Origin: an uncultured Elusimicrobiales bacterium
Lineage (GTDB): Bacteria; Elusimicrobiota; Endomicrobiia; Endomicrobiales; CAIRNS01
DNA length: 62,666 nucleotides
Assembly: GCA_964577205.1 (NCBI GenBank)
Contig: CAZNYG010000002.1
Span: forward strand, 3,757-66,422
Direction of reading: 5' to 3'
Shown: positions 1-62,666 of the stretch, in pieces
Position numbering within the stretch: the stretch's first letter is position 1
Layout of the letters: each line of letters begins with the position of its first letter
The notes under the pieces: model-generated
What the model saw: the letters and a program-made list of their open reading frames with translations, nothing else
The model's database searches: none
Told to the model about the DNA's origin: nothing
Made by a program: the position numbers and the translations under genes

Positions 1-3000
1 ATGGCGGCCGCGCTGAATAAAGCAGTAGAAGGCGGAAGAGGAGAATTCGATATTAAGGTTGACCTCACTCCGTCAGAGCAGGAACTGCTGGCCATGTTGA
101 AAAGAATAAGCGGAGAGTTTTATAATGGAAAGAACGATACTTTTAACATTATGAACCTGATTAACCTTCCTTTTGGATCCCGGAACGCGGACGATTCCTT
201 TTATTCCTTCATGGAATACATGAAAAAGAAGAAGAGCAAGGAAGCGATGGTTTCCTTATGCCGTAAAATCGCGGCAAACATTGAACGTGCCGGACGTGAA
301 GCGGAACCTGAGGTCAAGGCCATGGAGGAGCGGGATGCTGCAGCGAAAGCTTTCTTTCAAAGTGTGGTTTTTAATGATCCGGAACGGCTGCTTTTTAAAC
401 CATTACATACACTGAAAGAAGTCAGATCCTTTAATGCTTCAAATGAAAGGAACTTTTATGAAACCGACCCGGAATCCGATGCAGGATTGTCGGATGCGGA
501 CGTGTTCCTGGGATTCGGCAGCAATAATGTCTGGGATTACGCAATGCGCCGCAACGCCAAAACGATGATCATTGCGGAAATCTCAGAGGAATCCCTCAGG
601 ACACAGGAGTACTTCTTTAAACCGTTGATCCTTCTGGCGGCAAACCGGGCTCAGTTCCTTTCAATGCTCGCCGGGGTGCCTATTCCTGACGGTTTGACCG
701 ATCCTCAGGAAGCAATTAAATATATTGATAAGCAAATGGAGAACATGGAAAAAGCGGTAAGGCTGGAGTATGCGGAAACAATACGGAACAAGGTACGTCT
801 GAAGATGCGTCAGCATCTGGAAAAAGATGAACAGCAGAAAGCCGATGTTTATGCCGATTACGTTTTCTATTCCCTTGTCACTGCCATTGACTGTGAAATG
901 AAGGGGGACAGGAGCAAATCCCTGTATCCCTACTTTACAGCGCGCTACAGAAAGCCGAGCAGAACTGCGCTTCAGCAGAAAACCGAAGAGTATATGAGGT
1001 ATCGGCAGCAGATTAGTACGTCCCGGCAAATACTGTCAAGGGAGGATGAGCAGCAAGAAATGGATGCTCTCGTTGAGATATGTGAGAGAAATAGCGCGCA
1101 TAAGAAGTATTCCGTATTGTCCAGCGACGAGAACTTTGCCTGGCTGAAGGGCATTTTCGACAGTGAAAACGTCCGATATGTCCTGACGGATATCAATGAC
1201 ACGGCGGAAGCGTACTCTGCGGTCAGTAAATATCTGGGCGCAGGCCGTGAAGTGAATGGTTTCTTCCTGTCCAATATTATCGATACGGAATTAAGCGAGC
1301 GCCATCCCTTCAGTGACGAATACATTTCCGGCGTGTATGTACTGGAAGGAAAAGACAAGGAAACTGCTACAGATCAGCGACCCTATCTGTCCAGACTGTA
1401 CGGATATATAAGGGACATTAAATCGATATTCCCTTCCGGAGAGTTGACCGTATATACGACCCGCATGGAAAGGGAAAAACACGGTAACCAGAGGACGAGC
1501 AGGATCATGTATGCCTTGTCATCACAAAAGGATAACTATCTTAAGTATGACTGGGTCCGTCTGAAAACAATAGATGATTTTATAGAATCAATGTCGTTGC
1601 CGCGGTTGGGAGGAATTCAGTATAACGAAGAGGAACTGAATTATGCGGTAGCTGGAGCTCAATCGGGTGGAAGATCTAAAGCCGCGATACTTCCTGGGAA
1701 TGCAGGAAGGTACTATCTCAGACTCGCGAGCGGCTGGCCGAAATGGGTGGCGGTGGCGGAGGTGGCGGTGCGGGAGTTCGTGTACCCGATCGTCAACCCC
1801 TCAAGGTTCGACGCGATGCATGGCGCGCCGAATGCAGGCCGGACAAAGGCGATCAAGGGCATGTTCTACGGATTCTGGGTTCCGGTCGTAACCGGCCTGA
1901 TCTGTTCGGTGGGCATTCTCTTTGGCCTGGGAATATCGCCGGAAATGGCTGCCTCTCTTGTTGGCATGGGGGTAACGGCCGGTTCAGCCCTCAGCCTTAT
2001 ACTTCATATCGATTACGACATGAAAGCGGCGATTCCCATGATAGCGGTGCTGATAGACAACGAAGAACAGGTGAAACGGCTGCCCGTTGAGGACGATTGT
2101 GCGACGGTAGTTATCGTCGATAAAAGTCCGGAGCCCAAAGATAATACCGGGTTAAAGAATATCGGAATAAAATGCAATGGTCGGGCGACGTACGCGGAAC
2201 TGGATAAAAGCGGCAGGCTGATCATTTACACGGATCATGCAAAAGAAATCATTACTCAACTGAACGGGTACGCTGACCCGAGCAACCGGTTGTTAGAGCG
2301 GCTCAGCGGGATATTCGGCAAAAGGCTGAACGGCGTGTTTGGCGTACGCAATATGACGAAACAGGACTTGGGGGACATGGATGTGCCCGTAGTGTCAGGG
2401 GATATGGTGAACGTCAGCGGTCGGGCGATCATCAACGAACACAATGCCTCGGTGCAGGCGGGCAAGCAGGAAGTGTCGATCGTTTGCAGCGATCCGGATA
2501 AAGTGCGGGATACGGTAAGACGGCAGCGGATAAACAAGCCGATAACTTTCCTTTTCGAAGAAATCAGGGACAAAGACGCCAGCTTCTTCCGGGACCTTCA
2601 ATCGCAGGGCAGCAATGTCTATGTGAAATATGACGGGACTGATGCGGAAGAGTTACGGGCATTGAAAGATAAAGGAGTGGATGGATTGCTTTGTCTCAAT
2701 CTGACGGAAAATGAATTGGTAAAGGCGGGCATACACGCAGAGGAACTGGGCAACAGAAATGCATGGATAGCGTCAAATGATGCTGAGAATGGCAGGAACG
2801 CATTGCGGATCACCGCCGAGAACGTGAATCCGGGCACAAAAGTGAAGGATCATTCGGTAGTTTATGTTGAGAGCGCCGTACTGGTTTATCTTGTGAAGAA
2901 GAAGATGATCAGCAGCATATTCCCCCCGAATTGTATTCTTATGGTTAACGGAGGGGAGTTCCGTGAGGTATCGCGACTGACCACGAGGGATGTGACGTTG

Positions 3001-3627
3001 ATAGAGATGTTCGGGGCGAATGTGTTGGAGTATTTGCGCGGCGAACCAGAAGGCGTGGAAGGCAAGAAGGCGTATGAAAGAGACGTAGCATACAACCTTG
3101 AGATAGGCGCGATACAGGCTGATATGGCCCTGCATCAGCAGTTGACGGAAGCGAACTATGAGGAAGTTTTCGGGTACGACAGCGCGGTGAAGGATGCGAT
3201 CAGGCTGCATTTGTCCCGGATAGGAGACGATGCGGTGAGAAAGGAAGCCTTCCTTAACTCATTGACGGAACGGCTTCATGGACGCGCGGCGCTGGCGAAG
3301 TCTGCGAATGTGGCGGGCGGGGAATACGGGTTCGCCTCGAAAGAGGACGAGAAGCTGTACTGCGAACTGCGGGCTATGGTCGCCCAAGGGTTGGTTGTAT
3401 TAACGGACAAGGACGCTATTGATCTGAACGCATATAACGGCGAAAGAGCAGCTCAGGAAATTATCGTTTTGAAGAAAAAACTGGATGCAGCGCGGCCCGA
3501 TCCGAAGACTGTTGCGGGGTTACTGGTACTGCTGGAAGTGTACGGGGAGAAGAACAAACAGGCACGTTTAGAACCAAAACGCGCCGAAGACGCACGAAAC
3601 TACAAGCGCCTGCTTGAAGCGGCGTAG
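1..3627 (+). CDS. Large hypothetical protein, 5' end cut by the window edge (at least 1208 aa), with central transmembrane helices; no family recognised
   Basis: One uninterrupted ORF runs from base 1 to the TAG at 3625-3627. Hydrophobic stretches GMFYGFWVPVVTGLICSVGILFGLGI and MAASLVGMGVTAGSALSLILHI lie at about nt 1861-2010. I can assign no catalytic or binding motif by eye. Sampled lines are less G+C rich than the rest of the window. Confidence 0.7.
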   Translation: MAAALNKAVEGGRGEFDIKVDLTPSEQELLAMLKRISGEFYNGKNDTFNIMNLINLPFGSRNADDSFYSFMEYMKKKKSKEAMVSLCRKIAANIERAGREAEPEVKAMEERDAAAKAFFQSVVFNDPERLLFKPLHTLKEVRSFNASNERNFYETDPESDAGLSDADVFLGFGSNNVWDYAMRRNAKTMIIAEISEESLRTQEYFFKPLILLAANRAQFLSMLAGVPIPDGLTDPQEAIKYIDKQMENMEKAVRLEYAETIRNKVRLKMRQHLEKDEQQKADVYADYVFYSLVTAIDCEMKGDRSKSLYPYFTARYRKPSRTALQQKTEEYMRYRQQISTSRQILSREDEQQEMDALVEICERNSAHKKYSVLSSDENFAWLKGIFDSENVRYVLTDINDTAEAYSAVSKYLGAGREVNGFFLSNIIDTELSERHPFSDEYISGVYVLEGKDKETATDQRPYLSRLYGYIRDIKSIFPSGELTVYTTRMEREKHGNQRTSRIMYALSSQKDNYLKYDWVRLKTIDDFIESMSLPRLGGIQYNEEELNYAVAGAQSGGRSKAAILPGNAGRYYLRLASGWPKWVAVAEVAVREFVYPIVNPSRFDAMHGAPNAGRTKAIKGMFYGFWVPVVTGLICSVGILFGLGISPEMAASLVGMGVTAGSALSLILHIDYDMKAAIPMIAVLIDNEEQVKRLPVEDDCATVVIVDKSPEPKDNTGLKNIGIKCNGRATYAELDKSGRLIIYTDHAKEIITQLNGYADPSNRLLERLSGIFGKRLNGVFGVRNMTKQDLGDMDVPVVSGDMVNVSGRAIINEHNASVQAGKQEVSIVCSDPDKVRDTVRRQRINKPITFLFEEIRDKDASFFRDLQSQGSNVYVKYDGTDAEELRALKDKGVDGLLCLNLTENELVKAGIHAEELGNRNAWIASNDAENGRNALRITAENVNPGTKVKDHSVVYVESAVLVYLVKKKMISSIFPPNCILMVNGGEFREVSRLTTRDVTLIEMFGANVLEYLRGEPEGVEGKKAYERDVAYNLEIGAIQADMALHQQLTEANYEEVFGYDSAVKDAIRLHLSRIGDDAVRKEAFLNSLTERLHGRAALAKSANVAGGEYGFASKEDEKLYCELRAMVAQGLVVLTDKDAIDLNAYNGERAAQEIIVLKKKLDAARPDPKTVAGLLVLLEVYGEKNKQARLEPKRAEDARNYKRLLEAA

Positions 3628-3888
3628 GAAATTGACATACGAACGCTATGCGGAACCAAGATCAACGCTCGATATCGACTTTTATATCGCGCATACAAAA
3701 GGCAATTCGAAAAGAATAGTAGAGGCTTTAAAGGAATTCGCCGGGAACGACGTTGACGCCGCAGGAAAGAATAGCGGCGGTTAATACGATAAGAAGAAGA
3801 GTGTTCCAGTTGAAAGGGATGGTTGCCGACAATGTTGTTGTAAGGCACATTACGTATGTGAAGGAATGAAACTGCAAACTCCCCCCTA

Positions 3889-4076
3889 TGTCGCGTCCGA
3901 AACAAGTTCGGACTTAGTCCCGCAGAGCGGGACTTGTTTTGCTCTGTGTGGAAGTGCTCTGCAAAACGCTCCCCGAGGGAAACCTAAGGTTTCCCTTCGG
4001 CGTTCTCCCTGCAAAGATTGGGAGAACTGAACCTTTCCTAAGTTGTTAGAACCGTGTCGCGCCGCAACAAGTTCGG
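3889..4076. repeat. Pair of ~22-nt direct repeats bracketing a cluster of stem-loops
   Basis: DR1 is tgtcgcgtccgaaacaagttcgg (3889-3911) and DR2 is tgtcgcgccgcaacaagttcgg (4055-4076); they differ by one indel and one substitution. Hairpins between them lie at 3895-3913, 3917-3933, 3965-4004 and 4003-4026. Confidence 0.6.
3917..3940 (+). terminator. Candidate intrinsic terminator downstream of the large ORF
   Basis: Stem GTCCCGC / GCGGGAC with loop aga, followed by TTGTTTTG. It lies about 290 nt after the ORF stop, so the assignment is tentative. Confidence 0.45.
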
Positions 4077-4086
4077 GTTTGAGATT

Positions 4087-4833
4087 TTAACGGGATTTCT
4101 GCAGGTAGATCTCGTAGAGAAGTACGGCGGAAGCGCAGGACGCGTTGAGGGATGAGACGGGGGACGTCTGGGGTATGGAGATCAGGTAGTCGCAGCGGTC
4201 TTTTACCAGGCGGTGAAGGCCTTCGCCTTCGCTGCCGATGACAAGGGCCATGGGGAAAGCGAACTTTTCTTCCCTGACTGATTTGCCGGCCGCGTCCGCG
4301 CCGACCACCCAGATCTGTTTCTCTTTCAGGCGGGTGACCGTTTCAGCGATGTTAGTCACCCGGGCGATGGGCATGTATTCGCTGGCGCCTGCCGATGCTT
4401 TGGCCACCGATTCCGTCAATCCCACCGACCGCCACTTGCCGATTATTACTCCGTCAGCACCCAGCGTTACCGCGTTGCGGATAATGGCTCCAAGGTTATG
4501 AGGGTCTTCGATGCCATCCAGGACGACGAGCAGGGGATTCTTTTTTTCTTTTACGCTGTTCCAAAGCTCGTCCAGATCAAGATAAGTGACCGGCGCTATC
4601 TCGGCGACTACGCCCTGATTATTTTCAATGCTCAGCCGGTCCAGGCGCTCCGCCGGCACATGGTGCACGGGAATGTTGCGTTCGCGCGCGAGGCGGTCGA
4701 TCTCCCCGATGACGTCGCCGCGGGCTTTTTCAGAGATCAAAACCTTATTGACCGTCTTATTCCCCGCCTTCAACAATTCCCTGACCGGATTCCTGCCCGA
4801 TATAATATCTTCCATGGGTTCCTTTGGAGCCAT
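4087..4833 (-). CDS. rlmB: 23S rRNA (guanosine-2'-O)-methyltransferase, SpoU/TrmH family (RlmB-like)
   Basis: N-terminal SpoU substrate-binding region (GRNPVRELLKAG). SpoU motifs LDGIEDPHNLGAIIRNA, LVIGSEGEGL and IPQTSPVSSLNASCASAVLLYE. The start may instead be Met7 at 4815, which has AAGGAA upstream. Confidence 0.85.
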   Translation of the reverse strand: MAPKEPMEDIISGRNPVRELLKAGNKTVNKVLISEKARGDVIGEIDRLARERNIPVHHVPAERLDRLSIENNQGVVAEIAPVTYLDLDELWNSVKEKKNPLLVVLDGIEDPHNLGAIIRNAVTLGADGVIIGKWRSVGLTESVAKASAGASEYMPIARVTNIAETVTRLKEKQIWVVGADAAGKSVREEKFAFPMALVIGSEGEGLHRLVKDRCDYLISIPQTSPVSSLNASCASAVLLYEIYLQKSR

Positions 4834-4874
4834 CAGCGGTCAGCTTTCAGCTGTCAGCATGAACAGTGAACAGC
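4834..4874. repeat. Heptamer 'cagc' word array abutting the rlmB start codon
   Basis: cagcggt cagcttt cagctgt cagcatgaa cagtgaa cagc. The partial inverse gctgacagc lies at 4964-4972. Confidence 0.6.
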
Positions 4875-4984
4875 ATTGCGGAAAGACATATTCGAGGGAC
4901 GAACTTTATCCCTCCTGCGAAACTCCATCAATAATCTGTCGTTGTCTTCAGCCGTTGCCTCTTGCTGACAGCTATCTGTTATCT

Positions 4985-6364
4985 TTATGCTTTTTTTATG
5001 AGCGTCGATACGCCGCCGGGGTTGTCTTCCACGCGGTAGCCGAGGGTGTCGAGCTGGGCGCGGAGAGCGTCGGAATCGGACCAGCGCTTTTCACGGCGGG
5101 CGGTTTCCCTTTTGGTTTTTAGTTCCAGCGCTTCGGCGGGAATAGCGTCAACAAGGACCGGAATTCCGAGGGAATCTTCCATCAAGCTCTTCATCGTCGC
5201 GGCCAGGACCGCCAGTTCGGCGGGAGGCTTTTTTGTCAGCCCGTTCGCCGCTTCATGTTTCAGGTCGTGCAGGACCGACAGCGCTTTTTCCGTGTTGAAA
5301 TCGTCATCCAGCATTTCGCGGAACCGGGAGATATACGCGGGATCCGGCTGTGCCGTTTCTTTCGAAGCGGCCTGCGTCAGTTTCTGATATACCTCATCAA
5401 GCCCTTCCAGCGCGCTGCGCGCTGCGACAAGCTTATCGTCAGAAAAATCCAGAGGCGTGCGGTAATGCTGCGAAAGAAGGAAGTAGCGCACCACCCGCGG
5501 ATGGTATTTCTCAAAAATTTCCCGCAGGGTAAAAAAGTTGCCGAGGGACTTGGACATCTTCTCATGGTTGATGGTCACGAAACCGTTGTGCATCCAGTAA
5601 CGGACAAAGGGTTTTCCGGTGGCCGCTTCGCTCTGGGCTATCTCGTTCTCGTGATGGGGGAAAATGAGGTCCTGCCCGCCGCCATGGATGTCCAGCGTGG
5701 GGCCGAGATAGTGAGTGGACATGACCGAGCATTCGATGTGCCATCCCGGCCTGCCTTTACCCCAGGGGCTGTCCCAGCTGACCTCGGCGGGCTCTTCCGG
5801 CTTGGTCCCTTTCCAGAGAGCGAAATCGAGCGGGTCTTTTTTCTTTTCGCCCGGATAGACGCGCGCGACCGTCTGGAGCTCTTCGATATTGCGTTTTGAA
5901 AGCGAGCCGTACGGAGCGAACTTCTTTACGGCATAATAGACATCCCCGTCCACCACGTACGCTTTTTTCTTCTGTACCAGCGTATCGATGAAGGCGACGA
6001 TCTGGGGGACCATCTCCGTGACGCGGGGATAGGCGTCCGCGCGGGCGATGTTCAGCTTGTCCATCTGCGTAAAATAGTCGGCGATGCAGGTGTCGGCCAG
6101 TGCTTTGGGAGAGATCTTCCGCTCATTCGCGCGGGCGATGATCTTGTCGTCGACATCGGTAAAATTCTGAATGTATTTGACGGTATATCCGGACCGCCCG
6201 AAATGCCGGCGGACGATATCGAAGGTCACATACACCCGGGCATGGCCCAGATGCGCCTCATCGTAAGGCGTCACGCCGCACACGTACATAGCGACACTCT
6301 TATCAGCCTGCGGGACGAAAGCTTCCTTTTTTCCCGTCAGCGTATTATGAATAGTTATGGACAT
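4985..6364 (-). CDS. cysS: Cysteine--tRNA ligase
   Basis: Class I HIGH motif (HLGHARVYV) and KMSKS motif (KMSKSLGN). The length and the WHIECS zinc-site region are typical of CysRS. Confidence 0.95.
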   Translation of the reverse strand: MSITIHNTLTGKKEAFVPQADKSVAMYVCGVTPYDEAHLGHARVYVTFDIVRRHFGRSGYTVKYIQNFTDVDDKIIARANERKISPKALADTCIADYFTQMDKLNIARADAYPRVTEMVPQIVAFIDTLVQKKKAYVVDGDVYYAVKKFAPYGSLSKRNIEELQTVARVYPGEKKKDPLDFALWKGTKPEEPAEVSWDSPWGKGRPGWHIECSVMSTHYLGPTLDIHGGGQDLIFPHHENEIAQSEAATGKPFVRYWMHNGFVTINHEKMSKSLGNFFTLREIFEKYHPRVVRYFLLSQHYRTPLDFSDDKLVAARSALEGLDEVYQKLTQAASKETAQPDPAYISRFREMLDDDFNTEKALSVLHDLKHEAANGLTKKPPAELAVLAATMKSLMEDSLGIPVLVDAIPAEALELKTKRETARREKRWSDSDALRAQLDTLGYRVEDNPGGVSTLIKKA

Positions 6365-6385
6365 GAGGGATCCCTTCCTGAAAAT

Positions 6386-6487
6386 CGTTCATTGGTTGAT
6401 TTGTTCACTTGTTCATAAGTGAGTGACATGGGAACATGTTGTTATATTGTTGTTGATTTTCCCAATGAGCCAATGAACAAATGAACG
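6386..6487. repeat. Inverted pair of gttcatt-type word arrays (family A) filling the ispF-cysS spacer
   Basis: Left arm cgttcattggttgatttgttcacttgttcat (6386-6416). Right arm ccaatgagccaatgaacaaatgaacg (6462-6487). By hand alignment, 20 of 26 positions are complementary. The left arm is an exact 31-nt copy of the reverse complement of 24085-24115. Confidence 0.8.
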
Positions 6488-6490
6488 TCT

Positions 6491-7003
6491 TTACTTCCTC
6501 CGCACTTCTTCTGCACTTTCACTGCACTTCTCTTGCACTGTTACTACAGCCATCGCCGCCATCCCCTCGCCCCGTCCGATGAAGCCGATGGCTTCGTTGG
6601 TCGTGGCTTTGATCGCGAGGCGCGTTTCGGGTACGCCGAGTTCGGCGGCAAGCAGTTCTTTCATCCGCGGGATATACGGGGCGATCTTCGGCTGCTCGGC
6701 GATCAGTGTGATGTCGGCATTGTTCACGCTGAACCCGCGTTCTTTTATGCGGGCACAGACATGCCGCAGCAGCAGCAGACTGGAAATGCCGCGGTACTTC
6801 GGATCGGTATTGGGGAAAAGATGCCCGATGTCTTCGCCTCCGGCGGCGCCGAGCAATGCGTCCATCAACGCGTGGATAAGGACGTCGGCGTCGCTGTGGC
6901 CTTCCAGGCCGTGGGTATGAGGGATCGTTACTCCGCCCAGTACCAGCGGCAGGTCTTTTTTGCAGCGGTGCACATCGTATCCGAATCCCGCGAACACGTT
7001 CAT
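6491..7003 (-). CDS. ispF: 2-C-methyl-D-erythritol 2,4-cyclodiphosphate synthase
   Basis: GFGYDVHR and HSDADVLIHALMDALLGA motifs. I prefer the start at 7003 because it gives an ATGA overlap with the ispD stop; the ORF track extends to 7021. Confidence 0.92.
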   Translation of the reverse strand: MNVFAGFGYDVHRCKKDLPLVLGGVTIPHTHGLEGHSDADVLIHALMDALLGAAGGEDIGHLFPNTDPKYRGISSLLLLRHVCARIKERGFSVNNADITLIAEQPKIAPYIPRMKELLAAELGVPETRLAIKATTNEAIGFIGRGEGMAAMAVVTVQEKCSESAEEVRRK

Positions 7004-7668
7004 TTCCTTTCGCGCAACCACAGGCGCGCGACGGCCATATCCGCCGGTTCCGTGATCTTTATGTTGTGATAGCTGCCGGGCACTACAGCGACTTTGCGGC
7101 CGGCATGTTCGACCGCCTGAGCGTCATCAGTGATGCCCGCGGGGAAACGCCGTTTGTAGGCTGCCGTGATTATGTCCCGGCGGAACGTCTGGGGTGTTTG
7201 TGCCAGCCAGACAGTAGAACGGGGTATGGTGCGCGAAACAAATGTCCCCCGGCGTGATTCCTTTATGGTATCGCGCGCGGCGACCGCTACGACCGAAGCG
7301 CCTTTGTCCCTGGCCGCGTTCAGCGCTTTGCGTATGAGTTCGGGCGTGATCAGGGGCCGCGCGGCGTCATGAATGGCAACGTATTCTACAGCCGGATCGA
7401 GACATGTCAGCCCCGCGCGGACCGAATCATATCTTTCGCTGCCCCCGGGGACCAGGACACATCCGTATTTGCGGGGGACGCTTTTCAACGAGCCCGGCAT
7501 ATCGGGGGGGACGACAAGTATGATCTGGCAGATATCCCTGACCCCGCGGAAGGCTTCGATACTCCATGAGAAGACGGGTTTTCCTTCCAGTTTCAAAAAC
7601 TGTTTCGGCACCGGGGAACCGAACCGGCGCCCCGCGCCCGCGGCGACAATGATCGCCGCCGCTTTCAT
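7000..7668 (-). CDS. ispD: 2-C-methyl-D-erythritol 4-phosphate cytidylyltransferase
   Basis: N-terminal AAGAGRRFG nucleotide-binding motif, IHDAARP and TPQTF motifs. It sits directly upstream of ispF. Confidence 0.92.
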   Translation of the reverse strand: MKAAAIIVAAGAGRRFGSPVPKQFLKLEGKPVFSWSIEAFRGVRDICQIILVVPPDMPGSLKSVPRKYGCVLVPGGSERYDSVRAGLTCLDPAVEYVAIHDAARPLITPELIRKALNAARDKGASVVAVAARDTIKESRRGTFVSRTIPRSTVWLAQTPQTFRRDIITAAYKRRFPAGITDDAQAVEHAGRKVAVVPGSYHNIKITEPADMAVARLWLRERK

Positions 7669-8690
7669 TGCGCTTTCCCGCGGGGCTGGTCGTTATGCGT
7701 GTCCCTTTCCTGTCCCGACGGCCGGCTGAAGACCATGCGCCCGGACGATGTCTGAAGGATGGACGTGACGATGACGTCGATGCGTTTGCCCACGTGTTTG
7801 CGCCCCTCTTCCACGACGACCATGGTGCCGTCATCCAGATAACCGATGGCCTGGTGGTGTTCCTTGCCTTCTTTGACAAGGAAAATAGGCATGGTCTCGC
7901 CCGGCAGGAAGACGGGCTTGAGCGCGTTGGAAAGGTCATTGATGTTCAGGACGGTCACTCCCTGCAGCGAGGCGACCTTGTTAAGGTTGAAGTCGGTCGT
8001 GATGATCTTCGCGTCGAGTTCCTTGCCCAGTTCGAGGAGCTTGGCGTCGGCGTCGTGAAGGTTCGGGAAATCCTTGTCGAAGATCTTGACCGTCGAGTTC
8101 TCGTCCTTCTGCAGTTTGGCGACGATATCCAGGCCGCGGCGCGCGCGGTTGCGTTTGTGGGCATCGCTTGAATCAGCCAGCGTCTGGAGTTCTTCCAGCA
8201 CAAAGCGCGGCACGACCAGCGCGCCCGAGATGAACCGTGTTTCCACGATGTCCGCGATGCGCCCGTCGATAACAGTGCTGGTGTCGAGAAGGATAAGATC
8301 GGCGGCCCTTTTCCGGCGCCCCCGTTTGAGGATATCCCTGTCCAGGAGGTCAAGCTCGGATTTCTTGCTGACCGCGATGACAAGGCCCAGGTAGGCAAGG
8401 ACGATCTTGATAAGCAGGGAATAGTCCTTCATGAACTCGTACAGCCGCATATTGTCCATCAGGTATACGGTGTAGTCAAGCAGTTTGGCGCCTATGAGGC
8501 CGAGAACGGCGCCGAGAACGCCGGCGACCAGCGTGTCCAGCGGGATCCTCTGGATAAGCATTTCCGCCAGGATGATGAGCAGCGAGACGGCCAATCCCAT
8601 GAGCACGCCCTGGCGGGTATGGGATATCTGGTAATAACTTATCAAGGGACCGGCTATAAGGACGAACAGACGCATCAGCCATATTAACAA
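7665..8690 (-). CDS. Membrane-anchored PIN plus TRAM domain protein (YacL-like)
   Basis: N-terminal TM helices, a PIN-like core (LLDTSTVIDGRI ... ITTDFNLNKVA) and a C-terminal TRAM-like beta region (GKRIDVIVTSILQTSSGRMVFSR). Its position upstream of ispD matches what I recall for Bacillus yacL. Confidence 0.8.
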   Translation of the reverse strand: MLIWLMRLFVLIAGPLISYYQISHTRQGVLMGLAVSLLIILAEMLIQRIPLDTLVAGVLGAVLGLIGAKLLDYTVYLMDNMRLYEFMKDYSLLIKIVLAYLGLVIAVSKKSELDLLDRDILKRGRRKRAADLILLDTSTVIDGRIADIVETRFISGALVVPRFVLEELQTLADSSDAHKRNRARRGLDIVAKLQKDENSTVKIFDKDFPNLHDADAKLLELGKELDAKIITTDFNLNKVASLQGVTVLNINDLSNALKPVFLPGETMPIFLVKEGKEHHQAIGYLDDGTMVVVEEGRKHVGKRIDVIVTSILQTSSGRMVFSRPSGQERDTHNDQPRGKAQ

Positions 8691-8703
8691 AGCAGACTCC
8701 TTT

Positions 8704-8742
8704 CAAATTTCGTGAAGCGAAGGGCGTGCGTCACGAAATTTG
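8704..8742. other. Perfect 12-bp stem-loop just upstream of the PIN/TRAM gene
   Basis: CAAATTTCGTGA (8704-8715) pairs with TCACGAAATTTG (8731-8742), with a 15-nt loop. Confidence 0.6.
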
Positions 8743-8743
8743 T

Positions 8744-8765
8744 AAAAGGGGAAACAGGCTTCCCC
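8744..8765 (-). terminator. Candidate intrinsic terminator of aroE
   Basis: On the minus strand: GGGGAA gcctgt TTCCCC followed by TTTT. Confidence 0.55.
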
Positions 8766-8804
8766 TCGGGCCCTTTTCGGGCAAAATTTTAAGAGAACAA
8801 AACT

Positions 8805-8839
8805 AATGAGCTTACGAGCTCAAGAGCTCATGAGCTAAG
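8805..8839. repeat. Octamer 'gagct' word array (family E) overlapping the aroE stop codon
   Basis: aatgagct tacgagct caagagct catgagct aag. The aroE TAG is the complement of 8835-8837. Confidence 0.65.
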
Positions 8840-9668
8840 TTGCCGCCAGCGCCTTCAGCAGCGCTTTTTTCATCACTTCTACCGGGGCTTTCATGCCGGT
8901 CATAAGCTCGAACGCGCGGGTCCCCTGGTGCAGCAGCATGCCCAGGCCTCCCCGAACGGTGCATCCGGACTTTTTTGCCTGGGCCATGAACCGCGTGGTA
9001 CGATGATAAACAAGATCGTAGGCAAACAGCCCGCGGGGCAAGCCTATCCCCGCCACCGGCGATGGATCCCCGGCCTGAAGGCCTAAAGACGTTGCGTTTA
9101 CCAGCAGGTCAGCTTCCGGGAGACGGCGCGCGATCTCTTTACGCGGGACGAACACGCCGGAACGTACTGTTTTTGCCAGCCGCCTGCCCCTGTTTTCGTT
9201 CCTGTTGACCACTAAGACCTTCTTGACACCCGCGCCATGCAGCGCGTACACTACAGCCCGCGCCGCCCCGCCAGCTCCCAGCACCATCGCGATCTTTCCC
9301 CGGGGTGAAAAACCGCCGTCCGAAAGATCCCTGAGAAAGCCTTCCGCGTCGGTGTTGTATCCGGTCAGCTTTCCCCGCGCGTTGACAATGGTGTTGACGC
9401 TGCCTATCCGCCGCGCCATGGCATCGGTGCGGTCCAGGAACGGGATCACCGCTTTCTTGTGAGGAACGGTGACGTTCACGCCGATGAAACCCAGCGTCCG
9501 GATGCCCTTTACCGCGTCCCGCAGATGGGCGGCATCCACGGGGAACGGCAGATAGACGCAGGGAATGCCCAGGGAACGGAAACCGGCATTGTGCATTGCC
9601 GGAGAAAGGGTATGCCCCAGAGGCCATCCAAGAATTCCCGCCATGGACGGTTTATCGGTTCTTTTCAT
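8835..9668 (-). CDS. aroE: Shikimate dehydrogenase
   Basis: GILGWPLGHTLSPAMHNAGF N-terminal motif, NTD motif (GYNTDAEGF) and GAGGAARA NADP-binding motif. Confidence 0.9.
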   Translation of the reverse strand: MKRTDKPSMAGILGWPLGHTLSPAMHNAGFRSLGIPCVYLPFPVDAAHLRDAVKGIRTLGFIGVNVTVPHKKAVIPFLDRTDAMARRIGSVNTIVNARGKLTGYNTDAEGFLRDLSDGGFSPRGKIAMVLGAGGAARAVVYALHGAGVKKVLVVNRNENRGRRLAKTVRSGVFVPRKEIARRLPEADLLVNATSLGLQAGDPSPVAGIGLPRGLFAYDLVYHRTTRFMAQAKKSGCTVRGGLGMLLHQGTRAFELMTGMKAPVEVMKKALLKALAAT

Positions 9669-10231
9669 TGCGCGGCGCCGGAAGGGAAATGCCTCTGTAT
9701 CTCATGGTCGTTCGGGTTCTTCCGCAGGAGTTTCTTCCACAGCTGGCGCGCTTTTTTCTTGTCGCCTTTCGCGTCATACGTGTAGGCAAGGCGTTTCATT
9801 ACTTCAGTGTTTTCCGGGTAGGCTTTCAATATCCGGTCGTATTTCTCGATCGCGCTGTCGTAGCGCTCGGTACAATGATCCTGCATCGCCATGTACATGA
9901 GGAATTTTGTCGATTCGTTCGTCCACTGGTCTTTACTCCGGATGTTCACCCACTCGGTCAGCGAAGAGAAGGCCATAAAGAGCGCCACGAAGGAAAGGCA
10001 GAAAAAAAGAATGGACAGTTTTTTCCGGTCGAGCAGGACGCGCCGGTCGTTGAAAAGCGCTTCCCGGGCGATCCGGTTCATGCTGATCACCAGGTTGGAT
10101 TTGTACAGGTACATCCACCCTAAGAAGAAAAACAGGATACCGAAAGCGAACTTTAAGAAGATCATTTTGATCCGGGCGGCGCTGGCCGGAGCAGCCGGTA
10201 CTTGTGCCCGCGCCGCGGTATTTCCGATCAT
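9665..10231 (-). CDS. Small membrane protein with C-terminal TPR-like repeats
   Basis: Two hydrophobic helices followed by AIEKYDRILKAYPENTEVMKRLAYTYDAKGDKKKARQLWKKLL. The start is uncertain; Met23 at 10165 is an alternative. It overlaps the aroE start by 4 nt. Confidence 0.55.
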   Translation of the reverse strand: MIGNTAARAQVPAAPASAARIKMIFLKFAFGILFFFLGWMYLYKSNLVISMNRIAREALFNDRRVLLDRKKLSILFFCLSFVALFMAFSSLTEWVNIRSKDQWTNESTKFLMYMAMQDHCTERYDSAIEKYDRILKAYPENTEVMKRLAYTYDAKGDKKKARQLWKKLLRKNPNDHEIQRHFPSGAAQ

Positions 10232-10352
10232 TGTACTAAAATGTGGTTGAGACTGTCAACGGATCTTTCTGAAGGAATTCCGTTAAAATTGAATATTTTT
10301 ATCAATTGCGCGATCCCCGCGCGGGACGTGCCGTCCGCGGTTTTCTCGCGGT

Positions 10353-10381
10353 TTGACATTAATAAGAGAATAAGATAGAAT
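10353..10381 (+). promoter_or_regulatory. Sigma70-like promoter for the DUF4912/GH57 genes
   Basis: TTGACA (10353-10358), a 17-nt spacer, then TAGAAT (10376-10381). Confidence 0.55.
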
Positions 10382-10476
10382 GAAATTTGAAACGATTTTT
10401 GCGGCAGGACCTCTGCCGGGGCGGGAATGCCGCGCAATGTTCGATACATTGCCGAAGGCAAGAAGGAGGGACGGTT

Positions 10477-11343
10477 ATGTATGAGAATGCCAGTTCGAAA
10501 ATGAAAGGCGCGCCGACTGCCGCGCAGTTCATCGATCAAACCGGTTTGCCGAAAACGTACGGAGAAACGAGGGTGGCTATCCTGCCCCGCGATCCCGTAT
10601 GGCTGTATTCCTACTGGGAAGTTGCCCCGGAAGCGATGAACGAAGCGCGGAAAAAAGTCGGAGAACAGCGTTTCAACGCGAGCCGGTGGGTCCTTCGCGT
10701 CCACGATGTGACGGGGGTGCGTTTCAACGGGTCGAACTCGCATCGCAATTTCGATATCATCATCAATCCTCAGTCCGACAACTGGTACGTGAACGTCGGA
10801 GAGGTCAATCGTTCCTGGTGCGTCGACCTGGGTTTCATGACGCCGGATGGTGAATTCGTTCTCATTGCCCGTTCAAATATACTGAACATGCCCCGCCAGG
10901 GCGTGTCGCCGATCACTGACGAACAGTGGGCCATCCTGCAGCAGGAGTTCGAACGCCTGCTCCGGCTTTCCGGCGTTGAACAGATAGGCAAGAGCTCGTT
11001 CGACATCGCCAAACTGATGCGGGAACGCTGGGAAGAGATCGTGTCGTTGTCTCTTCCGACGTCGCCGGGCGGCGCCAGTTCATGGCGCGGCATGACATCG
11101 GAAGAGGCCAAACCGAAAAATTTCTGGCTGAAGGCCGATACGGAACTGATCGTTTACGGCGCGACGGAGCCCGACGCGAACCTGACGGTCCAGGGGCAGC
11201 CCGTGGCGCTGCGTCAGGACGGCACGTTCTCTCTTCGGTTCTATCTGCCGGACGGCGATCAGGAATACCCGATCGAAGCCACGTCCGCCGACGGCACGAT
11301 GAAACGGCAGATCACATTCGTGGTCACGCGGGAAACGCGCTGA
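10477..11343 (+). CDS. DUF4912 domain protein
   Basis: LPKTYGETRVAILPRDPVWLYSYWEV is the N-terminal signature I associate with DUF4912. The ATG at 10477 is preceded by AAGGAGGG, so the ORF-track start at 10387 is unlikely. Confidence 0.75.
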   Translation: MYENASSKMKGAPTAAQFIDQTGLPKTYGETRVAILPRDPVWLYSYWEVAPEAMNEARKKVGEQRFNASRWVLRVHDVTGVRFNGSNSHRNFDIIINPQSDNWYVNVGEVNRSWCVDLGFMTPDGEFVLIARSNILNMPRQGVSPITDEQWAILQQEFERLLRLSGVEQIGKSSFDIAKLMRERWEEIVSLSLPTSPGGASSWRGMTSEEAKPKNFWLKADTELIVYGATEPDANLTVQGQPVALRQDGTFSLRFYLPDGDQEYPIEATSADGTMKRQITFVVTRETR

Positions 11344-11371
11344 TCCCGTGTCCCGCGCGAACGCCTCAGGG

Positions 11372-11435
11372 CAGTTACTGTTGACAGTGGGCGGCAAGCA
11401 GCTTTCAGTTGCTCTCCTTCCACTGTCACTGTTCG
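11372..11435. repeat. Inverted pair of cagt/gac word arrays (family G) in the DUF4912-GH57 spacer
   Basis: cagttactgttgacagtgg (11372-11390) and ccactgtcactgttcg (11420-11435). The 9-bp perfect core is ttgacagtg/ccactgtca. Confidence 0.6.
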
Positions 11436-11516
11436 TTAAAGAAACAACGGCGGCGAAGACTTTAATAATCGCATGAAGCGCGTTTTCCCGCTTCGTGATA
11501 CCCGGGTGAGAGTGAA

Positions 11517-13106
11517 ATGAAACCAAAAGGATACTGGTGCCTACAGCTGCACGCGCATCTGCCGTATGTCCGCCATCCCGAATACCCCGATTTTCTTGAA
11601 GAAGACTGGCTGTATGAAGGTATAACCGAGACGTACCTGCCTGTCCTGTCGATCCTCGAGCGTTTCATGGCCGAAGGCATCGATTTCCGCCTTACCATGA
11701 CGATAACGCCGTCGCTCGCGGGGATGCTGTCGGATCCGCTGCTGCAGGAACGCTATTACCGCCGGCTCAACGGCCTTATCGACCTTTCGGAAAAGGAACT
11801 GTGGCGCACGAGGAGCCTTCCGGAATTCCATCAGTCCGCGAAGATGTACGAGCGCCAGCTGAAAGAGTGCCGCCGGCTGTGGGAAAAATATCACGGCAAC
11901 ATCCTGGCCGGTTTCAAAAACCTGCAGGACGCGGGCAGGCTTGAGATCATCACCTGCTGCGCCACTCACGGTTTCCTGCCGCTGACGCTTGATAAAGCCG
12001 CGATACGCGCCCAGGTCAAGGTGGCCTGCCAGGATTATGAGCGCCATTTCGGCCGCCAGCCCCGTGGCATATGGCTCGCGGAATGCGCCTACACGCCCGG
12101 TATCGATGAGGAGCTGAAAAAGCAGGGCATCCGCTATTTCTTCCTTGAGGCGCACGGCATCCTTTACGGGACGCCGCGCCCGCGCTACGGCGTGTTCGCG
12201 CCGGTGTACTGCCCCTCGGGAGTCGCCGCTTTCGGCCGCGACATGGAAACCGCCCATCAGGTATGGAGCGCGGACACCGGGTATCCCGGCGACCCGGATT
12301 ATCGGGAATTCTACCGCGACCTCGGGTACGACCTCGATTACGATTACATCAGGCCGTACCTGCATGAAGACGGCGTGCGGCGCAATATAGGATTGAAGTA
12401 CCATCGCATCACCGGCAAAGTCGGGCTGAGCGATAAACAGCCGTACAACCCGGAGTGGGCGAAGAACAAGGCGGCGAGCCACGCCGGCAATTTCCTGTTC
12501 AACCGCGAGAAACAGATCGACTATCTTTCCGGCGTTCTCGGCCGGGAACCGATCGTTATCTCCATGTACGATGCCGAGCTGTTCGGCCACTGGTGGTTCG
12601 AAGGGCCGCAGTTCCTGGATTTCCTGTTCCGCAAGATACATCATGACCAGAACACGTTCAAGACCATAACGCCGAGCGAGTATCTTGAGAAATACCCCAA
12701 GAACCAGGTGATCACGCCCGCGGCTTCGTCATGGGGCGACAAGGGGTATTACGAGGTGTGGCTGAACGGGACCAACGACTGGATCTACCGCCATCTGCAC
12801 AAGGCGCTGGAACGCATGGTGGAACTGACCCGCGAAAATCCGTCGGCAGAAGGGCTGCGCCGCCGTTCCCTGAACCAGGCGGCGCGCGAGCTGCTGCTGG
12901 CGCAGTCGTCCGACTGGGCCTTCATCATGACTACGCGCACGATGGTCGAGTATGCCGAGAAACGCACCCGCGACCATATCGCGAACTTCACCGCTCTTTA
13001 CGAACAGATAAAGCGCGGCGCCGTCGATGAAAGGTACCTCGGTGATCTGGAATACCGTAACAATATTTTCCCGGAGATCGACTACAACGTTTTCCGGCAG
13101 GAGTGA
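11517..13106 (+). CDS. Glycoside hydrolase family 57 protein (DUF1957-type 1,4-alpha-glucan branching enzyme)
   Basis: N-terminus GYWCLQLHAHLPYVRHPE, ECAY region and EWAKNKAASHAGNF, which are typical of GH57 branching enzymes. Size is about 530 aa. Confidence 0.85.
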   Translation: MKPKGYWCLQLHAHLPYVRHPEYPDFLEEDWLYEGITETYLPVLSILERFMAEGIDFRLTMTITPSLAGMLSDPLLQERYYRRLNGLIDLSEKELWRTRSLPEFHQSAKMYERQLKECRRLWEKYHGNILAGFKNLQDAGRLEIITCCATHGFLPLTLDKAAIRAQVKVACQDYERHFGRQPRGIWLAECAYTPGIDEELKKQGIRYFFLEAHGILYGTPRPRYGVFAPVYCPSGVAAFGRDMETAHQVWSADTGYPGDPDYREFYRDLGYDLDYDYIRPYLHEDGVRRNIGLKYHRITGKVGLSDKQPYNPEWAKNKAASHAGNFLFNREKQIDYLSGVLGREPIVISMYDAELFGHWWFEGPQFLDFLFRKIHHDQNTFKTITPSEYLEKYPKNQVITPAASSWGDKGYYEVWLNGTNDWIYRHLHKALERMVELTRENPSAEGLRRRSLNQAARELLLAQSSDWAFIMTTRTMVEYAEKRTRDHIANFTALYEQIKRGAVDERYLGDLEYRNNIFPEIDYNVFRQE

Positions 13107-13166
13107 TGATGAGTTTCAGCGCGCCGCGGCCTGGTGCCGCGATGCTGTGATGTCATCCGGCCCCCT

Positions 13167-14405
13167 ATGAACATCCTGTTTATTGTCCTGCTGCTGTTGC
13201 TGATCATCACCTGGGCGGCGGTCATCCGCCAGCGGCGCATCTTCCTTCGCAAGGAGCAGAAGTACGTCAGAAAGGTCAAGGACGCGCAGTCCAGGCTTCA
13301 GGAGAATATCGCCGACCTTGACAACCTGATCGTCATGCTGGTTGGCATCCACGAGTTCGGGATGATGGCTACGGGCATCATATCCAAGGAAGAGCTGTCG
13401 CAGTCGGTCATTGATTCCGCCTGCAGGCTGATCCGGTCCGATGCCGGGTCTCTGATGATCCTGAACCGCGACACCAACGAGCTGATGATCGCCGCTTCGC
13501 GCGGCCTGCCGCAGGATGTGGTCGATTCGACCCGCATTCCGCTCGGCGAGGGTGTCGCGGGCCGCGTCGCGCAGACGGGCAAGGCGATCTTCGTCGAGGA
13601 TATAGAGACCGATGCCCGCTTCCTGCGTTCCAACAGCGCGGCGCGGTACACGTCCCGGTCGTTCATCTCGGTGCCCCTGCGGGTCAAGAACCGCATTATC
13701 GGCGTGTTGAACGTCAATTCCCCGGAAGCGGACCGCCGGTTCGAAGAGCGGGACGTCCGCCTGCTGACCATCCTTGCCGACCAGGCCGCCATAACGCTGG
13801 AAAACATCGAGCTCTACGATAACCTGCAGAACTTTTACCTGGAAATGGTGCAGACGCTTGCGCGCGCGATCGACGCGAAGGACGAGTACACGCATGACCA
13901 CGCCGACCGCGCCCGCCGTTACGCGCGCCTTATCGCCTACCGGCTCAACCTGCCGGAAGCGATGGTGCGCCATATCGAATACGCCGCGCTCATGCACGAT
14001 ATCGGCAAGATCGGCATCGATGAAAAGATCCTTCACAAACCCGGAAGGCTTACGGACGAAGAGCGGGAAATAATCAAGAAGCATCCATCCATAGGGAACC
14101 GCATAATAGCTCCCGTGGCATTCCTCTCGCCGGTGGCTCCCATGGTGCTGTATCATCAGGAATGGTATAACGGGCAGGGATATCCCGAAGGCCTGTCGGG
14201 GGAAGAGATACCGCTCGGCGCGCGCATCGTCGCCGTGATCGATACATTCGACGCGATGACATCGGACCGGCCCTACCGCAAAGCGCTTCCCCGAGAAGTC
14301 GCGATCGAAGAGCTGAAGAAAGGGTGCGGGACACAGTTCGACGCGCGCGTCGTCAACGCGTTCCTGGAGATCCTGAAGGAAGAAGAGAGACAGGAGAAGG
14401 GATAA
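13167..14405 (+). CDS. Membrane-anchored GAF plus HD-GYP domain protein (putative c-di-GMP phosphodiesterase)
   Basis: N-terminal TM helix, a GAF-like region (GVAGRVAQTGKAIFVEDIETD) and HD-GYP motifs HDHADRARRYA, HDIGKIGI and GQGYPEG. The alternative GTG start is at 13134. Confidence 0.85.
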   Translation: MNILFIVLLLLLIITWAAVIRQRRIFLRKEQKYVRKVKDAQSRLQENIADLDNLIVMLVGIHEFGMMATGIISKEELSQSVIDSACRLIRSDAGSLMILNRDTNELMIAASRGLPQDVVDSTRIPLGEGVAGRVAQTGKAIFVEDIETDARFLRSNSAARYTSRSFISVPLRVKNRIIGVLNVNSPEADRRFEERDVRLLTILADQAAITLENIELYDNLQNFYLEMVQTLARAIDAKDEYTHDHADRARRYARLIAYRLNLPEAMVRHIEYAALMHDIGKIGIDEKILHKPGRLTDEEREIIKKHPSIGNRIIAPVAFLSPVAPMVLYHQEWYNGQGYPEGLSGEEIPLGARIVAVIDTFDAMTSDRPYRKALPREVAIEELKKGCGTQFDARVVNAFLEILKEEERQEKG

Positions 14406-14443
14406 GGACTTCCGCAACCGCAGTAACCTTCCGTCCCCTCGCT

Positions 14444-15196
14444 ATGAATCAGGGAATGCTGTACATAGTTCCTACGCCCATCGGCAACCTGGACGACATC
14501 ACCTGTCGGGGCCTTTCGGTACTTCGCGATGTCGACCTGATCGTGTGCGAGGACACGCGGCAGACGGTCAAGCTTCTGAACCATTACGGCATCAAAAAGC
14601 CGCTGGTCAGTTTCTACACCCAGAACCAGTACCGGCGCCTGCCGGAGATAACGCGCCATCTGATGGAAGGCAAAAAGATCGCGCTCGTTTCCGACAGCGG
14701 CACTCCGGTCATATCCGATCCGGGGGCGGCGCTGGTGGCGAAAGCGGTCGAAGAAGGTTTCTCCGTCGTGCCGCTGCCCGGCCCCTGCGCCGCGGTTACC
14801 GCGTTGAGCGCGTCCGGGCTGCCGAGCGACGGTTTTGTCTTTCTGGGTTTTCTGAAACGCAAACCCGGCAAGATGAAGAAGGAACTGCGGGCCGCCGCCG
14901 CCGCGGGCAAGACGATCGTTTTTTATGAATCGCCGTACCGGGTAAAGAAAACGGTCTCCCTTTTGCGTGAGCTGTTCCCCGGGGAAACCCCCGTGGCGCT
15001 GGCGCGGGAGTTGACGAAAAAATTCGAAGAATTCATCAGGGGAACGCTGGATGAGGTTATTGCCGCCATCGCGGAGCGCGACCTCCCCGGCGAATTCGTG
15101 GTCCTGATAGCGCCGGTAAACAGTGACCAGTTACCAGTGGCCAGTGACCATGACGGCAACGACAACGGCGAAAGCCCCGGATCAACGGCGGAATAA
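14444..15196 (+). CDS. rsmI: 16S rRNA (cytidine1402-2'-O)-methyltransferase
   Basis: LYIVPTPIGNLDDIT and CEDTR motifs (tetrapyrrole-methylase fold). The conserved part ends near 15115. The last ~27 codons read through a heptamer repeat array. Confidence 0.9.
   Translation: MNQGMLYIVPTPIGNLDDITCRGLSVLRDVDLIVCEDTRQTVKLLNHYGIKKPLVSFYTQNQYRRLPEITRHLMEGKKIALVSDSGTPVISDPGAALVAKAVEEGFSVVPLPGPCAAVTALSASGLPSDGFVFLGFLKRKPGKMKKELRAAAAAGKTIVFYESPYRVKKTVSLLRELFPGETPVALARELTKKFEEFIRGTLDEVIAAIAERDLPGEFVVLIAPVNSDQLPVASDHDGNDNGESPGSTAE
15121..15154. repeat. Heptamer array cagtgac x5 (family G) inside the 3' end of the rsmI reading frame
   Basis: cagtgac cagttac cagtggc cagtgac catgac. Confidence 0.75.
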
Positions 15197-15208
15197 AAAG
15201 GTAAGACC

Positions 15209-16228
15209 ATGAGCAGAATAGGCATTGTAGGCATAACGGGATACACGGGCGAAGAGCTCCTGAAGATCCTTTCGCGGCATCCGGGGGTTTCCATAAGCGT
15301 CCTCGCGGGACGGTCCACCGGCGAAACGAGGCCGGTCGCGGAGATCTATCCCCATCTTGCGCATCTCGATCTCACGTGCGAGGCGCTGAACGTCAAGAGC
15401 ATGGCGGAGCGGGCGGATATCGTTTTCCTCGCGCTGCCCCACCGGGTATCTTTCGAGATCGCGCCCGCGTTGATAAAGGCGGGCTTGAAGGTTATCGATC
15501 TTTCAGCCGATTTCCGGTTGAACAGCGCCGATGAGTACGAAAAGTGGTACGGCAGCGCGCATACCGCGGCATCGCTCCTTCCGGAGGCGGTGTACGGCCT
15601 CCCTGAATTGTACCGGGACCGGATCCGGAAGGCTTCACTGATCGCTAACCCGGGGTGCTATCCAACGACGATCCTGCTGGGCTGCGCTCCGGCCATACGG
15701 CACGGCATAGTTGACCTGTCCTCCATAATCGTGGACGCGAAAAGCGGCATTTCCGGCGCGGGACGCAAAGCCGTGACGGAATACTTCAAAAGCGAGCATC
15801 CCAATCTCAGGCCGTACAATATCGCCGGAGGGCACAGGCATATACCCGAGATCGAACAGGAACTGTCGCGCATGGCGGGCAAAAAGATCGTCATCACGTT
15901 CACACCGCATATCATTCCAATGGAACGGGGCATGCTTTCGACGATATACATGAACCTGACGAAAAAAGTATCGTCCGCCGAGGCGCTGGCCTTCTATAAG
16001 GAAGCGTACCGCGGAGAGCCGTTCGTCAGGATCCTGCCGGAAGGCGAGATCCCGCGGGTCAACGCGATGGTGAACACCAATTTCTGCGACATAGGGCTCA
16101 AGGTGGACGAGCGGACCGGCAGGCTCATCGTGGTCTCATCCATCGATAACCTTGTCAAAGGAGCGTCCGGCCAGGCCGTCCAGAACATGAACATCATGCT
16201 GGGAGTAGAAGAGACAACAGCATTGTAA
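15209..16228 (+). CDS. argC: N-acetyl-gamma-glutamyl-phosphate reductase
   Basis: GITGYTGEELLKIL NAD-binding N-terminus and the catalytic-Cys motif NPGCYPT. Confidence 0.93.
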   Translation: MSRIGIVGITGYTGEELLKILSRHPGVSISVLAGRSTGETRPVAEIYPHLAHLDLTCEALNVKSMAERADIVFLALPHRVSFEIAPALIKAGLKVIDLSADFRLNSADEYEKWYGSAHTAASLLPEAVYGLPELYRDRIRKASLIANPGCYPTTILLGCAPAIRHGIVDLSSIIVDAKSGISGAGRKAVTEYFKSEHPNLRPYNIAGGHRHIPEIEQELSRMAGKKIVITFTPHIIPMERGMLSTIYMNLTKKVSSAEALAFYKEAYRGEPFVRILPEGEIPRVNAMVNTNFCDIGLKVDERTGRLIVVSSIDNLVKGASGQAVQNMNIMLGVEETTAL

Positions 16229-16327
16229 AATGAAAAATGTAAAGTGAAAATGTAAAACACAAAACGAATAAAACAAACACGAAAGGCGGAATCTGTTGCT
16301 CTGGTCGTACCATTTTTCATTTCACAC
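16224..16327. repeat. Inverted pair of atgtaaaa/atgaaaa word arrays (family D) spanning the argC-argJ spacer
   Basis: Left arm tgtaaaatgaaaaatgtaaagtgaaaatgtaaaac (16224-16258) contains the argC TAA stop. Right arm catttttcatttcacac (16311-16327). The 11-bp perfect complement is aatgaaaaatg/catttttcatt. Confidence 0.8.
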
Positions 16328-16351
16328 TCTACCTTTATAAATGAGGTTTCC

Positions 16352-17557
16352 ATGCTTCCTAAAGGGTTTATCGCGCAGGGGGTACATGGGGGGATCGCAA
16401 AAAAGAAGGACAAGAAGGATATCGCGCTTTTTTATTCGGAGCTTCCGGCGACGGTTGCCGGCATGCTGACGGGAAACCTCGTTAAGGCGGCTCCCGTCCT
16501 TGTCTGCCGGGACCGTCTTGAAAAGACAGCGGAAGGATACCGCGCGATCGTCGCGAACTCCGGATGCGCCAACGCCTGTACCGGCGGCCGGGGGCAAAAG
16601 GATGCCTTGACGATGTGCGCTGACGCCGCCGCCGCGCTGGATGTGCGGCCGGAAAACGTCCTTGTCGCGTCCACCGGCGTCATCGGGCAGCGCCTCCCGA
16701 TGGGGCGGGTACGGGACGGCATACAAGCGCTGGCGGGATCCCTCCGGGGAAAAGGATCAGACGAAACAAACGCGGTGGCGGCGATCATGACCACCGACAC
16801 GTTCCCAAAAACAGCCCGGCGTTCGGTGGTTTGCGGCGGGAAAAGAATAACGGTGTGGGGCTGCGCTAAAGGCGCGGGCATGATCCATCCGGACCTTAAG
16901 GCGCTGCACGCGACCATGCTTTCTTTCGTGCTGACGGACGCGTCTGTCGAAGCGAAGGCGCTCGACGAGGCGCTGCGCGCTGCGGCCGCCGGCTCGTTCA
17001 ACTGCGTGTCCGTCGACGGCGATACGTCCACCAATGATACCCTGCTGCTCATGGCGAACGGCGCCGCGGAGAACCGTACGGTTACCCGGAAGAGCCGTGA
17101 TTTTAAAGTGTTTTTAAACGCGGTCAGCGCCGTATGCCTTGACCTCGCGAAAATGATAGCCCGGGACGGCGAAGGCGCGACGCGCCTGGTGGAGATCCGC
17201 GTGAAGAACGCGGGCAGCGCCGCCGCCGCTCACCGTATCGCCGCGACTATCGCCACGTCGCCGCTGGTCAAGACGGCCGTATTCGGTAACGATGCCAACT
17301 GGGGGCGCGTTATCGCCGCCGCCGGAAGGGCCGGAGTGCCTTTTGATCCGGATACCGTGGATATCGCCTTATGCGGTATGACGGTCGCCCGCCGCGGCAT
17401 GGCGGTAGCGTTCTCCGAGGAAAAAGCGAAACGGCTGCTTGCCCGCAAAGAGATCTCCATCAGCGTCGACCTTCGCAAGGGCCCCGGATCCGCCGTCTAT
17501 TACACCTGTGATCTTTCGTTCGATTATGTGAAGATAAACGCGAGTTACAGGAGCTAA
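16352..17557 (+). CDS. argJ: Bifunctional ornithine acetyltransferase / N-acetylglutamate synthase
   Basis: Autoproteolytic site region ATMLSFVLTDA, GCAKGAGMIHP and the C-terminal INASYRS. Confidence 0.93.
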   Translation: MLPKGFIAQGVHGGIAKKKDKKDIALFYSELPATVAGMLTGNLVKAAPVLVCRDRLEKTAEGYRAIVANSGCANACTGGRGQKDALTMCADAAAALDVRPENVLVASTGVIGQRLPMGRVRDGIQALAGSLRGKGSDETNAVAAIMTTDTFPKTARRSVVCGGKRITVWGCAKGAGMIHPDLKALHATMLSFVLTDASVEAKALDEALRAAAAGSFNCVSVDGDTSTNDTLLLMANGAAENRTVTRKSRDFKVFLNAVSAVCLDLAKMIARDGEGATRLVEIRVKNAGSAAAAHRIAATIATSPLVKTAVFGNDANWGRVIAAAGRAGVPFDPDTVDIALCGMTVARRGMAVAFSEEKAKRLLARKEISISVDLRKGPGSAVYYTCDLSFDYVKINASYRS

Positions 17558-17650
17558 ACAGCTCATAAGCTGACAAGCTCCTAAGCTCATAAGTACAAAA
17601 CGACAGCAATTTTTGTCCGTATGCCTTTGCTTATGAGCTTATGAGCTAAC
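17551..17650. repeat. Inverted pair of gctcataa octamer arrays (family E) spanning the argJ-tsaC spacer
   Basis: Left arm gagctaaacagctcataagctgacaagctcctaagctcataag (17551-17593) includes the argJ TAA stop. Right arm gcttatgagcttatgagctaac (17629-17650) directly abuts the tsaC ATG. Perfect complementary segments are 10-11 bp long. Confidence 0.8.
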
Positions 17651-18277
17651 ATGAAAACCCTCGTCGTGAAGATAGACAGAAAACATCCGGCAGCCTCCGC
17701 CGTTGAAAGGGCCGCGTCGGTATTGCGTGAAGGCGGTGTAGTGGTCATCCCTACCGATACCGTGTACGGGCTTGCCGCGAACGCGTTTGACAGGGAAGCA
17801 CAGAAGAAAATATACCGCCTTAAAGGACGGTCGTTCCGCAAACCGCTTATCATCATGCCGCCGGATGCCGAAGCGGCGCGCATGATAGCCGAGGTCTCCC
17901 GCGACGCGGCGAAACTGATGCGCCATTTCTGGCCCGGGCCGCTGACACTGGTACTGCCCGCCACCCGTCTCGGGAAGATGTTGATGGGCGGGCGGAGCGA
18001 TCTGGGCCTTCGCGTTCCGGCCGATCCGCTGGTCCGCTCGCTGGTCCGCGCCTGCGGTTTTCCGATAGCGACGACGAGCGCGAACCCCTCGGCTCAAAAA
18101 AGCGCGGTCAACGCTTCCATGGCCCGGAATTATTTCGATGGAAAGGCCGACATGATCCTTGACGCGGGGCCCTCCGACGCCGGAAGTCCATCCACGGTGA
18201 TCGATATGCTCAGGTTCCCGTACGTGGTGCTCCGCGAAGGATGCCTGAACAGCAAAAAGCTGCTGGATCACCTATGA
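17651..18277 (+). CDS. tsaC: L-threonylcarbamoyladenylate synthase (Sua5/YrdC/YwlC family)
   Basis: VVIPTDTVYGLAANAF, KGRSFRKPL and TSANPS motifs. Confidence 0.88.
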   Translation: MKTLVVKIDRKHPAASAVERAASVLREGGVVVIPTDTVYGLAANAFDREAQKKIYRLKGRSFRKPLIIMPPDAEAARMIAEVSRDAAKLMRHFWPGPLTLVLPATRLGKMLMGGRSDLGLRVPADPLVRSLVRACGFPIATTSANPSAQKSAVNASMARNYFDGKADMILDAGPSDAGSPSTVIDMLRFPYVVLREGCLNSKKLLDHL

Positions 18278-18756
18278 AAACTGAACCTAAGCCCGTCCCG
18301 AAGAACATCCTTTTTGTATGTACCGGCAACGCCTGCCGGTCGGTCATGGCGGAAGCTATTTTTCAGTCAATGATCGAGGCCAGAAAGATAGAAGGGATAA
18401 CGGTCAGTTCCTGCGGCACGAACGCCAATCCGGCGTACCGCGTCCCTCCCGTCGTGGCGCGCCTGCTCGCCGGGAAGGAGATCGACGCCGGCCGTCACGT
18501 TTCGAAGCAGATGAACGAAGAGATGGCCGCCGCGGCCGACCTGATCCTTATCATGGACGAATCGCACCGGCAATTCATCCACACCTGTTTCCCGTCGGTT
18601 GAAGGAAGGACCTTTCTTCTCAAGAAGTATGCCGGTGAAAAGAAACCTTACGAGATCTTCGATCCCATCGGCCAGGCCGACGAAGTTTACGAAGGCACCG
18701 CCGCCGTCATCGAACGGTGCCTGAAGAAAATAATTAAAAAAATAGCAAGCGAGTAA
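18274..18756 (+). CDS. Low-molecular-weight protein phosphatase (YwlE-like arginine/tyrosine phosphatase)
   Basis: CX5R(S/T) P-loop in ILFVCTGNACRSVMAE and a DP motif (FDPIG). The ATG at 18274 overlaps the tsaC stop (ATGA). Confidence 0.85.
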   Translation: MKTEPKPVPKNILFVCTGNACRSVMAEAIFQSMIEARKIEGITVSSCGTNANPAYRVPPVVARLLAGKEIDAGRHVSKQMNEEMAAAADLILIMDESHRQFIHTCFPSVEGRTFLLKKYAGEKKPYEIFDPIGQADEVYEGTAAVIERCLKKIIKKIASE

Positions 18757-18760
18757 GAGT

Positions 18761-18982
18761 CATTGTAAATTTCAAATTGAGTCGATTGAAAAAGTCTTTT
18801 GTGTGTCATTCCCGCGAAAGCGGGAATCCATGAATACCGTCGATGATGGATCCCCGACGACTTCCATTATGTGGACATGAATGAAGTCCCGCATCCGCGG
18901 GTTAAAGACCTTCGTGGATGACAACAAGTCGAAAAGCAGGGGTTTTTCAATAGACTCAATTTGCGATTTGGAATTTGAAACG
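18761..18982. repeat. MITE-like unit: 21-bp terminal inverted repeats around a ~150-nt hairpin-rich core
   Basis: caaattgagtcgattgaaaaa (18773-18793) against tttttcaatagactcaatttg (18943-18963), with 20 of 21 positions complementary. The core contains the hairpin attcccgc gaaa gcgggaat (18808-18827). The right flank carries family-C words (ttgcgatttggaatttgaaacg). Confidence 0.7.
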
Positions 18983-19011
18983 TATTGCTACTCATATTTA
19001 AGGAGATTCAC

Positions 19012-20244
19012 ATGAGCTACATCGCCGGTCAGGACCCTGAAGTCTATGCCATCATACAGAAGGAAATGGAACGCGAGAAGAACACCCTTGAACGGATCGC
19101 TTCCGAGAACCATACCTCACTTGCCGTCATGGAAGCTCAGGGATAGGTGCTGACCAATAAATACGCCGAAGGTTATCCGGGCAGGCGTTATTACGGCGGC
19201 TGCGAGTTCGTGGACATGGCGGAGAACCTGGCCATAAAGCGGGCGAAGGAACTGTTCGGCGCCGAACATGTGAACGTCCAGCCGCATTCCGGCTCCCAAG
19301 CGAATATCGCCAGCTATTTCGCTCTTCTTAACAACGGAGATACTATTCTGGGCATGAACCTGGCGCACGGCGGCCATCTCACCCACGGCAGCCCCGTAAA
19401 TTTTTCCGGGAAGAACTACAAGATCGTTCCCTATACCGTCCGCCAGGACACGGAATGCATCGACTATGACGAAATGGAACGCCTCGCGAAAGAACACAAA
19501 CCCCGCATGATCGTTACCGGAGCGAGCGCGTATTCGCGCGTCTGGGACTGGAAGCGCATCCGTGGGATCGCAGACGGCGTCGGCGCGTACCTGTTCGCGG
19601 ACATCGCGCATTACGCCGGCCTTATCGCTGCGGGCATCTATCCTTCCGCCGTCCCGTACGCGGACGTAGTGACGACCACGACCCACAAAACGCTGCGCGG
19701 CCCGCGCGCCGGCATGATCATGTGCAGGGAACAGTACGCGAAGGCGATCGATAAAGCGGTTTTCCCCGGAACGCAGGGCGGCCCGCTGATGCATGTCATC
19801 GCGGCCAAGGCTGTCGCGTTCGGAGAGGCCCTCAAACCTGAATTCAAGACCTATCAGGAACAGGTGCTTAAAAATGCCCGCGCTTTTGCCGCCGCGCTGT
19901 CAAAAGGCGGCCTGCGCATCGTGTCCGGGGGCACTGACTGCCATATGTTCCTTGTGGACGTCCGCTCTCTCGGCATCAACGGCAGGGAAGCGCAGGACAT
20001 TCTCGAAAAAGTGCATATAACCGCGAACCGCAACGCCATACCCTACGATCCGGAGAAACCCGCGATAACTTCGGGCGTGCGCATCGGGACGCCGGCGGTC
20101 ACCACCCGCGGCATGAAAGAGCGCGATATCGAAGTCCTCGCGGACTGCATCGTGACCGCCCTGAAGGACCGCGCGGACGAGGCGAAACTGTCCGCCGTGA
20201 CCGAAAGGGTCCTCGCCCTCTGCCGCCAGTTTCCCCTTTACTGA
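19012..20244 (+). pseudogene. glyA: Serine hydroxymethyltransferase interrupted by an in-frame TAG at codon 45 (19144-19146)
   Basis: The ATG at 19012 has AAGGAG upstream. The N-terminus reads ...[41 protein letters not shown], where the SHMTs I recall have Ser at that position. Downstream is the PLP-Lys motif [14 protein letters not shown]. The ORF track only lists 19147-20244. Confidence 0.88.
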
Positions 20245-20450
20245 TAGTGAGTAAGTGAGTAGGGGAGTAAGTGAGTAAGGAACGACAATGAATAAAAGCG
20301 ATATGAGAAAACAACAACGATATTATGAGGCAGAAAAGATTTCAAGGGCAAATAATGATGTCAGTAAAGCAATTCGCCGGTGTCGCTGTTTTCTGCTTAT
20401 TTCGTTTTTGATGTCCCCTTACTCACTTACTCGCTTACTCACTTTCTCAC
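20242..20450. repeat. 34-bp imperfect inverted repeat of gtgagtaa octamers (family B) around an AT-rich ~134-nt core
   Basis: Left arm gtgagtaagtgagtaggggagtaagtgagtaagg (20247-20280). Right arm ccccttactcacttactcgcttactcactttctcac (20415-20450). By hand alignment, 31 of 34 positions are complementary. The glyA stop is the triple in-frame TGA TAG TGA at 20242-20250. Confidence 0.85.
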
Positions 20451-20463
20451 TTTTATTGTAATT

Positions 20464-21474
20464 ATGCTTTTCTTCCTTGCGTTCATGTTTGCATTGATTG
20501 GGACGGTGTTCTTTACGCCGGCCTCGGTACGCCTCGCGCGCAGGTTCGGGGTGCTGGATTATCCCATGGCCCGTAAAGTCCACCGCCAGCCGGTCCCGAG
20601 ATGGGGCGGGATCGGTATCTATTGCGGTTTTCTATCGGCCTTGACGGCGGCCACTCTGTTCTTTCCGTCTTTCCGGGACCTGCTGGCCATGAGGGGAGGA
20701 GGACTTCTCCGGCAGCTGGCGGGCATCCTGTTCGGCGGCGGTCTCGTGTTCGTCCTGGGCCTGATCGACGACCGGAAGCCCGTGAACGCCTTATCGAAAC
20801 TGCTTACCCAGATCATCGCGGCGTATATTGCCATGGATTTCGGCGTCCGTATCAGCGGGATCACACTTCCTTTTCATCAGGCATATTTCGCTTTCCCTCT
20901 TATCCTGAGCGAGGTCATAACGGTGTTCTGGATCATCGGTTTCATGAACACGATCAACCTCGTTGACGGGCTCGACGGGCTGGCGTCCGGCATCGTTGCG
21001 ATCGCGTCCGGAACGTTCTTTATCGTCGCCCTTCTCCAGCGGCAGGCCGCCACGGCGGCACTGGCCAACCAGCTGACGATGGCCGCGGTCCTTGCCGCGG
21101 GATTGACCGGAGCGTGCCTGGGATTCCTTCTGTTCAATTTTCATCCGGCGCGGGTTTTCATGGGAGATTCGGGCGCGCTGTTCCTCGGCTTCATGCTGGC
21201 CGCCATAAGCACCGTCGGCACGTTGAAGAGTACCGCGTTCATGGCGATATTCATCCCGATCACGGTCGTGGCCCTGCCGATCATGGATGTCGCTCTTTCG
21301 ATCTTCCGCAGAATGAGGCAGGGATACGGCGTCATGCAGCCGGACAAGGACCATATCCATCACCATCTGCTGCGTTTCGGCTGGACCCATCGCGAGGTGG
21401 TGCTGTTGATGTACGTCTTCACTCTGCTTCTCGCGATCGGCTCGATACTCCTGACGGTGTTCAAGGGAACGTAA
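20464..21474 (+). CDS. Glycosyltransferase family 4 (MraY/WecA/TagO-like undecaprenyl-phosphate sugar-phosphate transferase)
   Basis: Polytopic membrane protein with NTINLVDGLDGLASG and VFMGDSGALFLGF motifs. The start is placed at 20464, downstream of the repeat arm; the ORF track begins at 20380. Confidence 0.85.
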   Translation: MLFFLAFMFALIGTVFFTPASVRLARRFGVLDYPMARKVHRQPVPRWGGIGIYCGFLSALTAATLFFPSFRDLLAMRGGGLLRQLAGILFGGGLVFVLGLIDDRKPVNALSKLLTQIIAAYIAMDFGVRISGITLPFHQAYFAFPLILSEVITVFWIIGFMNTINLVDGLDGLASGIVAIASGTFFIVALLQRQAATAALANQLTMAAVLAAGLTGACLGFLLFNFHPARVFMGDSGALFLGFMLAAISTVGTLKSTAFMAIFIPITVVALPIMDVALSIFRRMRQGYGVMQPDKDHIHHHLLRFGWTHREVVLLMYVFTLLLAIGSILLTVFKGT

Positions 21475-21478
21475 GAAG

Positions 21479-21514
21479 GCATTGCAAATCGTAAATCGCA
21501 AATCGCACATTGAG
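21479..21514. repeat. gcaaatc word array (family C) just after the GT4 gene stop
   Basis: gcattgcaaatcgtaaatcgcaaatcgcacattgag. The weak inverse ttcaatttgaaatt lies at 21592-21605. Confidence 0.6.
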
Positions 21515-21627
21515 AGACAAGGCAAAGGCATTATAGAACAAAACCGGTAAGTGTTATTCTTCCTTTGCGAATAAACCATGTCGTTATGCCGTTCAATTTG
21601 AAATTATTAATGTCTCCCAGGGGTTTT

Positions 21628-22812
21628 ATGAAAAAAAAGATCATGCTGGTGTTCGGGACGCGGCCGGAGGCCATTAAAATGGCGCCGGTTATCGAGGAGT
21701 TGAAGGCCGGGAAAGAAGAGTTTTCCGTCGTCGTCTGTGTCACGGCGCAGCACCGGCAGATGCTGGACGAGGTGCTGAGCATATTCCGCATCCGCCCCGA
21801 ACACGATCTCAATATCATGCAGGACGGCCAGACGCTTTATCACATCACTTCAGCCGCTCTCTGCCGCATGGAGAAAGTCTTGAGCGGGGAAAAGCCCGAC
21901 CTGGTGCTCGTTCACGGCGATACTACGACGACGTTCGCCGCCACGCTCGCCGCGTTCTATCAGAAAATACCGGTGGGCCATGTCGAAGCGGGGCTCCGCT
22001 CGTACGACCGCCGCCAGCCGTTCCCGGAAGAGGCGAACCGCCTTTTGACGGACGCGCTGTGCGACCTGTATTTCGCTCCCACGGAGACGTCGCGCAAAGC
22101 GCTCCGGAAGGAGAATGTTCCCGACGAACGCATTTTCATCACCGGGAACACCGTCATTGACGCGCTGTACCGCGTGCTGGAACGCGGGGCGGCGTTCACG
22201 CATCCCCTGCTTAAACACCTGTTCGCGGACGGAGCGCGGCCTTTCCCCGGGAATATCATCCTGGTCACCGCTCATCGCCGGGAAAATTTCGGCGCTCCGC
22301 TCGAAAATGCTTTCCGGGCACTGCGCCGGATCGCGGAGGATCACCCCGACGTCCGCGTCTTCTATCCCGTGCATCTGAACCCCAACGTGCAGCAGCCGGC
22401 TCATGCCATTCTCGGAGGCACTGCCAATATCCATCTGCTCCCTCCCCTTTCCTATACCGACCTGGCCGGGCTTATGTCACGTTCCCATATCGTCGTTACG
22501 GATTCGGGCGGCCTGCAGGAAGAAGCTCCTTCGCTTGGCAAACCGGTGCTGGTGCTCCGCGCGGTGACCGAGCGGCCTGAAGCGGTCCGCGCAGGCACCG
22601 TAGATCTGGTCGGGACCGACGAAGAGAAAGTTTACCGGTCGATAGCGGAACTGCTGCGCGGCGGCAGGCGCCTTTCGCGCATGGCGCGGTCGGTGAACCC
22701 TTACGGCGATGGGAAAGCCGCGTCGCGGACGGTGGAAGCGATCCGGTACTATTTCAAGATGCGCCGTACCCGCCCGGCGCCGTTCATCCCCGGGAAAGCG
22801 AAGAGATCATGA
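21628..22812 (+). CDS. wecB: UDP-N-acetylglucosamine 2-epimerase (non-hydrolysing)
   Basis: KIMLVFGTRPEAIKMAPV, HVEAGLRS and TDSGGLQEEAPSLGKPVLVLR motifs. The start is chosen at the canonical N-terminus (21628). Confidence 0.92.
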   Translation: MKKKIMLVFGTRPEAIKMAPVIEELKAGKEEFSVVVCVTAQHRQMLDEVLSIFRIRPEHDLNIMQDGQTLYHITSAALCRMEKVLSGEKPDLVLVHGDTTTTFAATLAAFYQKIPVGHVEAGLRSYDRRQPFPEEANRLLTDALCDLYFAPTETSRKALRKENVPDERIFITGNTVIDALYRVLERGAAFTHPLLKHLFADGARPFPGNIILVTAHRRENFGAPLENAFRALRRIAEDHPDVRVFYPVHLNPNVQQPAHAILGGTANIHLLPPLSYTDLAGLMSRSHIVVTDSGGLQEEAPSLGKPVLVLRAVTERPEAVRAGTVDLVGTDEEKVYRSIAELLRGGRRLSRMARSVNPYGDGKAASRTVEAIRYYFKMRRTRPAPFIPGKAKRS

Positions 22813-23981
22813 AACGCATCGTTCTCAAGCCCGGTGAAGAGGAACGGTCCCTCGCGGGCCATCTGTGGGTCTTTTCGAATGAGATAGCGCGTGTCGAGGA
22901 TGCCCCTGAGGCCGGCGATATAGTTGGCATGGTATCCTCGCGCGGAGCGTTCCTGGGACAGGGATTCTACAATCCTCATTCCCTGATCTCGTTCCGTATG
23001 CTGTCGCGGGACGACCGCCCGATCGACGCCGCTTTCTGGGACGAAAAGCTTTCCCGCGCCGGCGGCCTGAGATCGCGGGCGTATCCCGGGGCGCGTTCTT
23101 TCCGGGCCGTGTTCGGGGAATCGGACGGGCTGCCGGGACTCATCGTCGATAAATATGAACAGTATCTCGCCGTGCAATTCCTGTCCGCCGGCCTTGAAAA
23201 ACATCAGGCCGCGATCGTCGCCGCGCTGCGCCGCGTGTTCGATCCTCGGGGCATCATCGCCCGCAACGATTCGGCGCTCCGCAAACTTGAAGGCCTCGAA
23301 GAGGCCGTCAAAGTGATCTCCGGCGCCGTTCCCGAACGCGTGCAGATAGAAGAGAACGGCATCCGGTATCAGGCCGATCTCAGGGGAGGCCAGAAAACGG
23401 GTTTTTTCTTTGATCAGAGAGACAACCGGCGCGTGTTCGCGCAATACTGCAAAGGGAAACGGGTGCTGGACGCTTTCTGCCATACGGGGGGCTTCGGCAT
23501 CAGCGCCGCGCTCGCGGGCGCGACTTCGGTGACCTGGATGGACGCGTCGCGGCAGGCTCTCGCGCTCGCCGAAGAGAACGCGTCGTTGAACGGACTTTCA
23601 TCGATGTTTGCCGGCATATGCGGCGACGCCATGGATTATTTTGCCGACACTCCGGCGGGTACGGGCAAATTTGATATAATCAATATCGACCCTCCGGCTC
23701 TGATAAAGAACAAAAAACATATCCCGGCGGGCTATCGCGCGTATCGTTCGTTGAACGCCCATGCCCTGATGATGCTCGACACGGGGGGCATACTTGCCGC
23801 CAGTTCCTGCTCGCATCATCTCGCTCCAGAAGATTTTCGCCGCATGCTGCGGGAAGCGGCCGGCAAAGCGCGGCGTCAGGTGCGGCTGCTCGAGCTGAGA
23901 TCGCAGGCCGGAGACCATCCCGTGATCCTGTCGATGCCCGAGACGGAATACCTGAAGTTCGCGATGGTGGAAGTCATTTAA
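22809..23981 (+). CDS. Class I SAM-dependent rRNA methyltransferase with N-terminal PUA-like domain (RlmI-like)
   Basis: N-terminus HLWVFSNEI (PUA-like), SAM fold LDAFCHTGGFG and NIDPPA. ATGA overlap with wecB. Confidence 0.8.
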   Translation: MKRIVLKPGEEERSLAGHLWVFSNEIARVEDAPEAGDIVGMVSSRGAFLGQGFYNPHSLISFRMLSRDDRPIDAAFWDEKLSRAGGLRSRAYPGARSFRAVFGESDGLPGLIVDKYEQYLAVQFLSAGLEKHQAAIVAALRRVFDPRGIIARNDSALRKLEGLEEAVKVISGAVPERVQIEENGIRYQADLRGGQKTGFFFDQRDNRRVFAQYCKGKRVLDAFCHTGGFGISAALAGATSVTWMDASRQALALAEENASLNGLSSMFAGICGDAMDYFADTPAGTGKFDIINIDPPALIKNKKHIPAGYRAYRSLNAHALMMLDTGGILAASSCSHHLAPEDFRRMLREAAGKARRQVRLLELRSQAGDHPVILSMPETEYLKFAMVEVI

Positions 23982-23982
23982 G

Positions 23983-24013
23983 GCTGTCAGCGATCAGCAG
24001 TGCGAGTGCAGAG
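23983..24013. repeat. cagc/gcag word array (family F) directly after the methyltransferase stop
   Basis: gctgtcagcgatcagcagtgcgagtgcagag. Confidence 0.5.
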
Positions 24014-24021
24014 AAAGTAAG

Positions 24022-24115
24022 GGCGTTCATTGGTTCATTAGTTCATTGGAGAGTCAACGCCATTGTAACGACCGGTTTGTACTAATGAACAAGTGAACAA
24101 ATCAACCAATGAACG
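24022..24115. repeat. Inverted pair of gttcatt word arrays (family A) upstream of queF
   Basis: Left arm ggcgttcattggttcattagttcattgg (24022-24049). The right arm contains atgaacaagtgaacaaatcaaccaatgaacg (24085-24115). 24 of 28 positions are complementary. The right arm is identical to the reverse complement of 6386-6416. Confidence 0.85.
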
Positions 24116-24131
24116 CCGTTGAGGTATAAGA

Positions 24132-24548
24132 ATGAAAAAAACAACCAGGAAAAAACTCTCCGCTTTAAGACCCGTGTTCGCGAAGGTATCCCCGTCGCTG
24201 CTTGAGGTGATGCCGTATGAGTACGCGGGCAGGACCATCGATATAGCGGTTGAAACCGACGAGTTCACCTGTCTGTGCCCCTGGTCGGGTTTGCCCGATT
24301 TCGCCCATCTTACCATTACGTACGCGCCGGCGGCAGTCGTTATCGAGCTGAAATCGCTCAAATATTATCTGCAGTCGTACCGGATGGTCGGCATGGTGCA
24401 CGAGAGCGTCGTCAACCGCATTCTTGAAGATCTCGTCGCGGTCGCTCATCCCCGCTCGATGGCCGTGGAACTGGTTTTCGGCGTGCGCGGAGGCATTACG
24501 ACAACGGTCGCGGCGCAGTATGGGGAGAAAAGCAAACATAAAATGTAA
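24132..24548 (+). CDS. queF: NADPH-dependent 7-cyano-7-deazaguanine reductase
   Basis: Catalytic Cys context EFTCLCPWSGLPDFA and the QueF motif ELKSLKYYLQSYR. Confidence 0.9.
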   Translation: MKKTTRKKLSALRPVFAKVSPSLLEVMPYEYAGRTIDIAVETDEFTCLCPWSGLPDFAHLTITYAPAAVVIELKSLKYYLQSYRMVGMVHESVVNRILEDLVAVAHPRSMAVELVFGVRGGITTTVAAQYGEKSKHKM

Positions 24549-24570
24549 AATAAAAAGTATAAAATAAAGG
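24537..24570. repeat. ataaaat/atgtaaaa word array (family D) overlapping the queF stop
   Basis: cataaaatgtaaaataaaaagtataaaataaagg. Confidence 0.55.
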
Positions 24571-24632
24571 CGAGAACGGACGGAAGTCAACGGCAGTACA
24601 GGCTGCTTTAACGCTGCTGACAGAGGAATTGA

Positions 24633-25985
24633 ATGTTTAAAAAGATCCAGCATATCCATTTTGTCGGCATCGGCGGGTCCGGTATGTCCGGTATCGCCGA
24701 AGTCCTTGTCACGCTCGGGTACCGTGTCAGCGGTTCCGATCTCAGGAAGACGGAAACGACTGAACACCTGAGGAAACAGGGCGCGAAGATATTCATCGGG
24801 CATGAGGAGAAGAACATAAAAGGCGCCGATGTCGTCGTGACGTCGACCGCGGTGGACCGCGGCAACCCCGAAGTGAAGGCCGCGGTAAAGGCGAAGGTCC
24901 CGGTCATCCCGCGCATCGAAATGCTGGCCGAACTGGCACGCCTGAAATACGCTGTCACGATCGCCGGCACGCACGGCAAGACAACGACGACGTCCCTGGC
25001 CTCGCTCATCCTCCAGAAGGGCGGCCTTGATCCGACGATCGTGATCGGCGGGAGACTGAAGAACCTGAAAAGCGGAGCGCGCCTCGGCAGGGGCGAATAC
25101 CTGGTGGCGGAGGCCGACGAGTCCGACGGTTCGTTCCTGAAACTCTCCCCGACAGTCACCGTCGTCACCAATATCGACAACGACCATCTCGACTATTACG
25201 GCACGCTCGAGAACATCAGGCGAGCTTTTGTGCGCCATATAAACAGTGTCCCATTCTACGGGTGCGCCGTGCTGTGTTCCGACGACGCGAACGTGCGCGG
25301 GATCATTCCGGAAATGAAACGCCGCTACGTCACCTACGGCCTTGAGGGAAAGCCGGATTATACGGCCGCGGAGATCAAACCCCTGGAGTGCGGTTCAAGT
25401 TTCCAGGTTATCGCCGGCGGAAAGAAAAAGGGGGCGATCGCTCTGCGCGTTCCGGGACGTCACAATATCCTGAACGCGCTCGCCGCCGCCGCGGTGGGGC
25501 TTGAACTCGGCATCCCGTTCCCAAGTATCGCCGAAGCGCTGGGCGAATATGCCGGCGTCGGCCGCCGCCTGGAGATCAAAGGCGATAAAAGCGGTGTTCT
25601 TGTTATCGACGATTACGGCCATCATCCAACCGAAATTAAAGCTACGATCGCGGCTGTCAAGGGCAGCTGGCCTCGCCGTAAACTGACCGTTCTTTTCCAG
25701 CCGCACCGCTACAGCCGTACCGCTCATCTCTACCGGGAGTTCGCCGGCGTGTTCGATGCCGCGGACAATATTCAGCTGCTTGATATCTATCCCGCGGGAG
25801 AACAACCGGTCCCCGGCGTCACCAGCCAGCTCATATACGAGATCATGAAAGACCGCGGCCTTCCCGTGGAACACTACAAGGGAGTCGAGCTTCTCGCGAA
25901 ACGCGTCACCGACGGTGACATCGTTCTCACGCTGGGAGCGGGCGACGTATGGAAACAGGGCGAAGAACTCCTCAAAATGATATAG
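24633..25985 (+). CDS. murC: UDP-N-acetylmuramate--L-alanine ligase
   Basis: HFVGIGGSGMSGIAEVL and GTHGKTTTTS motifs. Ends in TAG. Confidence 0.95.
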   Translation: MFKKIQHIHFVGIGGSGMSGIAEVLVTLGYRVSGSDLRKTETTEHLRKQGAKIFIGHEEKNIKGADVVVTSTAVDRGNPEVKAAVKAKVPVIPRIEMLAELARLKYAVTIAGTHGKTTTTSLASLILQKGGLDPTIVIGGRLKNLKSGARLGRGEYLVAEADESDGSFLKLSPTVTVVTNIDNDHLDYYGTLENIRRAFVRHINSVPFYGCAVLCSDDANVRGIIPEMKRRYVTYGLEGKPDYTAAEIKPLECGSSFQVIAGGKKKGAIALRVPGRHNILNALAAAAVGLELGIPFPSIAEALGEYAGVGRRLEIKGDKSGVLVIDDYGHHPTEIKATIAAVKGSWPRRKLTVLFQPHRYSRTAHLYREFAGVFDAADNIQLLDIYPAGEQPVPGVTSQLIYEIMKDRGLPVEHYKGVELLAKRVTDGDIVLTLGAGDVWKQGEELLKMI

Positions 25986-26869
25986 CCGCGCGTCTCGCGG
26001 AAGCTTCCGGAGGGCCGGTCCGCCGCGACGAGCCTCTCGCGCCGCTCACGACCTATCGTATAGGAGGTCCCGCGCTTTATTTCGCGGAGGCCCCTTCCCG
26101 CCGGGGCCTGGCGCTTCTGCTGCGGGCCGTCCGTACGCTTCAGCTTCCGTATGTGATTTTGGGCGGAGGCTCCAACGTACTTTTCGGCGACAACGGTTTC
26201 CCCGGCGTTGTTATACGCCTGACCGGCGATTTTAACGCCTGGCGGCTTGAAGGGGATACCCTTGTCGCGGGAGCAGGAACGCCGCTGGCGCTGCTCGTGA
26301 AAAAAACAGCGGAGCTGGGTTTCGGCGGGCTGGAACCGCTTGCCGGTATCCCGGGCACGCTGGGCGGCGCCGTTATGGGCAATGCCGGCACGAAAGAAGG
26401 ATGGATCGGCGATCTCCTTGCGGGCGTTGACATCCTCACGGAAAACGGGGAAATGCTTACCCGGAACCGTTCCGATATAAATTTTGCCTACCGTTCTTCG
26501 GGATTGGAAAACACCGTCATACTGGGCGCCTCGTTCCACTTGAAAAAGGGGCAAAAAAATGATATTGTTACTGAAATAAATAATCGCCTGTCCCGTCGTG
26601 AGGAGTCTCAGCCGCAGGGAACGGGCAATGCCGGTTCGGTTTTTAAAAATCCGCCGGGAGACAGCGCCGGGCGTTTGATCGAGTCCGCGGGGTTAAAGGG
26701 GGCTCGGTGCGGCGGCGCCGTCGTCTCCGATAAACACGCCAACTTCATCATCAACACCGGCCACGCTTCCGCCCAGGACGTACGCACGCTGATTTCCATT
26801 ATCCAAAAGAAAGTACGGGAGACGTTCAACGTCCCGCTGGAGCCGGAAATTAAAATTTTTGGAGATTGA
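25949..26869 (+). CDS. murB: UDP-N-acetylenolpyruvoylglucosamine reductase
   Basis: TTYRIGGPA, GGGSN, GNAGSVFKNP and the C-terminal EPEIKIFG. Overlaps murC by 37 nt. Confidence 0.92.
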   Translation: METGRRTPQNDIAARLAEASGGPVRRDEPLAPLTTYRIGGPALYFAEAPSRRGLALLLRAVRTLQLPYVILGGGSNVLFGDNGFPGVVIRLTGDFNAWRLEGDTLVAGAGTPLALLVKKTAELGFGGLEPLAGIPGTLGGAVMGNAGTKEGWIGDLLAGVDILTENGEMLTRNRSDINFAYRSSGLENTVILGASFHLKKGQKNDIVTEINNRLSRREESQPQGTGNAGSVFKNPPGDSAGRLIESAGLKGARCGGAVVSDKHANFIINTGHASAQDVRTLISIIQKKVRETFNVPLEPEIKIFGD

Positions 26870-26876
26870 CGCCAAA

Positions 26877-27821
26877 GTGAATATACGCCAGTGGATCAAG
26901 TCGCACAGGATAGCGGTGTTGTACGGCGGGACCTCGTCGGAAAGGGAGATCTCGCTCGCGTCGGGAAAAGCGGTGCTGAAAGCTCTTGTCGCCGCCGGCG
27001 CCGATGCCGTCGGTATCGACGCAGGACGGGACTTGCCGCTTCGGATCGCGCGGAAAAAGATCGATTTCGCGTATATCGCACTGCACGGGCCTATGGGTGA
27101 AGACGGGACGGTACAGGGGCTGCTTGAAGTGATGGGCATTCCCTATGCCGGGTGCGGTGTGCTCGCCAGCGCCATTTCGATGGACAAGGAACACACAAAG
27201 ATCGTCTGCGCCCGGGCGGGGCTCCCGACGCCCGCATGGCGGACCGTGCGCGCCGGCGAAAAGGTTCCCGCCGGGAAGCTTCCCGTCGTGGTCAAGCCGG
27301 CTTCTCAGGGTTCGGCTATCGGCGTTTCCATCGTGCGCCGGCGCAAAGAGCTCGCGGCGGCGCTAAGTGACGCGTTCCGCCACGATACGCGGGTCCTGGT
27401 CGAGGAGTATATTCCCGGCACGGAGATCACGGCCGGCATCCTGGGCGGCGCGCCCATGCCGGTGATCGAGATCGTTCCCAAAGGCTCATTCTACGATTTT
27501 GAATCGAAATATCAGCCCGGACGGTCAACGCATCTCATTCCGCCGCGCCTGCCGAAAAAGACGGTCGCGGATATTCAGAAACTGGCGCTGGCGGCGTTCC
27601 GGGCAATAGGGTGCAGGGCCATGGCGCGTGTCGATATGATCGTCGACCGCGGCCTGCGTCCGTGGATACTGGAGATCAACACAATCCCGGGCATGACTGA
27701 AACCTCACTTTTCCCAGACGCCGCCAAGGCAATGGGGATGGATTTCACCGGTCTGGTGCTGAAGATCATCGAGTGTTCGTTGCCGTCGGCGCGGCAGGAT
27801 GTCCGCCGGGCAAAAAAATGA
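26877..27821 (+). CDS. ddl: D-alanine--D-alanine ligase
   Basis: IAVLYGGTSSEREISL, KPASQGSAIGV and EINTIPGMT. The start is non-ATG. I chose the GTG at 26877, which has GGAGA upstream; the ORF track starts at the TTG at 26859. Confidence 0.92.
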   Translation: MNIRQWIKSHRIAVLYGGTSSEREISLASGKAVLKALVAAGADAVGIDAGRDLPLRIARKKIDFAYIALHGPMGEDGTVQGLLEVMGIPYAGCGVLASAISMDKEHTKIVCARAGLPTPAWRTVRAGEKVPAGKLPVVVKPASQGSAIGVSIVRRRKELAAALSDAFRHDTRVLVEEYIPGTEITAGILGGAPMPVIEIVPKGSFYDFESKYQPGRSTHLIPPRLPKKTVADIQKLALAAFRAIGCRAMARVDMIVDRGLRPWILEINTIPGMTETSLFPDAAKAMGMDFTGLVLKIIECSLPSARQDVRRAKK

Positions 27822-28684
27822 GAAAACCTCAGCGTTCACGCCGTCCTGCGCCGCGCCGTTCACGGTCAGTGGTGCTGCGTTCAAAGTTCAAACAGGAACG
27901 CCGCCACCGCTTCATGAAGGCCGCGCGGTTCCTGGTCGTCTCCGGAGTCATCATATTCGGATGGTTGTTCGTCTGGCGGACGGCCACCCGTATCCTCTTT
28001 CATTCGCCCTTTTTCGCCATAAAGTCTGTCGAGATCAGCGGGAACAGGAACGTGACGGCCGCGGAACTGATGGCGTTGGTCCCGTTCCGTCCCGGCGATA
28101 ATATTCTTACGGCCAGGGTCGCGGGAACGCAGAAGAACCTGCGCCAGTGCCGCCCGGATATGAAAAGCGTTTCCGTGTCGCGCGGCTGGCGGAAGATCGT
28201 AGTTGAAGTCCGGGAACGCGTTCCTGTCGCCTGTGTAATGCAGAACGGGCAGCGTCGGGGCATCGACCGCGATAATATCCCTTTTCCGCTGGAAGGACCT
28301 TTGTACCGCCGGAAGCTTCCCGAGATCACGGGATCGACCGAAGAGCGGGCCATGATACTCGATTTCATGCGGACCCTTGCCGGTGAAGCCAAAGAATTCT
28401 ACCCGCGCGTCGTCAGGTACATGCCGGAAGCGGTCAGCGATGTCGCTCTGATACTTAACGACGGGACCCGCGTGCGCTGGGGCGATACGGATAAGAACAG
28501 TATCCGGCCCAAACTTGCCCGCCTGTATCAGGTGTTCGCGGACGCGCGAGCCCGTTTCACCGCCGTGGAATACGTCGATCTTTGTTATTTCAGCGAAGGA
28601 CGGATCCTGGTAAAGCCGGCGGCCGCGGCGGTTCAGAGAGGCCGGACGGGACAAAAAGCCGAAGCCAGGGGATATGAGATATAA
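27818..28684 (+). CDS. ftsQ: Cell division protein FtsQ (POTRA domain)
   Basis: Arg-rich N-terminus, one TM helix, then the POTRA-like IKSVEISGNRNVTAAEL. The ATG at 27818 overlaps the ddl stop (ATGA). Position is between ddl and ftsA. Confidence 0.8.
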   Translation: MRKPQRSRRPAPRRSRSVVLRSKFKQERRHRFMKAARFLVVSGVIIFGWLFVWRTATRILFHSPFFAIKSVEISGNRNVTAAELMALVPFRPGDNILTARVAGTQKNLRQCRPDMKSVSVSRGWRKIVVEVRERVPVACVMQNGQRRGIDRDNIPFPLEGPLYRRKLPEITGSTEERAMILDFMRTLAGEAKEFYPRVVRYMPEAVSDVALILNDGTRVRWGDTDKNSIRPKLARLYQVFADARARFTAVEYVDLCYFSEGRILVKPAAAAVQRGRTGQKAEARGYEI

Positions 28685-28747
28685 CAGCTGCCCCGCAGGT
28701 GTTTAAATACTTTTATTCCGCTTTTGCGGTTAGTGAGGATGCGCATT

Positions 28748-29989
28748 ATGCCAAAAGACGAGATTCTGGCCGGTCTGGACATTGGAAGCAATCAGGTATG
28801 CTGTGTAATAGGGAAACGCTCCGAGGATAACCGCGTTATCGAGGTCATCAGCGCGGCCAGGCTTCCCTGCCGCGGTATCAAGGGAGGGGTCGTCATCAAT
28901 CTGCAGGAGACGGCGAGCGCGGTGCAACATGTCGTCGAAAAAGCGGAGGAAAAAGCGCAGGAGACTATCCGCCAGGTGTATCTCGGGCTCAGGGGCAGCC
29001 ATATCGAGTCCATGAACGCCCACGGCAAGATCAACATCTCCCGCACGGACAAGGAGATCACCGCCGAGGACGTCGCCTCCGTCATAGAGACGGCGAAGAC
29101 CATCCGCTTATCTCCAGACCGCGAGATCCTCCACACCATCCCGCAGGAATTTTCCCTGAACCATCAGGGAGGCGTGCCCAACCCGGTCGGCATGGAAGGC
29201 AATTTCCTTGAAGTCGACGTGCATATCCTGACCGCGTCCTCCAGCCACATCAACAACATTTACAAGGTCATCGCACAGGCCGGCCTTGAGATCGCCGAGC
29301 CGCTGTACGGCTGCCTCGCCGTCGGCGACCTGGTAATCACCCAGGAGGAAAAAGAGCTCGGGTGCCTGCTGATCGATTTCGGCGGGCTCACTACCGGGCT
29401 TGTCGTGTATACCGAAGGCAGCATCCGCTATTCCCGCGAGCTGCAGATCGGTTCCGATTTCATTACGCGCGACATCTCGCACAGCCTGCGCACGTCGCAG
29501 GTCGTCGCTCAGGATATTAAGGAAAAATACGGCATCTCGATGGCTAGCCTTCTCAAGGACGACAGCACGTTCGAATACATGAGCGTGGATGGACGGACCA
29601 TCCGGGAGTGCACCCGCAAACAGCTGGTGGAGATCATCCAGCCCCGGCTCGACCAGATCTTCGTGGCTCTCGAGGACGAGATAAAGAAATCGGGGTTCGC
29701 CGAAGCGATCGTCCCCGGCGGCGTCATCGTCACGGGCGGTGGTTCAAGACTTGAAGGCATTATTCAGGCGGCGGAACAGGCGCTGAGCCCGTCCGCGCGC
29801 CTGGGGCTTCCCCAGGACGTGACCGGGCCCGAGGACATCGTGTCCAACCAGGCATATTCTACGGCGATCGGCCTTCTCAAGGCTGATTCGATCGTGAGCG
29901 GCCCCGGCGGGAGCGACAAAACGCGCCCCGCGAAAAGCGGCCCTTCCCTGATCACCCGGTTTAAAGACTGGGTAAACGACGCATTTTGA
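28748..29989 (+). CDS. ftsA: Cell division protein FtsA
   Basis: Actin-fold phosphate-1 motif GLDIGSNQVCCVIG and the later VTGGGSRLEG. GAGGA lies 8 nt upstream of the ATG at 28748. Confidence 0.93.
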   Translation: MPKDEILAGLDIGSNQVCCVIGKRSEDNRVIEVISAARLPCRGIKGGVVINLQETASAVQHVVEKAEEKAQETIRQVYLGLRGSHIESMNAHGKINISRTDKEITAEDVASVIETAKTIRLSPDREILHTIPQEFSLNHQGGVPNPVGMEGNFLEVDVHILTASSSHINNIYKVIAQAGLEIAEPLYGCLAVGDLVITQEEKELGCLLIDFGGLTTGLVVYTEGSIRYSRELQIGSDFITRDISHSLRTSQVVAQDIKEKYGISMASLLKDDSTFEYMSVDGRTIRECTRKQLVEIIQPRLDQIFVALEDEIKKSGFAEAIVPGGVIVTGGGSRLEGIIQAAEQALSPSARLGLPQDVTGPEDIVSNQAYSTAIGLLKADSIVSGPGGSDKTRPAKSGPSLITRFKDWVNDAF

Positions 29990-29996
29990 ACGGCAG

Positions 29997-30034
29997 GTAA
30001 AAATGTAAAATGAAAAATGAAAAAAGTGGAAAGG
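29997..30034. repeat. atgtaaaa/atgaaaa word array (family D) in the ftsA-ftsZ spacer
   Basis: gtaaaaatgtaaaatgaaaaatgaaaaaagtggaaagg. Confidence 0.65.
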
Positions 30035-30089
30035 CAAAAAGCGGGACAACGAGATTCTTCTTCCGTCTCACGCTGTTTTTAAGGAACTT

Positions 30090-31178
30090 ATGATACGCAT
30101 TACCGTACCGAACGACACGACCGAGCATCCGGCAATTTTGAAAGTGGTGGGCGTGGGCGGCGGCGGATCCAACGCGGTCAACCGGATGATCCAGGCCGGC
30201 ATCCACGGCGTTGAATTCATTACGATCAACACGGACGTCCAGGCGCTGAGGCGGTCCACGGCGCCTACCCGCGTCCAGATCGGGGAGCAGATATCCCGCG
30301 GCCTTGGCGTGGGCGGCAATCCGACTATAGGCCAACAGGCCGCCGAAGAGAGTCGGGAGCGCATCACGGAGATGCTGCGCGGCACGGACATGGTCTTCAT
30401 CACCGCGGGCATGGGCGGAGGCACCGGCACCGGCGCCGCCCCGGTCGTCGCGGCGATCGCGCGTTCACTGGGAATTCTCACCGTCGGCGTGGTGACCAAG
30501 CCTTTCGAGTTCGAGCACCGCATCCGGCTGCTGCAGGCCGAAGAAGGCATCAAGAACCTTCGCAATTACGTTGACACTCTGATCGTTATCCCGAATGAAA
30601 AACTCTTCACGATCGTCGATGACAAGACTCCCATCGAGGATGCCTTCCGTATCGTGGACGACGTGCTGCGCCAGGCGGTGCAGTCCATCACGGACGTCAT
30701 CACGACGCCCGGCGAGATCAACGTGGACTTCGCCGACGTGCGCACCATCATGCTCGGCTCGGGCGACGCCCTGATGGGCATCGGCGAAAGCTCCGGGCCC
30801 GACCGCGCGACCGAGGCGGCGCGCAAGGCCATAAGCAGCCCGCTTCTCGACGAAATATCGATCGAAGGGGCGAAAGGCGTACTGGTCAACATCACCGGCA
30901 ACAAGAGCACGTCCATGATGGAAGTGCGCCAAGCCATGAACCTTATCAAAGACTCTGTCTCTCCAGAGGCCCATGTGTTCTACGGGCAGGTCATCGACCC
31001 CAACCTTGACGGCCGCATAAAAATAACCGTTATCGCCACGGGATTCCCGGTGCGCCGCCCGTCGCCGAAACCGGCCTCGCGGCCCGTCGAGACCGAACGC
31101 CCGGACGCGGCAGCCTCCGAAACCATCGATTTTCTCCGCCCCGCCTACACTTACTGGCGTCCCAGAAAGCTGAAGTAG
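30090..31178 (+). CDS. ftsZ: Cell division GTPase FtsZ
   Basis: [15 protein letters not shown] and the tubulin signature [11 protein letters not shown]. Ends in TAG. Confidence 0.97.
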
Positions 31179-31193
31179 GAGGAACTTTTTCAA

Positions 31194-32291
31194 ATGGAAC
31201 TCACCACTCTTCTGAAGGAAATGGCCGCCCGCGGCACGTCCGACCTGCACATCAGGGCGGACCATCCAGCGGTTCTGCGCGTAGACGGCCAGATCTTCGT
31301 CATAGGCGAACGTCTCAGCGCGCTGGAAACGGAAGCCCTGGCGAACACGCTCATGAACGATGAGCAGAAGAGCCGTTTTCAGCGGCGGCACGAGGTCGAT
31401 CTGGCCCATTCGTTCCCGGGATTCGGGCGGTTCCGCGTCAATGTGTTCCAGCAGCGGGGAATGATCAATCTGGCCATGCGCGTCGTTCCCGTAACGATAC
31501 CCACGTTCGCCGATCTGAAACTGCCGGGCGTTATCGGGACGATCGCCGACAACCAGCGCGGCCTGGTACTGGTCACCGGGACCACCGGATGCGGCAAGTC
31601 CCACACGCTTGCCGCGATGATCGGGCACATCAACGGCACGCGCGCCGAGAATATCATAACCATTGAAGACCCCATCGAATTCATCCACGAGGATAAAAGA
31701 TCGATCATCAGCCAGAGGGAACTGGGGTTCGACACGCTGACGTATATCGACGCGCTCCGGAACGTCGTGCGCCAGGACCCGGATGTGATCCTGATCGGTG
31801 AGATGCGCGATCAGGAGACCATGGCGGCGGCGATTACCGCCGCGCAGACGGGCCATCTTGTCCTTTCGACGATACATACCGTAGACGCGACGCAGAGCAT
31901 CAACCGCATCATCGACCTTTTCCCGCCTCATCAGCAGAACCAGATACGGCTGCTGCTCGCAGACACGCTGAAAGCGGTCATTTCTCAGCGCCTGCTCCCG
32001 GCCGCTTCGGGAAAAGGCCGGGTGCCCGCGGTCGAGGTCATGGTGGTGACCCCTCTCATCAAGAAGCTGATCGAAGAGAACGATCTCAGCGAGGTCGTCA
32101 ACATGATGAAGCAGGGCCAGTATTACGGCATGCAGACTTTCAACCAGGCCCTGATAAATCTCTACCAGAGCGGCGGGATCAAACTTGAGGACGCGCTGAG
32201 CGCGGCATCGAATCCCGAAGAGCTCATGTTGTCGGTCCGCGGCGTCCAGAGCAGTTCCGAAGACGCGAACAACAGCTTTTTCGAGAAGTGA
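31194..32291 (+). CDS. pilT: Type IV pilus retraction ATPase PilT family
   Basis: SDLHI N-terminal motif, Walker A GTTGCGKSHT, IGEMRD (Asp box / Walker B region) and GHLVLSTIHT (His box). Confidence 0.9.
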   Translation: MELTTLLKEMAARGTSDLHIRADHPAVLRVDGQIFVIGERLSALETEALANTLMNDEQKSRFQRRHEVDLAHSFPGFGRFRVNVFQQRGMINLAMRVVPVTIPTFADLKLPGVIGTIADNQRGLVLVTGTTGCGKSHTLAAMIGHINGTRAENIITIEDPIEFIHEDKRSIISQRELGFDTLTYIDALRNVVRQDPDVILIGEMRDQETMAAAITAAQTGHLVLSTIHTVDATQSINRIIDLFPPHQQNQIRLLLADTLKAVISQRLLPAASGKGRVPAVEVMVVTPLIKKLIEENDLSEVVNMMKQGQYYGMQTFNQALINLYQSGGIKLEDALSAASNPEELMLSVRGVQSSSEDANNSFFEK

Positions 32292-33004
32292 CCGTGTGGC
32301 TGCGGGAGCCGGATGATACAGCGTTCACATTGGCCGGATGGCCGGTACTGGCTTTGGCCACCACCCGCGCGGCGGGTGATATGCGCGACGAGGCGCGACG
32401 AGGCGTTTTTTGCCGGTCCCGCGGTATTCCTCCGGAAAGGATCGTCCGTTGCCGGCAGGTGCACGGCGCCACGGTCGTCCCCGTGACGTCAAAGCACGCA
32501 GGGCGCGAGATCCCGGATTCAGACGGCCTGATAACCGGTGAAAAGGGGCTGGCGCTGGCGATCTTTACCGCGGACTGCGTCCCGGTCGTTCTTTGCGATA
32601 CAAAAGGCTCGGCTTTGGCCGTCGTGCACGGAGGCTGGCGGGGGCTCGCCGCGGGCATTGTCCCCGTCGCGGTGCGTCTCTTTAAAGAATATTTCTGCAT
32701 CGCGCCTTCTGACCTGCGCGCGGCAGCGGGGCCCCACATACAGAAATGCTGTTATCCCGTGGGTGACGCGGTGAGAAAGGCCTTCGATCTCGGAAACGCG
32801 GAAACGCATTGCGACCTGGCCTCCGTACTCGACCGGCAACTGGCGCTCTGCGGCGTTCCTCCAGCGGAGCGTTCGGGGGAATGTACAGGGCACCGTAAAG
32901 ACCTTTTTTTCTCGTACCGCGGGGACGCGACCCCGCGCAGGATGATGACGATAGCAGGGCTGAAAGGCGTTCATGAGTTCATGAGTTCACGGGTTCATGG
33001 GTGA
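32288..33004 (+). CDS. pgeF: Peptidoglycan editing factor PgeF / YfiH (DUF152 laccase-domain protein)
   Basis: QVHGATVV, TADCVPV and HGGWRG motifs. GTG start overlapping the pilT stop. Confidence 0.85.
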   Translation: MTVWLREPDDTAFTLAGWPVLALATTRAAGDMRDEARRGVFCRSRGIPPERIVRCRQVHGATVVPVTSKHAGREIPDSDGLITGEKGLALAIFTADCVPVVLCDTKGSALAVVHGGWRGLAAGIVPVAVRLFKEYFCIAPSDLRAAAGPHIQKCCYPVGDAVRKAFDLGNAETHCDLASVLDRQLALCGVPPAERSGECTGHRKDLFFSYRGDATPRRMMTIAGLKGVHEFMSSRVHG

Positions 33005-33040
33005 ACACATTGAAAGGCATAACAGCATTACGGAGAATCC

Positions 33041-34105
33041 ATGAAACTCGAAGAGTTGCGGAAAAAGATCGATTCCACCGATGGCCGGATCCTCAAGCTC
33101 CTGAACGAACGGGCGTCATTGGCGCGCCGTATCGGGGCGCTCAAGCAGAAAGCCGGAAAGGATTTTTACATTCCGCACCGCGAGAAGAAGATCATCGCGG
33201 GACTTCTTGCCCGGAACTGCGGCCCGCTCTCTTCTGAGTCGGTCGAATCCATATATCGCGAGATCATGAACGCCTGCCGTTCGCTCGAGTCGCGGCTCAC
33301 CGTGACGTATTTCGGGCCGGAGGCGACCTTCACCCACCAGGCCGCGCTGAAGAACTTCGGAACTGCAGCCGTGTATGTGCCGGCCACTTCCATCGCCGAC
33401 GTCTTTACGGAAGTTGCGAAGAAACGGGCCGATTACGGCGTCGTGCCGATCGAGAATTCAACGGAAGGCGTGGTCAACCATACCCTGGACATGTTCATGG
33501 ATTCCGACCTGCAGATATGTTCCGAGATCAGCATGCCGATAGAGCAGTGCCTGCTGTCCCTGTCGGGAGACATTAAGCGCGTAAAGAAGGCCTATTCGCA
33601 TCCCCAGGCGCTGGTACAGTGCAGGAACTGGCTTAAGGAACATCTGCCGGGCATCCCGGTGGTCGAGACTTCTTCCACGTCGGCCGCGGCCCGCCGCGCG
33701 GTCCGCGAAAAAGACAGCGCTGCGGTCTCCTCCTACGCGGCGGCGCAGTTGTATAAACTTGAAGTGATCTCCCGGGGTATCGAAGACAACCCTGAGAACT
33801 TTACGCGTTTCCTGGTCATCGGCCGTTGCCCCGCCGATTATTCGGGGCATGACAAAACTTCCATCATGTTCGCGATCAAACACAAGGTCGGGGCGTTGTA
33901 CGAGATGCTGTCGACGTTCAAGAAACACGGCATCAACATGACCAGGATCGAATCCCGGCCGTCGCGCAAGCAGGCGTGGGAATACCTTTTCTTCGTCGAT
34001 ATTCTGGGCCACGTTTCAGAGAAACACGTGCAGACGGCCCTGAAAGGCCTCGCCGCCCACTGTTCATCTTTCAAGGTGCTGGGATCGTATCCGAAGGCCG
34101 ATTGA
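33041..34105 (+). CDS. pheA: Bifunctional chorismate mutase / prephenate dehydratase
   Basis: N-terminal CM helix LRKKIDSTDGRILKLLNERASLARRIGALK, PDT domain YFGPEATFTHQAA and ACT domain with TRIESRPSR. Confidence 0.92.
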   Translation: MKLEELRKKIDSTDGRILKLLNERASLARRIGALKQKAGKDFYIPHREKKIIAGLLARNCGPLSSESVESIYREIMNACRSLESRLTVTYFGPEATFTHQAALKNFGTAAVYVPATSIADVFTEVAKKRADYGVVPIENSTEGVVNHTLDMFMDSDLQICSEISMPIEQCLLSLSGDIKRVKKAYSHPQALVQCRNWLKEHLPGIPVVETSSTSAAARRAVREKDSAAVSSYAAAQLYKLEVISRGIEDNPENFTRFLVIGRCPADYSGHDKTSIMFAIKHKVGALYEMLSTFKKHGINMTRIESRPSRKQAWEYLFFVDILGHVSEKHVQTALKGLAAHCSSFKVLGSYPKAD

Positions 34106-34132
34106 TAGAGACAAGCGAGCGGGCACATGTCT

Positions 34133-34170
34133 ATTGCAAATCGCAAAATGCAAATTTAAAATTTGAAATA
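34133..34170. repeat. gcaaat word array (family C) upstream of hisC
   Basis: attgcaaatcgcaaaatgcaaatttaaaatttgaaata. It shares the 18-mer atcgcaaaatgcaaattt with the reverse complement of 35416-35455. Confidence 0.75.
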
Positions 34171-34226
34171 TCACCTTTGACGCCATGGAACACTCGATAA
34201 CAGCTAAGGTACCGTGCGTAAGACCA

Positions 34227-34243
34227 CTTAGTAAGTGAGTAGG
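34227..34243. repeat. gtgagta word (family B) upstream of hisC
   Basis: cttagtaagtgagtagg. The inverse copy ttttactcactgacg lies at 35461-35475. Confidence 0.55.
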
Positions 34244-34265
34244 AACGTCGCATTAATAACGGGAT

Positions 34266-35411
34266 ATGGCAATGAAAAAGAACAATAAGCGGTTCGCGAT
34301 CGAAAGATTCATACGGCCGGCGTGTGCGGGATTTCAGCCTTACGTGGCGGGCAAGCCGGTGGAAACGATAAAGAGGGAGCTGGGGCTCAAACGGGTTATC
34401 AAACTCGCATCCAACGAGAACCCGCTGGGGCCTTCCGTCAGGGCGTTGGCGGCGGTAAAGAAAGCCCTTGAGGGATTGTACTTCTATCCCGATGCCAATT
34501 CATACCTGCTGCGCCATGCCATCGCGTCAAAATTTGCCCTGCTGGCGGAGAACATCATGCTTGGCGCCGGATCGGACGAGCTGATCGCCCTTATCGGTAT
34601 GGCATTTCTCGAGCCGGACGACGAGGTGGTCGTCTCGGAGCACGCTTTCGTGCGTTACCAGATGGCGGGCCGGCTGATGGGCGCCCGCTGCGTGGCGGTC
34701 CCGATGAAAGGATTTACACACGACCTTGACGCGATGGCCGCGGCGGTCACTTCCCGCACCAAGATCGTTTTCATCGCAAACCCGAACAACCCGACCGGGA
34801 CGTACGTCACTGCCGCGGAGTTGGGACGGTTCCTGAAAACCCTGCGCGCGCGAAAGGGCATCACGCCCCCTCTGGTCGTTATGGATGAGGCGTACTACGA
34901 ATATGCCGTTACCCGCCGTGATTATCCCCGTTCGCTGTCTTTTTTGCCGGAATATCCGGGACTGATCATCCTGCGCACGTTCTCCAAGGTCCATGCCCTT
35001 GCCGGGCTGCGCGCGGGATACGGGTTCGCTTCGCGCGAAGTCGTGGATTATATCGACCGGATCCGCCCGCCGTTCAACATCAACTCGCTGGCGCAGGCCG
35101 CGGCCATCGCGAGCCTTGGCGACAGGGAGCACGTTAAAAAAGGCGTCGCCCTGGCGGAAGAGGGGAAACGGCTGGTCGGGTCGGAACTGTCGAAAATGGG
35201 GATACCGTACGTGCCGTCGGCTGCAAATTTCCTTCTCATAGATGTCAGCCCGCGGTCGGGCATGGACGTGTTCAAGGAACTGCTCCGCAAAGGCGTTATT
35301 GTCCGGCCTATGGGGGAATATGACTACCCGCGCCACGTGCGGGTAACTATAGGCCTTCCCCAGGAAAATCAATTATTCATCCGCAGTCTGAAACAGATAG
35401 TGAGCAAGTGA
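34266..35411 (+). CDS. hisC: Histidinol-phosphate / aromatic aminotransferase (class II)
   Basis: LASNENPLGPS motif and the PLP-Lys context TFSKVHALAGLRAGY. Given the aromatic-pathway context, it may act as a phenylalanine/tyrosine aminotransferase. Confidence 0.88.
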   Translation: MAMKKNNKRFAIERFIRPACAGFQPYVAGKPVETIKRELGLKRVIKLASNENPLGPSVRALAAVKKALEGLYFYPDANSYLLRHAIASKFALLAENIMLGAGSDELIALIGMAFLEPDDEVVVSEHAFVRYQMAGRLMGARCVAVPMKGFTHDLDAMAAAVTSRTKIVFIANPNNPTGTYVTAAELGRFLKTLRARKGITPPLVVMDEAYYEYAVTRRDYPRSLSFLPEYPGLIILRTFSKVHALAGLRAGYGFASREVVDYIDRIRPPFNINSLAQAAAIASLGDREHVKKGVALAEEGKRLVGSELSKMGIPYVPSAANFLLIDVSPRSGMDVFKELLRKGVIVRPMGEYDYPRHVRVTIGLPQENQLFIRSLKQIVSK

Positions 35412-35415
35412 ACGG

Positions 35416-35475
35416 CATTTCAAATTGCGATTTGAAATTTGCATTTTGCGATGCGACAGGTTTTACTCACTGACG
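35416..35475. repeat. Inverse copies of the family C and family B words downstream of hisC
   Basis: catttcaaattgcgatttgaaatttgcattttgcgatgcg (35416-35455), then ttttactcactgacg (35461-35475). Confidence 0.75.
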
Positions 35476-35503
35476 TCGTTATTTATTACAAGGAGCTGTC
35501 GCC

Positions 35504-36517
35504 ATGATCATAACATTGCGCAGGGGCGTTCCGAGAAAACAGGCGGATGTCGTCATAAAAAAGATCCGTGACATGGGTTATACGCCGCACGTGTCGCGCG
35601 GCGTGGATGTCACCATCATCGGCATGATAGGCGAACGGGCCGAACGTTACCGCGACGTGTTCGAGGCCATGGATGTCGTGGACCATATCAGCGAGATCGA
35701 AAAACCGTACAAACTTGCCAGCAGGGAATTCAAACAGGAAAACACCGTCATCAACGTGGGGAATGTAACGATCGGAGGCCCGCGGATCCCGGTCATGGCC
35801 GGACCCTGCGCCGTCGAAAAGAAAGAGGTCACACTGGAGATCGCCCGCCTGGTCAAACAGGCCGGCGCGACGATCTACCGCGGCGGAGCGTTCAAACCGC
35901 GCAGTTCGCCCTACTCGTTCCAGGGGCTCGGCGAAAAAGGGCTCAAGTTCCTCGCTGAATCGCGCGAAAAGACCGGCCTGCCCGTCATCAGCGAAGCGAT
36001 GACGGTCGAAGAGGTAGGTCTCGTAGCCAAATACTGCGATATCGTGCAGATCGGCGCGCGCAACGTGCAAAACTACGACCTGCTCAAAGCCGCCGGCCGC
36101 CAGAAGAAGCCGGTGCTGCTCAAACGCGGTATGGCAACCACCATTAAAGAGCTGCTTCTTTCGGCGGAATACATCCTTTCACAGGGCAATTATAACGTGA
36201 TACTCTGCGAGCGCGGCATACGGACGTTCGAGGAAGCCACGCGGTTCACCCTGGACCTGAACGCGGTGCCCGTGATAAAGAAATACTCCCATCTTCCCGT
36301 GGTCGTCGATCCGTCGCACGGGATCGGTATCCGGGAACATGTGCCGACGATGGCCAAGGCGGCCGTAGCGGCTGGCGCGGACGGATTGATCCTTGAAGTG
36401 CATCCTCGTCCCGAAGAGGCGCTTTCCGACGGGCCGCAAAGCCTTCTGCCCGCTCAGTTCACCCAGCTGATGAAAGAGCTGAAGGTGCTGGCGCAGGCGC
36501 TTGGGAGAAGCATATAG
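35504..36517 (+). CDS. 3-deoxy-7-phosphoheptulonate (DAHP) synthase, type I-beta with N-terminal regulatory domain
   Basis: [19 protein letters not shown] and DPSHG motifs, preceded by a ~70-aa ferredoxin-like N-terminal extension. Confidence 0.88.
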
Positions 36518-36620
36518 AAACGACTCGTAACAGATAAGACACGTGGGACGGTGACGAAACTTGTTTACGACTTTAACGGGCATCGTTACCGGTGTTGTCG
36601 TTACGTTTGTTTCCCGGAAT

Positions 36621-37505
36621 ATGAAAAAATTCAAAGTAGCCATCATCGGTGTCGGTTTGATCGGGGGATCGCTGGGCATGGCGCTGCGGTCGTGCCGGAA
36701 GAGGCGGTATCATGTCACCGGCATAGGGCGGAACGCGGAACACCTGGCCCAGGCGAAACGCCGCGGCGCGGTCGACGATGTGTCCCTTGATATCGCGGCA
36801 GGCGTAAGGGACGCCGATATCGTGGTAATCGGAACGCCGGTGGACACGATCGCCGATATGGTGAACGCCGCGGCGCCGCTGATGAAATCCGGCGCCGTCA
36901 TCACCGACGCGGGGGGCGTGAAAGAGCGCGTCGAACGCGACGTGCTCCGTTCTCTGCGGATAATGCAAAGGAAGGCTCCCTGTTTTGTCGGAGCACATCC
37001 CATGGCTGGACACGAAAGATCGGGGATAGTATACGCGGCAAAGGATATCTATGACGGAGCGGCGGTCGCCGTCGTTCCTCCTTCAGGATGCGATAAACGC
37101 GCATTTCAACGGGTTGTGACGATGTGGAAAGACGCCGGCGCGATACCGCTGGCCATGACCGCGCCCGGGCACGATACCGCGGCCGCGGTCGTAAGCCATC
37201 TGCCGCATATTATCGCGTTCGCCCTTTCACGCCAGGCGGCCGCAACGCAGCAAAAGGTCGCGGGGACGATGGCGCTCGCGGCCGGGTCGTTCAGGGACGT
37301 TACCCGCGTGGCGGATTCCTCTCCAAGGGATTGGGCGGCCATCTGCCACGCTAACCGGCGGGCGATCCGTTCCCATCTTTCCGCTCATATCCGCGCGCTG
37401 GAAAAGATACGCGCTTCGCTTGACGATCCCCGCGCGCTGGAACGCTGTTTTCTTGACGGGCACGAAAGCCGCGCGCGCCTGTACGCGGACAGGAGAAAGA
37501 AATGA
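36621..37505 (+). CDS. tyrA: Prephenate dehydrogenase
   Basis: Rossmann motif VAIIGVGLIGGSLG and HPMAG. The start is chosen at the MKKFKVAIIG N-terminus; the ORF track starts at 36561. Confidence 0.88.
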   Translation: MKKFKVAIIGVGLIGGSLGMALRSCRKRRYHVTGIGRNAEHLAQAKRRGAVDDVSLDIAAGVRDADIVVIGTPVDTIADMVNAAAPLMKSGAVITDAGGVKERVERDVLRSLRIMQRKAPCFVGAHPMAGHERSGIVYAAKDIYDGAAVAVVPPSGCDKRAFQRVVTMWKDAGAIPLAMTAPGHDTAAAVVSHLPHIIAFALSRQAAATQQKVAGTMALAAGSFRDVTRVADSSPRDWAAICHANRRAIRSHLSAHIRALEKIRASLDDPRALERCFLDGHESRARLYADRRKK

Positions 37506-38797
37506 ATGACCAATGGGTACTGGAAGCTTCCGCTCCTCTCAGGGGAACGCTGAACGTCCCGGCGGACAAATCCATCACGCACCGGGCCGTCATGATGGCA
37601 GCGGTGACCGGCGGAACTTCCAACATAGAAAACTATCTTCCTTCCGAAGACTGCCTGCGCACGGTGGACGCGTTCCGCGCGATGGGTGTCCGTGTCGATG
37701 TGTCTCCGGGACGGCTTACGGTCCACGGCGCGGGGTTTGACGGCCTCCGCGCTCCTGGGGCCGATATCCAAGCCGGCAATTCCGGGACGACGGTCCGGCT
37801 ACTTTCAGGCATCCTGGCGGGCCGGGATTTTCCCGTGAGGATCACGGGCGACGAAAGCCTTTCCCGCCGTCCCATGCGGCGCGTCATAGAGCCGCTCAGC
37901 GCCATGGGGGTCACGTTCGGCGCGGTCGACAATAACTATCTGCCTCTTACCCTGCGCGGAACGCGAAAGCTCGCCCCTCTCCGCTATCAGAGCCCTGTCC
38001 CCAGCGCGCAGGTGAAATCCTGTATACTGTTGGCGGGTATTCAGGCGGAGGGCGAGACCTCGGTGACGGAAAGCGTCCGTTCGCGCGACCATACTGAACG
38101 CATGCTGGCCGCGCGCGGGGTGGATATCCGCGTCGAAGGTAACACCGTCACAGTGCGCGGGCCTTCCCGGCTTAACGCCGTGGACACGGCCATTCCCGCG
38201 GACATTTCTTCGGCGGCTTTCTTCCTGGTGGCGGGAACGATCATACCTTCTTCAGCGCTTACGATAGAGAACGTCGGCATAAACCCGACCCGGGACGGCA
38301 TCCTTGACGTGCTCCGCCAGATGGGGGCAGCGGTGACCGTAGAAGCGCGGGCCGACCGTTCCGGCGAGCCCGCGGCGCGCCTCTCGGCGCGTCACGCGAA
38401 GCTCTCGCCGTTCCGCATGGAAGGCGGCATCATGCCCCGCCTGATCGATGAGATCCCGGTACTGGTGCTGGCGGCCTGCTGCGCCGAAGGGACGTCCGTT
38501 ATCAGCGGCGCGGGGGAACTGCGGGTCAAGGAAAGCGACCGGCTGGCGGTCATCACCGAAGAGCTCGGACGCATGGGCGCCCGCATAGAGGAAAAGCCCG
38601 ACGGATTGATCATCCACGGCCCCGTCCGCCTGAAAGGCGCGGAGGTGCGCAGCCACGGGGATCACCGGATAGCCATGACTCTTGCGGTCGCGGCCTGCGT
38701 GGCCGAAGGCAGGACCGTTATTCACGACGCGGCATGCGTCGATACATCATTTCCCGGATTTCTGGAACTGCTGCGGCCGGGTACGCCGCGGAAATAA
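37502..38797 (+). CDS. aroA: 3-phosphoshikimate 1-carboxyvinyltransferase (EPSP synthase)
   Basis: PADKSITHRA, AGNSGTTVRLL, KESDR and HGDHRIAM motifs. ATGA overlap with tyrA. Confidence 0.95.
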   Translation: MNDQWVLEASAPLRGTLNVPADKSITHRAVMMAAVTGGTSNIENYLPSEDCLRTVDAFRAMGVRVDVSPGRLTVHGAGFDGLRAPGADIQAGNSGTTVRLLSGILAGRDFPVRITGDESLSRRPMRRVIEPLSAMGVTFGAVDNNYLPLTLRGTRKLAPLRYQSPVPSAQVKSCILLAGIQAEGETSVTESVRSRDHTERMLAARGVDIRVEGNTVTVRGPSRLNAVDTAIPADISSAAFFLVAGTIIPSSALTIENVGINPTRDGILDVLRQMGAAVTVEARADRSGEPAARLSARHAKLSPFRMEGGIMPRLIDEIPVLVLAACCAEGTSVISGAGELRVKESDRLAVITEELGRMGARIEEKPDGLIIHGPVRLKGAEVRSHGDHRIAMTLAVAACVAEGRTVIHDAACVDTSFPGFLELLRPGTPRK

Positions 38798-38799
38798 CC

Positions 38800-39423
38800 A
38801 TGAGCCAGACAGTCATCGATTTCTATCGCTCGCGCGGTTACCGGCCGACCCGGCTGTTCTTTTTCGGGCGGGCCCTGTTCCGTTCCTTCTTCAGGCTGTT
38901 CTGGCGGTGTACCGTCAAGGGGAGCGAAAATATCCCCGGGACCGGCGGCGTGATCATAGCGCCGAACCACGCGAGCTATGCCGATCCGCCGCTGGTCGGA
39001 TCTTCCATGAAGCGTCCGCTGTATTTCATGGCGAAAAAAGAACTTTTCGATATGCCGGTGCTGGGCTTTCTGATCCGCCGGACCAACGCGTTCCCAGTGT
39101 CCCGCGGCAGGCAGGATATCGGGTCCGTCAGGTTTGCCGAAGCGCTTTTGAAAGACGGGCGCCCGCTGCTCATTTTCCCTGAAGGGACGAGGACACGGAC
39201 CGGCGCGTTCGGGAAAGCGCGGCCCGGTGTGGCGATGATAGCCTGTCACGCGCGGGTGCCGGTCGTTCCGGTCAGGGTCGTCAATTCGTTCTATCTCGGT
39301 TCGTTCAGGAAACTGACGGTCATATTCGGTAAACCCGTCATGCCTCCCGCGGAATGCGCCGGCCACGAGGCATACCAGGCCTTCGCCGAACGGATACTCG
39401 AGGAGATAAAGGGGCTAGCATGA
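38800..39423 (+). CDS. plsC: 1-acyl-sn-glycerol-3-phosphate acyltransferase
   Basis: HX4D motif NHASYAD and FPEGTR. Confidence 0.85.
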   Translation: MSQTVIDFYRSRGYRPTRLFFFGRALFRSFFRLFWRCTVKGSENIPGTGGVIIAPNHASYADPPLVGSSMKRPLYFMAKKELFDMPVLGFLIRRTNAFPVSRGRQDIGSVRFAEALLKDGRPLLIFPEGTRTRTGAFGKARPGVAMIACHARVPVVPVRVVNSFYLGSFRKLTVIFGKPVMPPAECAGHEAYQAFAERILEEIKGLA

Positions 39424-40313
39424 AAAAGCCGCCGCGCATCATCATCGCGAAAAGCGCGGGATTCTGTTTCGGGGTCCGCCGCGCGATCACGATGGCGGAA
39501 AAGACCGCCGGGAAATGCGACGACATCCATACGCTGGGCCCGCTGATCCACAATCCGCAGGAAGTCGCGCGGCTGGCAAAAAAAGGGATCCGTTCCGTTT
39601 CCGACCCGCTCCGCGTCACTAAGGGGACGCTGATCCTGCGGACCCACGGCATACCGGCCCGCCTGCGGGAGAAACTGGGAGCGACGCCGTTGACCCTTGT
39701 CGACGCCACCTGTCCGTTCGTCAAACGCGCGCAAGACACGGTTAAACGCCTTGCGGACGGCGACGCGCGCGTCGTTATCGTGGGTGAAAAGACGCATCCC
39801 GAAGTCGTGGCGATGGTCTCGTACGGCAAGGGAAAGTGCACGGTCGTGGAAAGCCCGGAAGACGCGCTGAAAGTCGCCGGGGAGAAGAAGATCTTCGTGG
39901 TCAGCCAGACCACGCAGACACCCGAGAATTTCCTCGCGGTGATAAAAAGGCTGAGCAGAGGCAACGGCAGCGTAAAAGCCTTCAATACCATCTGCCGCGC
40001 CACCATGGACCGCCAGAGCGCGGCCAGCCACCTGGCGCGGCGCGTGGACGTGATGGTGGTCGTCGGGGGCAAGAATTCAGGCAATACCCGGCGCCTGACC
40101 GGAATATGCGCCCGCTATACCCGCACGTACCACATAGAAACGGCGAAAGAAGTGAAGCCGTCATGGTTCCGCGGAGCGGCGGCCATCGGCCTTACCGCGG
40201 GCGCGTCGACGCCGGACTGGATTATTGAGAATGTAAAAGATACAATAGTGGATGTGACGGCGGCGGGCGGCGCCATCCCGCGCCCCCGTTCCGCCCGTGC
40301 GGTAAGAAAATAA
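39420..40313 (+). CDS. ispH: 4-hydroxy-3-methylbut-2-enyl diphosphate reductase
   Basis: GFCFGVRRAI, GPLIHNPQ and ATCPFV motifs. ATGA overlap with plsC. Confidence 0.93.
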   Translation: MKKPPRIIIAKSAGFCFGVRRAITMAEKTAGKCDDIHTLGPLIHNPQEVARLAKKGIRSVSDPLRVTKGTLILRTHGIPARLREKLGATPLTLVDATCPFVKRAQDTVKRLADGDARVVIVGEKTHPEVVAMVSYGKGKCTVVESPEDALKVAGEKKIFVVSQTTQTPENFLAVIKRLSRGNGSVKAFNTICRATMDRQSAASHLARRVDVMVVVGGKNSGNTRRLTGICARYTRTYHIETAKEVKPSWFRGAAAIGLTAGASTPDWIIENVKDTIVDVTAAGGAIPRPRSARAVRK

Positions 40314-40347
40314 GGCCCGCGAAGCGGGACCGGACAAAGAGGAAAAA

Positions 40348-42054
40348 ATGGACGAAGTAAAAGAAGTGACAAAGAACGAAAATACTCAGGACGCAGCCGG
40401 CGCATCTGAAAACGAGATGGAGATGGCCGATCTTCTCGGGCCTGAGATCCGTCTGCAGGAAGGGAAAACGGCGCATGTCCGCATCATCGCGCGCAGCGAC
40501 GAAGGCATTATGGTGGATCTCGGCATGAAGTCCGAAGGTGTCATCCCGGCTTCCGAGCTTGAGGGGATCCCCGCATCCGAGCTGGAGCCAGGAAGGGATA
40601 TCGAGGTCATGGTCGTGAAGCTCCATTCCCAGCAGGGGCATCCGATCGTCTCGTACCGCCGCGCGCGCGACGAGAGGTCATGGGAAACGCTGCAGGCGGC
40701 GCACCGCGCCGGGACGCCGGTCGAAGGTGTCATCCGGAAAAAGATAAAAGGCGGATTTTCCGTCGATGTCGGCAGCGAGGCTTTCCTTCCCGCGTCGCAG
40801 CTTGAACTGCGGTTTGTCAAAGACACGGACAAATATGTCGGACAGAAATTTCCCTTCGTCATTACCCAGATATCCCGCAGTCCCCGCAACATAGTGCTGT
40901 CGCGGCGGCAGATCCTTGAAGGGGAACAAAAGAAACGGCGTGAAGAGGTCTTCGCCACGATCAGCGAAGGGCAGGTCGTCGAGGGTACGGTCACCGGCAT
41001 AACCGATTTCGGCGCCTTTGTTGACATAGGCGGCGTCGAAGGGCTTCTCCACATCGGCGACATCACCTGGTACCATCTCAAGAGAGTGGAAGAAGTCGTA
41101 AAACCGGGGCAGCAGGTCAAGGTGCAGATCCTCAAGATCGACCGCGAGAAGGGCAAAATTTCCCTCAGCATGAAACATATCTCGCCCCGTCCGTGGGACG
41201 GCGCCGCGGAACGTTACCCGGTCGGCCTGACCATCAGGGGCAAGGTCACTTCGGTCACCGATTTCGGCGTTTTCGTCGAAGTTGAACCCGGAATGGAAGG
41301 GCTGCTGCACGTTTCCGAGGTCTCGTGGGGAGAGCATGAACGCGACCTGAAGAAGGTGTTCAAACCCGGACAGGAAGTCAAAGCGAAGATCATCGCTCTG
41401 TACCCGGCCAGGGAAAAGCTTTCCCTGTCGCTCAAACAACTGCAGGCCAATCCATGGGAAGAAGCTCACCGCTCGTATTCTCCCGGTGCCCGGGTGAAGG
41501 GAACCATCACGCATCTGACCCCGTTCGGCGCGTTCGTCCGCCTGCCGGAAGGCATCGAAGGGCTTATCCATGTCGGCGACCTCTCGTGGACAAAGAAAGT
41601 GCGGCATCCGCAGGACGTGGTGGAGGCGGGACAGGAAGTGGAAGTGGTCGTCCTTGAAGTGAACCCCAACAACGAAAAGATATCTCTTTCGCTCAAACAC
41701 ATGGCTGAAGACCCCTTCAAAAAGTACCATGTGGGCGCCGTGGTCAGGGGAACGGTTAAACGAGCCGTCGAATTCGGCGCTTTCGTTGAGCTGGAACCCG
41801 GCATCGAAGCGCTGCTCCGCAATGCCGATGTCGCCCTGCACAAGACGGAAGGCGTGCAGGAGCCGCAGCTCAAAGAAGGGCAGGAAGTGGAAGCCAAGGT
41901 CGTAAAATGCGATACGCGGGAGCACAAGATCGATATCTCGATAAAGAAGCTGGAACAGAGCCGCGAGCGCGAACTTCTCAAGAAATACGTCAACAAGGAT
42001 GAACGCCCGACGCTGGGCCAGGTGCTTGAAGAGAATAACGAAGATCGGGAATAA
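40348..42054 (+). CDS. rpsA: 30S ribosomal protein S1
   Basis: Six successive S1 OB-fold repeats, for example GxVxGxVxxITDFGAFVDIGGVEGLLHI. Confidence 0.95.
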   Translation: MDEVKEVTKNENTQDAAGASENEMEMADLLGPEIRLQEGKTAHVRIIARSDEGIMVDLGMKSEGVIPASELEGIPASELEPGRDIEVMVVKLHSQQGHPIVSYRRARDERSWETLQAAHRAGTPVEGVIRKKIKGGFSVDVGSEAFLPASQLELRFVKDTDKYVGQKFPFVITQISRSPRNIVLSRRQILEGEQKKRREEVFATISEGQVVEGTVTGITDFGAFVDIGGVEGLLHIGDITWYHLKRVEEVVKPGQQVKVQILKIDREKGKISLSMKHISPRPWDGAAERYPVGLTIRGKVTSVTDFGVFVEVEPGMEGLLHVSEVSWGEHERDLKKVFKPGQEVKAKIIALYPAREKLSLSLKQLQANPWEEAHRSYSPGARVKGTITHLTPFGAFVRLPEGIEGLIHVGDLSWTKKVRHPQDVVEAGQEVEVVVLEVNPNNEKISLSLKHMAEDPFKKYHVGAVVRGTVKRAVEFGAFVELEPGIEALLRNADVALHKTEGVQEPQLKEGQEVEAKVVKCDTREHKIDISIKKLEQSRERELLKKYVNKDERPTLGQVLEENNEDRE

Positions 42055-42095
42055 CGAACGGCGGATCCAGGACGCCGGATACCCGGCATGGCAGT

Positions 42096-42137
42096 AAAGA
42101 AAAAGATCCTCCGGACGGCCGGGGGATCTTTTTCTTT
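42096..42137. terminator. Bidirectional intrinsic terminator between convergent rpsA and mazG
   Basis: The 14-bp stem AAAGAAAAAGATCC / GGATCTTTTTCTTT places an A-run and a T-run on the two flanks. Confidence 0.7.
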
Positions 42138-42146
42138 GCCTGGCGG

Positions 42147-42578
42147 TCAAGTCCGTGGAGAACGGCGGCGGCGGGCGGCGGCGCGGGCTTTTTTTTCTCC
42201 GCGTTTGATCTCGTCCCATTGCCTGTACACGTCGTCGGCGCTGGTAAGTTTTGTCCCGCCGAACACATGAGGATGGCGGCGGATGAGTTTTTCGTTTAGC
42301 CCGCGGACCACGCCGGCGATGGTGAATCGTTTATTCTCCGCGGCCACTTGACTGTGAAATACCACCTGCAGCAGTATGTCGCCCAGTTCCTCCTCAAGGT
42401 TTTCCCAGTCTTTTTTCCTGATCGCTTCCTTAACTTCTTCGGCCTCTGAAAAAAGATGCGGCAGCAGCGATTCGTGGCCCTGTTTATGGTCCCAGGGGCA
42501 TCCTTCCGGGCCCCTGAGCTTCCGCATGATCCGTATCAATTCTCCGAACAATTGTTCCGCTTCGGGTTTCCGTGGCAT
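42147..42578 (-). CDS. mazG: MazG-type nucleoside triphosphate pyrophosphohydrolase (single-domain)
   Basis: GCPWDHKQGHESLLPHLFSEAEEVKEAI and EELGDILLQVVFH motifs. Confidence 0.8.
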   Translation of the reverse strand: MPRKPEAEQLFGELIRIMRKLRGPEGCPWDHKQGHESLLPHLFSEAEEVKEAIRKKDWENLEEELGDILLQVVFHSQVAAENKRFTIAGVVRGLNEKLIRRHPHVFGGTKLTSADDVYRQWDEIKRGEKKARAAARRRRSPRT

Positions 42579-42619
42579 GGGAGTTCCTTAAAGATCAGAT
42601 TTTTCAAATAAAAAAAGCA

Positions 42620-42648
42620 TTGACATAATCGCCTTTTAATGTTATATA
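42620..42648 (+). promoter_or_regulatory. Sigma70-like promoter for the CheY-like regulator gene
   Basis: TTGACA (42620-42625), a 17-nt spacer, then TATATA (42643-42648). Confidence 0.55.
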
Positions 42649-42728
42649 TTTTTTATCGAAAAAACAACACTCCGCGCTCTTGTTTTCCCGGCCTGTTGAT
42701 GTAAGTCGAAGGGGAGGAAAGGTAAACA

Positions 42729-43106
42729 ATGAATGGTAAAATACGAGTGCTGGTCATCGATGATGACCCTGATGTTCTTGAATTCCTGAAGACTTTTTTT
42801 GAGAACCTGGGGCATGAGATCATTTTGACCAACAATGCCGCGGAAGGGCTCAAACAGGTCGTGTTGTCCACGCCCGACCTGGTTCTTCTGGATATCATGC
42901 TGCCTCAGAAGGACGGGCTCACGATACTGAGAGAGATCAAAGATCTGGACAAGGAAGTGCCTGTGGCCATGATCACCGCGTATAAAGACGCGGAACGTGT
43001 CATCGAGGCTTTCCGCCTTGGCGCTATCGACTGCCTGCTCAAACCGTTCAACCTGGACTACATCGTCAACACCGTACTTCCCCGCGTTTCCATCCGCAAC
43101 CGGTAG
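42729..43106 (+). CDS. Stand-alone response-regulator receiver domain (CheY-like)
   Basis: VLVIDDD, the phospho-acceptor context LVLLDIMLP, AMITA, and KP near the C-terminus. There is no output domain. Confidence 0.85.
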   Translation: MNGKIRVLVIDDDPDVLEFLKTFFENLGHEIILTNNAAEGLKQVVLSTPDLVLLDIMLPQKDGLTILREIKDLDKEVPVAMITAYKDAERVIEAFRLGAIDCLLKPFNLDYIVNTVLPRVSIRNR

Positions 43107-43109
43107 TAA

Positions 43110-43138
43110 TTGCCAATCCCGGATAACTTTGCTATAAT
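43110..43138 (+). promoter_or_regulatory. Near-consensus sigma70-like promoter between the regulator stop and its terminator
   Basis: TTGCCA (43110-43115), a 17-nt spacer, then TATAAT (43133-43138). Confidence 0.4.
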
Positions 43139-43143
43139 GACCC

Positions 43144-43183
43144 GACCGGACAGGTCAGTCATGTCCGGTCTGTTCTTTTTTTT
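43144..43183 (+). terminator. Intrinsic terminator
   Basis: Stem GACCGGACA (43144-43152) / TGTCCGGTC (43162-43170), followed by TGTTCTTTTTTTT. Confidence 0.75.
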
Positions 43184-43197
43184 GCCGTTGCTTTTAT

Positions 43198-43227
43198 GGT
43201 CATTGGTCACTGATTAGTGGTCAATGT
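43198..43227. repeat. ggtcact/ggtcatt word array (family G) just upstream of tRNA-Leu
   Basis: tggtcattggtcactgattagtggtcaatg. Confidence 0.55.
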
Positions 43228-43233
43228 TTCAGC

Positions 43234-43317
43234 GCCGAGGTGGTGGAATTGGCAGACACGCAGGTCTCAGAAGCCTGTGGCCGCAAGGCTATGCGGGTTC
43301 AAGTCCCGCCCTCGGCA
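43234..43317 (+). tRNA. tRNA-Leu (anticodon CAG), class II with long variable arm; CCA not encoded
   Basis: Hand-folded. Acceptor GCCGAGG/CCTCGGC. Anticodon stem CAGGT/GCCTG with loop CTCAGAA. Variable arm TGGCCGCAAGGCTAT. T-arm GCGGG TTCAAGT CCCGC. Discriminator A. Confidence 0.95.
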
Positions 43318-43365
43318 TATAAAGACAGTGCAACTAAAGTGCAAAGACAGTGCGGGGGTAGTAAA

Positions 43366-43477
43366 GGCGTTCATTTGTTCACTCGTTGATTGGTTCATTA
43401 GTTAAGCGGTACAAAGGAATAGGTGTTGACTTTAACTAATGAACTAATGAACCAATGGACCGGTGAACGCCTTTTTT
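43366..43477 (+). repeat. ~40-bp imperfect inverted pair of gttcatt words (family A) ending in a T-tract; candidate terminator after tRNA-Leu
   Basis: Left arm ggcgttcatttgttcactcgttgattggttcattagttaag (43366-43406). Right arm ttaactaatgaactaatgaaccaatggaccggtgaacgcc (43432-43471). 31 of 40 positions are complementary by hand alignment, with the outer 8 and inner 13 perfect. TTTTTT follows at 43472-43477. Confidence 0.75.
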
Positions 43478-43487
43478 GCGGGGATGT

Positions 43488-43943
43488 ATGAAACAAAATG
43501 TTGTTACTACCAACCGGAAGGCCTTCCATAATTATACCATTCTCGAGACGCACGAAGCCGGGCTTCTGCTCGCCGGGTACGAGGTGAAATCGCTGCGCAA
43601 GGGCGACGCCAATCTTACCGACGGGTTCGTCAGTTTCCGCGGCGACGAGGCTTTTATCGACAACATCCACATCCCTCCTTATGCCTGGCAGTCCACCCAC
43701 GTCCAGGAATATGATTCGCGCCGCCGGCGCAAACTGCTTCTGAATAAACGCGAGATCGTCAGCCTTTCCGCCAAAGTGCGTGAAAAGGGCCTTACGGTCG
43801 TGCCCCTGGAGCTGTATTTCAACGAACGCGGTATCGCCAAGCTTGAGATCGGGCTGGCAAAGGGAAAGCGTACCGTAGATAAACGCGAAACCCTGAAACG
43901 CCGCGATATTGACCGCGAGACCCGGCGCGAATTGCGTTCCTGA
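43488..43943 (+). CDS. smpB: SsrA-binding protein
   Basis: NRKAFHNYTILETHEAGLLLAGYEVKSLR and a C-terminal basic tail. Confidence 0.93.
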   Translation: MKQNVVTTNRKAFHNYTILETHEAGLLLAGYEVKSLRKGDANLTDGFVSFRGDEAFIDNIHIPPYAWQSTHVQEYDSRRRRKLLLNKREIVSLSAKVREKGLTVVPLELYFNERGIAKLEIGLAKGKRTVDKRETLKRRDIDRETRRELRS

Positions 43944-43956
43944 TCATCCGATAACA

Positions 43957-45654
43957 ATGAACATCCCATTTTACTCCTATCACGGGCTTACGATAAAGCT
44001 CCTGACCGCAAGCCGCGCTGTCCTGTCCGGAGGCCTGTTCGTATTTTTTCTGTGCGCGGGCGCGGACGCGCGGGAAAAAGCAGTGGTCACCTGGTACGGT
44101 GCGGCGGGACGGGTGTCCGGTTCAATGGCGGTAGTCCGGGTCTCTTCGCACGCGGTTATGATCGACTGCGGCAGTTTTTACGCCGAAGAAAGCAATGATC
44201 AGAACACGGAGAAAGAAGGTTCTGGTGCCGATGCGAACGCGGCGCTGCCGTTCCCGGCGCGGTCCATCGATGCCGTCATACTGACCCATGCCCATCTGGA
44301 CCACAGCGGACGGCTGCCCCTGCTGGTCTCACGTGGATTCCGCGGGCCTGTATGGTGCTCAAAACCTACCGCCTTGTTCCTGGGGGAACTCCTTCTTTCC
44401 CAGGCAAAATTCGATACATCGGCCCGTGCGTGGGTTTATTCGCGACGCGGCGTCAAGGCCCGGGATAACGGCAGGCCTTTCGTCACGGCCCACTGGCGTG
44501 GCGATTGCCCGTGGAGGAAGAACATCTCCCCTTCAAATACCGTGCGTGAAAAGGGAACGCTGCGGGATGTTGAACGGCGCACGGGTATCGAGATCAGTCC
44601 CTGCAGGTCCTGCGCGGAGCAGGAGATCAGGCCGGTCATCACACTGCTCAAGCCTGTAGCTTTAGATACGGACATCGCTTTATCCAGGGGACTCAACTTC
44701 CATCTTTACCCGACGGGTCATATCCCCGGAGCCGCTTCCGTGTTGTTGACCGCCGCCCGGGGCGGAGAAAGGGTCAGGCTTTTTTTCTCGGGGGATATCG
44801 GGAGCCGGATCTCCGCTCTTCAGGCCCCGCCGCCACCCGCGCCGCCCGCTGACGCCTTATGGGTCGAGACGACGTATGGCGGCGTTATCCGGGCCGGCGA
44901 TATCGGCCGGGAACGCGAACGGTTCCGACGTGAAGTGGGCGATGCCGTGCGCGGCGGAGGGATCGCGTGGATACCCGCGGCCGCTCTCGACCGCACGCAA
45001 AAGGTTTTGTTCGAGCTGCGGCTGGCGCGGGAGGAGGGGGCTCTCCCCGCGGGCGTCCCTGTCATCTGCCCGTCTCCGAGCGCCAAAGCGTTTACCGGAT
45101 GGTATGAGAACGAATTGCGTCACCCCGGCGCGCCTCCCTGGTTCAGAAAGGAACTGTACGCGTCGGGGCGGACACTTCTTCCAGGCGGGTATACCGATTC
45201 ATTCCGGGGGGTAAAGAAAAAGATCCCGCGTCCAGCGGTGCTGGTCACTACCAGCGGCATGATGGATAAGGCGTTTTCGCGCAGCCTTGTGCCCGTGTTG
45301 CTTCCGGACGCCCGAACAACGGTCTTCCTTACCGGCTACCAGGCCCCGGGGACCCCGGGCGGGGCGTTGAAGAAAGGGGCCGCGCGGATAGAGCTTGACG
45401 GGAAATCCTTCGATGTCAGGGCCGCGGTGCGTGTCCATGATATTTTTTCCGGGCACGGCGACACCGAGGATGTCTCACGCCTGCTCTCGCTGCAGTCCCG
45501 GGACGCGATGGTCGTGCTGGTCCATGGCGAACCCGCGTCCCTTATACGTCAGCAACAGGCGTTGGGACAACGTGGGTATTCCCGCGTAGCCGTGGAAGAG
45601 GGGGCCGTCGCGCGGGAGATCCCTTTTCGCTTTGACACTGCCGGGGGAAAGTAA
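43957..45654 (+). CDS. MBL-fold metallo-hydrolase of the beta-CASP type, with N-terminal hydrophobic segment
   Basis: HAHLDHSG (HxHxDH), PTGHIPGAASV, FSGDIG, FSGHGD and VLVHGE, in the order expected for beta-CASP nucleases. The N-terminus has VLSGGLFVFFLCAGA. A Cys-containing insert lies at about 44491-44625. Confidence 0.8.
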   Translation: MNIPFYSYHGLTIKLLTASRAVLSGGLFVFFLCAGADAREKAVVTWYGAAGRVSGSMAVVRVSSHAVMIDCGSFYAEESNDQNTEKEGSGADANAALPFPARSIDAVILTHAHLDHSGRLPLLVSRGFRGPVWCSKPTALFLGELLLSQAKFDTSARAWVYSRRGVKARDNGRPFVTAHWRGDCPWRKNISPSNTVREKGTLRDVERRTGIEISPCRSCAEQEIRPVITLLKPVALDTDIALSRGLNFHLYPTGHIPGAASVLLTAARGGERVRLFFSGDIGSRISALQAPPPPAPPADALWVETTYGGVIRAGDIGRERERFRREVGDAVRGGGIAWIPAAALDRTQKVLFELRLAREEGALPAGVPVICPSPSAKAFTGWYENELRHPGAPPWFRKELYASGRTLLPGGYTDSFRGVKKKIPRPAVLVTTSGMMDKAFSRSLVPVLLPDARTTVFLTGYQAPGTPGGALKKGAARIELDGKSFDVRAAVRVHDIFSGHGDTEDVSRLLSLQSRDAMVVLVHGEPASLIRQQQALGQRGYSRVAVEEGAVAREIPFRFDTAGGK

Positions 45655-45713
45655 TATAATGGGCATGTATGGCGCCGCGAGACGGGGGAGATCCTCCGGG
45701 GAAAGGGGAACGA

Positions 45714-46076
45714 ATGAGCTCAATTCTTGTTATCGACGATGAACAGCCGGTCCTGGATTTTCTGGGATCTTTCATACGCCGAATGGGGTTCAACGCGTTG
45801 ACCGCCGCGTCCGGAGCCGAGGGCATTGAGGTGTTCCGGAAGGAAATGCCGGATGTCGTTTTCCTTGACATAATCCTGCCCGACATGCCCGTGGAGAAAG
45901 TGTTTTCCTCGTTGAAAAGCATCAACGGCGCCGTCATTATTTATTTCATCAGCGGTTCGGACAGCGAACTGCAGCGCCTGCATGACCTTAAGCTGGACGC
46001 TAAAGGTTTTTTCAACAAGCCGGTTTTCGTAGACGAGGTCCGGCGCATTCTCGAAGATATCGACCCTTCGGCATAG
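45714..46076 (+). CDS. Stand-alone response-regulator receiver domain (CheY-like)
   Basis: ILVIDDE, VVFLDIILPDM and FNKP. The ATG at 45714 is preceded by GAAAGGGGAA. Confidence 0.8.
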   Translation: MSSILVIDDEQPVLDFLGSFIRRMGFNALTAASGAEGIEVFRKEMPDVVFLDIILPDMPVEKVFSSLKSINGAVIIYFISGSDSELQRLHDLKLDAKGFFNKPVFVDEVRRILEDIDPSA

Positions 46077-46275
46077 TTGACGCTTCCCATTAACTTGCTT
46101 TATGCGCGTTGCCGGGAAGACGCTTGAAGAAGTACCCGAACCGGTGCATTCCGGACAATCGTCATCAGGAGGAAATGGTATGGGAAGCAGGATACTGGCT
46201 TTGTGTTCGCTTGCCGTCATGATCGTATCCGGGCCGTATGTCCCCGCGGCGAGAGTATCAGCTGAGGAGACCGCC

Positions 46276-46797
46276 ATGAACCCGGCTTTGAAAACTATTT
46301 TTTCTCGCAAAAGCGTCCGCGCTTACAAGAATACGCCGGTTCCCGACGAAACATTCACGCTGCTGGTGAAAGCCGGCATGGCGGCGCCGACCGCCGTGGA
46401 CAAACGCCCCTGGGAATTCGTCATAATAACTGACCGGCCGCTGCTCAAACAGCTGGCGGCCGCACTGCCTTACGCCAGAATGGCGGAGCAGTCCGCGGGG
46501 GTGATCATCGTTTCCGGGGATATTGAACGCCAGTTCGGCGGGCCGGATTCGCAGTTCTGGATCATGGACTGCAGCGCGGCGACCGAGAACATTCTGCTCG
46601 CTGCTGAATCACTGGGCCTCGGAGCTGTTTGGACCGCGGTCTATCCGGATAACGGCCGGGTCGCCGCCATACGGAAGATCCTCGGCATGCCGGACAGGAT
46701 CATCCCGCTGAGCCTGATCCCGGTCGGGGTGCCCGAGGGTAACCCTAAGCCGAAAGACAAGTATAACGCGGCACAGATACACCGTAACCGCTGGTGA
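46276..46797 (+). CDS. Nitroreductase family protein
   Basis: IFSRKSVRAYK N-terminal motif and the WTAVYP region. The ATG at 46276 (GAGGAG upstream) gives a canonical cytoplasmic N-terminus. The upstream ATG at 46180 (AGGAGG upstream) would add a signal-peptide-like extension. Confidence 0.75.
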   Translation: MNPALKTIFSRKSVRAYKNTPVPDETFTLLVKAGMAAPTAVDKRPWEFVIITDRPLLKQLAAALPYARMAEQSAGVIIVSGDIERQFGGPDSQFWIMDCSAATENILLAAESLGLGAVWTAVYPDNGRVAAIRKILGMPDRIIPLSLIPVGVPEGNPKPKDKYNAAQIHRNRW

Positions 46798-46873
46798 ACC
46801 GGTACTGCTCCCTTCGTATGACTCCCCTCCTTTTCAAAGAAGGGCCGGGGAAGTCAAGCAGATCCGGCAGTCC

Positions 46874-46902
46874 TTGACAACAGCCCGGAGTTATGGTATC
46901 GT
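46874..46902 (+). promoter_or_regulatory. Possible promoter of a leuA leader transcript
   Basis: TTGACA (46874-46879), a 17-nt spacer, then TATCGT (46897-46902). Confidence 0.4.
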
Positions 46903-46911
46903 AGTAATACC

Positions 46912-47019
46912 ATGACGCATACGGCAATGAACACCAGCGCGCTTTTTCTTTCTCTTGACCTGCTCCGACTTGTCGGGCAGGGAGAAAGGGGAGGTGCGTT
47001 TTCATTCATTGCATGGTAG
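46912..47019 (+). promoter_or_regulatory. Candidate Leu-rich leader peptide ORF (35 codons) upstream of leuA
   Basis: MTHTAMNTSALFLSLDLLRLVGQGERGGAFSFIAW has six Leu among codons 11-20. The ATG sits about 10 nt after the putative -10, with no SD. An intrinsic terminator follows. Confidence 0.35.
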
Positions 47020-47049
47020 CGAACTGACGTAAGCCGGCAAATGGATTAG

Positions 47050-47089
47050 AACCACCACCTTTCAGGGTCGGTGGTTTTTTTATTTTTTC
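47050..47089 (+). terminator. Intrinsic terminator / attenuator upstream of leuA
   Basis: ACCACCACC tttcag GGTcgGGTGGT, followed by TTTTTTTATTTTTT. Confidence 0.7.
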
Positions 47090-47237
47090 CGCAGGGGAAA
47101 ATAAACCTGAACGCAGTCGAAGGGTATACGCGCGGTACAGGTTAACCACTCTGGAAAGGATGTGTCCCGAACCCCTATGCGGTAAGTCGAAGGCCGGGTC
47201 CGAACCATATTCGGATGAGAAATAAAGGAGACTGATC

Positions 47238-48911
47238 ATGTGCAACGCCAAAGAGCCGTCCCGAAACGCGGCAAAGTATCATCCGTACCCGGCGGTGGAT
47301 CTGGAAAACCGCGCCTGGCCCGGCAGAGTGATTGAACGGGCCCCTGCGTGGTGCAGCGTCGATCTTCGTGACGGTAACCAGGCGTTGAGCGTCCCGATGA
47401 GCCTGGACGAGAAGATCAGGATGTTCAGCTTTCTGGTAAAGACCGGCTTCAAGGAGATCGAAGTGGGATTTCCTTCGGCTTCGGCGGTAGAATACGAGTT
47501 CGTCCGCGCTCTGATCGAGCGTGATCTTATTCCGGAGGACGTGACGATCCAGGTCTTGACCCAGGCGCGGGAACACCTGATCCGTTCCACGGTCGCTTCG
47601 CTGAAGGGGGCGCGCAAAGCCATCATCCACGTCTATAACTCCACGTCGCCGGTCCAGAGGGAAGTCGTTTTCGGAAAAAACCGCGAGGAGGTTACGGGTG
47701 TCGCGGTGGAAGGCGTCCGGCTTATACGCGAGCTGGTCAGCGACGCGGGTATCGCTGATCCCCGTCTGGAATACTCGCCGGAAAGCTTTACGGCGACAGA
47801 GCTTGATTACGCACTGGAGATATGCCACGCGGTCATGGACGTATGGCAGCCCGCCCCCGGACGGGAGATCATCCTGAACCTGCCGTCCACCGTGGAGATG
47901 TCGACACCGAACGTGTTCGCCGACCGTATCGAGTGGTTCTGCCGGCGCGTGCGCGGCCGTTCGTGCGTCATTATCAGCGTGCATCCGCATAATGACCGCG
48001 GTACCGCGGTGGCCGCGGCGGAGCTGGCCGTCATGGCGGGCGCCGACCGCGTGGAAGGTTCGCTGTTTGGCAACGGAGAACGGTGCGGCAACCTGGATAT
48101 TATCACAATGGCCATGAACCTGTTCAGCAGGGGCATAGATCCGTGCCTGGACTTCACCGATATCGACGCGGTGCGGAATACTTATACCGGCTGCACGCGC
48201 ATGCCCATCCATCCGCGGCACCCTTACGCGGGCGACCTGGTATACACGGCCTTTTCAGGGTCGCACCAGGATGCCATCAGCAAGGGGATGAAAGCGTACG
48301 CGAAAAAAAAGGATAAGGCATGGGACGTGCCTTATCTGCCGATAGACCCGGCGGACGTGGGGAGGACGTATGAGGCCATCATCCGGATAAACAGCCAGTC
48401 GGGCAAAGGCGGCGTCGCCTACATTATGGAAACGGAATACGGTATCCAGATCCCGAAATGGATGCAGCCTGAGTTCGGCCGCGTCATTCAAAAGATTACC
48501 GACGGCACCGGCAGGGAACTGAAGAACACGGAAATTCGGGATTGTTTCGAAAAGACTTATCTCGGAACGGGCGGCGCTTACCGGCTGGAAAAATGCCACT
48601 GTGATATGAACGGCGGCGCGCGCGTTGCCGCGGAAGTGGTGGGTCCCGATGGCGCCATGACATTTGAAGCGGAAGGGAACGGCCCGCTGGACGCGTTCGT
48701 CAAAGGATTTCGAAAAGCCGCCGGCTTGACGTTCACGCTGGACCATTATGCGGAACATGCTCTGTCCGAAGGTTCGGACGCCCGGGCGATCGCCTTTGCG
48801 GGTATACGGGATCAGAAGGGAGTGGCATGGTGCGGTTCCGGGACGGACGCGAATATCGGTACCGCTTCGATCAAAGCCGTTCTGAGCGCGGTCAACCGTA
48901 CGGAGGATTGA
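47238..48911 (+). CDS. leuA: 2-isopropylmalate synthase (long form)
   Basis: DLRDGNQ, HPHNDRGTAVAAAELAVMAGADRVEG and a C-terminal LeuA dimerisation/regulatory region. Confidence 0.93.
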   Translation: MCNAKEPSRNAAKYHPYPAVDLENRAWPGRVIERAPAWCSVDLRDGNQALSVPMSLDEKIRMFSFLVKTGFKEIEVGFPSASAVEYEFVRALIERDLIPEDVTIQVLTQAREHLIRSTVASLKGARKAIIHVYNSTSPVQREVVFGKNREEVTGVAVEGVRLIRELVSDAGIADPRLEYSPESFTATELDYALEICHAVMDVWQPAPGREIILNLPSTVEMSTPNVFADRIEWFCRRVRGRSCVIISVHPHNDRGTAVAAAELAVMAGADRVEGSLFGNGERCGNLDIITMAMNLFSRGIDPCLDFTDIDAVRNTYTGCTRMPIHPRHPYAGDLVYTAFSGSHQDAISKGMKAYAKKKDKAWDVPYLPIDPADVGRTYEAIIRINSQSGKGGVAYIMETEYGIQIPKWMQPEFGRVIQKITDGTGRELKNTEIRDCFEKTYLGTGGAYRLEKCHCDMNGGARVAAEVVGPDGAMTFEAEGNGPLDAFVKGFRKAAGLTFTLDHYAEHALSEGSDARAIAFAGIRDQKGVAWCGSGTDANIGTASIKAVLSAVNRTED

Positions 48912-48936
48912 GGAGAGCCGGTCGATCGCGCCGCGT

Positions 48937-48965
48937 TTGACAGACGGCAGTGCCGATGATATAAT
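48937..48965 (+). promoter_or_regulatory. Consensus sigma70 promoter upstream of the amidase gene
   Basis: TTGACA (48937-48942), a 17-nt spacer, then TATAAT (48960-48965). Confidence 0.6.
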
Positions 48966-49039
48966 GCCGGAAAGACAACGGATCCGTTTCCGATGGCAGC
49001 GTTGTCACAGCTATTCAAATGGGACCGTCACGACATGCC

Positions 49040-50941
49040 ATGAAAAGAATATTGATTGTCATATGCCTGTTAGGTACCGGTTTTTCCGTTTTTGCCGGGC
49101 CCGCTGTTCGCGGCGCGGCACATTCTCCGGACGGCTTGTCACGGATATTGCCGTCTACCGGAACCATACCGGGGGCGCCCTCGCTGCCCCCCGCCGGTAC
49201 ACCGGCCATTCGTCAGCCGCGCGAAGGCGCGCGTTTACCGCGGCTGAGGCAGACGTTCGTATTCGGCGCCGCCGATCCGCGGGGAAGCCTTACCATAAAC
49301 GGAGAACCCGTTGAGATACATCCGGACGGCGGTTTCCTGACAATGGTCAGCCTTTCTTCAGGAACGTTCGCCATAACCGCGGAACTCGCGCTGGGAGCCA
49401 CTGCTTATGCGGCCCGCCGTACGGTGTTTGTCGCCGGTCCGGAACAGCCTTCCCCGAAAGAACCGCTGGCCATCGAATGGATCTCCCCCGATGTCGATAT
49501 TGAGGCTCTGCCCGGCGAGGAGGTGGAGGTTTCATGTAAAGGCAGCCCGGGTATGAGCGCGTGGTTTACCGTTGGAAAGTCGAAAGAAAGATATTTCCTG
49601 CGCGAAACCGTCGAATATCCCGGCGGCATCTATCGCGGCCTGTTCGTTATCCCCGCCGCCGGCGAGTTGAAAAACGCCCGGATCACCGTCACGCTGTCAG
49701 ATGAAAAGGAACACAAAAAGATCTCACGTCCGGGCGAACATGCCGTCTCGCGGTTTTCAGACACGGCCCCGGTCATGGCCGAAGTGGTGTCGCCGAACGC
49801 GGTGCTCCGCGCGGGCCCGGTCACAGGCGGCGATGACAAGGCCGGATACGTCATTTTCCCACCCGTCGGCACTCGGCTGCGCGTTACCGGCAGAAGGGGG
49901 GATGAACTCCGCGTGCGCCTTTCTCCCGGCCGGGCGCTTTGGACGGGATCGAACGATGTGCGCCTTTTGCCGGAGGGTACGCTTTCGTCTAAAGCGGCCG
50001 CGGGCAGTGTTACCGTGGAAGGGAACGATCGCGTATCCCGTGTTTCGCTGACACTGGGACGCCGCGTGCCTTTTGATATCGTGCCCGACGTTTCGGGCGC
50101 GTATGTAGATATCACGCTTTACGGAGTGGTGTCAAATACGGATTGGATATCGCTGCCGGCGGCCGGAGCGATAGATCAGGTGCGCTGGTTCCAGGACGAC
50201 GAGGAAACGTACCGATTGAGGGTATATACCCGAAATATCTGGTGGGGATACGATGCCCGCTATGAGGGCTCGGCGTTCATCTTCGAATTGCGTTGCCCGC
50301 CGCCCCCGGGCGGGAACCACTCGCCGTTGTCTGGTATTACCGTCGTGCTGGATCCGGGGCATTATCCGGACACCGGCGCTGTCGGGCCCACCGGGCTGGA
50401 AGAGAAGGACGCGAACCTCGCCTCGGGGTTCGCGCTGCGGAAAAAGTTGGAAGGCAAAGGGGCCCGGGTTGTCATGACGCGCCGGGGGAACGAGGCCGTG
50501 GCGCTGCATGACCGTCCCAGGATAGCCGGGCGGGCGGAAGGAGACATACTTATCAGCCTGCACAATAACGCTGTCGGGGTAAGCGAAGATCCCCTGAAGA
50601 AGAACGGATACGGGGTATATTATTTTCAGCCGCTCAGCCTTCCTCTGGCCCGGGACATCCATACGGCGTACGGCGAAGCATTCGGCCCCGGGAACCGGAA
50701 CGGCATGGCATTGCGCGACGACGGCATTCATTACGGCAATCTTGTGCTGGTCAGGACAACGTACATGCCTTCGGTCCTGATCGAGTCAGCTTATATCATT
50801 GTTCCGCGGGAGGAAGCCCTGCTGAAGCGGTTCTCTTTTCACGATGCCTGTGCCGATGCGGTCGTCCGCGGACTGGAAAAATATCTGAGCCGGCTGCGCC
50901 AAGCGGCCGCGGGGCCGCTTCCGGCCCGGCGTAAGAAATAG
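49040..50941 (+). CDS. Secreted N-acetylmuramoyl-L-alanine amidase (Amidase_3) with a ~400-aa N-terminal region of unknown function
   Basis: Signal peptide MKRILIVICLLGTGFSVFA. C-terminal VVLDPGHYPDTGA ... EKDANL ... ISLHNNA ... LIESAYI, typical of AmiC/CwlD-type amidases. Confidence 0.85.
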   Translation: MKRILIVICLLGTGFSVFAGPAVRGAAHSPDGLSRILPSTGTIPGAPSLPPAGTPAIRQPREGARLPRLRQTFVFGAADPRGSLTINGEPVEIHPDGGFLTMVSLSSGTFAITAELALGATAYAARRTVFVAGPEQPSPKEPLAIEWISPDVDIEALPGEEVEVSCKGSPGMSAWFTVGKSKERYFLRETVEYPGGIYRGLFVIPAAGELKNARITVTLSDEKEHKKISRPGEHAVSRFSDTAPVMAEVVSPNAVLRAGPVTGGDDKAGYVIFPPVGTRLRVTGRRGDELRVRLSPGRALWTGSNDVRLLPEGTLSSKAAAGSVTVEGNDRVSRVSLTLGRRVPFDIVPDVSGAYVDITLYGVVSNTDWISLPAAGAIDQVRWFQDDEETYRLRVYTRNIWWGYDARYEGSAFIFELRCPPPPGGNHSPLSGITVVLDPGHYPDTGAVGPTGLEEKDANLASGFALRKKLEGKGARVVMTRRGNEAVALHDRPRIAGRAEGDILISLHNNAVGVSEDPLKKNGYGVYYFQPLSLPLARDIHTAYGEAFGPGNRNGMALRDDGIHYGNLVLVRTTYMPSVLIESAYIIVPREEALLKRFSFHDACADAVVRGLEKYLSRLRQAAAGPLPARRKK

Positions 50942-50992
50942 AATTCACAGCGTGTGTTCACGGTGGTTTAATACGAGTTCAAAGGGCAGGCC

Positions 50993-52843
50993 ATGGAAAG
51001 ATCTATCGCAGGAGCGGAAGCGGTCCGGTGGGACCTTGCCGCGCTGTATGCCGGGATCGATGATCCCAGGATCGACGAAGACCGGGACCGGCTGACGGAG
51101 AAGCTCAGTGATTTCAACAGGTCGTTCAAGGGAAAGCTTGCTGAAGCGCCCGGGCAGGCGGTCGCGGCGTACGCCGACATCCGCATGCTCGAGGACAAGA
51201 TCATGCTGTACCTGTATCTTCTGTTGAGCACGAATGTCGCCGAAGCGTCCGTGAAGGCGAAAATAGCCGAAACGGAACGCATGCTGAGCGGCGCCTTCGG
51301 CGAGTATATGTCTTTTTTCAAGATCGAAATGGCCGCGATAGACGATAAAACGCTCGAACGCTGGTACAGGGATGATCCCGTCGTCGCCCGCCACCGTCCC
51401 TGGATCGAGCATGAACGCGTGTTCAAACCGCATCTGCTCAGCGAAGCCGTCGAGTCTGCGCTCATCAAACGCTCGCCTTTCGGGCCGTCGGCGTGGAGTG
51501 AATTTTTCGACGAACTGGAAGCCGATATCGAAGCGGAATACCTTGGGGAGAAAAAAACGCTGACGGAACTCCTGCACCTGCTGGCCGAATCAGGGGATGC
51601 CGGAGAAAGGGCCGCGGTGCTGCGCATTATCGACGACAGCCTGAAGGGCGCGTTCGCCAGGTATTCCGCCCAGGCCCTGTACATGGTGGCCGGTTCGGCC
51701 TCGGTCGAGAACCGCGAACGTTCCTACCGGAACCCGATGGACGCGCGGAACAAGTCCAACCGCATCCCCGACGAAGTGGTCGACGTGCTCCATCAGGTGA
51801 TCGTAGACGCCGCGGGCCCGGTCGCCCGGCGGTATTACCGCCTCAAGGCCGCTCATCTCGGGATGAAGACGCTGAAGTGGAGCGACCGCAACGCGCCGAT
51901 GCCGTTCGCCGACACGGCGGTCATCCCCTTCGAAGAGGCGCGGGAGACCGTCATCGCGGCGTACCGGAGTTTCAGTCCGGAGCTCGCCCGGCTGGCGCAA
52001 AGTTTCTTTGACGAAAAACGCGTCGACGCTCCCGCGCTGAAGGGGAAACGGAGCGGCGCCTTCAATTATTCCGTCGTGCTTCCGGGGAACGCGCCGATAT
52101 CCTTTGTGTTCATGAACTATCTCGGTTCGAACCGGGATGTCATGACGCTGGCGCACGAGCTGGGCCACGGGGTCCACGGCCTGCTCGCGGGCGGGGCGCG
52201 GGGCGCGCTGATGGCGCAGGCTCCCATAGCGTATGCCGAAACCGCTTCGGTATTCGGAGAAATGACGACGTTCAGGTTCCTGCGGGAACGGCTGGAGAAG
52301 AAGAACGACCGGCAGTCGCGGCTCGCGCTGCTTATGGGTAAGATAGACGATGTGCTGAACACGCTGGTGCGCCAGATCAGCTTTTCCCTTTTCGAGCGCC
52401 GGCTGCACGGGTTCGACGAGGCGGAAAATACCTGGAAGCCCCCGGAAAAAATGCCGGTCGCCGGCATCAACCGGCTCTGGCTCGAGTCTACGAAACAGCT
52501 CTACGGCGACGACGGCGACGTGTTCACGTATGAGAACGCCGATCATCTCTGGTCATATATATCGCATTTTCACAGCCCGTTCTACGTTTATGGATACGCG
52601 TTCGGCGAACTGCTGACGCAAAGCCTGTACGCTCAGCGCTCCCGCGTCGGCGAACGTTTCGAACCGCTCTACATCGATCTGCTGAGCTCCGGCTCGACGA
52701 AGAACGTGTTCGAGCTGCTCAAACCGTTCGATCTTGATCCGGGCGACAGAGGTTTCTGGTCTTACGGGATCGACAACGGCCTCGGCGCGCTCGTCGCTGA
52801 AGCGGAAGATCTTTCGCGGGACGCGGGCGTCCGTGTCAAATGA
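50993..52843 (+). CDS. pepF: Oligoendopeptidase F family (M3B)
   Basis: Zinc motif HELGHGVH with a downstream ETASVFGE glutamate. Length is about 615 aa. Confidence 0.9.
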   Translation: MERSIAGAEAVRWDLAALYAGIDDPRIDEDRDRLTEKLSDFNRSFKGKLAEAPGQAVAAYADIRMLEDKIMLYLYLLLSTNVAEASVKAKIAETERMLSGAFGEYMSFFKIEMAAIDDKTLERWYRDDPVVARHRPWIEHERVFKPHLLSEAVESALIKRSPFGPSAWSEFFDELEADIEAEYLGEKKTLTELLHLLAESGDAGERAAVLRIIDDSLKGAFARYSAQALYMVAGSASVENRERSYRNPMDARNKSNRIPDEVVDVLHQVIVDAAGPVARRYYRLKAAHLGMKTLKWSDRNAPMPFADTAVIPFEEARETVIAAYRSFSPELARLAQSFFDEKRVDAPALKGKRSGAFNYSVVLPGNAPISFVFMNYLGSNRDVMTLAHELGHGVHGLLAGGARGALMAQAPIAYAETASVFGEMTTFRFLRERLEKKNDRQSRLALLMGKIDDVLNTLVRQISFSLFERRLHGFDEAENTWKPPEKMPVAGINRLWLESTKQLYGDDGDVFTYENADHLWSYISHFHSPFYVYGYAFGELLTQSLYAQRSRVGERFEPLYIDLLSSGSTKNVFELLKPFDLDPGDRGFWSYGIDNGLGALVAEAEDLSRDAGVRVK

Positions 52844-53933
52844 CCCGTTGCGCCTCCGCCGCTTTCATGAGGGTTTCCGTCTCTCTGCGGATGATGTCGG
52901 ATTCGTCCAGCGCGTTGATGTAGAAATGCCTTTGTGAACGGGCCGAGGTGATCCGCAGGACGTCCCTGCCGCTGTTCCACGGCATTTCGTCGAGATTGAT
53001 GCCGAGGAATGCCATGTCTTTCGCCAGCTGATAGATGATCTGGTTGAGATGGCCAGCGTAACAGCCGGCGAAAACGATCGCGCCGAGTCCGCGCAGCAGA
53101 GACATGTAATCTCCGATATATTTGAGGATTTGATTACGGTACACGTCGAACGCGAGGGTCACCGCCTCGTCCTTCCCGTACAGTGTGGCCAGTTCGTTCA
53201 GCGGGAGATCGAATCCCGTCATGCCGAGAAAACCGCTTTTTTTCTTCAGCAGTTCGTCGATCTTGTACATCGAGTATCCCTGCTCCTTCATCAGATAGAC
53301 TATGATGCCCGGATCGATGTCCCCGCAGCTTTTCGCGGACATGATGCCCTCCAGCGGCGTGTAGCCCAGGCTGACCGCCACGGGCTTTCCTTTGGCGATA
53401 GCGCAGACCGTCGTCTGCCGGTCCAGCACCACTGAAATGATCTTCTCTTCGCCGGGAAACAGCTTCGCGTGTTCACCGTGGAATATCCCGTGGTATCCCT
53501 GTTTGACGACACTGCTGTCCCGGTAATAGGTATGCGCCAGGGGATAGAGCGTCTCGCTCGCCGGAAGCCCTGAAAAGAACGATGTCTCGAAGAAGGCGAA
53601 CTGGGGGATGTCCTTCAGGGTTTCGACGAACAGGCCGAGGACAGCGCAGGCCGAAGGTATATACAGGGGAAAATCTCCCGCGCGCCGCGCGAGAGCGGCG
53701 ATGAATTGATCCGTCACGCGGGCCGGTTCCCCGCCGGCGTCGCCGCCGAAATGCAGATGGAATGAACACGCCTCCACCGGTTCGTCGCCCGCGAGGCGGC
53801 GGATGATGTCGCGGAGTTGTCCGGCGCGGCTGCCGGCATGGCGGTCGGCCCTCCATTCGTGTGTCGAGACGCTCCGCGCGCCGAAAGCTCTGAACGATAT
53901 TTTTCCTGGTAATGGTTCGACGACAATTATCAT
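52836..53933 (-). CDS. Divergent acetate/propionate-kinase-family paralog with substituted catalytic motifs
   Basis: Clearly alignable to the adjacent AckA (GYHGIFH, SLGYTPLEGIMSAKSCGDID, SGFLGMTG). However, the phosphate-1 motif is VVEPLPGKISF instead of VINCGSSSLKY, and HLGSGGS is replaced by VLDRQTT. ATGA overlap with the ackA stop. Confidence 0.7.
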   Translation of the reverse strand: MIIVVEPLPGKISFRAFGARSVSTHEWRADRHAGSRAGQLRDIIRRLAGDEPVEACSFHLHFGGDAGGEPARVTDQFIAALARRAGDFPLYIPSACAVLGLFVETLKDIPQFAFFETSFFSGLPASETLYPLAHTYYRDSSVVKQGYHGIFHGEHAKLFPGEEKIISVVLDRQTTVCAIAKGKPVAVSLGYTPLEGIMSAKSCGDIDPGIIVYLMKEQGYSMYKIDELLKKKSGFLGMTGFDLPLNELATLYGKDEAVTLAFDVYRNQILKYIGDYMSLLRGLGAIVFAGCYAGHLNQIIYQLAKDMAFLGINLDEMPWNSGRDVLRITSARSQRHFYINALDESDIIRRETETLMKAAEAQRVI

Positions 53934-55162
53934 TGCTGTGCACCTCGGTAAGAAACCGCGTTGTAGGATTCGCGGGCTATCATGATCTCCTCGTTAGTCG
54001 GGACCGCGAGGACCCTTGTTTCCGAACCGGCGCCGGTGATGTCGGCGTTCCGGTACGCGGAAGTGCGGTTCTTTTTTCCATCAAGGGCGATGCCGAAGCA
54101 TTCAAGCCCCTCGCAGGCGCTCAGCCGCACCTCGGGCAGTTCGATGCCCAGAGTGTCGGTGAACACCAGAATATCGGCTTTTTTAAGCAGCAGCGAATAA
54201 TAGCCGATATACTTCCTGACCCTGCGCACGTACATGTCGAAAGTGACGCGCGCTTTCGGGTCGGTATCCCTGTGGCGGGCGACGTCCCTCATATCCGACG
54301 ACGTGCTGAACACGCCTAGGATGCCGCTTTTGAAGTTGAGCATTCTCTCGGCGTCTTCCGGCGAAAGATTGTTCTTTGCCATGACCTGGAAGAGCACGCC
54401 GATGTCGAGGTCGCCGCAGCGGGTGTTCATCATTAGCCCTTCAAGCGGGGTGTACCCCATGGAGTTGTTGATCGAAACGCCGTTCCTGATAGCGCAGACG
54501 CTCGAACCTCCGCTGCCCAGATGGCAGCTGATGATCTTCTGCGTGGCGGGGTCCCTTCCGAGGAACCTGCACGCTTCCTGGGCGATGTACTGATGCGATA
54601 TGCCGTGAAAACCGATCTTTTTGAGATGGTGCTGCCTGACCAGCTTGCCCGGCAGGGCGTACGCGGCGTACTCCGCGGGGATCGTGCTGTGGAAAGCTGT
54701 GTCGAACACCGCGTACTGGGGGATATCCCTGTATTCCCGTGCGCACGTTTCTATGAGGTCGAGGGAAACCTTGTTGTGTATCGGAGCGAGGCTGACGGTT
54801 TTTTTCAACCTGGCGATCGCGCGCTGGTCGATCCTGACGGTGCGCTTGAACGACGGCCCCGGATGAACGTACCGGTGCGCGAAACAGTCACAGGCCGGGC
54901 AGTCCCCGTTCTTCGATCCTTCGTTCAGCAGGGCAATGACTTCCCGGAACGCGGCCGCGTGGTCGGGAAGGGGCACGGTGACCTTTCGTTCCTTTCCTCC
55001 CGCGGAGTGCAGGATGGCGGACGGTTCGCTGCCGAGCATGCCGACGCGCACCGCTTCGCCGCGGGCGCATTCCTCTTCGCCGGGCATCCGGATGACGCGG
55101 TATTTCAGCGACGAGCTGCCGCAGTTGATGACAAGGATGGCGGCGCCGCGTTCAGATCTCAT
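53930..55162 (-). CDS. ackA: Acetate kinase
   Basis: ILVINCGSSSLKY, VFDTAFH, GFHGISHQY, HLGSGGSSVCA, TPLEGLMMNTRCGDLD and PTNEE. Confidence 0.93.
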   Translation of the reverse strand: MRSERGAAILVINCGSSSLKYRVIRMPGEEECARGEAVRVGMLGSEPSAILHSAGGKERKVTVPLPDHAAAFREVIALLNEGSKNGDCPACDCFAHRYVHPGPSFKRTVRIDQRAIARLKKTVSLAPIHNKVSLDLIETCAREYRDIPQYAVFDTAFHSTIPAEYAAYALPGKLVRQHHLKKIGFHGISHQYIAQEACRFLGRDPATQKIISCHLGSGGSSVCAIRNGVSINNSMGYTPLEGLMMNTRCGDLDIGVLFQVMAKNNLSPEDAERMLNFKSGILGVFSTSSDMRDVARHRDTDPKARVTFDMYVRRVRKYIGYYSLLLKKADILVFTDTLGIELPEVRLSACEGLECFGIALDGKKNRTSAYRNADITGAGSETRVLAVPTNEEIMIARESYNAVSYRGAQQ

Positions 55163-56357
55163 CGGAGGACCACCCGAACGTCGGTACGCCGATATTCCTG
55201 TGGAGCATCATCGCCTGCCCGTACACCGCTTTTTTGACCGTCTCGAAACCGGAGGCCTCGGTGGCGGATTCCATCGAAGGGCCGAACCCGAATGTCGGGA
55301 TGCCGAGCTCGCCGAACGTGTAGGAGCCTTCGGTCATTGTGTTCTTCCAGTACCCGGTGCCGGGGGTAAATCCGTTGTCGGTCAACGCCTGCAGGGACCG
55401 CAAAACGAACGGATGGCTGGGTTCCATCGACCACGGTTTGATCTCTTTCTCTGAGACGACATTCGTCCCGGCGATCGTCTTGATGTTCTCCCGGGCCACG
55501 GCGGTCTCCACCAGGACGCTCTGTTCTCCACGGTAGACCGACTGCGCGATCATTTTCGCGCGTTCGAGTATGTTCTCCTGCTGTTCCTCCGGCACGAACG
55601 TCCTGTCTACGATCACTTTGAACTCGTTCTCTTTGTCCAGAGGCTGCGTCCCGCAGAAATGGACGTCCTTGATCTTCAGGCTGGAGCCGCCCATGGAATT
55701 ATTCAGCGGAAGATTGCGGGAAAGGTTTTCCAGCTCGTGGATGAGAGGGAACATGGTGCCCAGGATATTGATGCCGCGGCTTTCAACGAAACCGTTGCCC
55801 AGCCGCACTTTTACGACGATCTCGTATTCCATCCTGCCTTTGTGCCCGAGATAGACGTTCATGTCCGTGGGTTCGCACAGGATGATGCCTTTCAGCCGAT
55901 TGACGCGCTTCCTGAGATAATAATCGAAGAGGTATTTGATCCCGAAGCCGCAGCATCCCGAGCGGGGCACGCCGCATACCAGCACGTCGCCTACCAGCGG
56001 AAGGAGCGTCCTTTTCAGGACGGCGGCGGAATAGAGCGCGGAGATGATCCCCTGGTCGTAGCTGCCGATGCTGTTGCCGTACGGGGCCGTTTCGCCGGGT
56101 TTTCTTCCCTGGGCGTAGTCCAGGTGGAACACGAGGGCGATATCCTGCTCCTGCCGGTAACCGTTCATCGTCCCGACGATGTTGTCGAAGCGGTCGGTCT
56201 CGGAGGAATCGAAATCGAGGGATCTCATCTCGTCGAGGATCAGCCCGTTGAACTGCCCGGCGTCGCCGCCGTCCGTTTTGCATTCTTTGAGTTTTTTCCC
56301 GAACTGCTTCATCGGTTCGCTCAGGCCTTCAAGTTTACTCTGAATAAGCTGCTGCAT
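55152..56357 (-). CDS. M20 (ArgE/DapE/CPG2)-like protein with non-canonical metal/catalytic positions
   Basis: The order FHLDYA ... GSYDQG ... CEPTD ... GHKG resembles M20 peptidases. Where the DEE motif is expected, the sequence reads VPRSGCCGFG. The start at 56357 has AGGAGG 5 nt upstream; the ORF track extends to 56450. Confidence 0.6.
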   Translation of the reverse strand: MQQLIQSKLEGLSEPMKQFGKKLKECKTDGGDAGQFNGLILDEMRSLDFDSSETDRFDNIVGTMNGYRQEQDIALVFHLDYAQGRKPGETAPYGNSIGSYDQGIISALYSAAVLKRTLLPLVGDVLVCGVPRSGCCGFGIKYLFDYYLRKRVNRLKGIILCEPTDMNVYLGHKGRMEYEIVVKVRLGNGFVESRGINILGTMFPLIHELENLSRNLPLNNSMGGSSLKIKDVHFCGTQPLDKENEFKVIVDRTFVPEEQQENILERAKMIAQSVYRGEQSVLVETAVARENIKTIAGTNVVSEKEIKPWSMEPSHPFVLRSLQALTDNGFTPGTGYWKNTMTEGSYTFGELGIPTFGFGPSMESATEASGFETVKKAVYGQAMMLHRNIGVPTFGWSSDEI

Positions 56358-56422
56358 ACATGCCTCCTGTGTAGTATAGATTAACAATGTGAAATATTTG
56401 TAAACACCAATGGCAAATTTTT

Positions 56423-56974
56423 TTAGAACGTAGGGGGGGTGACCACCCATATCGCTTCGCTTTCCTCCTTGCCTGTATTCTTAAATGAATGGGGAGTGCT
56501 GGCGTTGAAGTAGATGCTGTCGCCCTTTTTCAGGACGTATACCGCGTCGTTGAGCGTCACTTCGAGCGTTCCTTTGATGACCAGGATGAACTCCTGGCCG
56601 AAATGTTTGTACATGTTCTCGCCGGAAGCCGCTTTCGGATTGAGCTTGAAAAGCAGGGGTTCCATCTGTTTGTTCGGTTCAGGCGTCGTCAGCAGGTAAA
56701 GGTTGATGCCGTTGCCGATCTCGTCAAGGTGTTTCCGTTCTTCGACGCGCATGACCGGCGATCCCGACCCGGCCTGGTTTTCACCGATCAGATTGCCGAC
56801 CGTGGATGAAAGGCTGTTGGCGATATTCTTCAGCGTTTCCAGCGACGGCTGCGCCTTTCCCGTTTCGATCTGCGAGAGAAAGCTCGGGCTGATATTCACG
56901 CTTTTGGCCAGCGTACGCAGGGTTATTCTCTTTTCCTCGCGCAGCCGTTTGATGTTGACCCCAATGATCTTCAT
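56423..56974 (-). CDS. XRE-family HTH transcriptional regulator with C-terminal cupin domain
   Basis: HTH region ITLRTLAKSVNISPSFLSQIETGK and cupin beta-barrel region EFILVIKGTLEVTL ... GDSIYFNASTPHSF. The start is chosen at MKIIGVNIKRLREE. Confidence 0.85.
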   Translation of the reverse strand: MKIIGVNIKRLREEKRITLRTLAKSVNISPSFLSQIETGKAQPSLETLKNIANSLSSTVGNLIGENQAGSGSPVMRVEERKHLDEIGNGINLYLLTTPEPNKQMEPLLFKLNPKAASGENMYKHFGQEFILVIKGTLEVTLNDAVYVLKKGDSIYFNASTPHSFKNTGKEESEAIWVVTPPTF

Positions 56975-57090
56975 GGCATAAGTATATCCTGAAATCGGCC
57001 AAAAGTCAAGTGGTATCAAACAAAAATAAGTATATGTAAACACATAAACTGCTAAAAAAATCAAATAATTCCACTTTTTATCGGGATGCC

Positions 57091-57119
57091 TTGCCTCGGG
57101 CGGCGGATATAAGTATAAT
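57091..57119 (+). promoter_or_regulatory. Sigma70-like promoter placing the transcription start within a few nt of the 57129 ATG
   Basis: TTGCCT (57091-57096), a 17-nt spacer, then TATAAT (57114-57119). The ATG is at 57129. Confidence 0.5.
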
Positions 57120-57128
57120 GATGATATT

Positions 57129-57620
57129 ATGACGGTATTCGTGCTGATCCCCGCTTTGCTGCAATTCCTGAAACTTCACGTCTTTACCGTCATCCTCAAC
57201 CATTTCGTCAATATCCCTCTCTCCATCATTTTCGGTTTCGGCAAGTACGCGGCTTTTGTAATAGCGCTGATCATGGACATTGTGCAGATCGTTGTTTACT
57301 TCAACGTGCTGAACAAGACGTCGATCGGCAAACGGTTCGGCTGGATCGTGGACGACAAGATGATCAAGGAGTACCGTGAGCCCGAATTCGTCGTCCGCAT
57401 GCAGAATAAGGGGATGTACTACTGGGCGGTCATGTCCCTTTCGCTACTGCCGGTGTATTTCGGAGGGATATTCGTCGCCGTGTTCACTTCGCACATGCTG
57501 AAACTGGATAAAAGAAAGAGCGCGATATACATCTTCATCGGAAGCCTTATCGGCTGCTTTATCTGGACCATCGGCATCTGGAACCTCGTCGAACTGGTGA
57601 TCACTTCGTTCAGGCGCTGA
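57129..57620 (+). CDS. Small polytopic membrane protein, function unknown
   Basis: Four hydrophobic helices, for example AAFVIALIMDIVQIVVYFNVL and YWAVMSLSLLPVYFGGIFVAVF. No motif recognised. Confidence 0.5.
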   Translation: MTVFVLIPALLQFLKLHVFTVILNHFVNIPLSIIFGFGKYAAFVIALIMDIVQIVVYFNVLNKTSIGKRFGWIVDDKMIKEYREPEFVVRMQNKGMYYWAVMSLSLLPVYFGGIFVAVFTSHMLKLDKRKSAIYIFIGSLIGCFIWTIGIWNLVELVITSFRR

Positions 57621-57824
57621 TCCCTCCCGGTAAAAATGAAAACTCCGGACCTCATTAGATTCCCCGGTACCGCCGGTGCGCGTTTCGTCATGGCGCGCCA
57701 GCTGCGCTACAGCGCGGGTACATACGGGGTGCAGTTCGCCGCGAAAAGAGGGGAAATATCCTTCATGGCGGGCACGAAGGTCGTCATAGCGACCGACGGC
57801 TTGACGATCCCCCTATAGCAAAGA

Positions 57825-57847
57825 GGCGTTCATTTGTTCATTCAGCG
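57825..57847. repeat. Single gttcatt word copy (family A) upstream of the LtaS-family gene
   Basis: ggcgttcatttgttcattcagcg has the same ggcgttcatt head as 24022 and 43366. Confidence 0.6.
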
Positions 57848-57865
57848 AAAGGATATACGATAAGC

Positions 57866-59980
57866 ATGGCTGGCTCCCTGCCGTCCCCCGATGTGCCCAT
57901 TGCTGAAGCTCCTTCTGTACGGACGATCACGTTCGGCACGGTCTTTTTCACCGTGAAGGAGCTGATTGCCCTGAACGCGGTGTTCCTTCTGGGCATGACT
58001 CTTTTCCGCGCTGCTTTCTTTTTATTTTTCGCGCGCTTAGGGGACTTTAAAGGCATGTACCTCTCGGTGGCCGAGGCGTTTTTCCTCGGGTTCCGGTTCG
58101 ACCTTTCCGTCGCGGCGTACATCAATACGCTGGTCACGCTGACGCTTCTGATCGTGTGGGCCGTCAACAGCAGGCGCGTGTTCGAATACTGGGCGCGCGC
58201 CCTCGTCTTTTACTATACCGCGCTGTATACCGTCGTCCTGCTGGTGCTCATCGTCGATCTCGGTTTTTTCTCCTATTTCAAGACGCATATCAACAGCATG
58301 ATCTACGGCTTTTTCGAAGACGATACCATGGCGCTGGTCCGGACCATCGCGCAGAACCACCTGTTCATTCCCGCGTTCGCGGCCCTGTGCGGCCTTGTGG
58401 CTTTGATCTTCCTGTGGTGCCGCAGGAACAGTGTGCGCATCCGGAAAGGATACGCCGCCGCGCGGCCCGTTCCGTTCCGTCCATGGATGAAGATCGTCTT
58501 TGTCATTGTGCTGGTGAGCCTGAATGGGCTTGCCGCCCGCGGGTCCCTGCGGATGTTCCCGCTGAGCCCCATTTATGCCGAGATATCATCCGACCCGTTT
58601 ATCAACAAATTGAGCCTGAACGGCATTTTCGCCCTCGGGGAAGCCATGAAGCTCCGCGGGGAGAACAATCAATCCGCTTTCAACCTCGCCCGCCAGTTCG
58701 GATACGAAGGGGACCTGCCTCGCGCTTTTTCGGATTTCACCGGAGAGGGTACGCGAAACTCAGATGGCGCGACTCTTATGGAACGGCTCAGGAAAGTCAC
58801 GCCGGTCAATAAGACGGCTGAACGGCTGCGCCCTGATGTCGTCGTCATCATCATGGAAAGCTTTGGAGGCAACCTTCTGCGCTACGACCGTCCGGATTTC
58901 GACCTCCTGGGGGAACTGCGCCGTCATATTGATGACGGGTATATGTTCCATCGGTTCCTCCCCGCGGGCCTGATCACGATCCATGCCGTGGAATCGATCG
59001 TGCTTAACATCCCTCAGCGTCCGTTCAACCTTTCGGTAACCCAGTCCGAGTATGCCATGCTGCCGTTCCCAACGGCGGCGACGCTTCCGTATAAGCGCGC
59101 CGGGTACGCGACGGCCTTCGTTTACGGCGGAAGCCTCGGGTGGCGTCAGATGGACACGTTCCTCCGGGCGCAGGGATTCGATACGGTGCTGGGGGAAGGC
59201 GCGATGCCCGCGGCTCAGAAAAACCAGTGGGGCGTGTACGATGAATACCTTTTTGATGCCGCTTACAGGGAATTGAATTCGGGCGGAGCGCCGAAGTTCG
59301 TCATGATCATGACCACGACGAATCATCCGCCGTATTCCGTGCCCGCCTCATACAGGCCCGGCCCGCTGAACATCCCGGAGGATCTGGCGCGCGTCATGAC
59401 GAACGACCGTTCGCTGGCGATGAAGCGTTTCGTCACGTATCAGTACGGGAACCAGAAACTGGGCGAATTCATCTCCCGGATCAGGCGGTCGGAAAGAGGG
59501 AGACGCGCCATAATCGCGGTGACCGGCGACCACAATTTCTGGGACGTGTTCAACTACGGCCCGCGCGAACTTTTCTACCGTTACAGCGTTCCCTTCTATC
59601 TTTTCATCCCGGACGAGCTGAAGCCCGCGAAAGTGGACGCCTCTGTCGCGGGAAGCCACATGGACATCATGCCGACCCTTTATCATCTCTCTCTTTCTCA
59701 CCGCGAGTATTACGCGATGGGCAGCGATCTCCTCGGCGCGAAGGCGCCGGCATATGCTTTAGATTCGGAAGGCCTCGTCATTTCCCGGGACGGCGCGGCC
59801 CTTTTCCTTCCTGAAACAGGCCAGGCCGCCGGCTATGCCTGGGACCCCTCTTCTCCCGGCATGCTCCTGCCGGCTCCCTCCATGAATACCGACGGACAGG
59901 CCCGCTATTACAAGGCCGCGTCCGTCGTATCCGAATTCGTGATCAAAAACACCCGCCGTGCCGTTCAAACAGGGCGATAA
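57866..59980 (+). CDS. LTA synthase family protein (membrane-anchored sulfatase / phosphoglycerol-transferase fold)
   Basis: Five N-terminal TM helices followed by an alkaline-phosphatase-superfamily domain with VVVIIMESFGG, TTNHPPYSVP and VTGDHNFW. Confidence 0.85.
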   Translation: MAGSLPSPDVPIAEAPSVRTITFGTVFFTVKELIALNAVFLLGMTLFRAAFFLFFARLGDFKGMYLSVAEAFFLGFRFDLSVAAYINTLVTLTLLIVWAVNSRRVFEYWARALVFYYTALYTVVLLVLIVDLGFFSYFKTHINSMIYGFFEDDTMALVRTIAQNHLFIPAFAALCGLVALIFLWCRRNSVRIRKGYAAARPVPFRPWMKIVFVIVLVSLNGLAARGSLRMFPLSPIYAEISSDPFINKLSLNGIFALGEAMKLRGENNQSAFNLARQFGYEGDLPRAFSDFTGEGTRNSDGATLMERLRKVTPVNKTAERLRPDVVVIIMESFGGNLLRYDRPDFDLLGELRRHIDDGYMFHRFLPAGLITIHAVESIVLNIPQRPFNLSVTQSEYAMLPFPTAATLPYKRAGYATAFVYGGSLGWRQMDTFLRAQGFDTVLGEGAMPAAQKNQWGVYDEYLFDAAYRELNSGGAPKFVMIMTTTNHPPYSVPASYRPGPLNIPEDLARVMTNDRSLAMKRFVTYQYGNQKLGEFISRIRRSERGRRAIIAVTGDHNFWDVFNYGPRELFYRYSVPFYLFIPDELKPAKVDASVAGSHMDIMPTLYHLSLSHREYYAMGSDLLGAKAPAYALDSEGLVISRDGAALFLPETGQAAGYAWDPSSPGMLLPAPSMNTDGQARYYKAASVVSEFVIKNTRRAVQTGR

Positions 59981-60097
59981 CAAAAAAGCCTTGAAATCTC
60001 CGTAAATCTGCATTAGACTTAAAATGTATTTCCCCCGGCTTGATGGGAATGCGTTCCCGTGAATATGGCGATTGCGATTATTCCGCTGCGGGTGCAC

Positions 60098-60131
60098 AAA
60101 ACCGAAATGCCGGTTCATTTCGGTTTTTTTT
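60098..60131 (+). terminator. Intrinsic terminator ending 10 nt before the SRPBCC gene start
   Basis: ACCGAAAT (60101-60108) / ATTTCGGT (60117-60124), followed by TTTTTTTT. The GGAGA RBS and the ATG at 60141 follow immediately. Confidence 0.7.
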
Positions 60132-60140
60132 CTGGAGATC

Positions 60141-60581
60141 ATGATGACCGAATTTACTTTTTCAACAGTTGTCGCGAGGGATCCTGAAGAGGTATTTGTG
60201 GTGCTCAGGGATATCGAAAGATATCCCGTGTTCATGGGCGATGTCAAATCTGTCCATGTTGAAAGTCTGGGAGCCAATAACGCGCGCGTCTCCCGGTGGC
60301 ACATCGATGTCGACGGTACTTCCATAAAGTGGACCCAGGAAGACACTATTGACGACAATGACCGGACTATCATGTTCAGGAGCATCAAGGGTGATTACCT
60401 CTACGAAGGCGACTGGCGCGTCGCCCCGATATCCGGCGGCGCCCGTCTTACCGTGCGCGCGCGTTTTGACTGGGGAGTGCCGAATTTTGAAAAGTATTTC
60501 GGCGACGTGTACGCGAAAAAAGCGCGGCATGCGGTCAAAAGCATGCTGATCGCTCTGAGGCGGAGGCTCGTCCATGGATAA
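60141..60581 (+). CDS. SRPBCC superfamily protein (polyketide cyclase/dehydrase-like lipid-binding fold)
   Basis: About 146 aa, with the pattern VVARDPEEVFVVLRDIERYPVFMGDVKSV ... W ... GDWRV ... typical of Polyketide_cyc2/CoQ10-like START folds. Assigned by eye only. Confidence 0.6.
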   Translation: MMTEFTFSTVVARDPEEVFVVLRDIERYPVFMGDVKSVHVESLGANNARVSRWHIDVDGTSIKWTQEDTIDDNDRTIMFRSIKGDYLYEGDWRVAPISGGARLTVRARFDWGVPNFEKYFGDVYAKKARHAVKSMLIALRRRLVHG

Positions 60582-61665
60582 ATTCGCTTTTCTTTACCAT
60601 CCCTACGACCTGGACAGCCTATACGTCAAAGGCATCATAGAGCCTTCCGTAAGGAATAAAGACCGTCGTTTTGTGGAACGCACCCTGCGCTGGCTTCCTC
60701 CCATTAAGACCGAATCGACGGTCATTACGTCGAAGACCGGCGCTTCAGTCATCGGCGAAATGATACTGGTGCCTCTTATCTGCGATCAGATCATGAATAT
60801 GGAACCTAAATTCGTCCTGGATAAAACAGTCAAGGGCGCGCAGCTTGCCGAGAATCTGGGAGCGCGCATCGCCGGCCTCGGGGCTTATCTCTCCCCTGTC
60901 GGAAGGCGGGGTGCGCTCGTGGCGAAAGCGGTCAGTATCCCTGTAACATCCGGCACGACTTACACGATAGCCACCGCGATAGACGCGACGATCCGGGCGG
61001 CGGAATATGCCGGCCTGCCCATCGGCGAGGCGACCGTTTCCATAGTCGGCGCGACGGGAGCTATCGGCAGGGTGTGCGCGCAGGTGCTGTCGGAAAAAGT
61101 GAATAAGCTGATCCTCGCGGCGCGCACGATGGAGCGCCTTGAAACGCTTCGCCGTGAGATCATTGAAACAAACGACGTCGCGGGAGAAATACTGTGCAAC
61201 AACGATATCAAGGCAGCAGTCGGCGACAGTGATATTGTCGTGATCTCCACGAACACGCCGCTGGAGATCCTCAGCGCGCGTGATTTTCCACCGGGGTGCA
61301 TCGTATGCGATATATCGGTGCCGCATAACATTTCGCAGGAAGACGCCCTGGGTTCTGATGTTCTTATCGTAGATGGAGGATTGGTACAGCCTTTTAGTGA
61401 CGTAGATTTCCAGTATCTCGGGCTGCCTCCAAAGGTGGCCTACGCGTGCCTTTCGGAAGTCATGCTCCTGGCGCTGGATGGACGGTTTGAGAATTTTTCC
61501 ACCGGCGGCGGGATATCATACGGAAAAGTCCGGGAAATCCAGCGGATCGCCGATAAACACGGTTTTTCGCTCGCCCGGTTCAAAAGCTTCGGTGTTGCCG
61601 TAACGGATGAACAGATCGACAGGATCCGGAACGCGCGCGGATGCCGCAAAAGGCGCGCGTCCTGA
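60574..61665 (+). CDS. NAD(P)-dependent oxidoreductase resembling long-chain acyl-[ACP] reductase (AAR family)
   Basis: Colinear by-eye similarity to the cyanobacterial acyl-ACP reductase I recall: FAFLYHP (vs FGLIGHL), TSGTTYT (vs TTGNTHT), ATVSIVGATGAIGRV (vs ATVAVVGATGDIGSA), LILAARTMERLETL (vs LILTARNQERLDNL), ACLSEVMLLALDG (vs ACFAEAMLLEFEG, the catalytic Cys region) and KHGF (vs RHGF). Overlaps the SRPBCC gene by 8 nt. Confidence 0.65.
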   Translation: MDKFAFLYHPYDLDSLYVKGIIEPSVRNKDRRFVERTLRWLPPIKTESTVITSKTGASVIGEMILVPLICDQIMNMEPKFVLDKTVKGAQLAENLGARIAGLGAYLSPVGRRGALVAKAVSIPVTSGTTYTIATAIDATIRAAEYAGLPIGEATVSIVGATGAIGRVCAQVLSEKVNKLILAARTMERLETLRREIIETNDVAGEILCNNDIKAAVGDSDIVVISTNTPLEILSARDFPPGCIVCDISVPHNISQEDALGSDVLIVDGGLVQPFSDVDFQYLGLPPKVAYACLSEVMLLALDGRFENFSTGGGISYGKVREIQRIADKHGFSLARFKSFGVAVTDEQIDRIRNARGCRKRRAS

Positions 61666-62666
61666 TGTGGTATTTCTTTGCGGTTTCTTCCCTGCTGGCC
61701 GGCATCATATGCGGTTTTTTGGGAATATTCGTTTACGGGAAGCACCGGGAGCATGAGCATAACAGGACGTTCGCTGTCGTCAGTATCCTCATTGGGATCT
61801 GGAGTCTTTTTCCCTTCGTGACCGCGATCGCTCCTGATCCTGCTTCCGCTCTCCGCAACGGTCGTATAGTTTATCTTGCGGCATTGTTCGCGCCCGCCGC
61901 CTTCTTTCATTTCGTTTTCACGATCCTCGGTGTTTTTAAGCGTAAGATCATCCGCCGCGCGATCTATGCCTTTTACGCCGTTTCGCTGCTCTTCCTGCCT
62001 TTCCTGTTCTCCCCTCATCTCATCAGGGGGGTCATAGCCCGCTCTCCCGGTTCGTCCGTGGTCCCCGGCCCCCTGTATCCGTTCTACATCGCATTTTTCA
62101 TCGCGCTGTGCCCTTACGCGATCTATCAGATGTACGTGATCTATCGTTCGTCGAGCGGCTACCGCAAGGAACAGCTCAAATTCCTTTCGCTGGGGTTTTT
62201 TGTCGCCATGGTCGCCGGTGGCATGCATCTTTTTTCGGCGTACGCGCCTATCGAGGTCATACCGCACGACCTGTTGCTGATCGCATGGGCATGCATCATC
62301 GCGTACGCGATAGTCAGGCATAAATTTCTCGATATCCGCACAGTGCTTACGAACGCCGGCATATTCCTTCTTCTGTACACACTGGTCCTGGGTATACCTT
62401 TCTGGCTGGGATTCGGGCAGGGACGATGGAAACTTTCGACATTCCTCATGGCGGTGCTGGCCAGCGGGGGGCCGTTCATTTATCTGGGTCTGAAAAAGAA
62501 AGCGGAAAATATCCTTCTTGCCGAGCAGAAAAGATACCAGAGGGTCCTCCTTCAGGCGTCGGAAGGGATGGTACGGCAGCATAGTCTCGATAAGTTGCTG
62601 AAACTGATCGTCCATATCATCAAGAGGGCGGTGCAGCTGGATTACGCGGCGGCTTATATTGACGAC
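61665..62666 (+). CDS. Membrane sensor protein, N-terminal 7TM domain followed by the start of a GAF-like domain; 3' end cut by the window edge
   Basis: My own translation from the ATG at 61665 (overlapping the preceding TGA) runs 334 codons without a stop to the window end. It shows seven hydrophobic helices (MWYFFAVSSLLAGIICGFLGIFVYG ... LSTFLMAVLASGGPFIYLGL), then LLAEQKRYQRVLLQASEGM ... LDKLLKLIVHIIKRAVQLDYAAAYIDD. It is not in the supplied ORF track, which instead lists an antisense ORF at 61440-62615. Confidence 0.65.
   Translation, partial: MWYFFAVSSLLAGIICGFLGIFVYGKHREHEHNRTFAVVSILIGIWSLFPFVTAIAPDPASALRNGRIVYLAALFAPAAFFHFVFTILGVFKRKIIRRAIYAFYAVSLLFLPFLFSPHLIRGVIARSPGSSVVPGPLYPFYIAFFIALCPYAIYQMYVIYRSSSGYRKEQLKFLSLGFFVAMVAGGMHLFSAYAPIEVIPHDLLLIAWACIIAYAIVRHKFLDIRTVLTNAGIFLLLYTLVLGIPFWLGFGQGRWKLSTFLMAVLASGGPFIYLGLKKKAENILLAEQKRYQRVLLQASEGMVRQHSLDKLLKLIVHIIKRAVQLDYAAAYIDD

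Follow-up and report, generated by a model that had tools for sequence, protein, structure and literature searches.

Thioester reductases of the type of cyanobacterial acyl-ACP reductase (AAR) are known in two settings, namely alkane synthesis with aldehyde-deformylating oxygenase (ADO) and amine or alkaloid synthesis, where they are fused to aminotransferases. Here we ask what such a reductase does in an uncultured Elusimicrobiales bacterium, where its gene is coupled to genes for a START-fold protein and a membrane sensor. The window, by which we mean the whole 62,666-nt stretch of DNA that was analysed, ends within the last of these three genes:

60141-60581, + strand: SRPBCC/START-fold protein, 146 aa (Pfam Polyketide_cyc2 and Polyketide_cyc)
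60574-61665, + strand: AAR/PigE-N-type (COG5322) putative Cys-dependent NAD(P)H thioester reductase, 363 aa (NCBIfam, PDB sequence search, AF2 fold)
61665-62666, + strand: 7TM (HisKA_7TM) signal-transduction protein, N-terminal 334 aa, cut at the window end (Pfam)

The SRPBCC, reductase and sensor genes form a translationally coupled cassette. Inspection of the ORFs confirmed both junctions given in an initial annotation of this DNA: the SRPBCC and reductase genes overlap by 8 nt (60574-60581), and at a TGATG junction the reductase stop codon (TGA, 61663-61665) has one base in common with the sensor ATG (61665-61667). A GGAG (60133-60136) lies 5' of the SRPBCC ATG, and public gene calls use a second ATG at 60144 (145 aa, P0121; stop at 60581). 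Homologues at 59-64% identity are on record for both the SRPBCC protein and the reductase, so we regard both genes as real; no exact-sequence match to the window reductase is on record. We judge it about evenly balanced whether the cassette encodes a putative reductase that turns acyl thioesters into aldehydes by way of a Cys, together with a START-fold partner of its own and a 7TM-GAF sensor to which the two are wired; the evidence for this preferred reading and for its alternatives is set out below.

Fold, motifs and family of the reductase

The reductase had been described, by eye, as colinear with AAR and as carrying a GATGxIG dinucleotide fold and an A-C-x-x-E-x-M-L-L segment with the catalytic Cys. 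In phmmer alignments, residues 42-332 are colinear with AAR 38-335 and residues 3-350 with PigE 2-354, and a PDB sequence search returned 4PPM (2.5e-28, over residues 3-350) and 6JZQ (2e-22). The catalytic Cys of AAR is C294 and its dinucleotide loop is GATGDIG (PMC7089970). The window reductase has VGATGAIG at residues 158-165 (GATGAIG at 159-165), and its Y-A-C292-L-S-E-V-M-L-L aligns with f-A-C-F-A-E-A-M-L-L of AAR, with Cys292 at the same alignment position as Cys294. C292 and E295, together with G159, G162 and G165, are invariant among 21 homologues. Modelled with AF2 (pLDDT 90.4, pTM 0.89), the window protein carries the three-domain AAR fold across its whole length, with TM scores of 0.77-0.83 against the AAR structures 6JZQ, 6JZU and 6JZY (E down to 7e-25). 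Full-length homology to AAR in sequence and structure therefore stands, with a common GxTGxIG NADPH loop and Cys position, but orthology does not: the reductase is only ∼28% identical to Synechococcus elongatus AAR and scores 95.4 bits (4.1e-27) with the NCBIfam AAR model TIGR04058 against an equivalog cutoff of 449.7. The best-scoring family was the PigE N-terminal region (NF053554, positions 1-355, 1.2e-52), where the score of 179 bits is to be read against a whole-protein cutoff of 850 that applies to the 837-aa PigE fusion. By its sequence, then, the reductase belongs to a separate, large family, as yet uncharacterised, whose scores with the PigE N-terminal thioester-reductase domain exceed those with AAR.

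Public databases name homologues of this protein 'shikimate dehydrogenase' or 'predicted amino acid dehydrogenase', and these names, together with a Pfam match to Shikimate_DH (PF01488) at residues 151-256 (7.3e-11), favour a shikimate, quinate or amino-acid dehydrogenase. We give this assignment practically no credence and regard it as effectively ruled out, since PF01488 covers the Rossmann part only, Pfam finds no shikimate-binding N-terminal domain in the protein, and the AF2 model gives TM scores of 0.4-0.5 with rmsd >10 Å against AroE and YdiB compared with ∼0.8 against AAR. Membership of an unrelated dehydrogenase family with a non-conserved Cys, which the initial annotation had considered, is thus contradicted by the invariant Cys and the AAR fold. 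The shikimate dehydrogenase label is a widespread misannotation of reductase relatives, now corrected.

The initial annotation also remarked that ADO is missing, and our searches agree: no conserved ferritin-like neighbour was seen among 80 loci of the reductase family, and tblastn with an approximate ADO query had no significant match in 91 loci or in the window, which is weak evidence. The small partner encoded here has a START fold, whereas that of AAR is the di-iron ADO. The hosts differ as well, the cassette being found in non-photosynthetic uncultured lineages and in a signalling context.

By analogy with AAR, PigE and TamH, whose mechanisms have been described (PMC7089970, PMC8341465, PMC9594044), the acyl group of a phosphopantetheine thioester (acyl-ACP or acyl-CoA) would pass to Cys292, and the acyl-enzyme would be reduced by NAD(P)H at the GATGAIG loop with release of an aldehyde. 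PigE (prodigiosin), TamH (tambjamine) and KecF (koreenceine) have the same Cys and nucleotide motifs as the window reductase. However, these fusion enzymes lack an SRPBCC domain, and the window lies outside any pyrrole or alkaloid cluster and yielded no aminotransferase to tblastn with six AT3 proteins across its 62.7 kb. The GluTR-GSAM system offers another analogy, in which a Cys-acyl intermediate is reduced by NADPH and the aldehyde is passed straight to the partner. The Rossmann domains are related, but the similarity is weak and limited to them (hemA, 8e-09), and both the substrate class and the partner fold are different.

The START-fold partner

The START/SRPBCC fold predicted for the product of 60141-60581 was borne out by two Pfam families, Polyketide_cyc2 (4.6e-14, 53.4 bits against a gathering cutoff of 27.4) and Polyketide_cyc (9.1e-13, 49.0 bits against 23.4). 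The nearest solved structure in a PDB sequence search is TTHA0849 (2D4R, 1.5e-11), with which the window protein has a G-D-x-x-x-x-E-G-x-W motif in common. Residues conserved in the homologue alignment are W53, W64, G84-D85, G90, W92 and D110, and the polar residues D85, D110 and K127 are conserved as well. P0016, a 53%-identical relative, is a natural SRPBCC-reductase fusion; in the AF2 model of P0016 itself (pTM 0.74), the N-terminal half matches 2D4R with a TM score of 0.86, pointing to the helix-grip fold of TTHA0849, of RatA/CoQ10-like proteins and of polyketide ARO/CYC. Other fold matches of this half are PYL and cytokinin-binding proteins. We know of no case in which TTHA0849 or another bacterial START/SRPBCC protein is paired or fused with an AAR-like reductase.

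The SRPBCC protein probably occupies the place that ADO has beside AAR and that the aminotransferase has in PigE, TamH, KecF and GluTR-GSAM. Its START-fold cavity would hold a hydrophobic acyl chain or a reactive aldehyde. The fatty aldehyde or alcohol product and the product-carrier role suggested in the initial annotation may apply.

Distribution of the reductase family and its partners

We surveyed 80 genome loci of the reductase family. Because a word-indexed search with the 146-aa SRPBCC protein gave 2 matches only, co-occurrence was counted by phmmer and jackhmmer on the ORFs of the loci, with a fusion protein as a further query. Three architectures were distinguished, matching clades in a rough NJ tree:

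Architecture A (window; Omnitrophota, Elusimicrobiota): SRPBCC-reductase-7TM/GAF sensor
Architecture B ("split PigE"): class-III aminotransferase-SRPBCC-reductase-c2
Architecture C (Firmicutes and others): c2-reductase, among housekeeping genes

Of the 80 loci, 16 have an SRPBCC gene immediately 5' of the reductase gene on the same strand, in most cases spaced by -8 to +7 nt (24-60 nt in L003, L062 and L080). Single polypeptides joining the two make up at least 15 protein clusters (50% identity), always in the order SRPBCC then reductase. The co-occurrence noticed in the window thus recurs in other genomes, and adjacency and fusion together establish the two proteins as partners. Long ORFs hinting at extra fusions in L012 and L045 proved to be artefacts of upstream read-through at high G+C. 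Three of the fusion clusters have an added PilZ domain; one such PilZ-SRPBCC-reductase fusion, present on two contigs, is followed with a 4-nt overlap by a gene of the same 7TM family as the window sensor, the product of which has the window sensor as its best match (4.7e-61). We also found one reductase-GAF fusion; the genes before it encode an ACP and a FabA/ApeI-like dehydratase, which supports acyl-ACP as the substrate.

The genes of clades B and C adjoin lysS, and a class-III aminotransferase, resembling the C-terminal part of PigE, adjoins the reductase in clade-B relatives only. The survey also brought to light c2, a partner family of 305 aa, so far without a name, to which the reductase is fused in many Firmicutes; c2 had zero matches in Pfam (also at E≤10), in NCBIfam and in a PDB sequence search, and no c2 homologue was found elsewhere in the window. 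Types B and C lie among housekeeping genes with c2, and the family may therefore have started out in metabolism and not in signalling.

These neighbourhoods bear on the nature of the substrate. It could be non-fatty, either a keto-acyl or polyketide-like ACP intermediate as for PigE and KecF, a short polar acyl group, or an aminoacyl-tRNA as for GluTR, with the SRPBCC protein then serving as a cyclase or dehydratase on the aldehyde. The PigE N-terminal domain, the best family match, acts on a 3-acetyloctanoyl thioester (PMC8341465), relatives of the SRPBCC protein include polyketide aromatase/cyclases and thebaine synthase, and both the conserved polar residues of the partner and the proximity of lysS in clades B and C fit such a substrate. 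We nevertheless think a non-fatty substrate improbable, as no PKS, KS or ACP genes are conserved in the type-A loci, the ACP and dehydratase occur in just one distant relative, and catalysis by the SRPBCC protein would be by analogy with its relatives.

A second alternative is that the cassette is purely metabolic: the pair would supply envelope or storage lipids with fatty aldehyde or alcohol, carried as product by the SRPBCC protein, and the sensor would be a co-transcribed bystander. The AAR-like fold and catalytic Cys suit this proposal, as do the housekeeping surroundings of clades B and C and, in the window, the first of two upstream genes that were named in the initial annotation and are indeed present:

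57866-59980, upstream of the cassette: Sulfatase/LtaS-OpgB-like gene (profile match)
57129-57620, upstream of the cassette: Sm_multidrug_ex membrane protein (profile match)

However, neither the LtaS-like envelope enzyme nor the small membrane protein is kept as a neighbour of the pair in the surveyed loci, relatives have PilZ and GAF domains fused to the enzyme itself, and the sensor recurs in every type-A locus examined, across phyla and output domains. On balance we consider a purely metabolic module unlikely.

The 7TM sensor

The sensor ORF has no stop before the window ends (334 aa), and its match to HisKA_7TM (PF16927) is at 2.3e-18, with 67.3 bits against a cutoff of 28.6; the motifs G-x-W-x-x-x-P, Y-x-x-A-x-F and H...E-x-x-P-H-D are common to 8 orthologues. 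The gene had been described as encoding a 7TM-GAF sensor. The 7TM part holds in the window itself; the GAF domain, which starts near residue 319 in homologues and so falls beyond the window, is assigned from relatives. The window sensor is 47% identical to the L001 protein, whose counterpart in L081 and L082 is a 7TM-GAF-HATPase_c protein, and Pfam detects GAF in L081, L083 and an L002 sensor. Outputs of the orthologues are GAF with HATPase_c (L081, L083, L085 and L087) or GAF with HD-GYP (Omnitrophota loci), so that among type-A relatives the output domain varies and the 7TM(-GAF) input is constant. The possibility of a retinal-like Schiff base, with the aldehyde on a 7TM Lys, was dropped, since no transmembrane Lys is invariant across 9 aligned sensors.

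The sensor is no incidental neighbour. A HisKA_7TM protein is encoded immediately downstream of the reductase in all eight type-A loci (the window and 7 genome loci), which form a single clade in the rough NJ tree, and is thus a third conserved part of the cassette. The same arrangement appears in six more metagenomic contexts, where neighbouring genes encode histidine-kinase, HD-GYP, REC or cyclase proteins. Lipid genes, ACP and acyl-CoA ligase included, are not conserved beside the type-A cassette in the surveyed loci.

Association of the enzyme with the sensor could also mean that the pair is itself a sensory accessory, in which the SRPBCC protein is a receptor (PYR/PYL-like) and the reductase reads the acyl-thioester or NAD(P)H state and relays it by protein contact to the 7TM-GAF kinase or phosphodiesterase. 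START folds do include true receptors, the SRPBCC half of the P0016 model has PYL and cytokinin-binding proteins among its fold matches, and the tight translational coupling, the reductase-GAF fusion and the lack of conserved downstream pathway genes in the surveyed loci point the same way. Strict conservation of the catalytic Cys and nucleotide loop in the 21 homologues argues instead for turnover, and the clade-B pair stands beside a PigE-like aminotransferase in a biosynthetic arrangement; a sensory accessory seems quite unlikely to us.

A possible link between lipid-aldehyde chemistry and signalling

We return to the preferred reading of an aldehyde-forming reductase with a START-fold partner and a sensor. 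Through the adjacent sensor, with its histidine kinase or HD-GYP output, the type-A pair would be linked to signal transduction, and in some relatives the link would run through the fused c-di-GMP-binding PilZ domain or the fused GAF domain. Gene adjacency fits a flow of information in either direction, or none at all; if there is one, either the aldehyde or lipid product would be the ligand or feedback signal of the sensor, or the sensor and c-di-GMP would control the enzyme. In sum, pair and sensor suggest that lipid-aldehyde chemistry and cell signalling are connected in a way not described before, and we found no account of the cassette in the literature on SRPBCC proteins with acyl-ACP reductase, on HisKA_7TM or on non-cyanobacterial AAR homologues.

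A bolder proposal, which we put forward as speculative and rather unlikely, is that Omnitrophota, Elusimicrobiota and relatives use a new class of lipid-aldehyde (or aldehyde-derived) signal, with the SRPBCC-reductase pair as its synthase and the 7TM-GAF protein as its receptor, and with the whole system cross-wired with c-di-GMP via HD-GYP outputs and PilZ-fused enzymes. In RpfF/RpfC/RpfG (DSF) and CqsA/CqsS (CAI-1), the gene of an enzyme drawing on acyl-ACP or acyl-CoA lies beside that of a polytopic membrane sensor kinase. RpfF is a crotonase and CqsA a PLP enzyme, and their sensors are not of the HisKA_7TM-GAF type. The cassette would resemble these systems in its enzyme-beside-sensor logic and in the HD-GYP and REC proteins nearby, but has no homology to them. 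If the proposal is true, synthase, carrier and receptor would make up a new form of signalling, with a logic like that of DSF or CAI-1 and an AAR-like reductase and START protein as its parts.

The reductase with a dedicated and often fused START-fold partner is a third setting for AAR-type enzymes, phylogenetically broad and unstudied, and one clade ties the pair firmly to a 7TM-GAF sensor and c-di-GMP modules. Should the pair make or sense a lipid aldehyde for the receptor, there would be a candidate ligand for the orphan HisKA_7TM family, a definite function for a bacterial START protein, and a new route by which fatty-acid metabolism reaches second-messenger signalling in little-known phyla. 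An enzyme that comes with its own putative aldehyde-holding partner is also of possible interest for fatty aldehyde, alcohol and amine biocatalysis.

Region upstream of the cassette

Two candidate elements lie between the LtaS-like gene and the SRPBCC gene:

59991-60019, + strand: sigma-70-like promoter match, TTGAAA-17-TAGACT, 9/12 consensus positions, a weak candidate
60098-60135, + strand: 12-bp hairpin AAAACCGAAATG/CATTTCGGTTTT with a T-run after it; the MFE and centroid folds both contain the hairpin

The promoter match sits within the 160-nt gap 3' of the LtaS-like gene and may be the start of the cassette transcript; promoter-like sites in the region are no commoner than the shuffled expectation, so it ranks only as a candidate. 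The hairpin and T-run stop 5 nt short of the SRPBCC start. A riboswitch or leader at the hairpin was set aside, as a search of 59800-60300 against Rfam at E≤1 gave zero family matches and the fold z-score is just -1.6. From its form and position, the hairpin would be either the terminator of the upstream gene or else a leader/attenuator of the cassette.

Gene organization of the cassette

Re-reading of the sequence bore out the three open reading frames (ORFs) described in the initial annotation at the end of the window, an SRPBCC gene, a 363-aa ORF and a third ORF. With Pfam and NCBIfam profiles used for the domain assignments of the window genes, the region reads as follows.

57129-57620: membrane protein gene (Sm_multidrug_ex)
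57866-59980: LtaS/OpgB-like gene (Pfam Sulfatase; the LtaS/OpgB-like matches are weak)
60141-60581, + strand: SRPBCC gene, ATG at 60141 and stop at 60581 (Pfam Polyketide_cyc2 and Polyketide_cyc)
60574-61665, + strand: 363-aa reductase gene, TGA at 61663-61665
61665-62666, + strand: sensor gene fragment, 334 aa, open to the window end (Pfam HisKA_7TM)

A GGAG (60133-60136) precedes the SRPBCC start; public gene calls (P0121, 145 aa) chose the second ATG, at 60144. The SRPBCC and reductase genes overlap by 8 nt, and at the following TGATG junction the reductase stop and the sensor ATG have one A in common. The sensor was probably missed by the ORF track because its ORF runs off the window and is overlain by an antisense 391-aa ORF (61440-62615, - strand), which is unsupported and has the appearance of an artefact of high G+C. 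The 160 nt between the LtaS-like and SRPBCC genes (59981-60140) matched no Rfam family. They hold a weak promoter-like site (59991-60019) and a strong 12-bp hairpin with a T-run (60098-60135), ending 5 nt before the start codon, which could terminate transcription of the LtaS-like gene or serve as a leader/attenuator of the cassette.

Identity of the 363-aa reductase

The initial annotation had described this protein as colinear with the cyanobacterial acyl-ACP reductase (AAR), with a GATGxIG loop and a catalytic Cys, and the NCBIfam, PDB and AlphaFold2 (AF2) comparisons all agree. By NCBIfam, residues 3-353 align with positions 1-355 of PigE (1.2e-52, 179 bits) and residues 42-332 with nearly the entire AAR model (4.1e-27, 95 bits). 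The latter score is so far below the TIGR equivalog cutoff of 449.7 that we rejected assignment as an AAR orthologue. The best PDB sequence matches were full-length PigE (4PPM, 2.5e-28) and Synechococcus elongatus AAR (6JZQ and others, 2e-22), with Y-A-C292-L-S-E-V-M-L-L of the window protein aligned to f-A-C-F-A-E-A-M-L-L of AAR. In AAR, C294 bears the acyl-thioester intermediate and the dinucleotide loop is 162-GATGDIG-168 (PMC7089970); the counterpart loop here is G159-A-T-G-A-I-G165. Across 21 homologues with 35-63% identity to the window reductase, C292, E295 and the three Gly never vary. It is possible that the SRPBCC-reductase pair is a non-catalytic sensory accessory, but such strict conservation of the Cys and nucleotide loop weakens that reading.

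The AF2 model (pLDDT 90.4, pTM 0.89) superimposes on AAR structures with TM 0.77-0.83, and the next fold class lies far below, except for a PKS/NRPS "terminal amidation domain" (9E4U). Taken together, the profile and PDB matches, the invariant C292 and Gly loop and the modelled fold identify the window protein as an AAR-fold, Cys-type reductase with predicted activity on thioesters. Several homologues carry the NCBI name shikimate dehydrogenase, and the only Pfam match is of Rossmann type (Shikimate_DH, residues 151-256). We exclude that identity, since the match covers the Rossmann part alone and the model compares with shikimate dehydrogenases at only TM 0.4-0.5 and rmsd >10 Å. Among related domains, the PigE N-terminal domain is an experimentally supported thioester reductase (PMC8341465), and the same role has been assigned to the COG5322 domain of TamH (PMC9594044) and proposed for that of KecF (PMC6498172).

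Distribution and partners of the reductase

Scanning one genome per GTDB species yielded at least 582 confirmed relatives of the reductase. We called ORFs and clustered the neighbour proteins in the best 80 loci (L001-L080), and also took in a handful of metagenomic contigs (L081-L091). Three architectures were found among the best 80 of the at least 582 loci, and they match clades of a neighbour-joining tree that included AAR (outgroup) and PigE-N, a coarse, distance-based tree lacking support values.

Type A has the order SRPBCC, reductase, HisKA_7TM sensor, often followed by REC genes, and comprises the window, L001, L002, L004, L005, L006, L016 and L056 (Endomicrobiaceae, Omnitrophota, Elusimicrobiota).

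Type B (nine loci: L003, L008, L013, L033, L043, L046, L061, L062 and L080) has the order class-III aminotransferase, SRPBCC, reductase, c2, (GreA, LysS), c2 being a cluster of neighbour genes, and occurs in Vulcanimicrobiota, Tumebacillus and unclassified MAGs; L061 has no c2 and does not group with the main type-B clade. The putrescine-aminotransferase-like protein scores 430 bits against the C-terminal half of PigE, so that type B loci resemble a "split PigE" interrupted by an SRPBCC protein. Such a gene order points to an aldehyde-to-amine route in Vulcanimicrobiota, Tumebacillus and others.

Type C, about 60 of the best 80 loci (Firmicutes, Armatimonadota and others), has the order BirA, CoaX, DusB, (c29), c9, c2, reductase, GreA, LysS, where c9 is a Tfx-like HTH protein; no SRPBCC protein was found within 8 kb of the reductase in these loci. 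The housekeeping block is fixed in Firmicutes/Negativicutes loci including L014, L038, L051 and L057, and the fixed BirA-to-LysS block suggests an unrecognised core function in that clade.

Where present in the best 80 loci, the SRPBCC gene is always directly upstream of the reductase on the same strand, mostly with junctions of -8 to +7 nt (24-60 nt in L003, L062 and L080). The two also occur as single polypeptides (P0016, P0036, P0037 and P0042). When 1.84 billion representative sequences were searched exhaustively by HMMER with P0016 as query, 3264 relatives were found (E<=1e-3); at least 15 clusters (50% identity) span both domains, with SRPBCC preceding the reductase. The co-occurrence on which the initial annotation had staked its proposal is thus conserved, and in two of the three clades the reductase has the SRPBCC protein as a dedicated partner. 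Elsewhere c2 is an alternative or additional partner. This unnamed protein family of ~305 aa adjoins the reductase in 50 of the best 80 loci (e.g. L007, L010, L014; L068, 7071-7988), and among the top 150 clusters of the P0016 search at least 24 are c2-reductase fusions of ~700 aa, with c2 joined to the reductase N-terminus (e.g. P0152, P0193, P0221). Its N-terminus resembles VSLGSS-R-(D/N)H...GTDGD...DG-VDA-GLGG, and c2 had no match to Pfam, NCBIfam or PDB sequences, even at E<=10.

Signalling context

A HisKA_7TM protein directly follows the reductase in 8/8 type-A loci (the window and seven of the best 80), and the 7TM sensor belongs to the cassette. Of the 7TM-GAF sensor initially described, the 7TM part stands; the GAF domain is not within the window and, judging from orthologues, would lie beyond its end. 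The fragment is 47% identical to an L001 protein (Endomicrobiaceae) and 56% to a partial Omnitrophica protein, and the counterpart of that L001 protein in L081/L082 is a 7TM-GAF histidine kinase (HK). Nine aligned 7TM domains have in common G-x-W-x-x-x-P, Y-x-x-A-x-F and H...E-x-x-P-H-D. In Omnitrophota the 7TM-GAF input is coupled to an HD-GYP output, not a kinase. Independent metagenomic contexts repeat the sensor/reductase pattern.

Metagenomic contexts of the cassette
L081, L083: SRPBCC, reductase, 7TM-GAF-HATPase_c
L085: REC, two tandem SRPBCC-reductase pairs, 7TM-GAF-HK (tandem arrangement at 3908-7089, ahead of a single kinase)
L086: 7TM-HK ... SRPBCC, reductase, GAF-HK, REC, REC, GAF-HD, REC
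L087: SRPBCC-reductase fusion, 7TM-GAF-HK, REC-cyclase
L088: 7TM-HK, SRPBCC-reductase fusion, GAF-HK, REC, REC

Three SRPBCC-reductase fusion clusters (P0123, P0124, P0125) additionally have a PilZ domain at the N-terminus, with an HTH as well in one of them. On both contigs that carry P0124 (L089 and L090), the next gene overlaps it by 4 nt and encodes a 7TM protein that matches the window sensor best (4.7e-61). In P0162 a GAF domain is fused to the reductase C-terminus, and genes for an ACP and a FabA/ApeI-like dehydratase directly precede it (L091, 5111-8175), the group being flanked by GAF-cyclase and Ser/Thr-kinase signalling genes. This ACP neighbour is the only direct hint of an acyl-ACP substrate among the loci examined; the substrate may instead be non-fatty, and the SRPBCC protein itself a cyclase or other enzyme. 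A purely metabolic module making aldehyde or alcohol is also possible, but would leave the recurrent sensor, PilZ and GAF links unexplained.

We observed a reductase fold, catalytic motifs, partner fusions and conserved synteny with 7TM-GAF, PilZ, REC and HD-GYP proteins. By analogy with AAR, PigE, TamH and GluTR, Cys292 would take over an acyl group from a phosphopantetheine thioester, and NAD(P)H would donate the hydride that frees the aldehyde. In characterised relatives the reactive aldehyde is passed to a bound partner, aldehyde-deformylating oxygenase or an aminotransferase (PMC8341465, PMC7089970). The START-fold partner may likewise receive or hold the aldehyde, or else deliver the acyl chain. 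The aldehyde would be converted onward to an amine in clade B, and in clade A, the window included, product or enzyme activity would be coupled to the 7TM-GAF sensor and c-di-GMP. Both synthase-to-receptor coupling, of which DSF and CAI-1 are examples, and sensor/c-di-GMP-to-enzyme control, as the PilZ fusions suggest, fit the data. The kind of enzyme is already known; the novelty lies in the SRPBCC partner, the fusions and the signalling setting. Our literature search found no description of an SRPBCC partner for an AAR-like reductase, nor of a link between the AAR/PigE-N-type family and HisKA_7TM sensors.

Other window genes

A 432-aa ORF adjoining acetate kinase (55152-56450, - strand) had no Pfam match at E<=1e-3. 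The following genes also lie in the window.

13134-14405, + strand: soluble GAF-HD-GYP protein, 39% identical to the GAF-HD protein of type-A locus L004
42729-43106, + strand: stand-alone REC protein (Pfam only)
45669-46076, + strand: stand-alone REC protein, clustering with REC genes after the sensor in other type-A loci
56423-57064, - strand: XRE-HTH and Cupin_2 regulator, 3 kb upstream of the cassette

The last may be a recurrent cassette neighbour: a gene of the same cluster (c92) comes after the cassette in L004, and one with the same HTH_3 and Cupin_2 Pfam architecture does so in L086.
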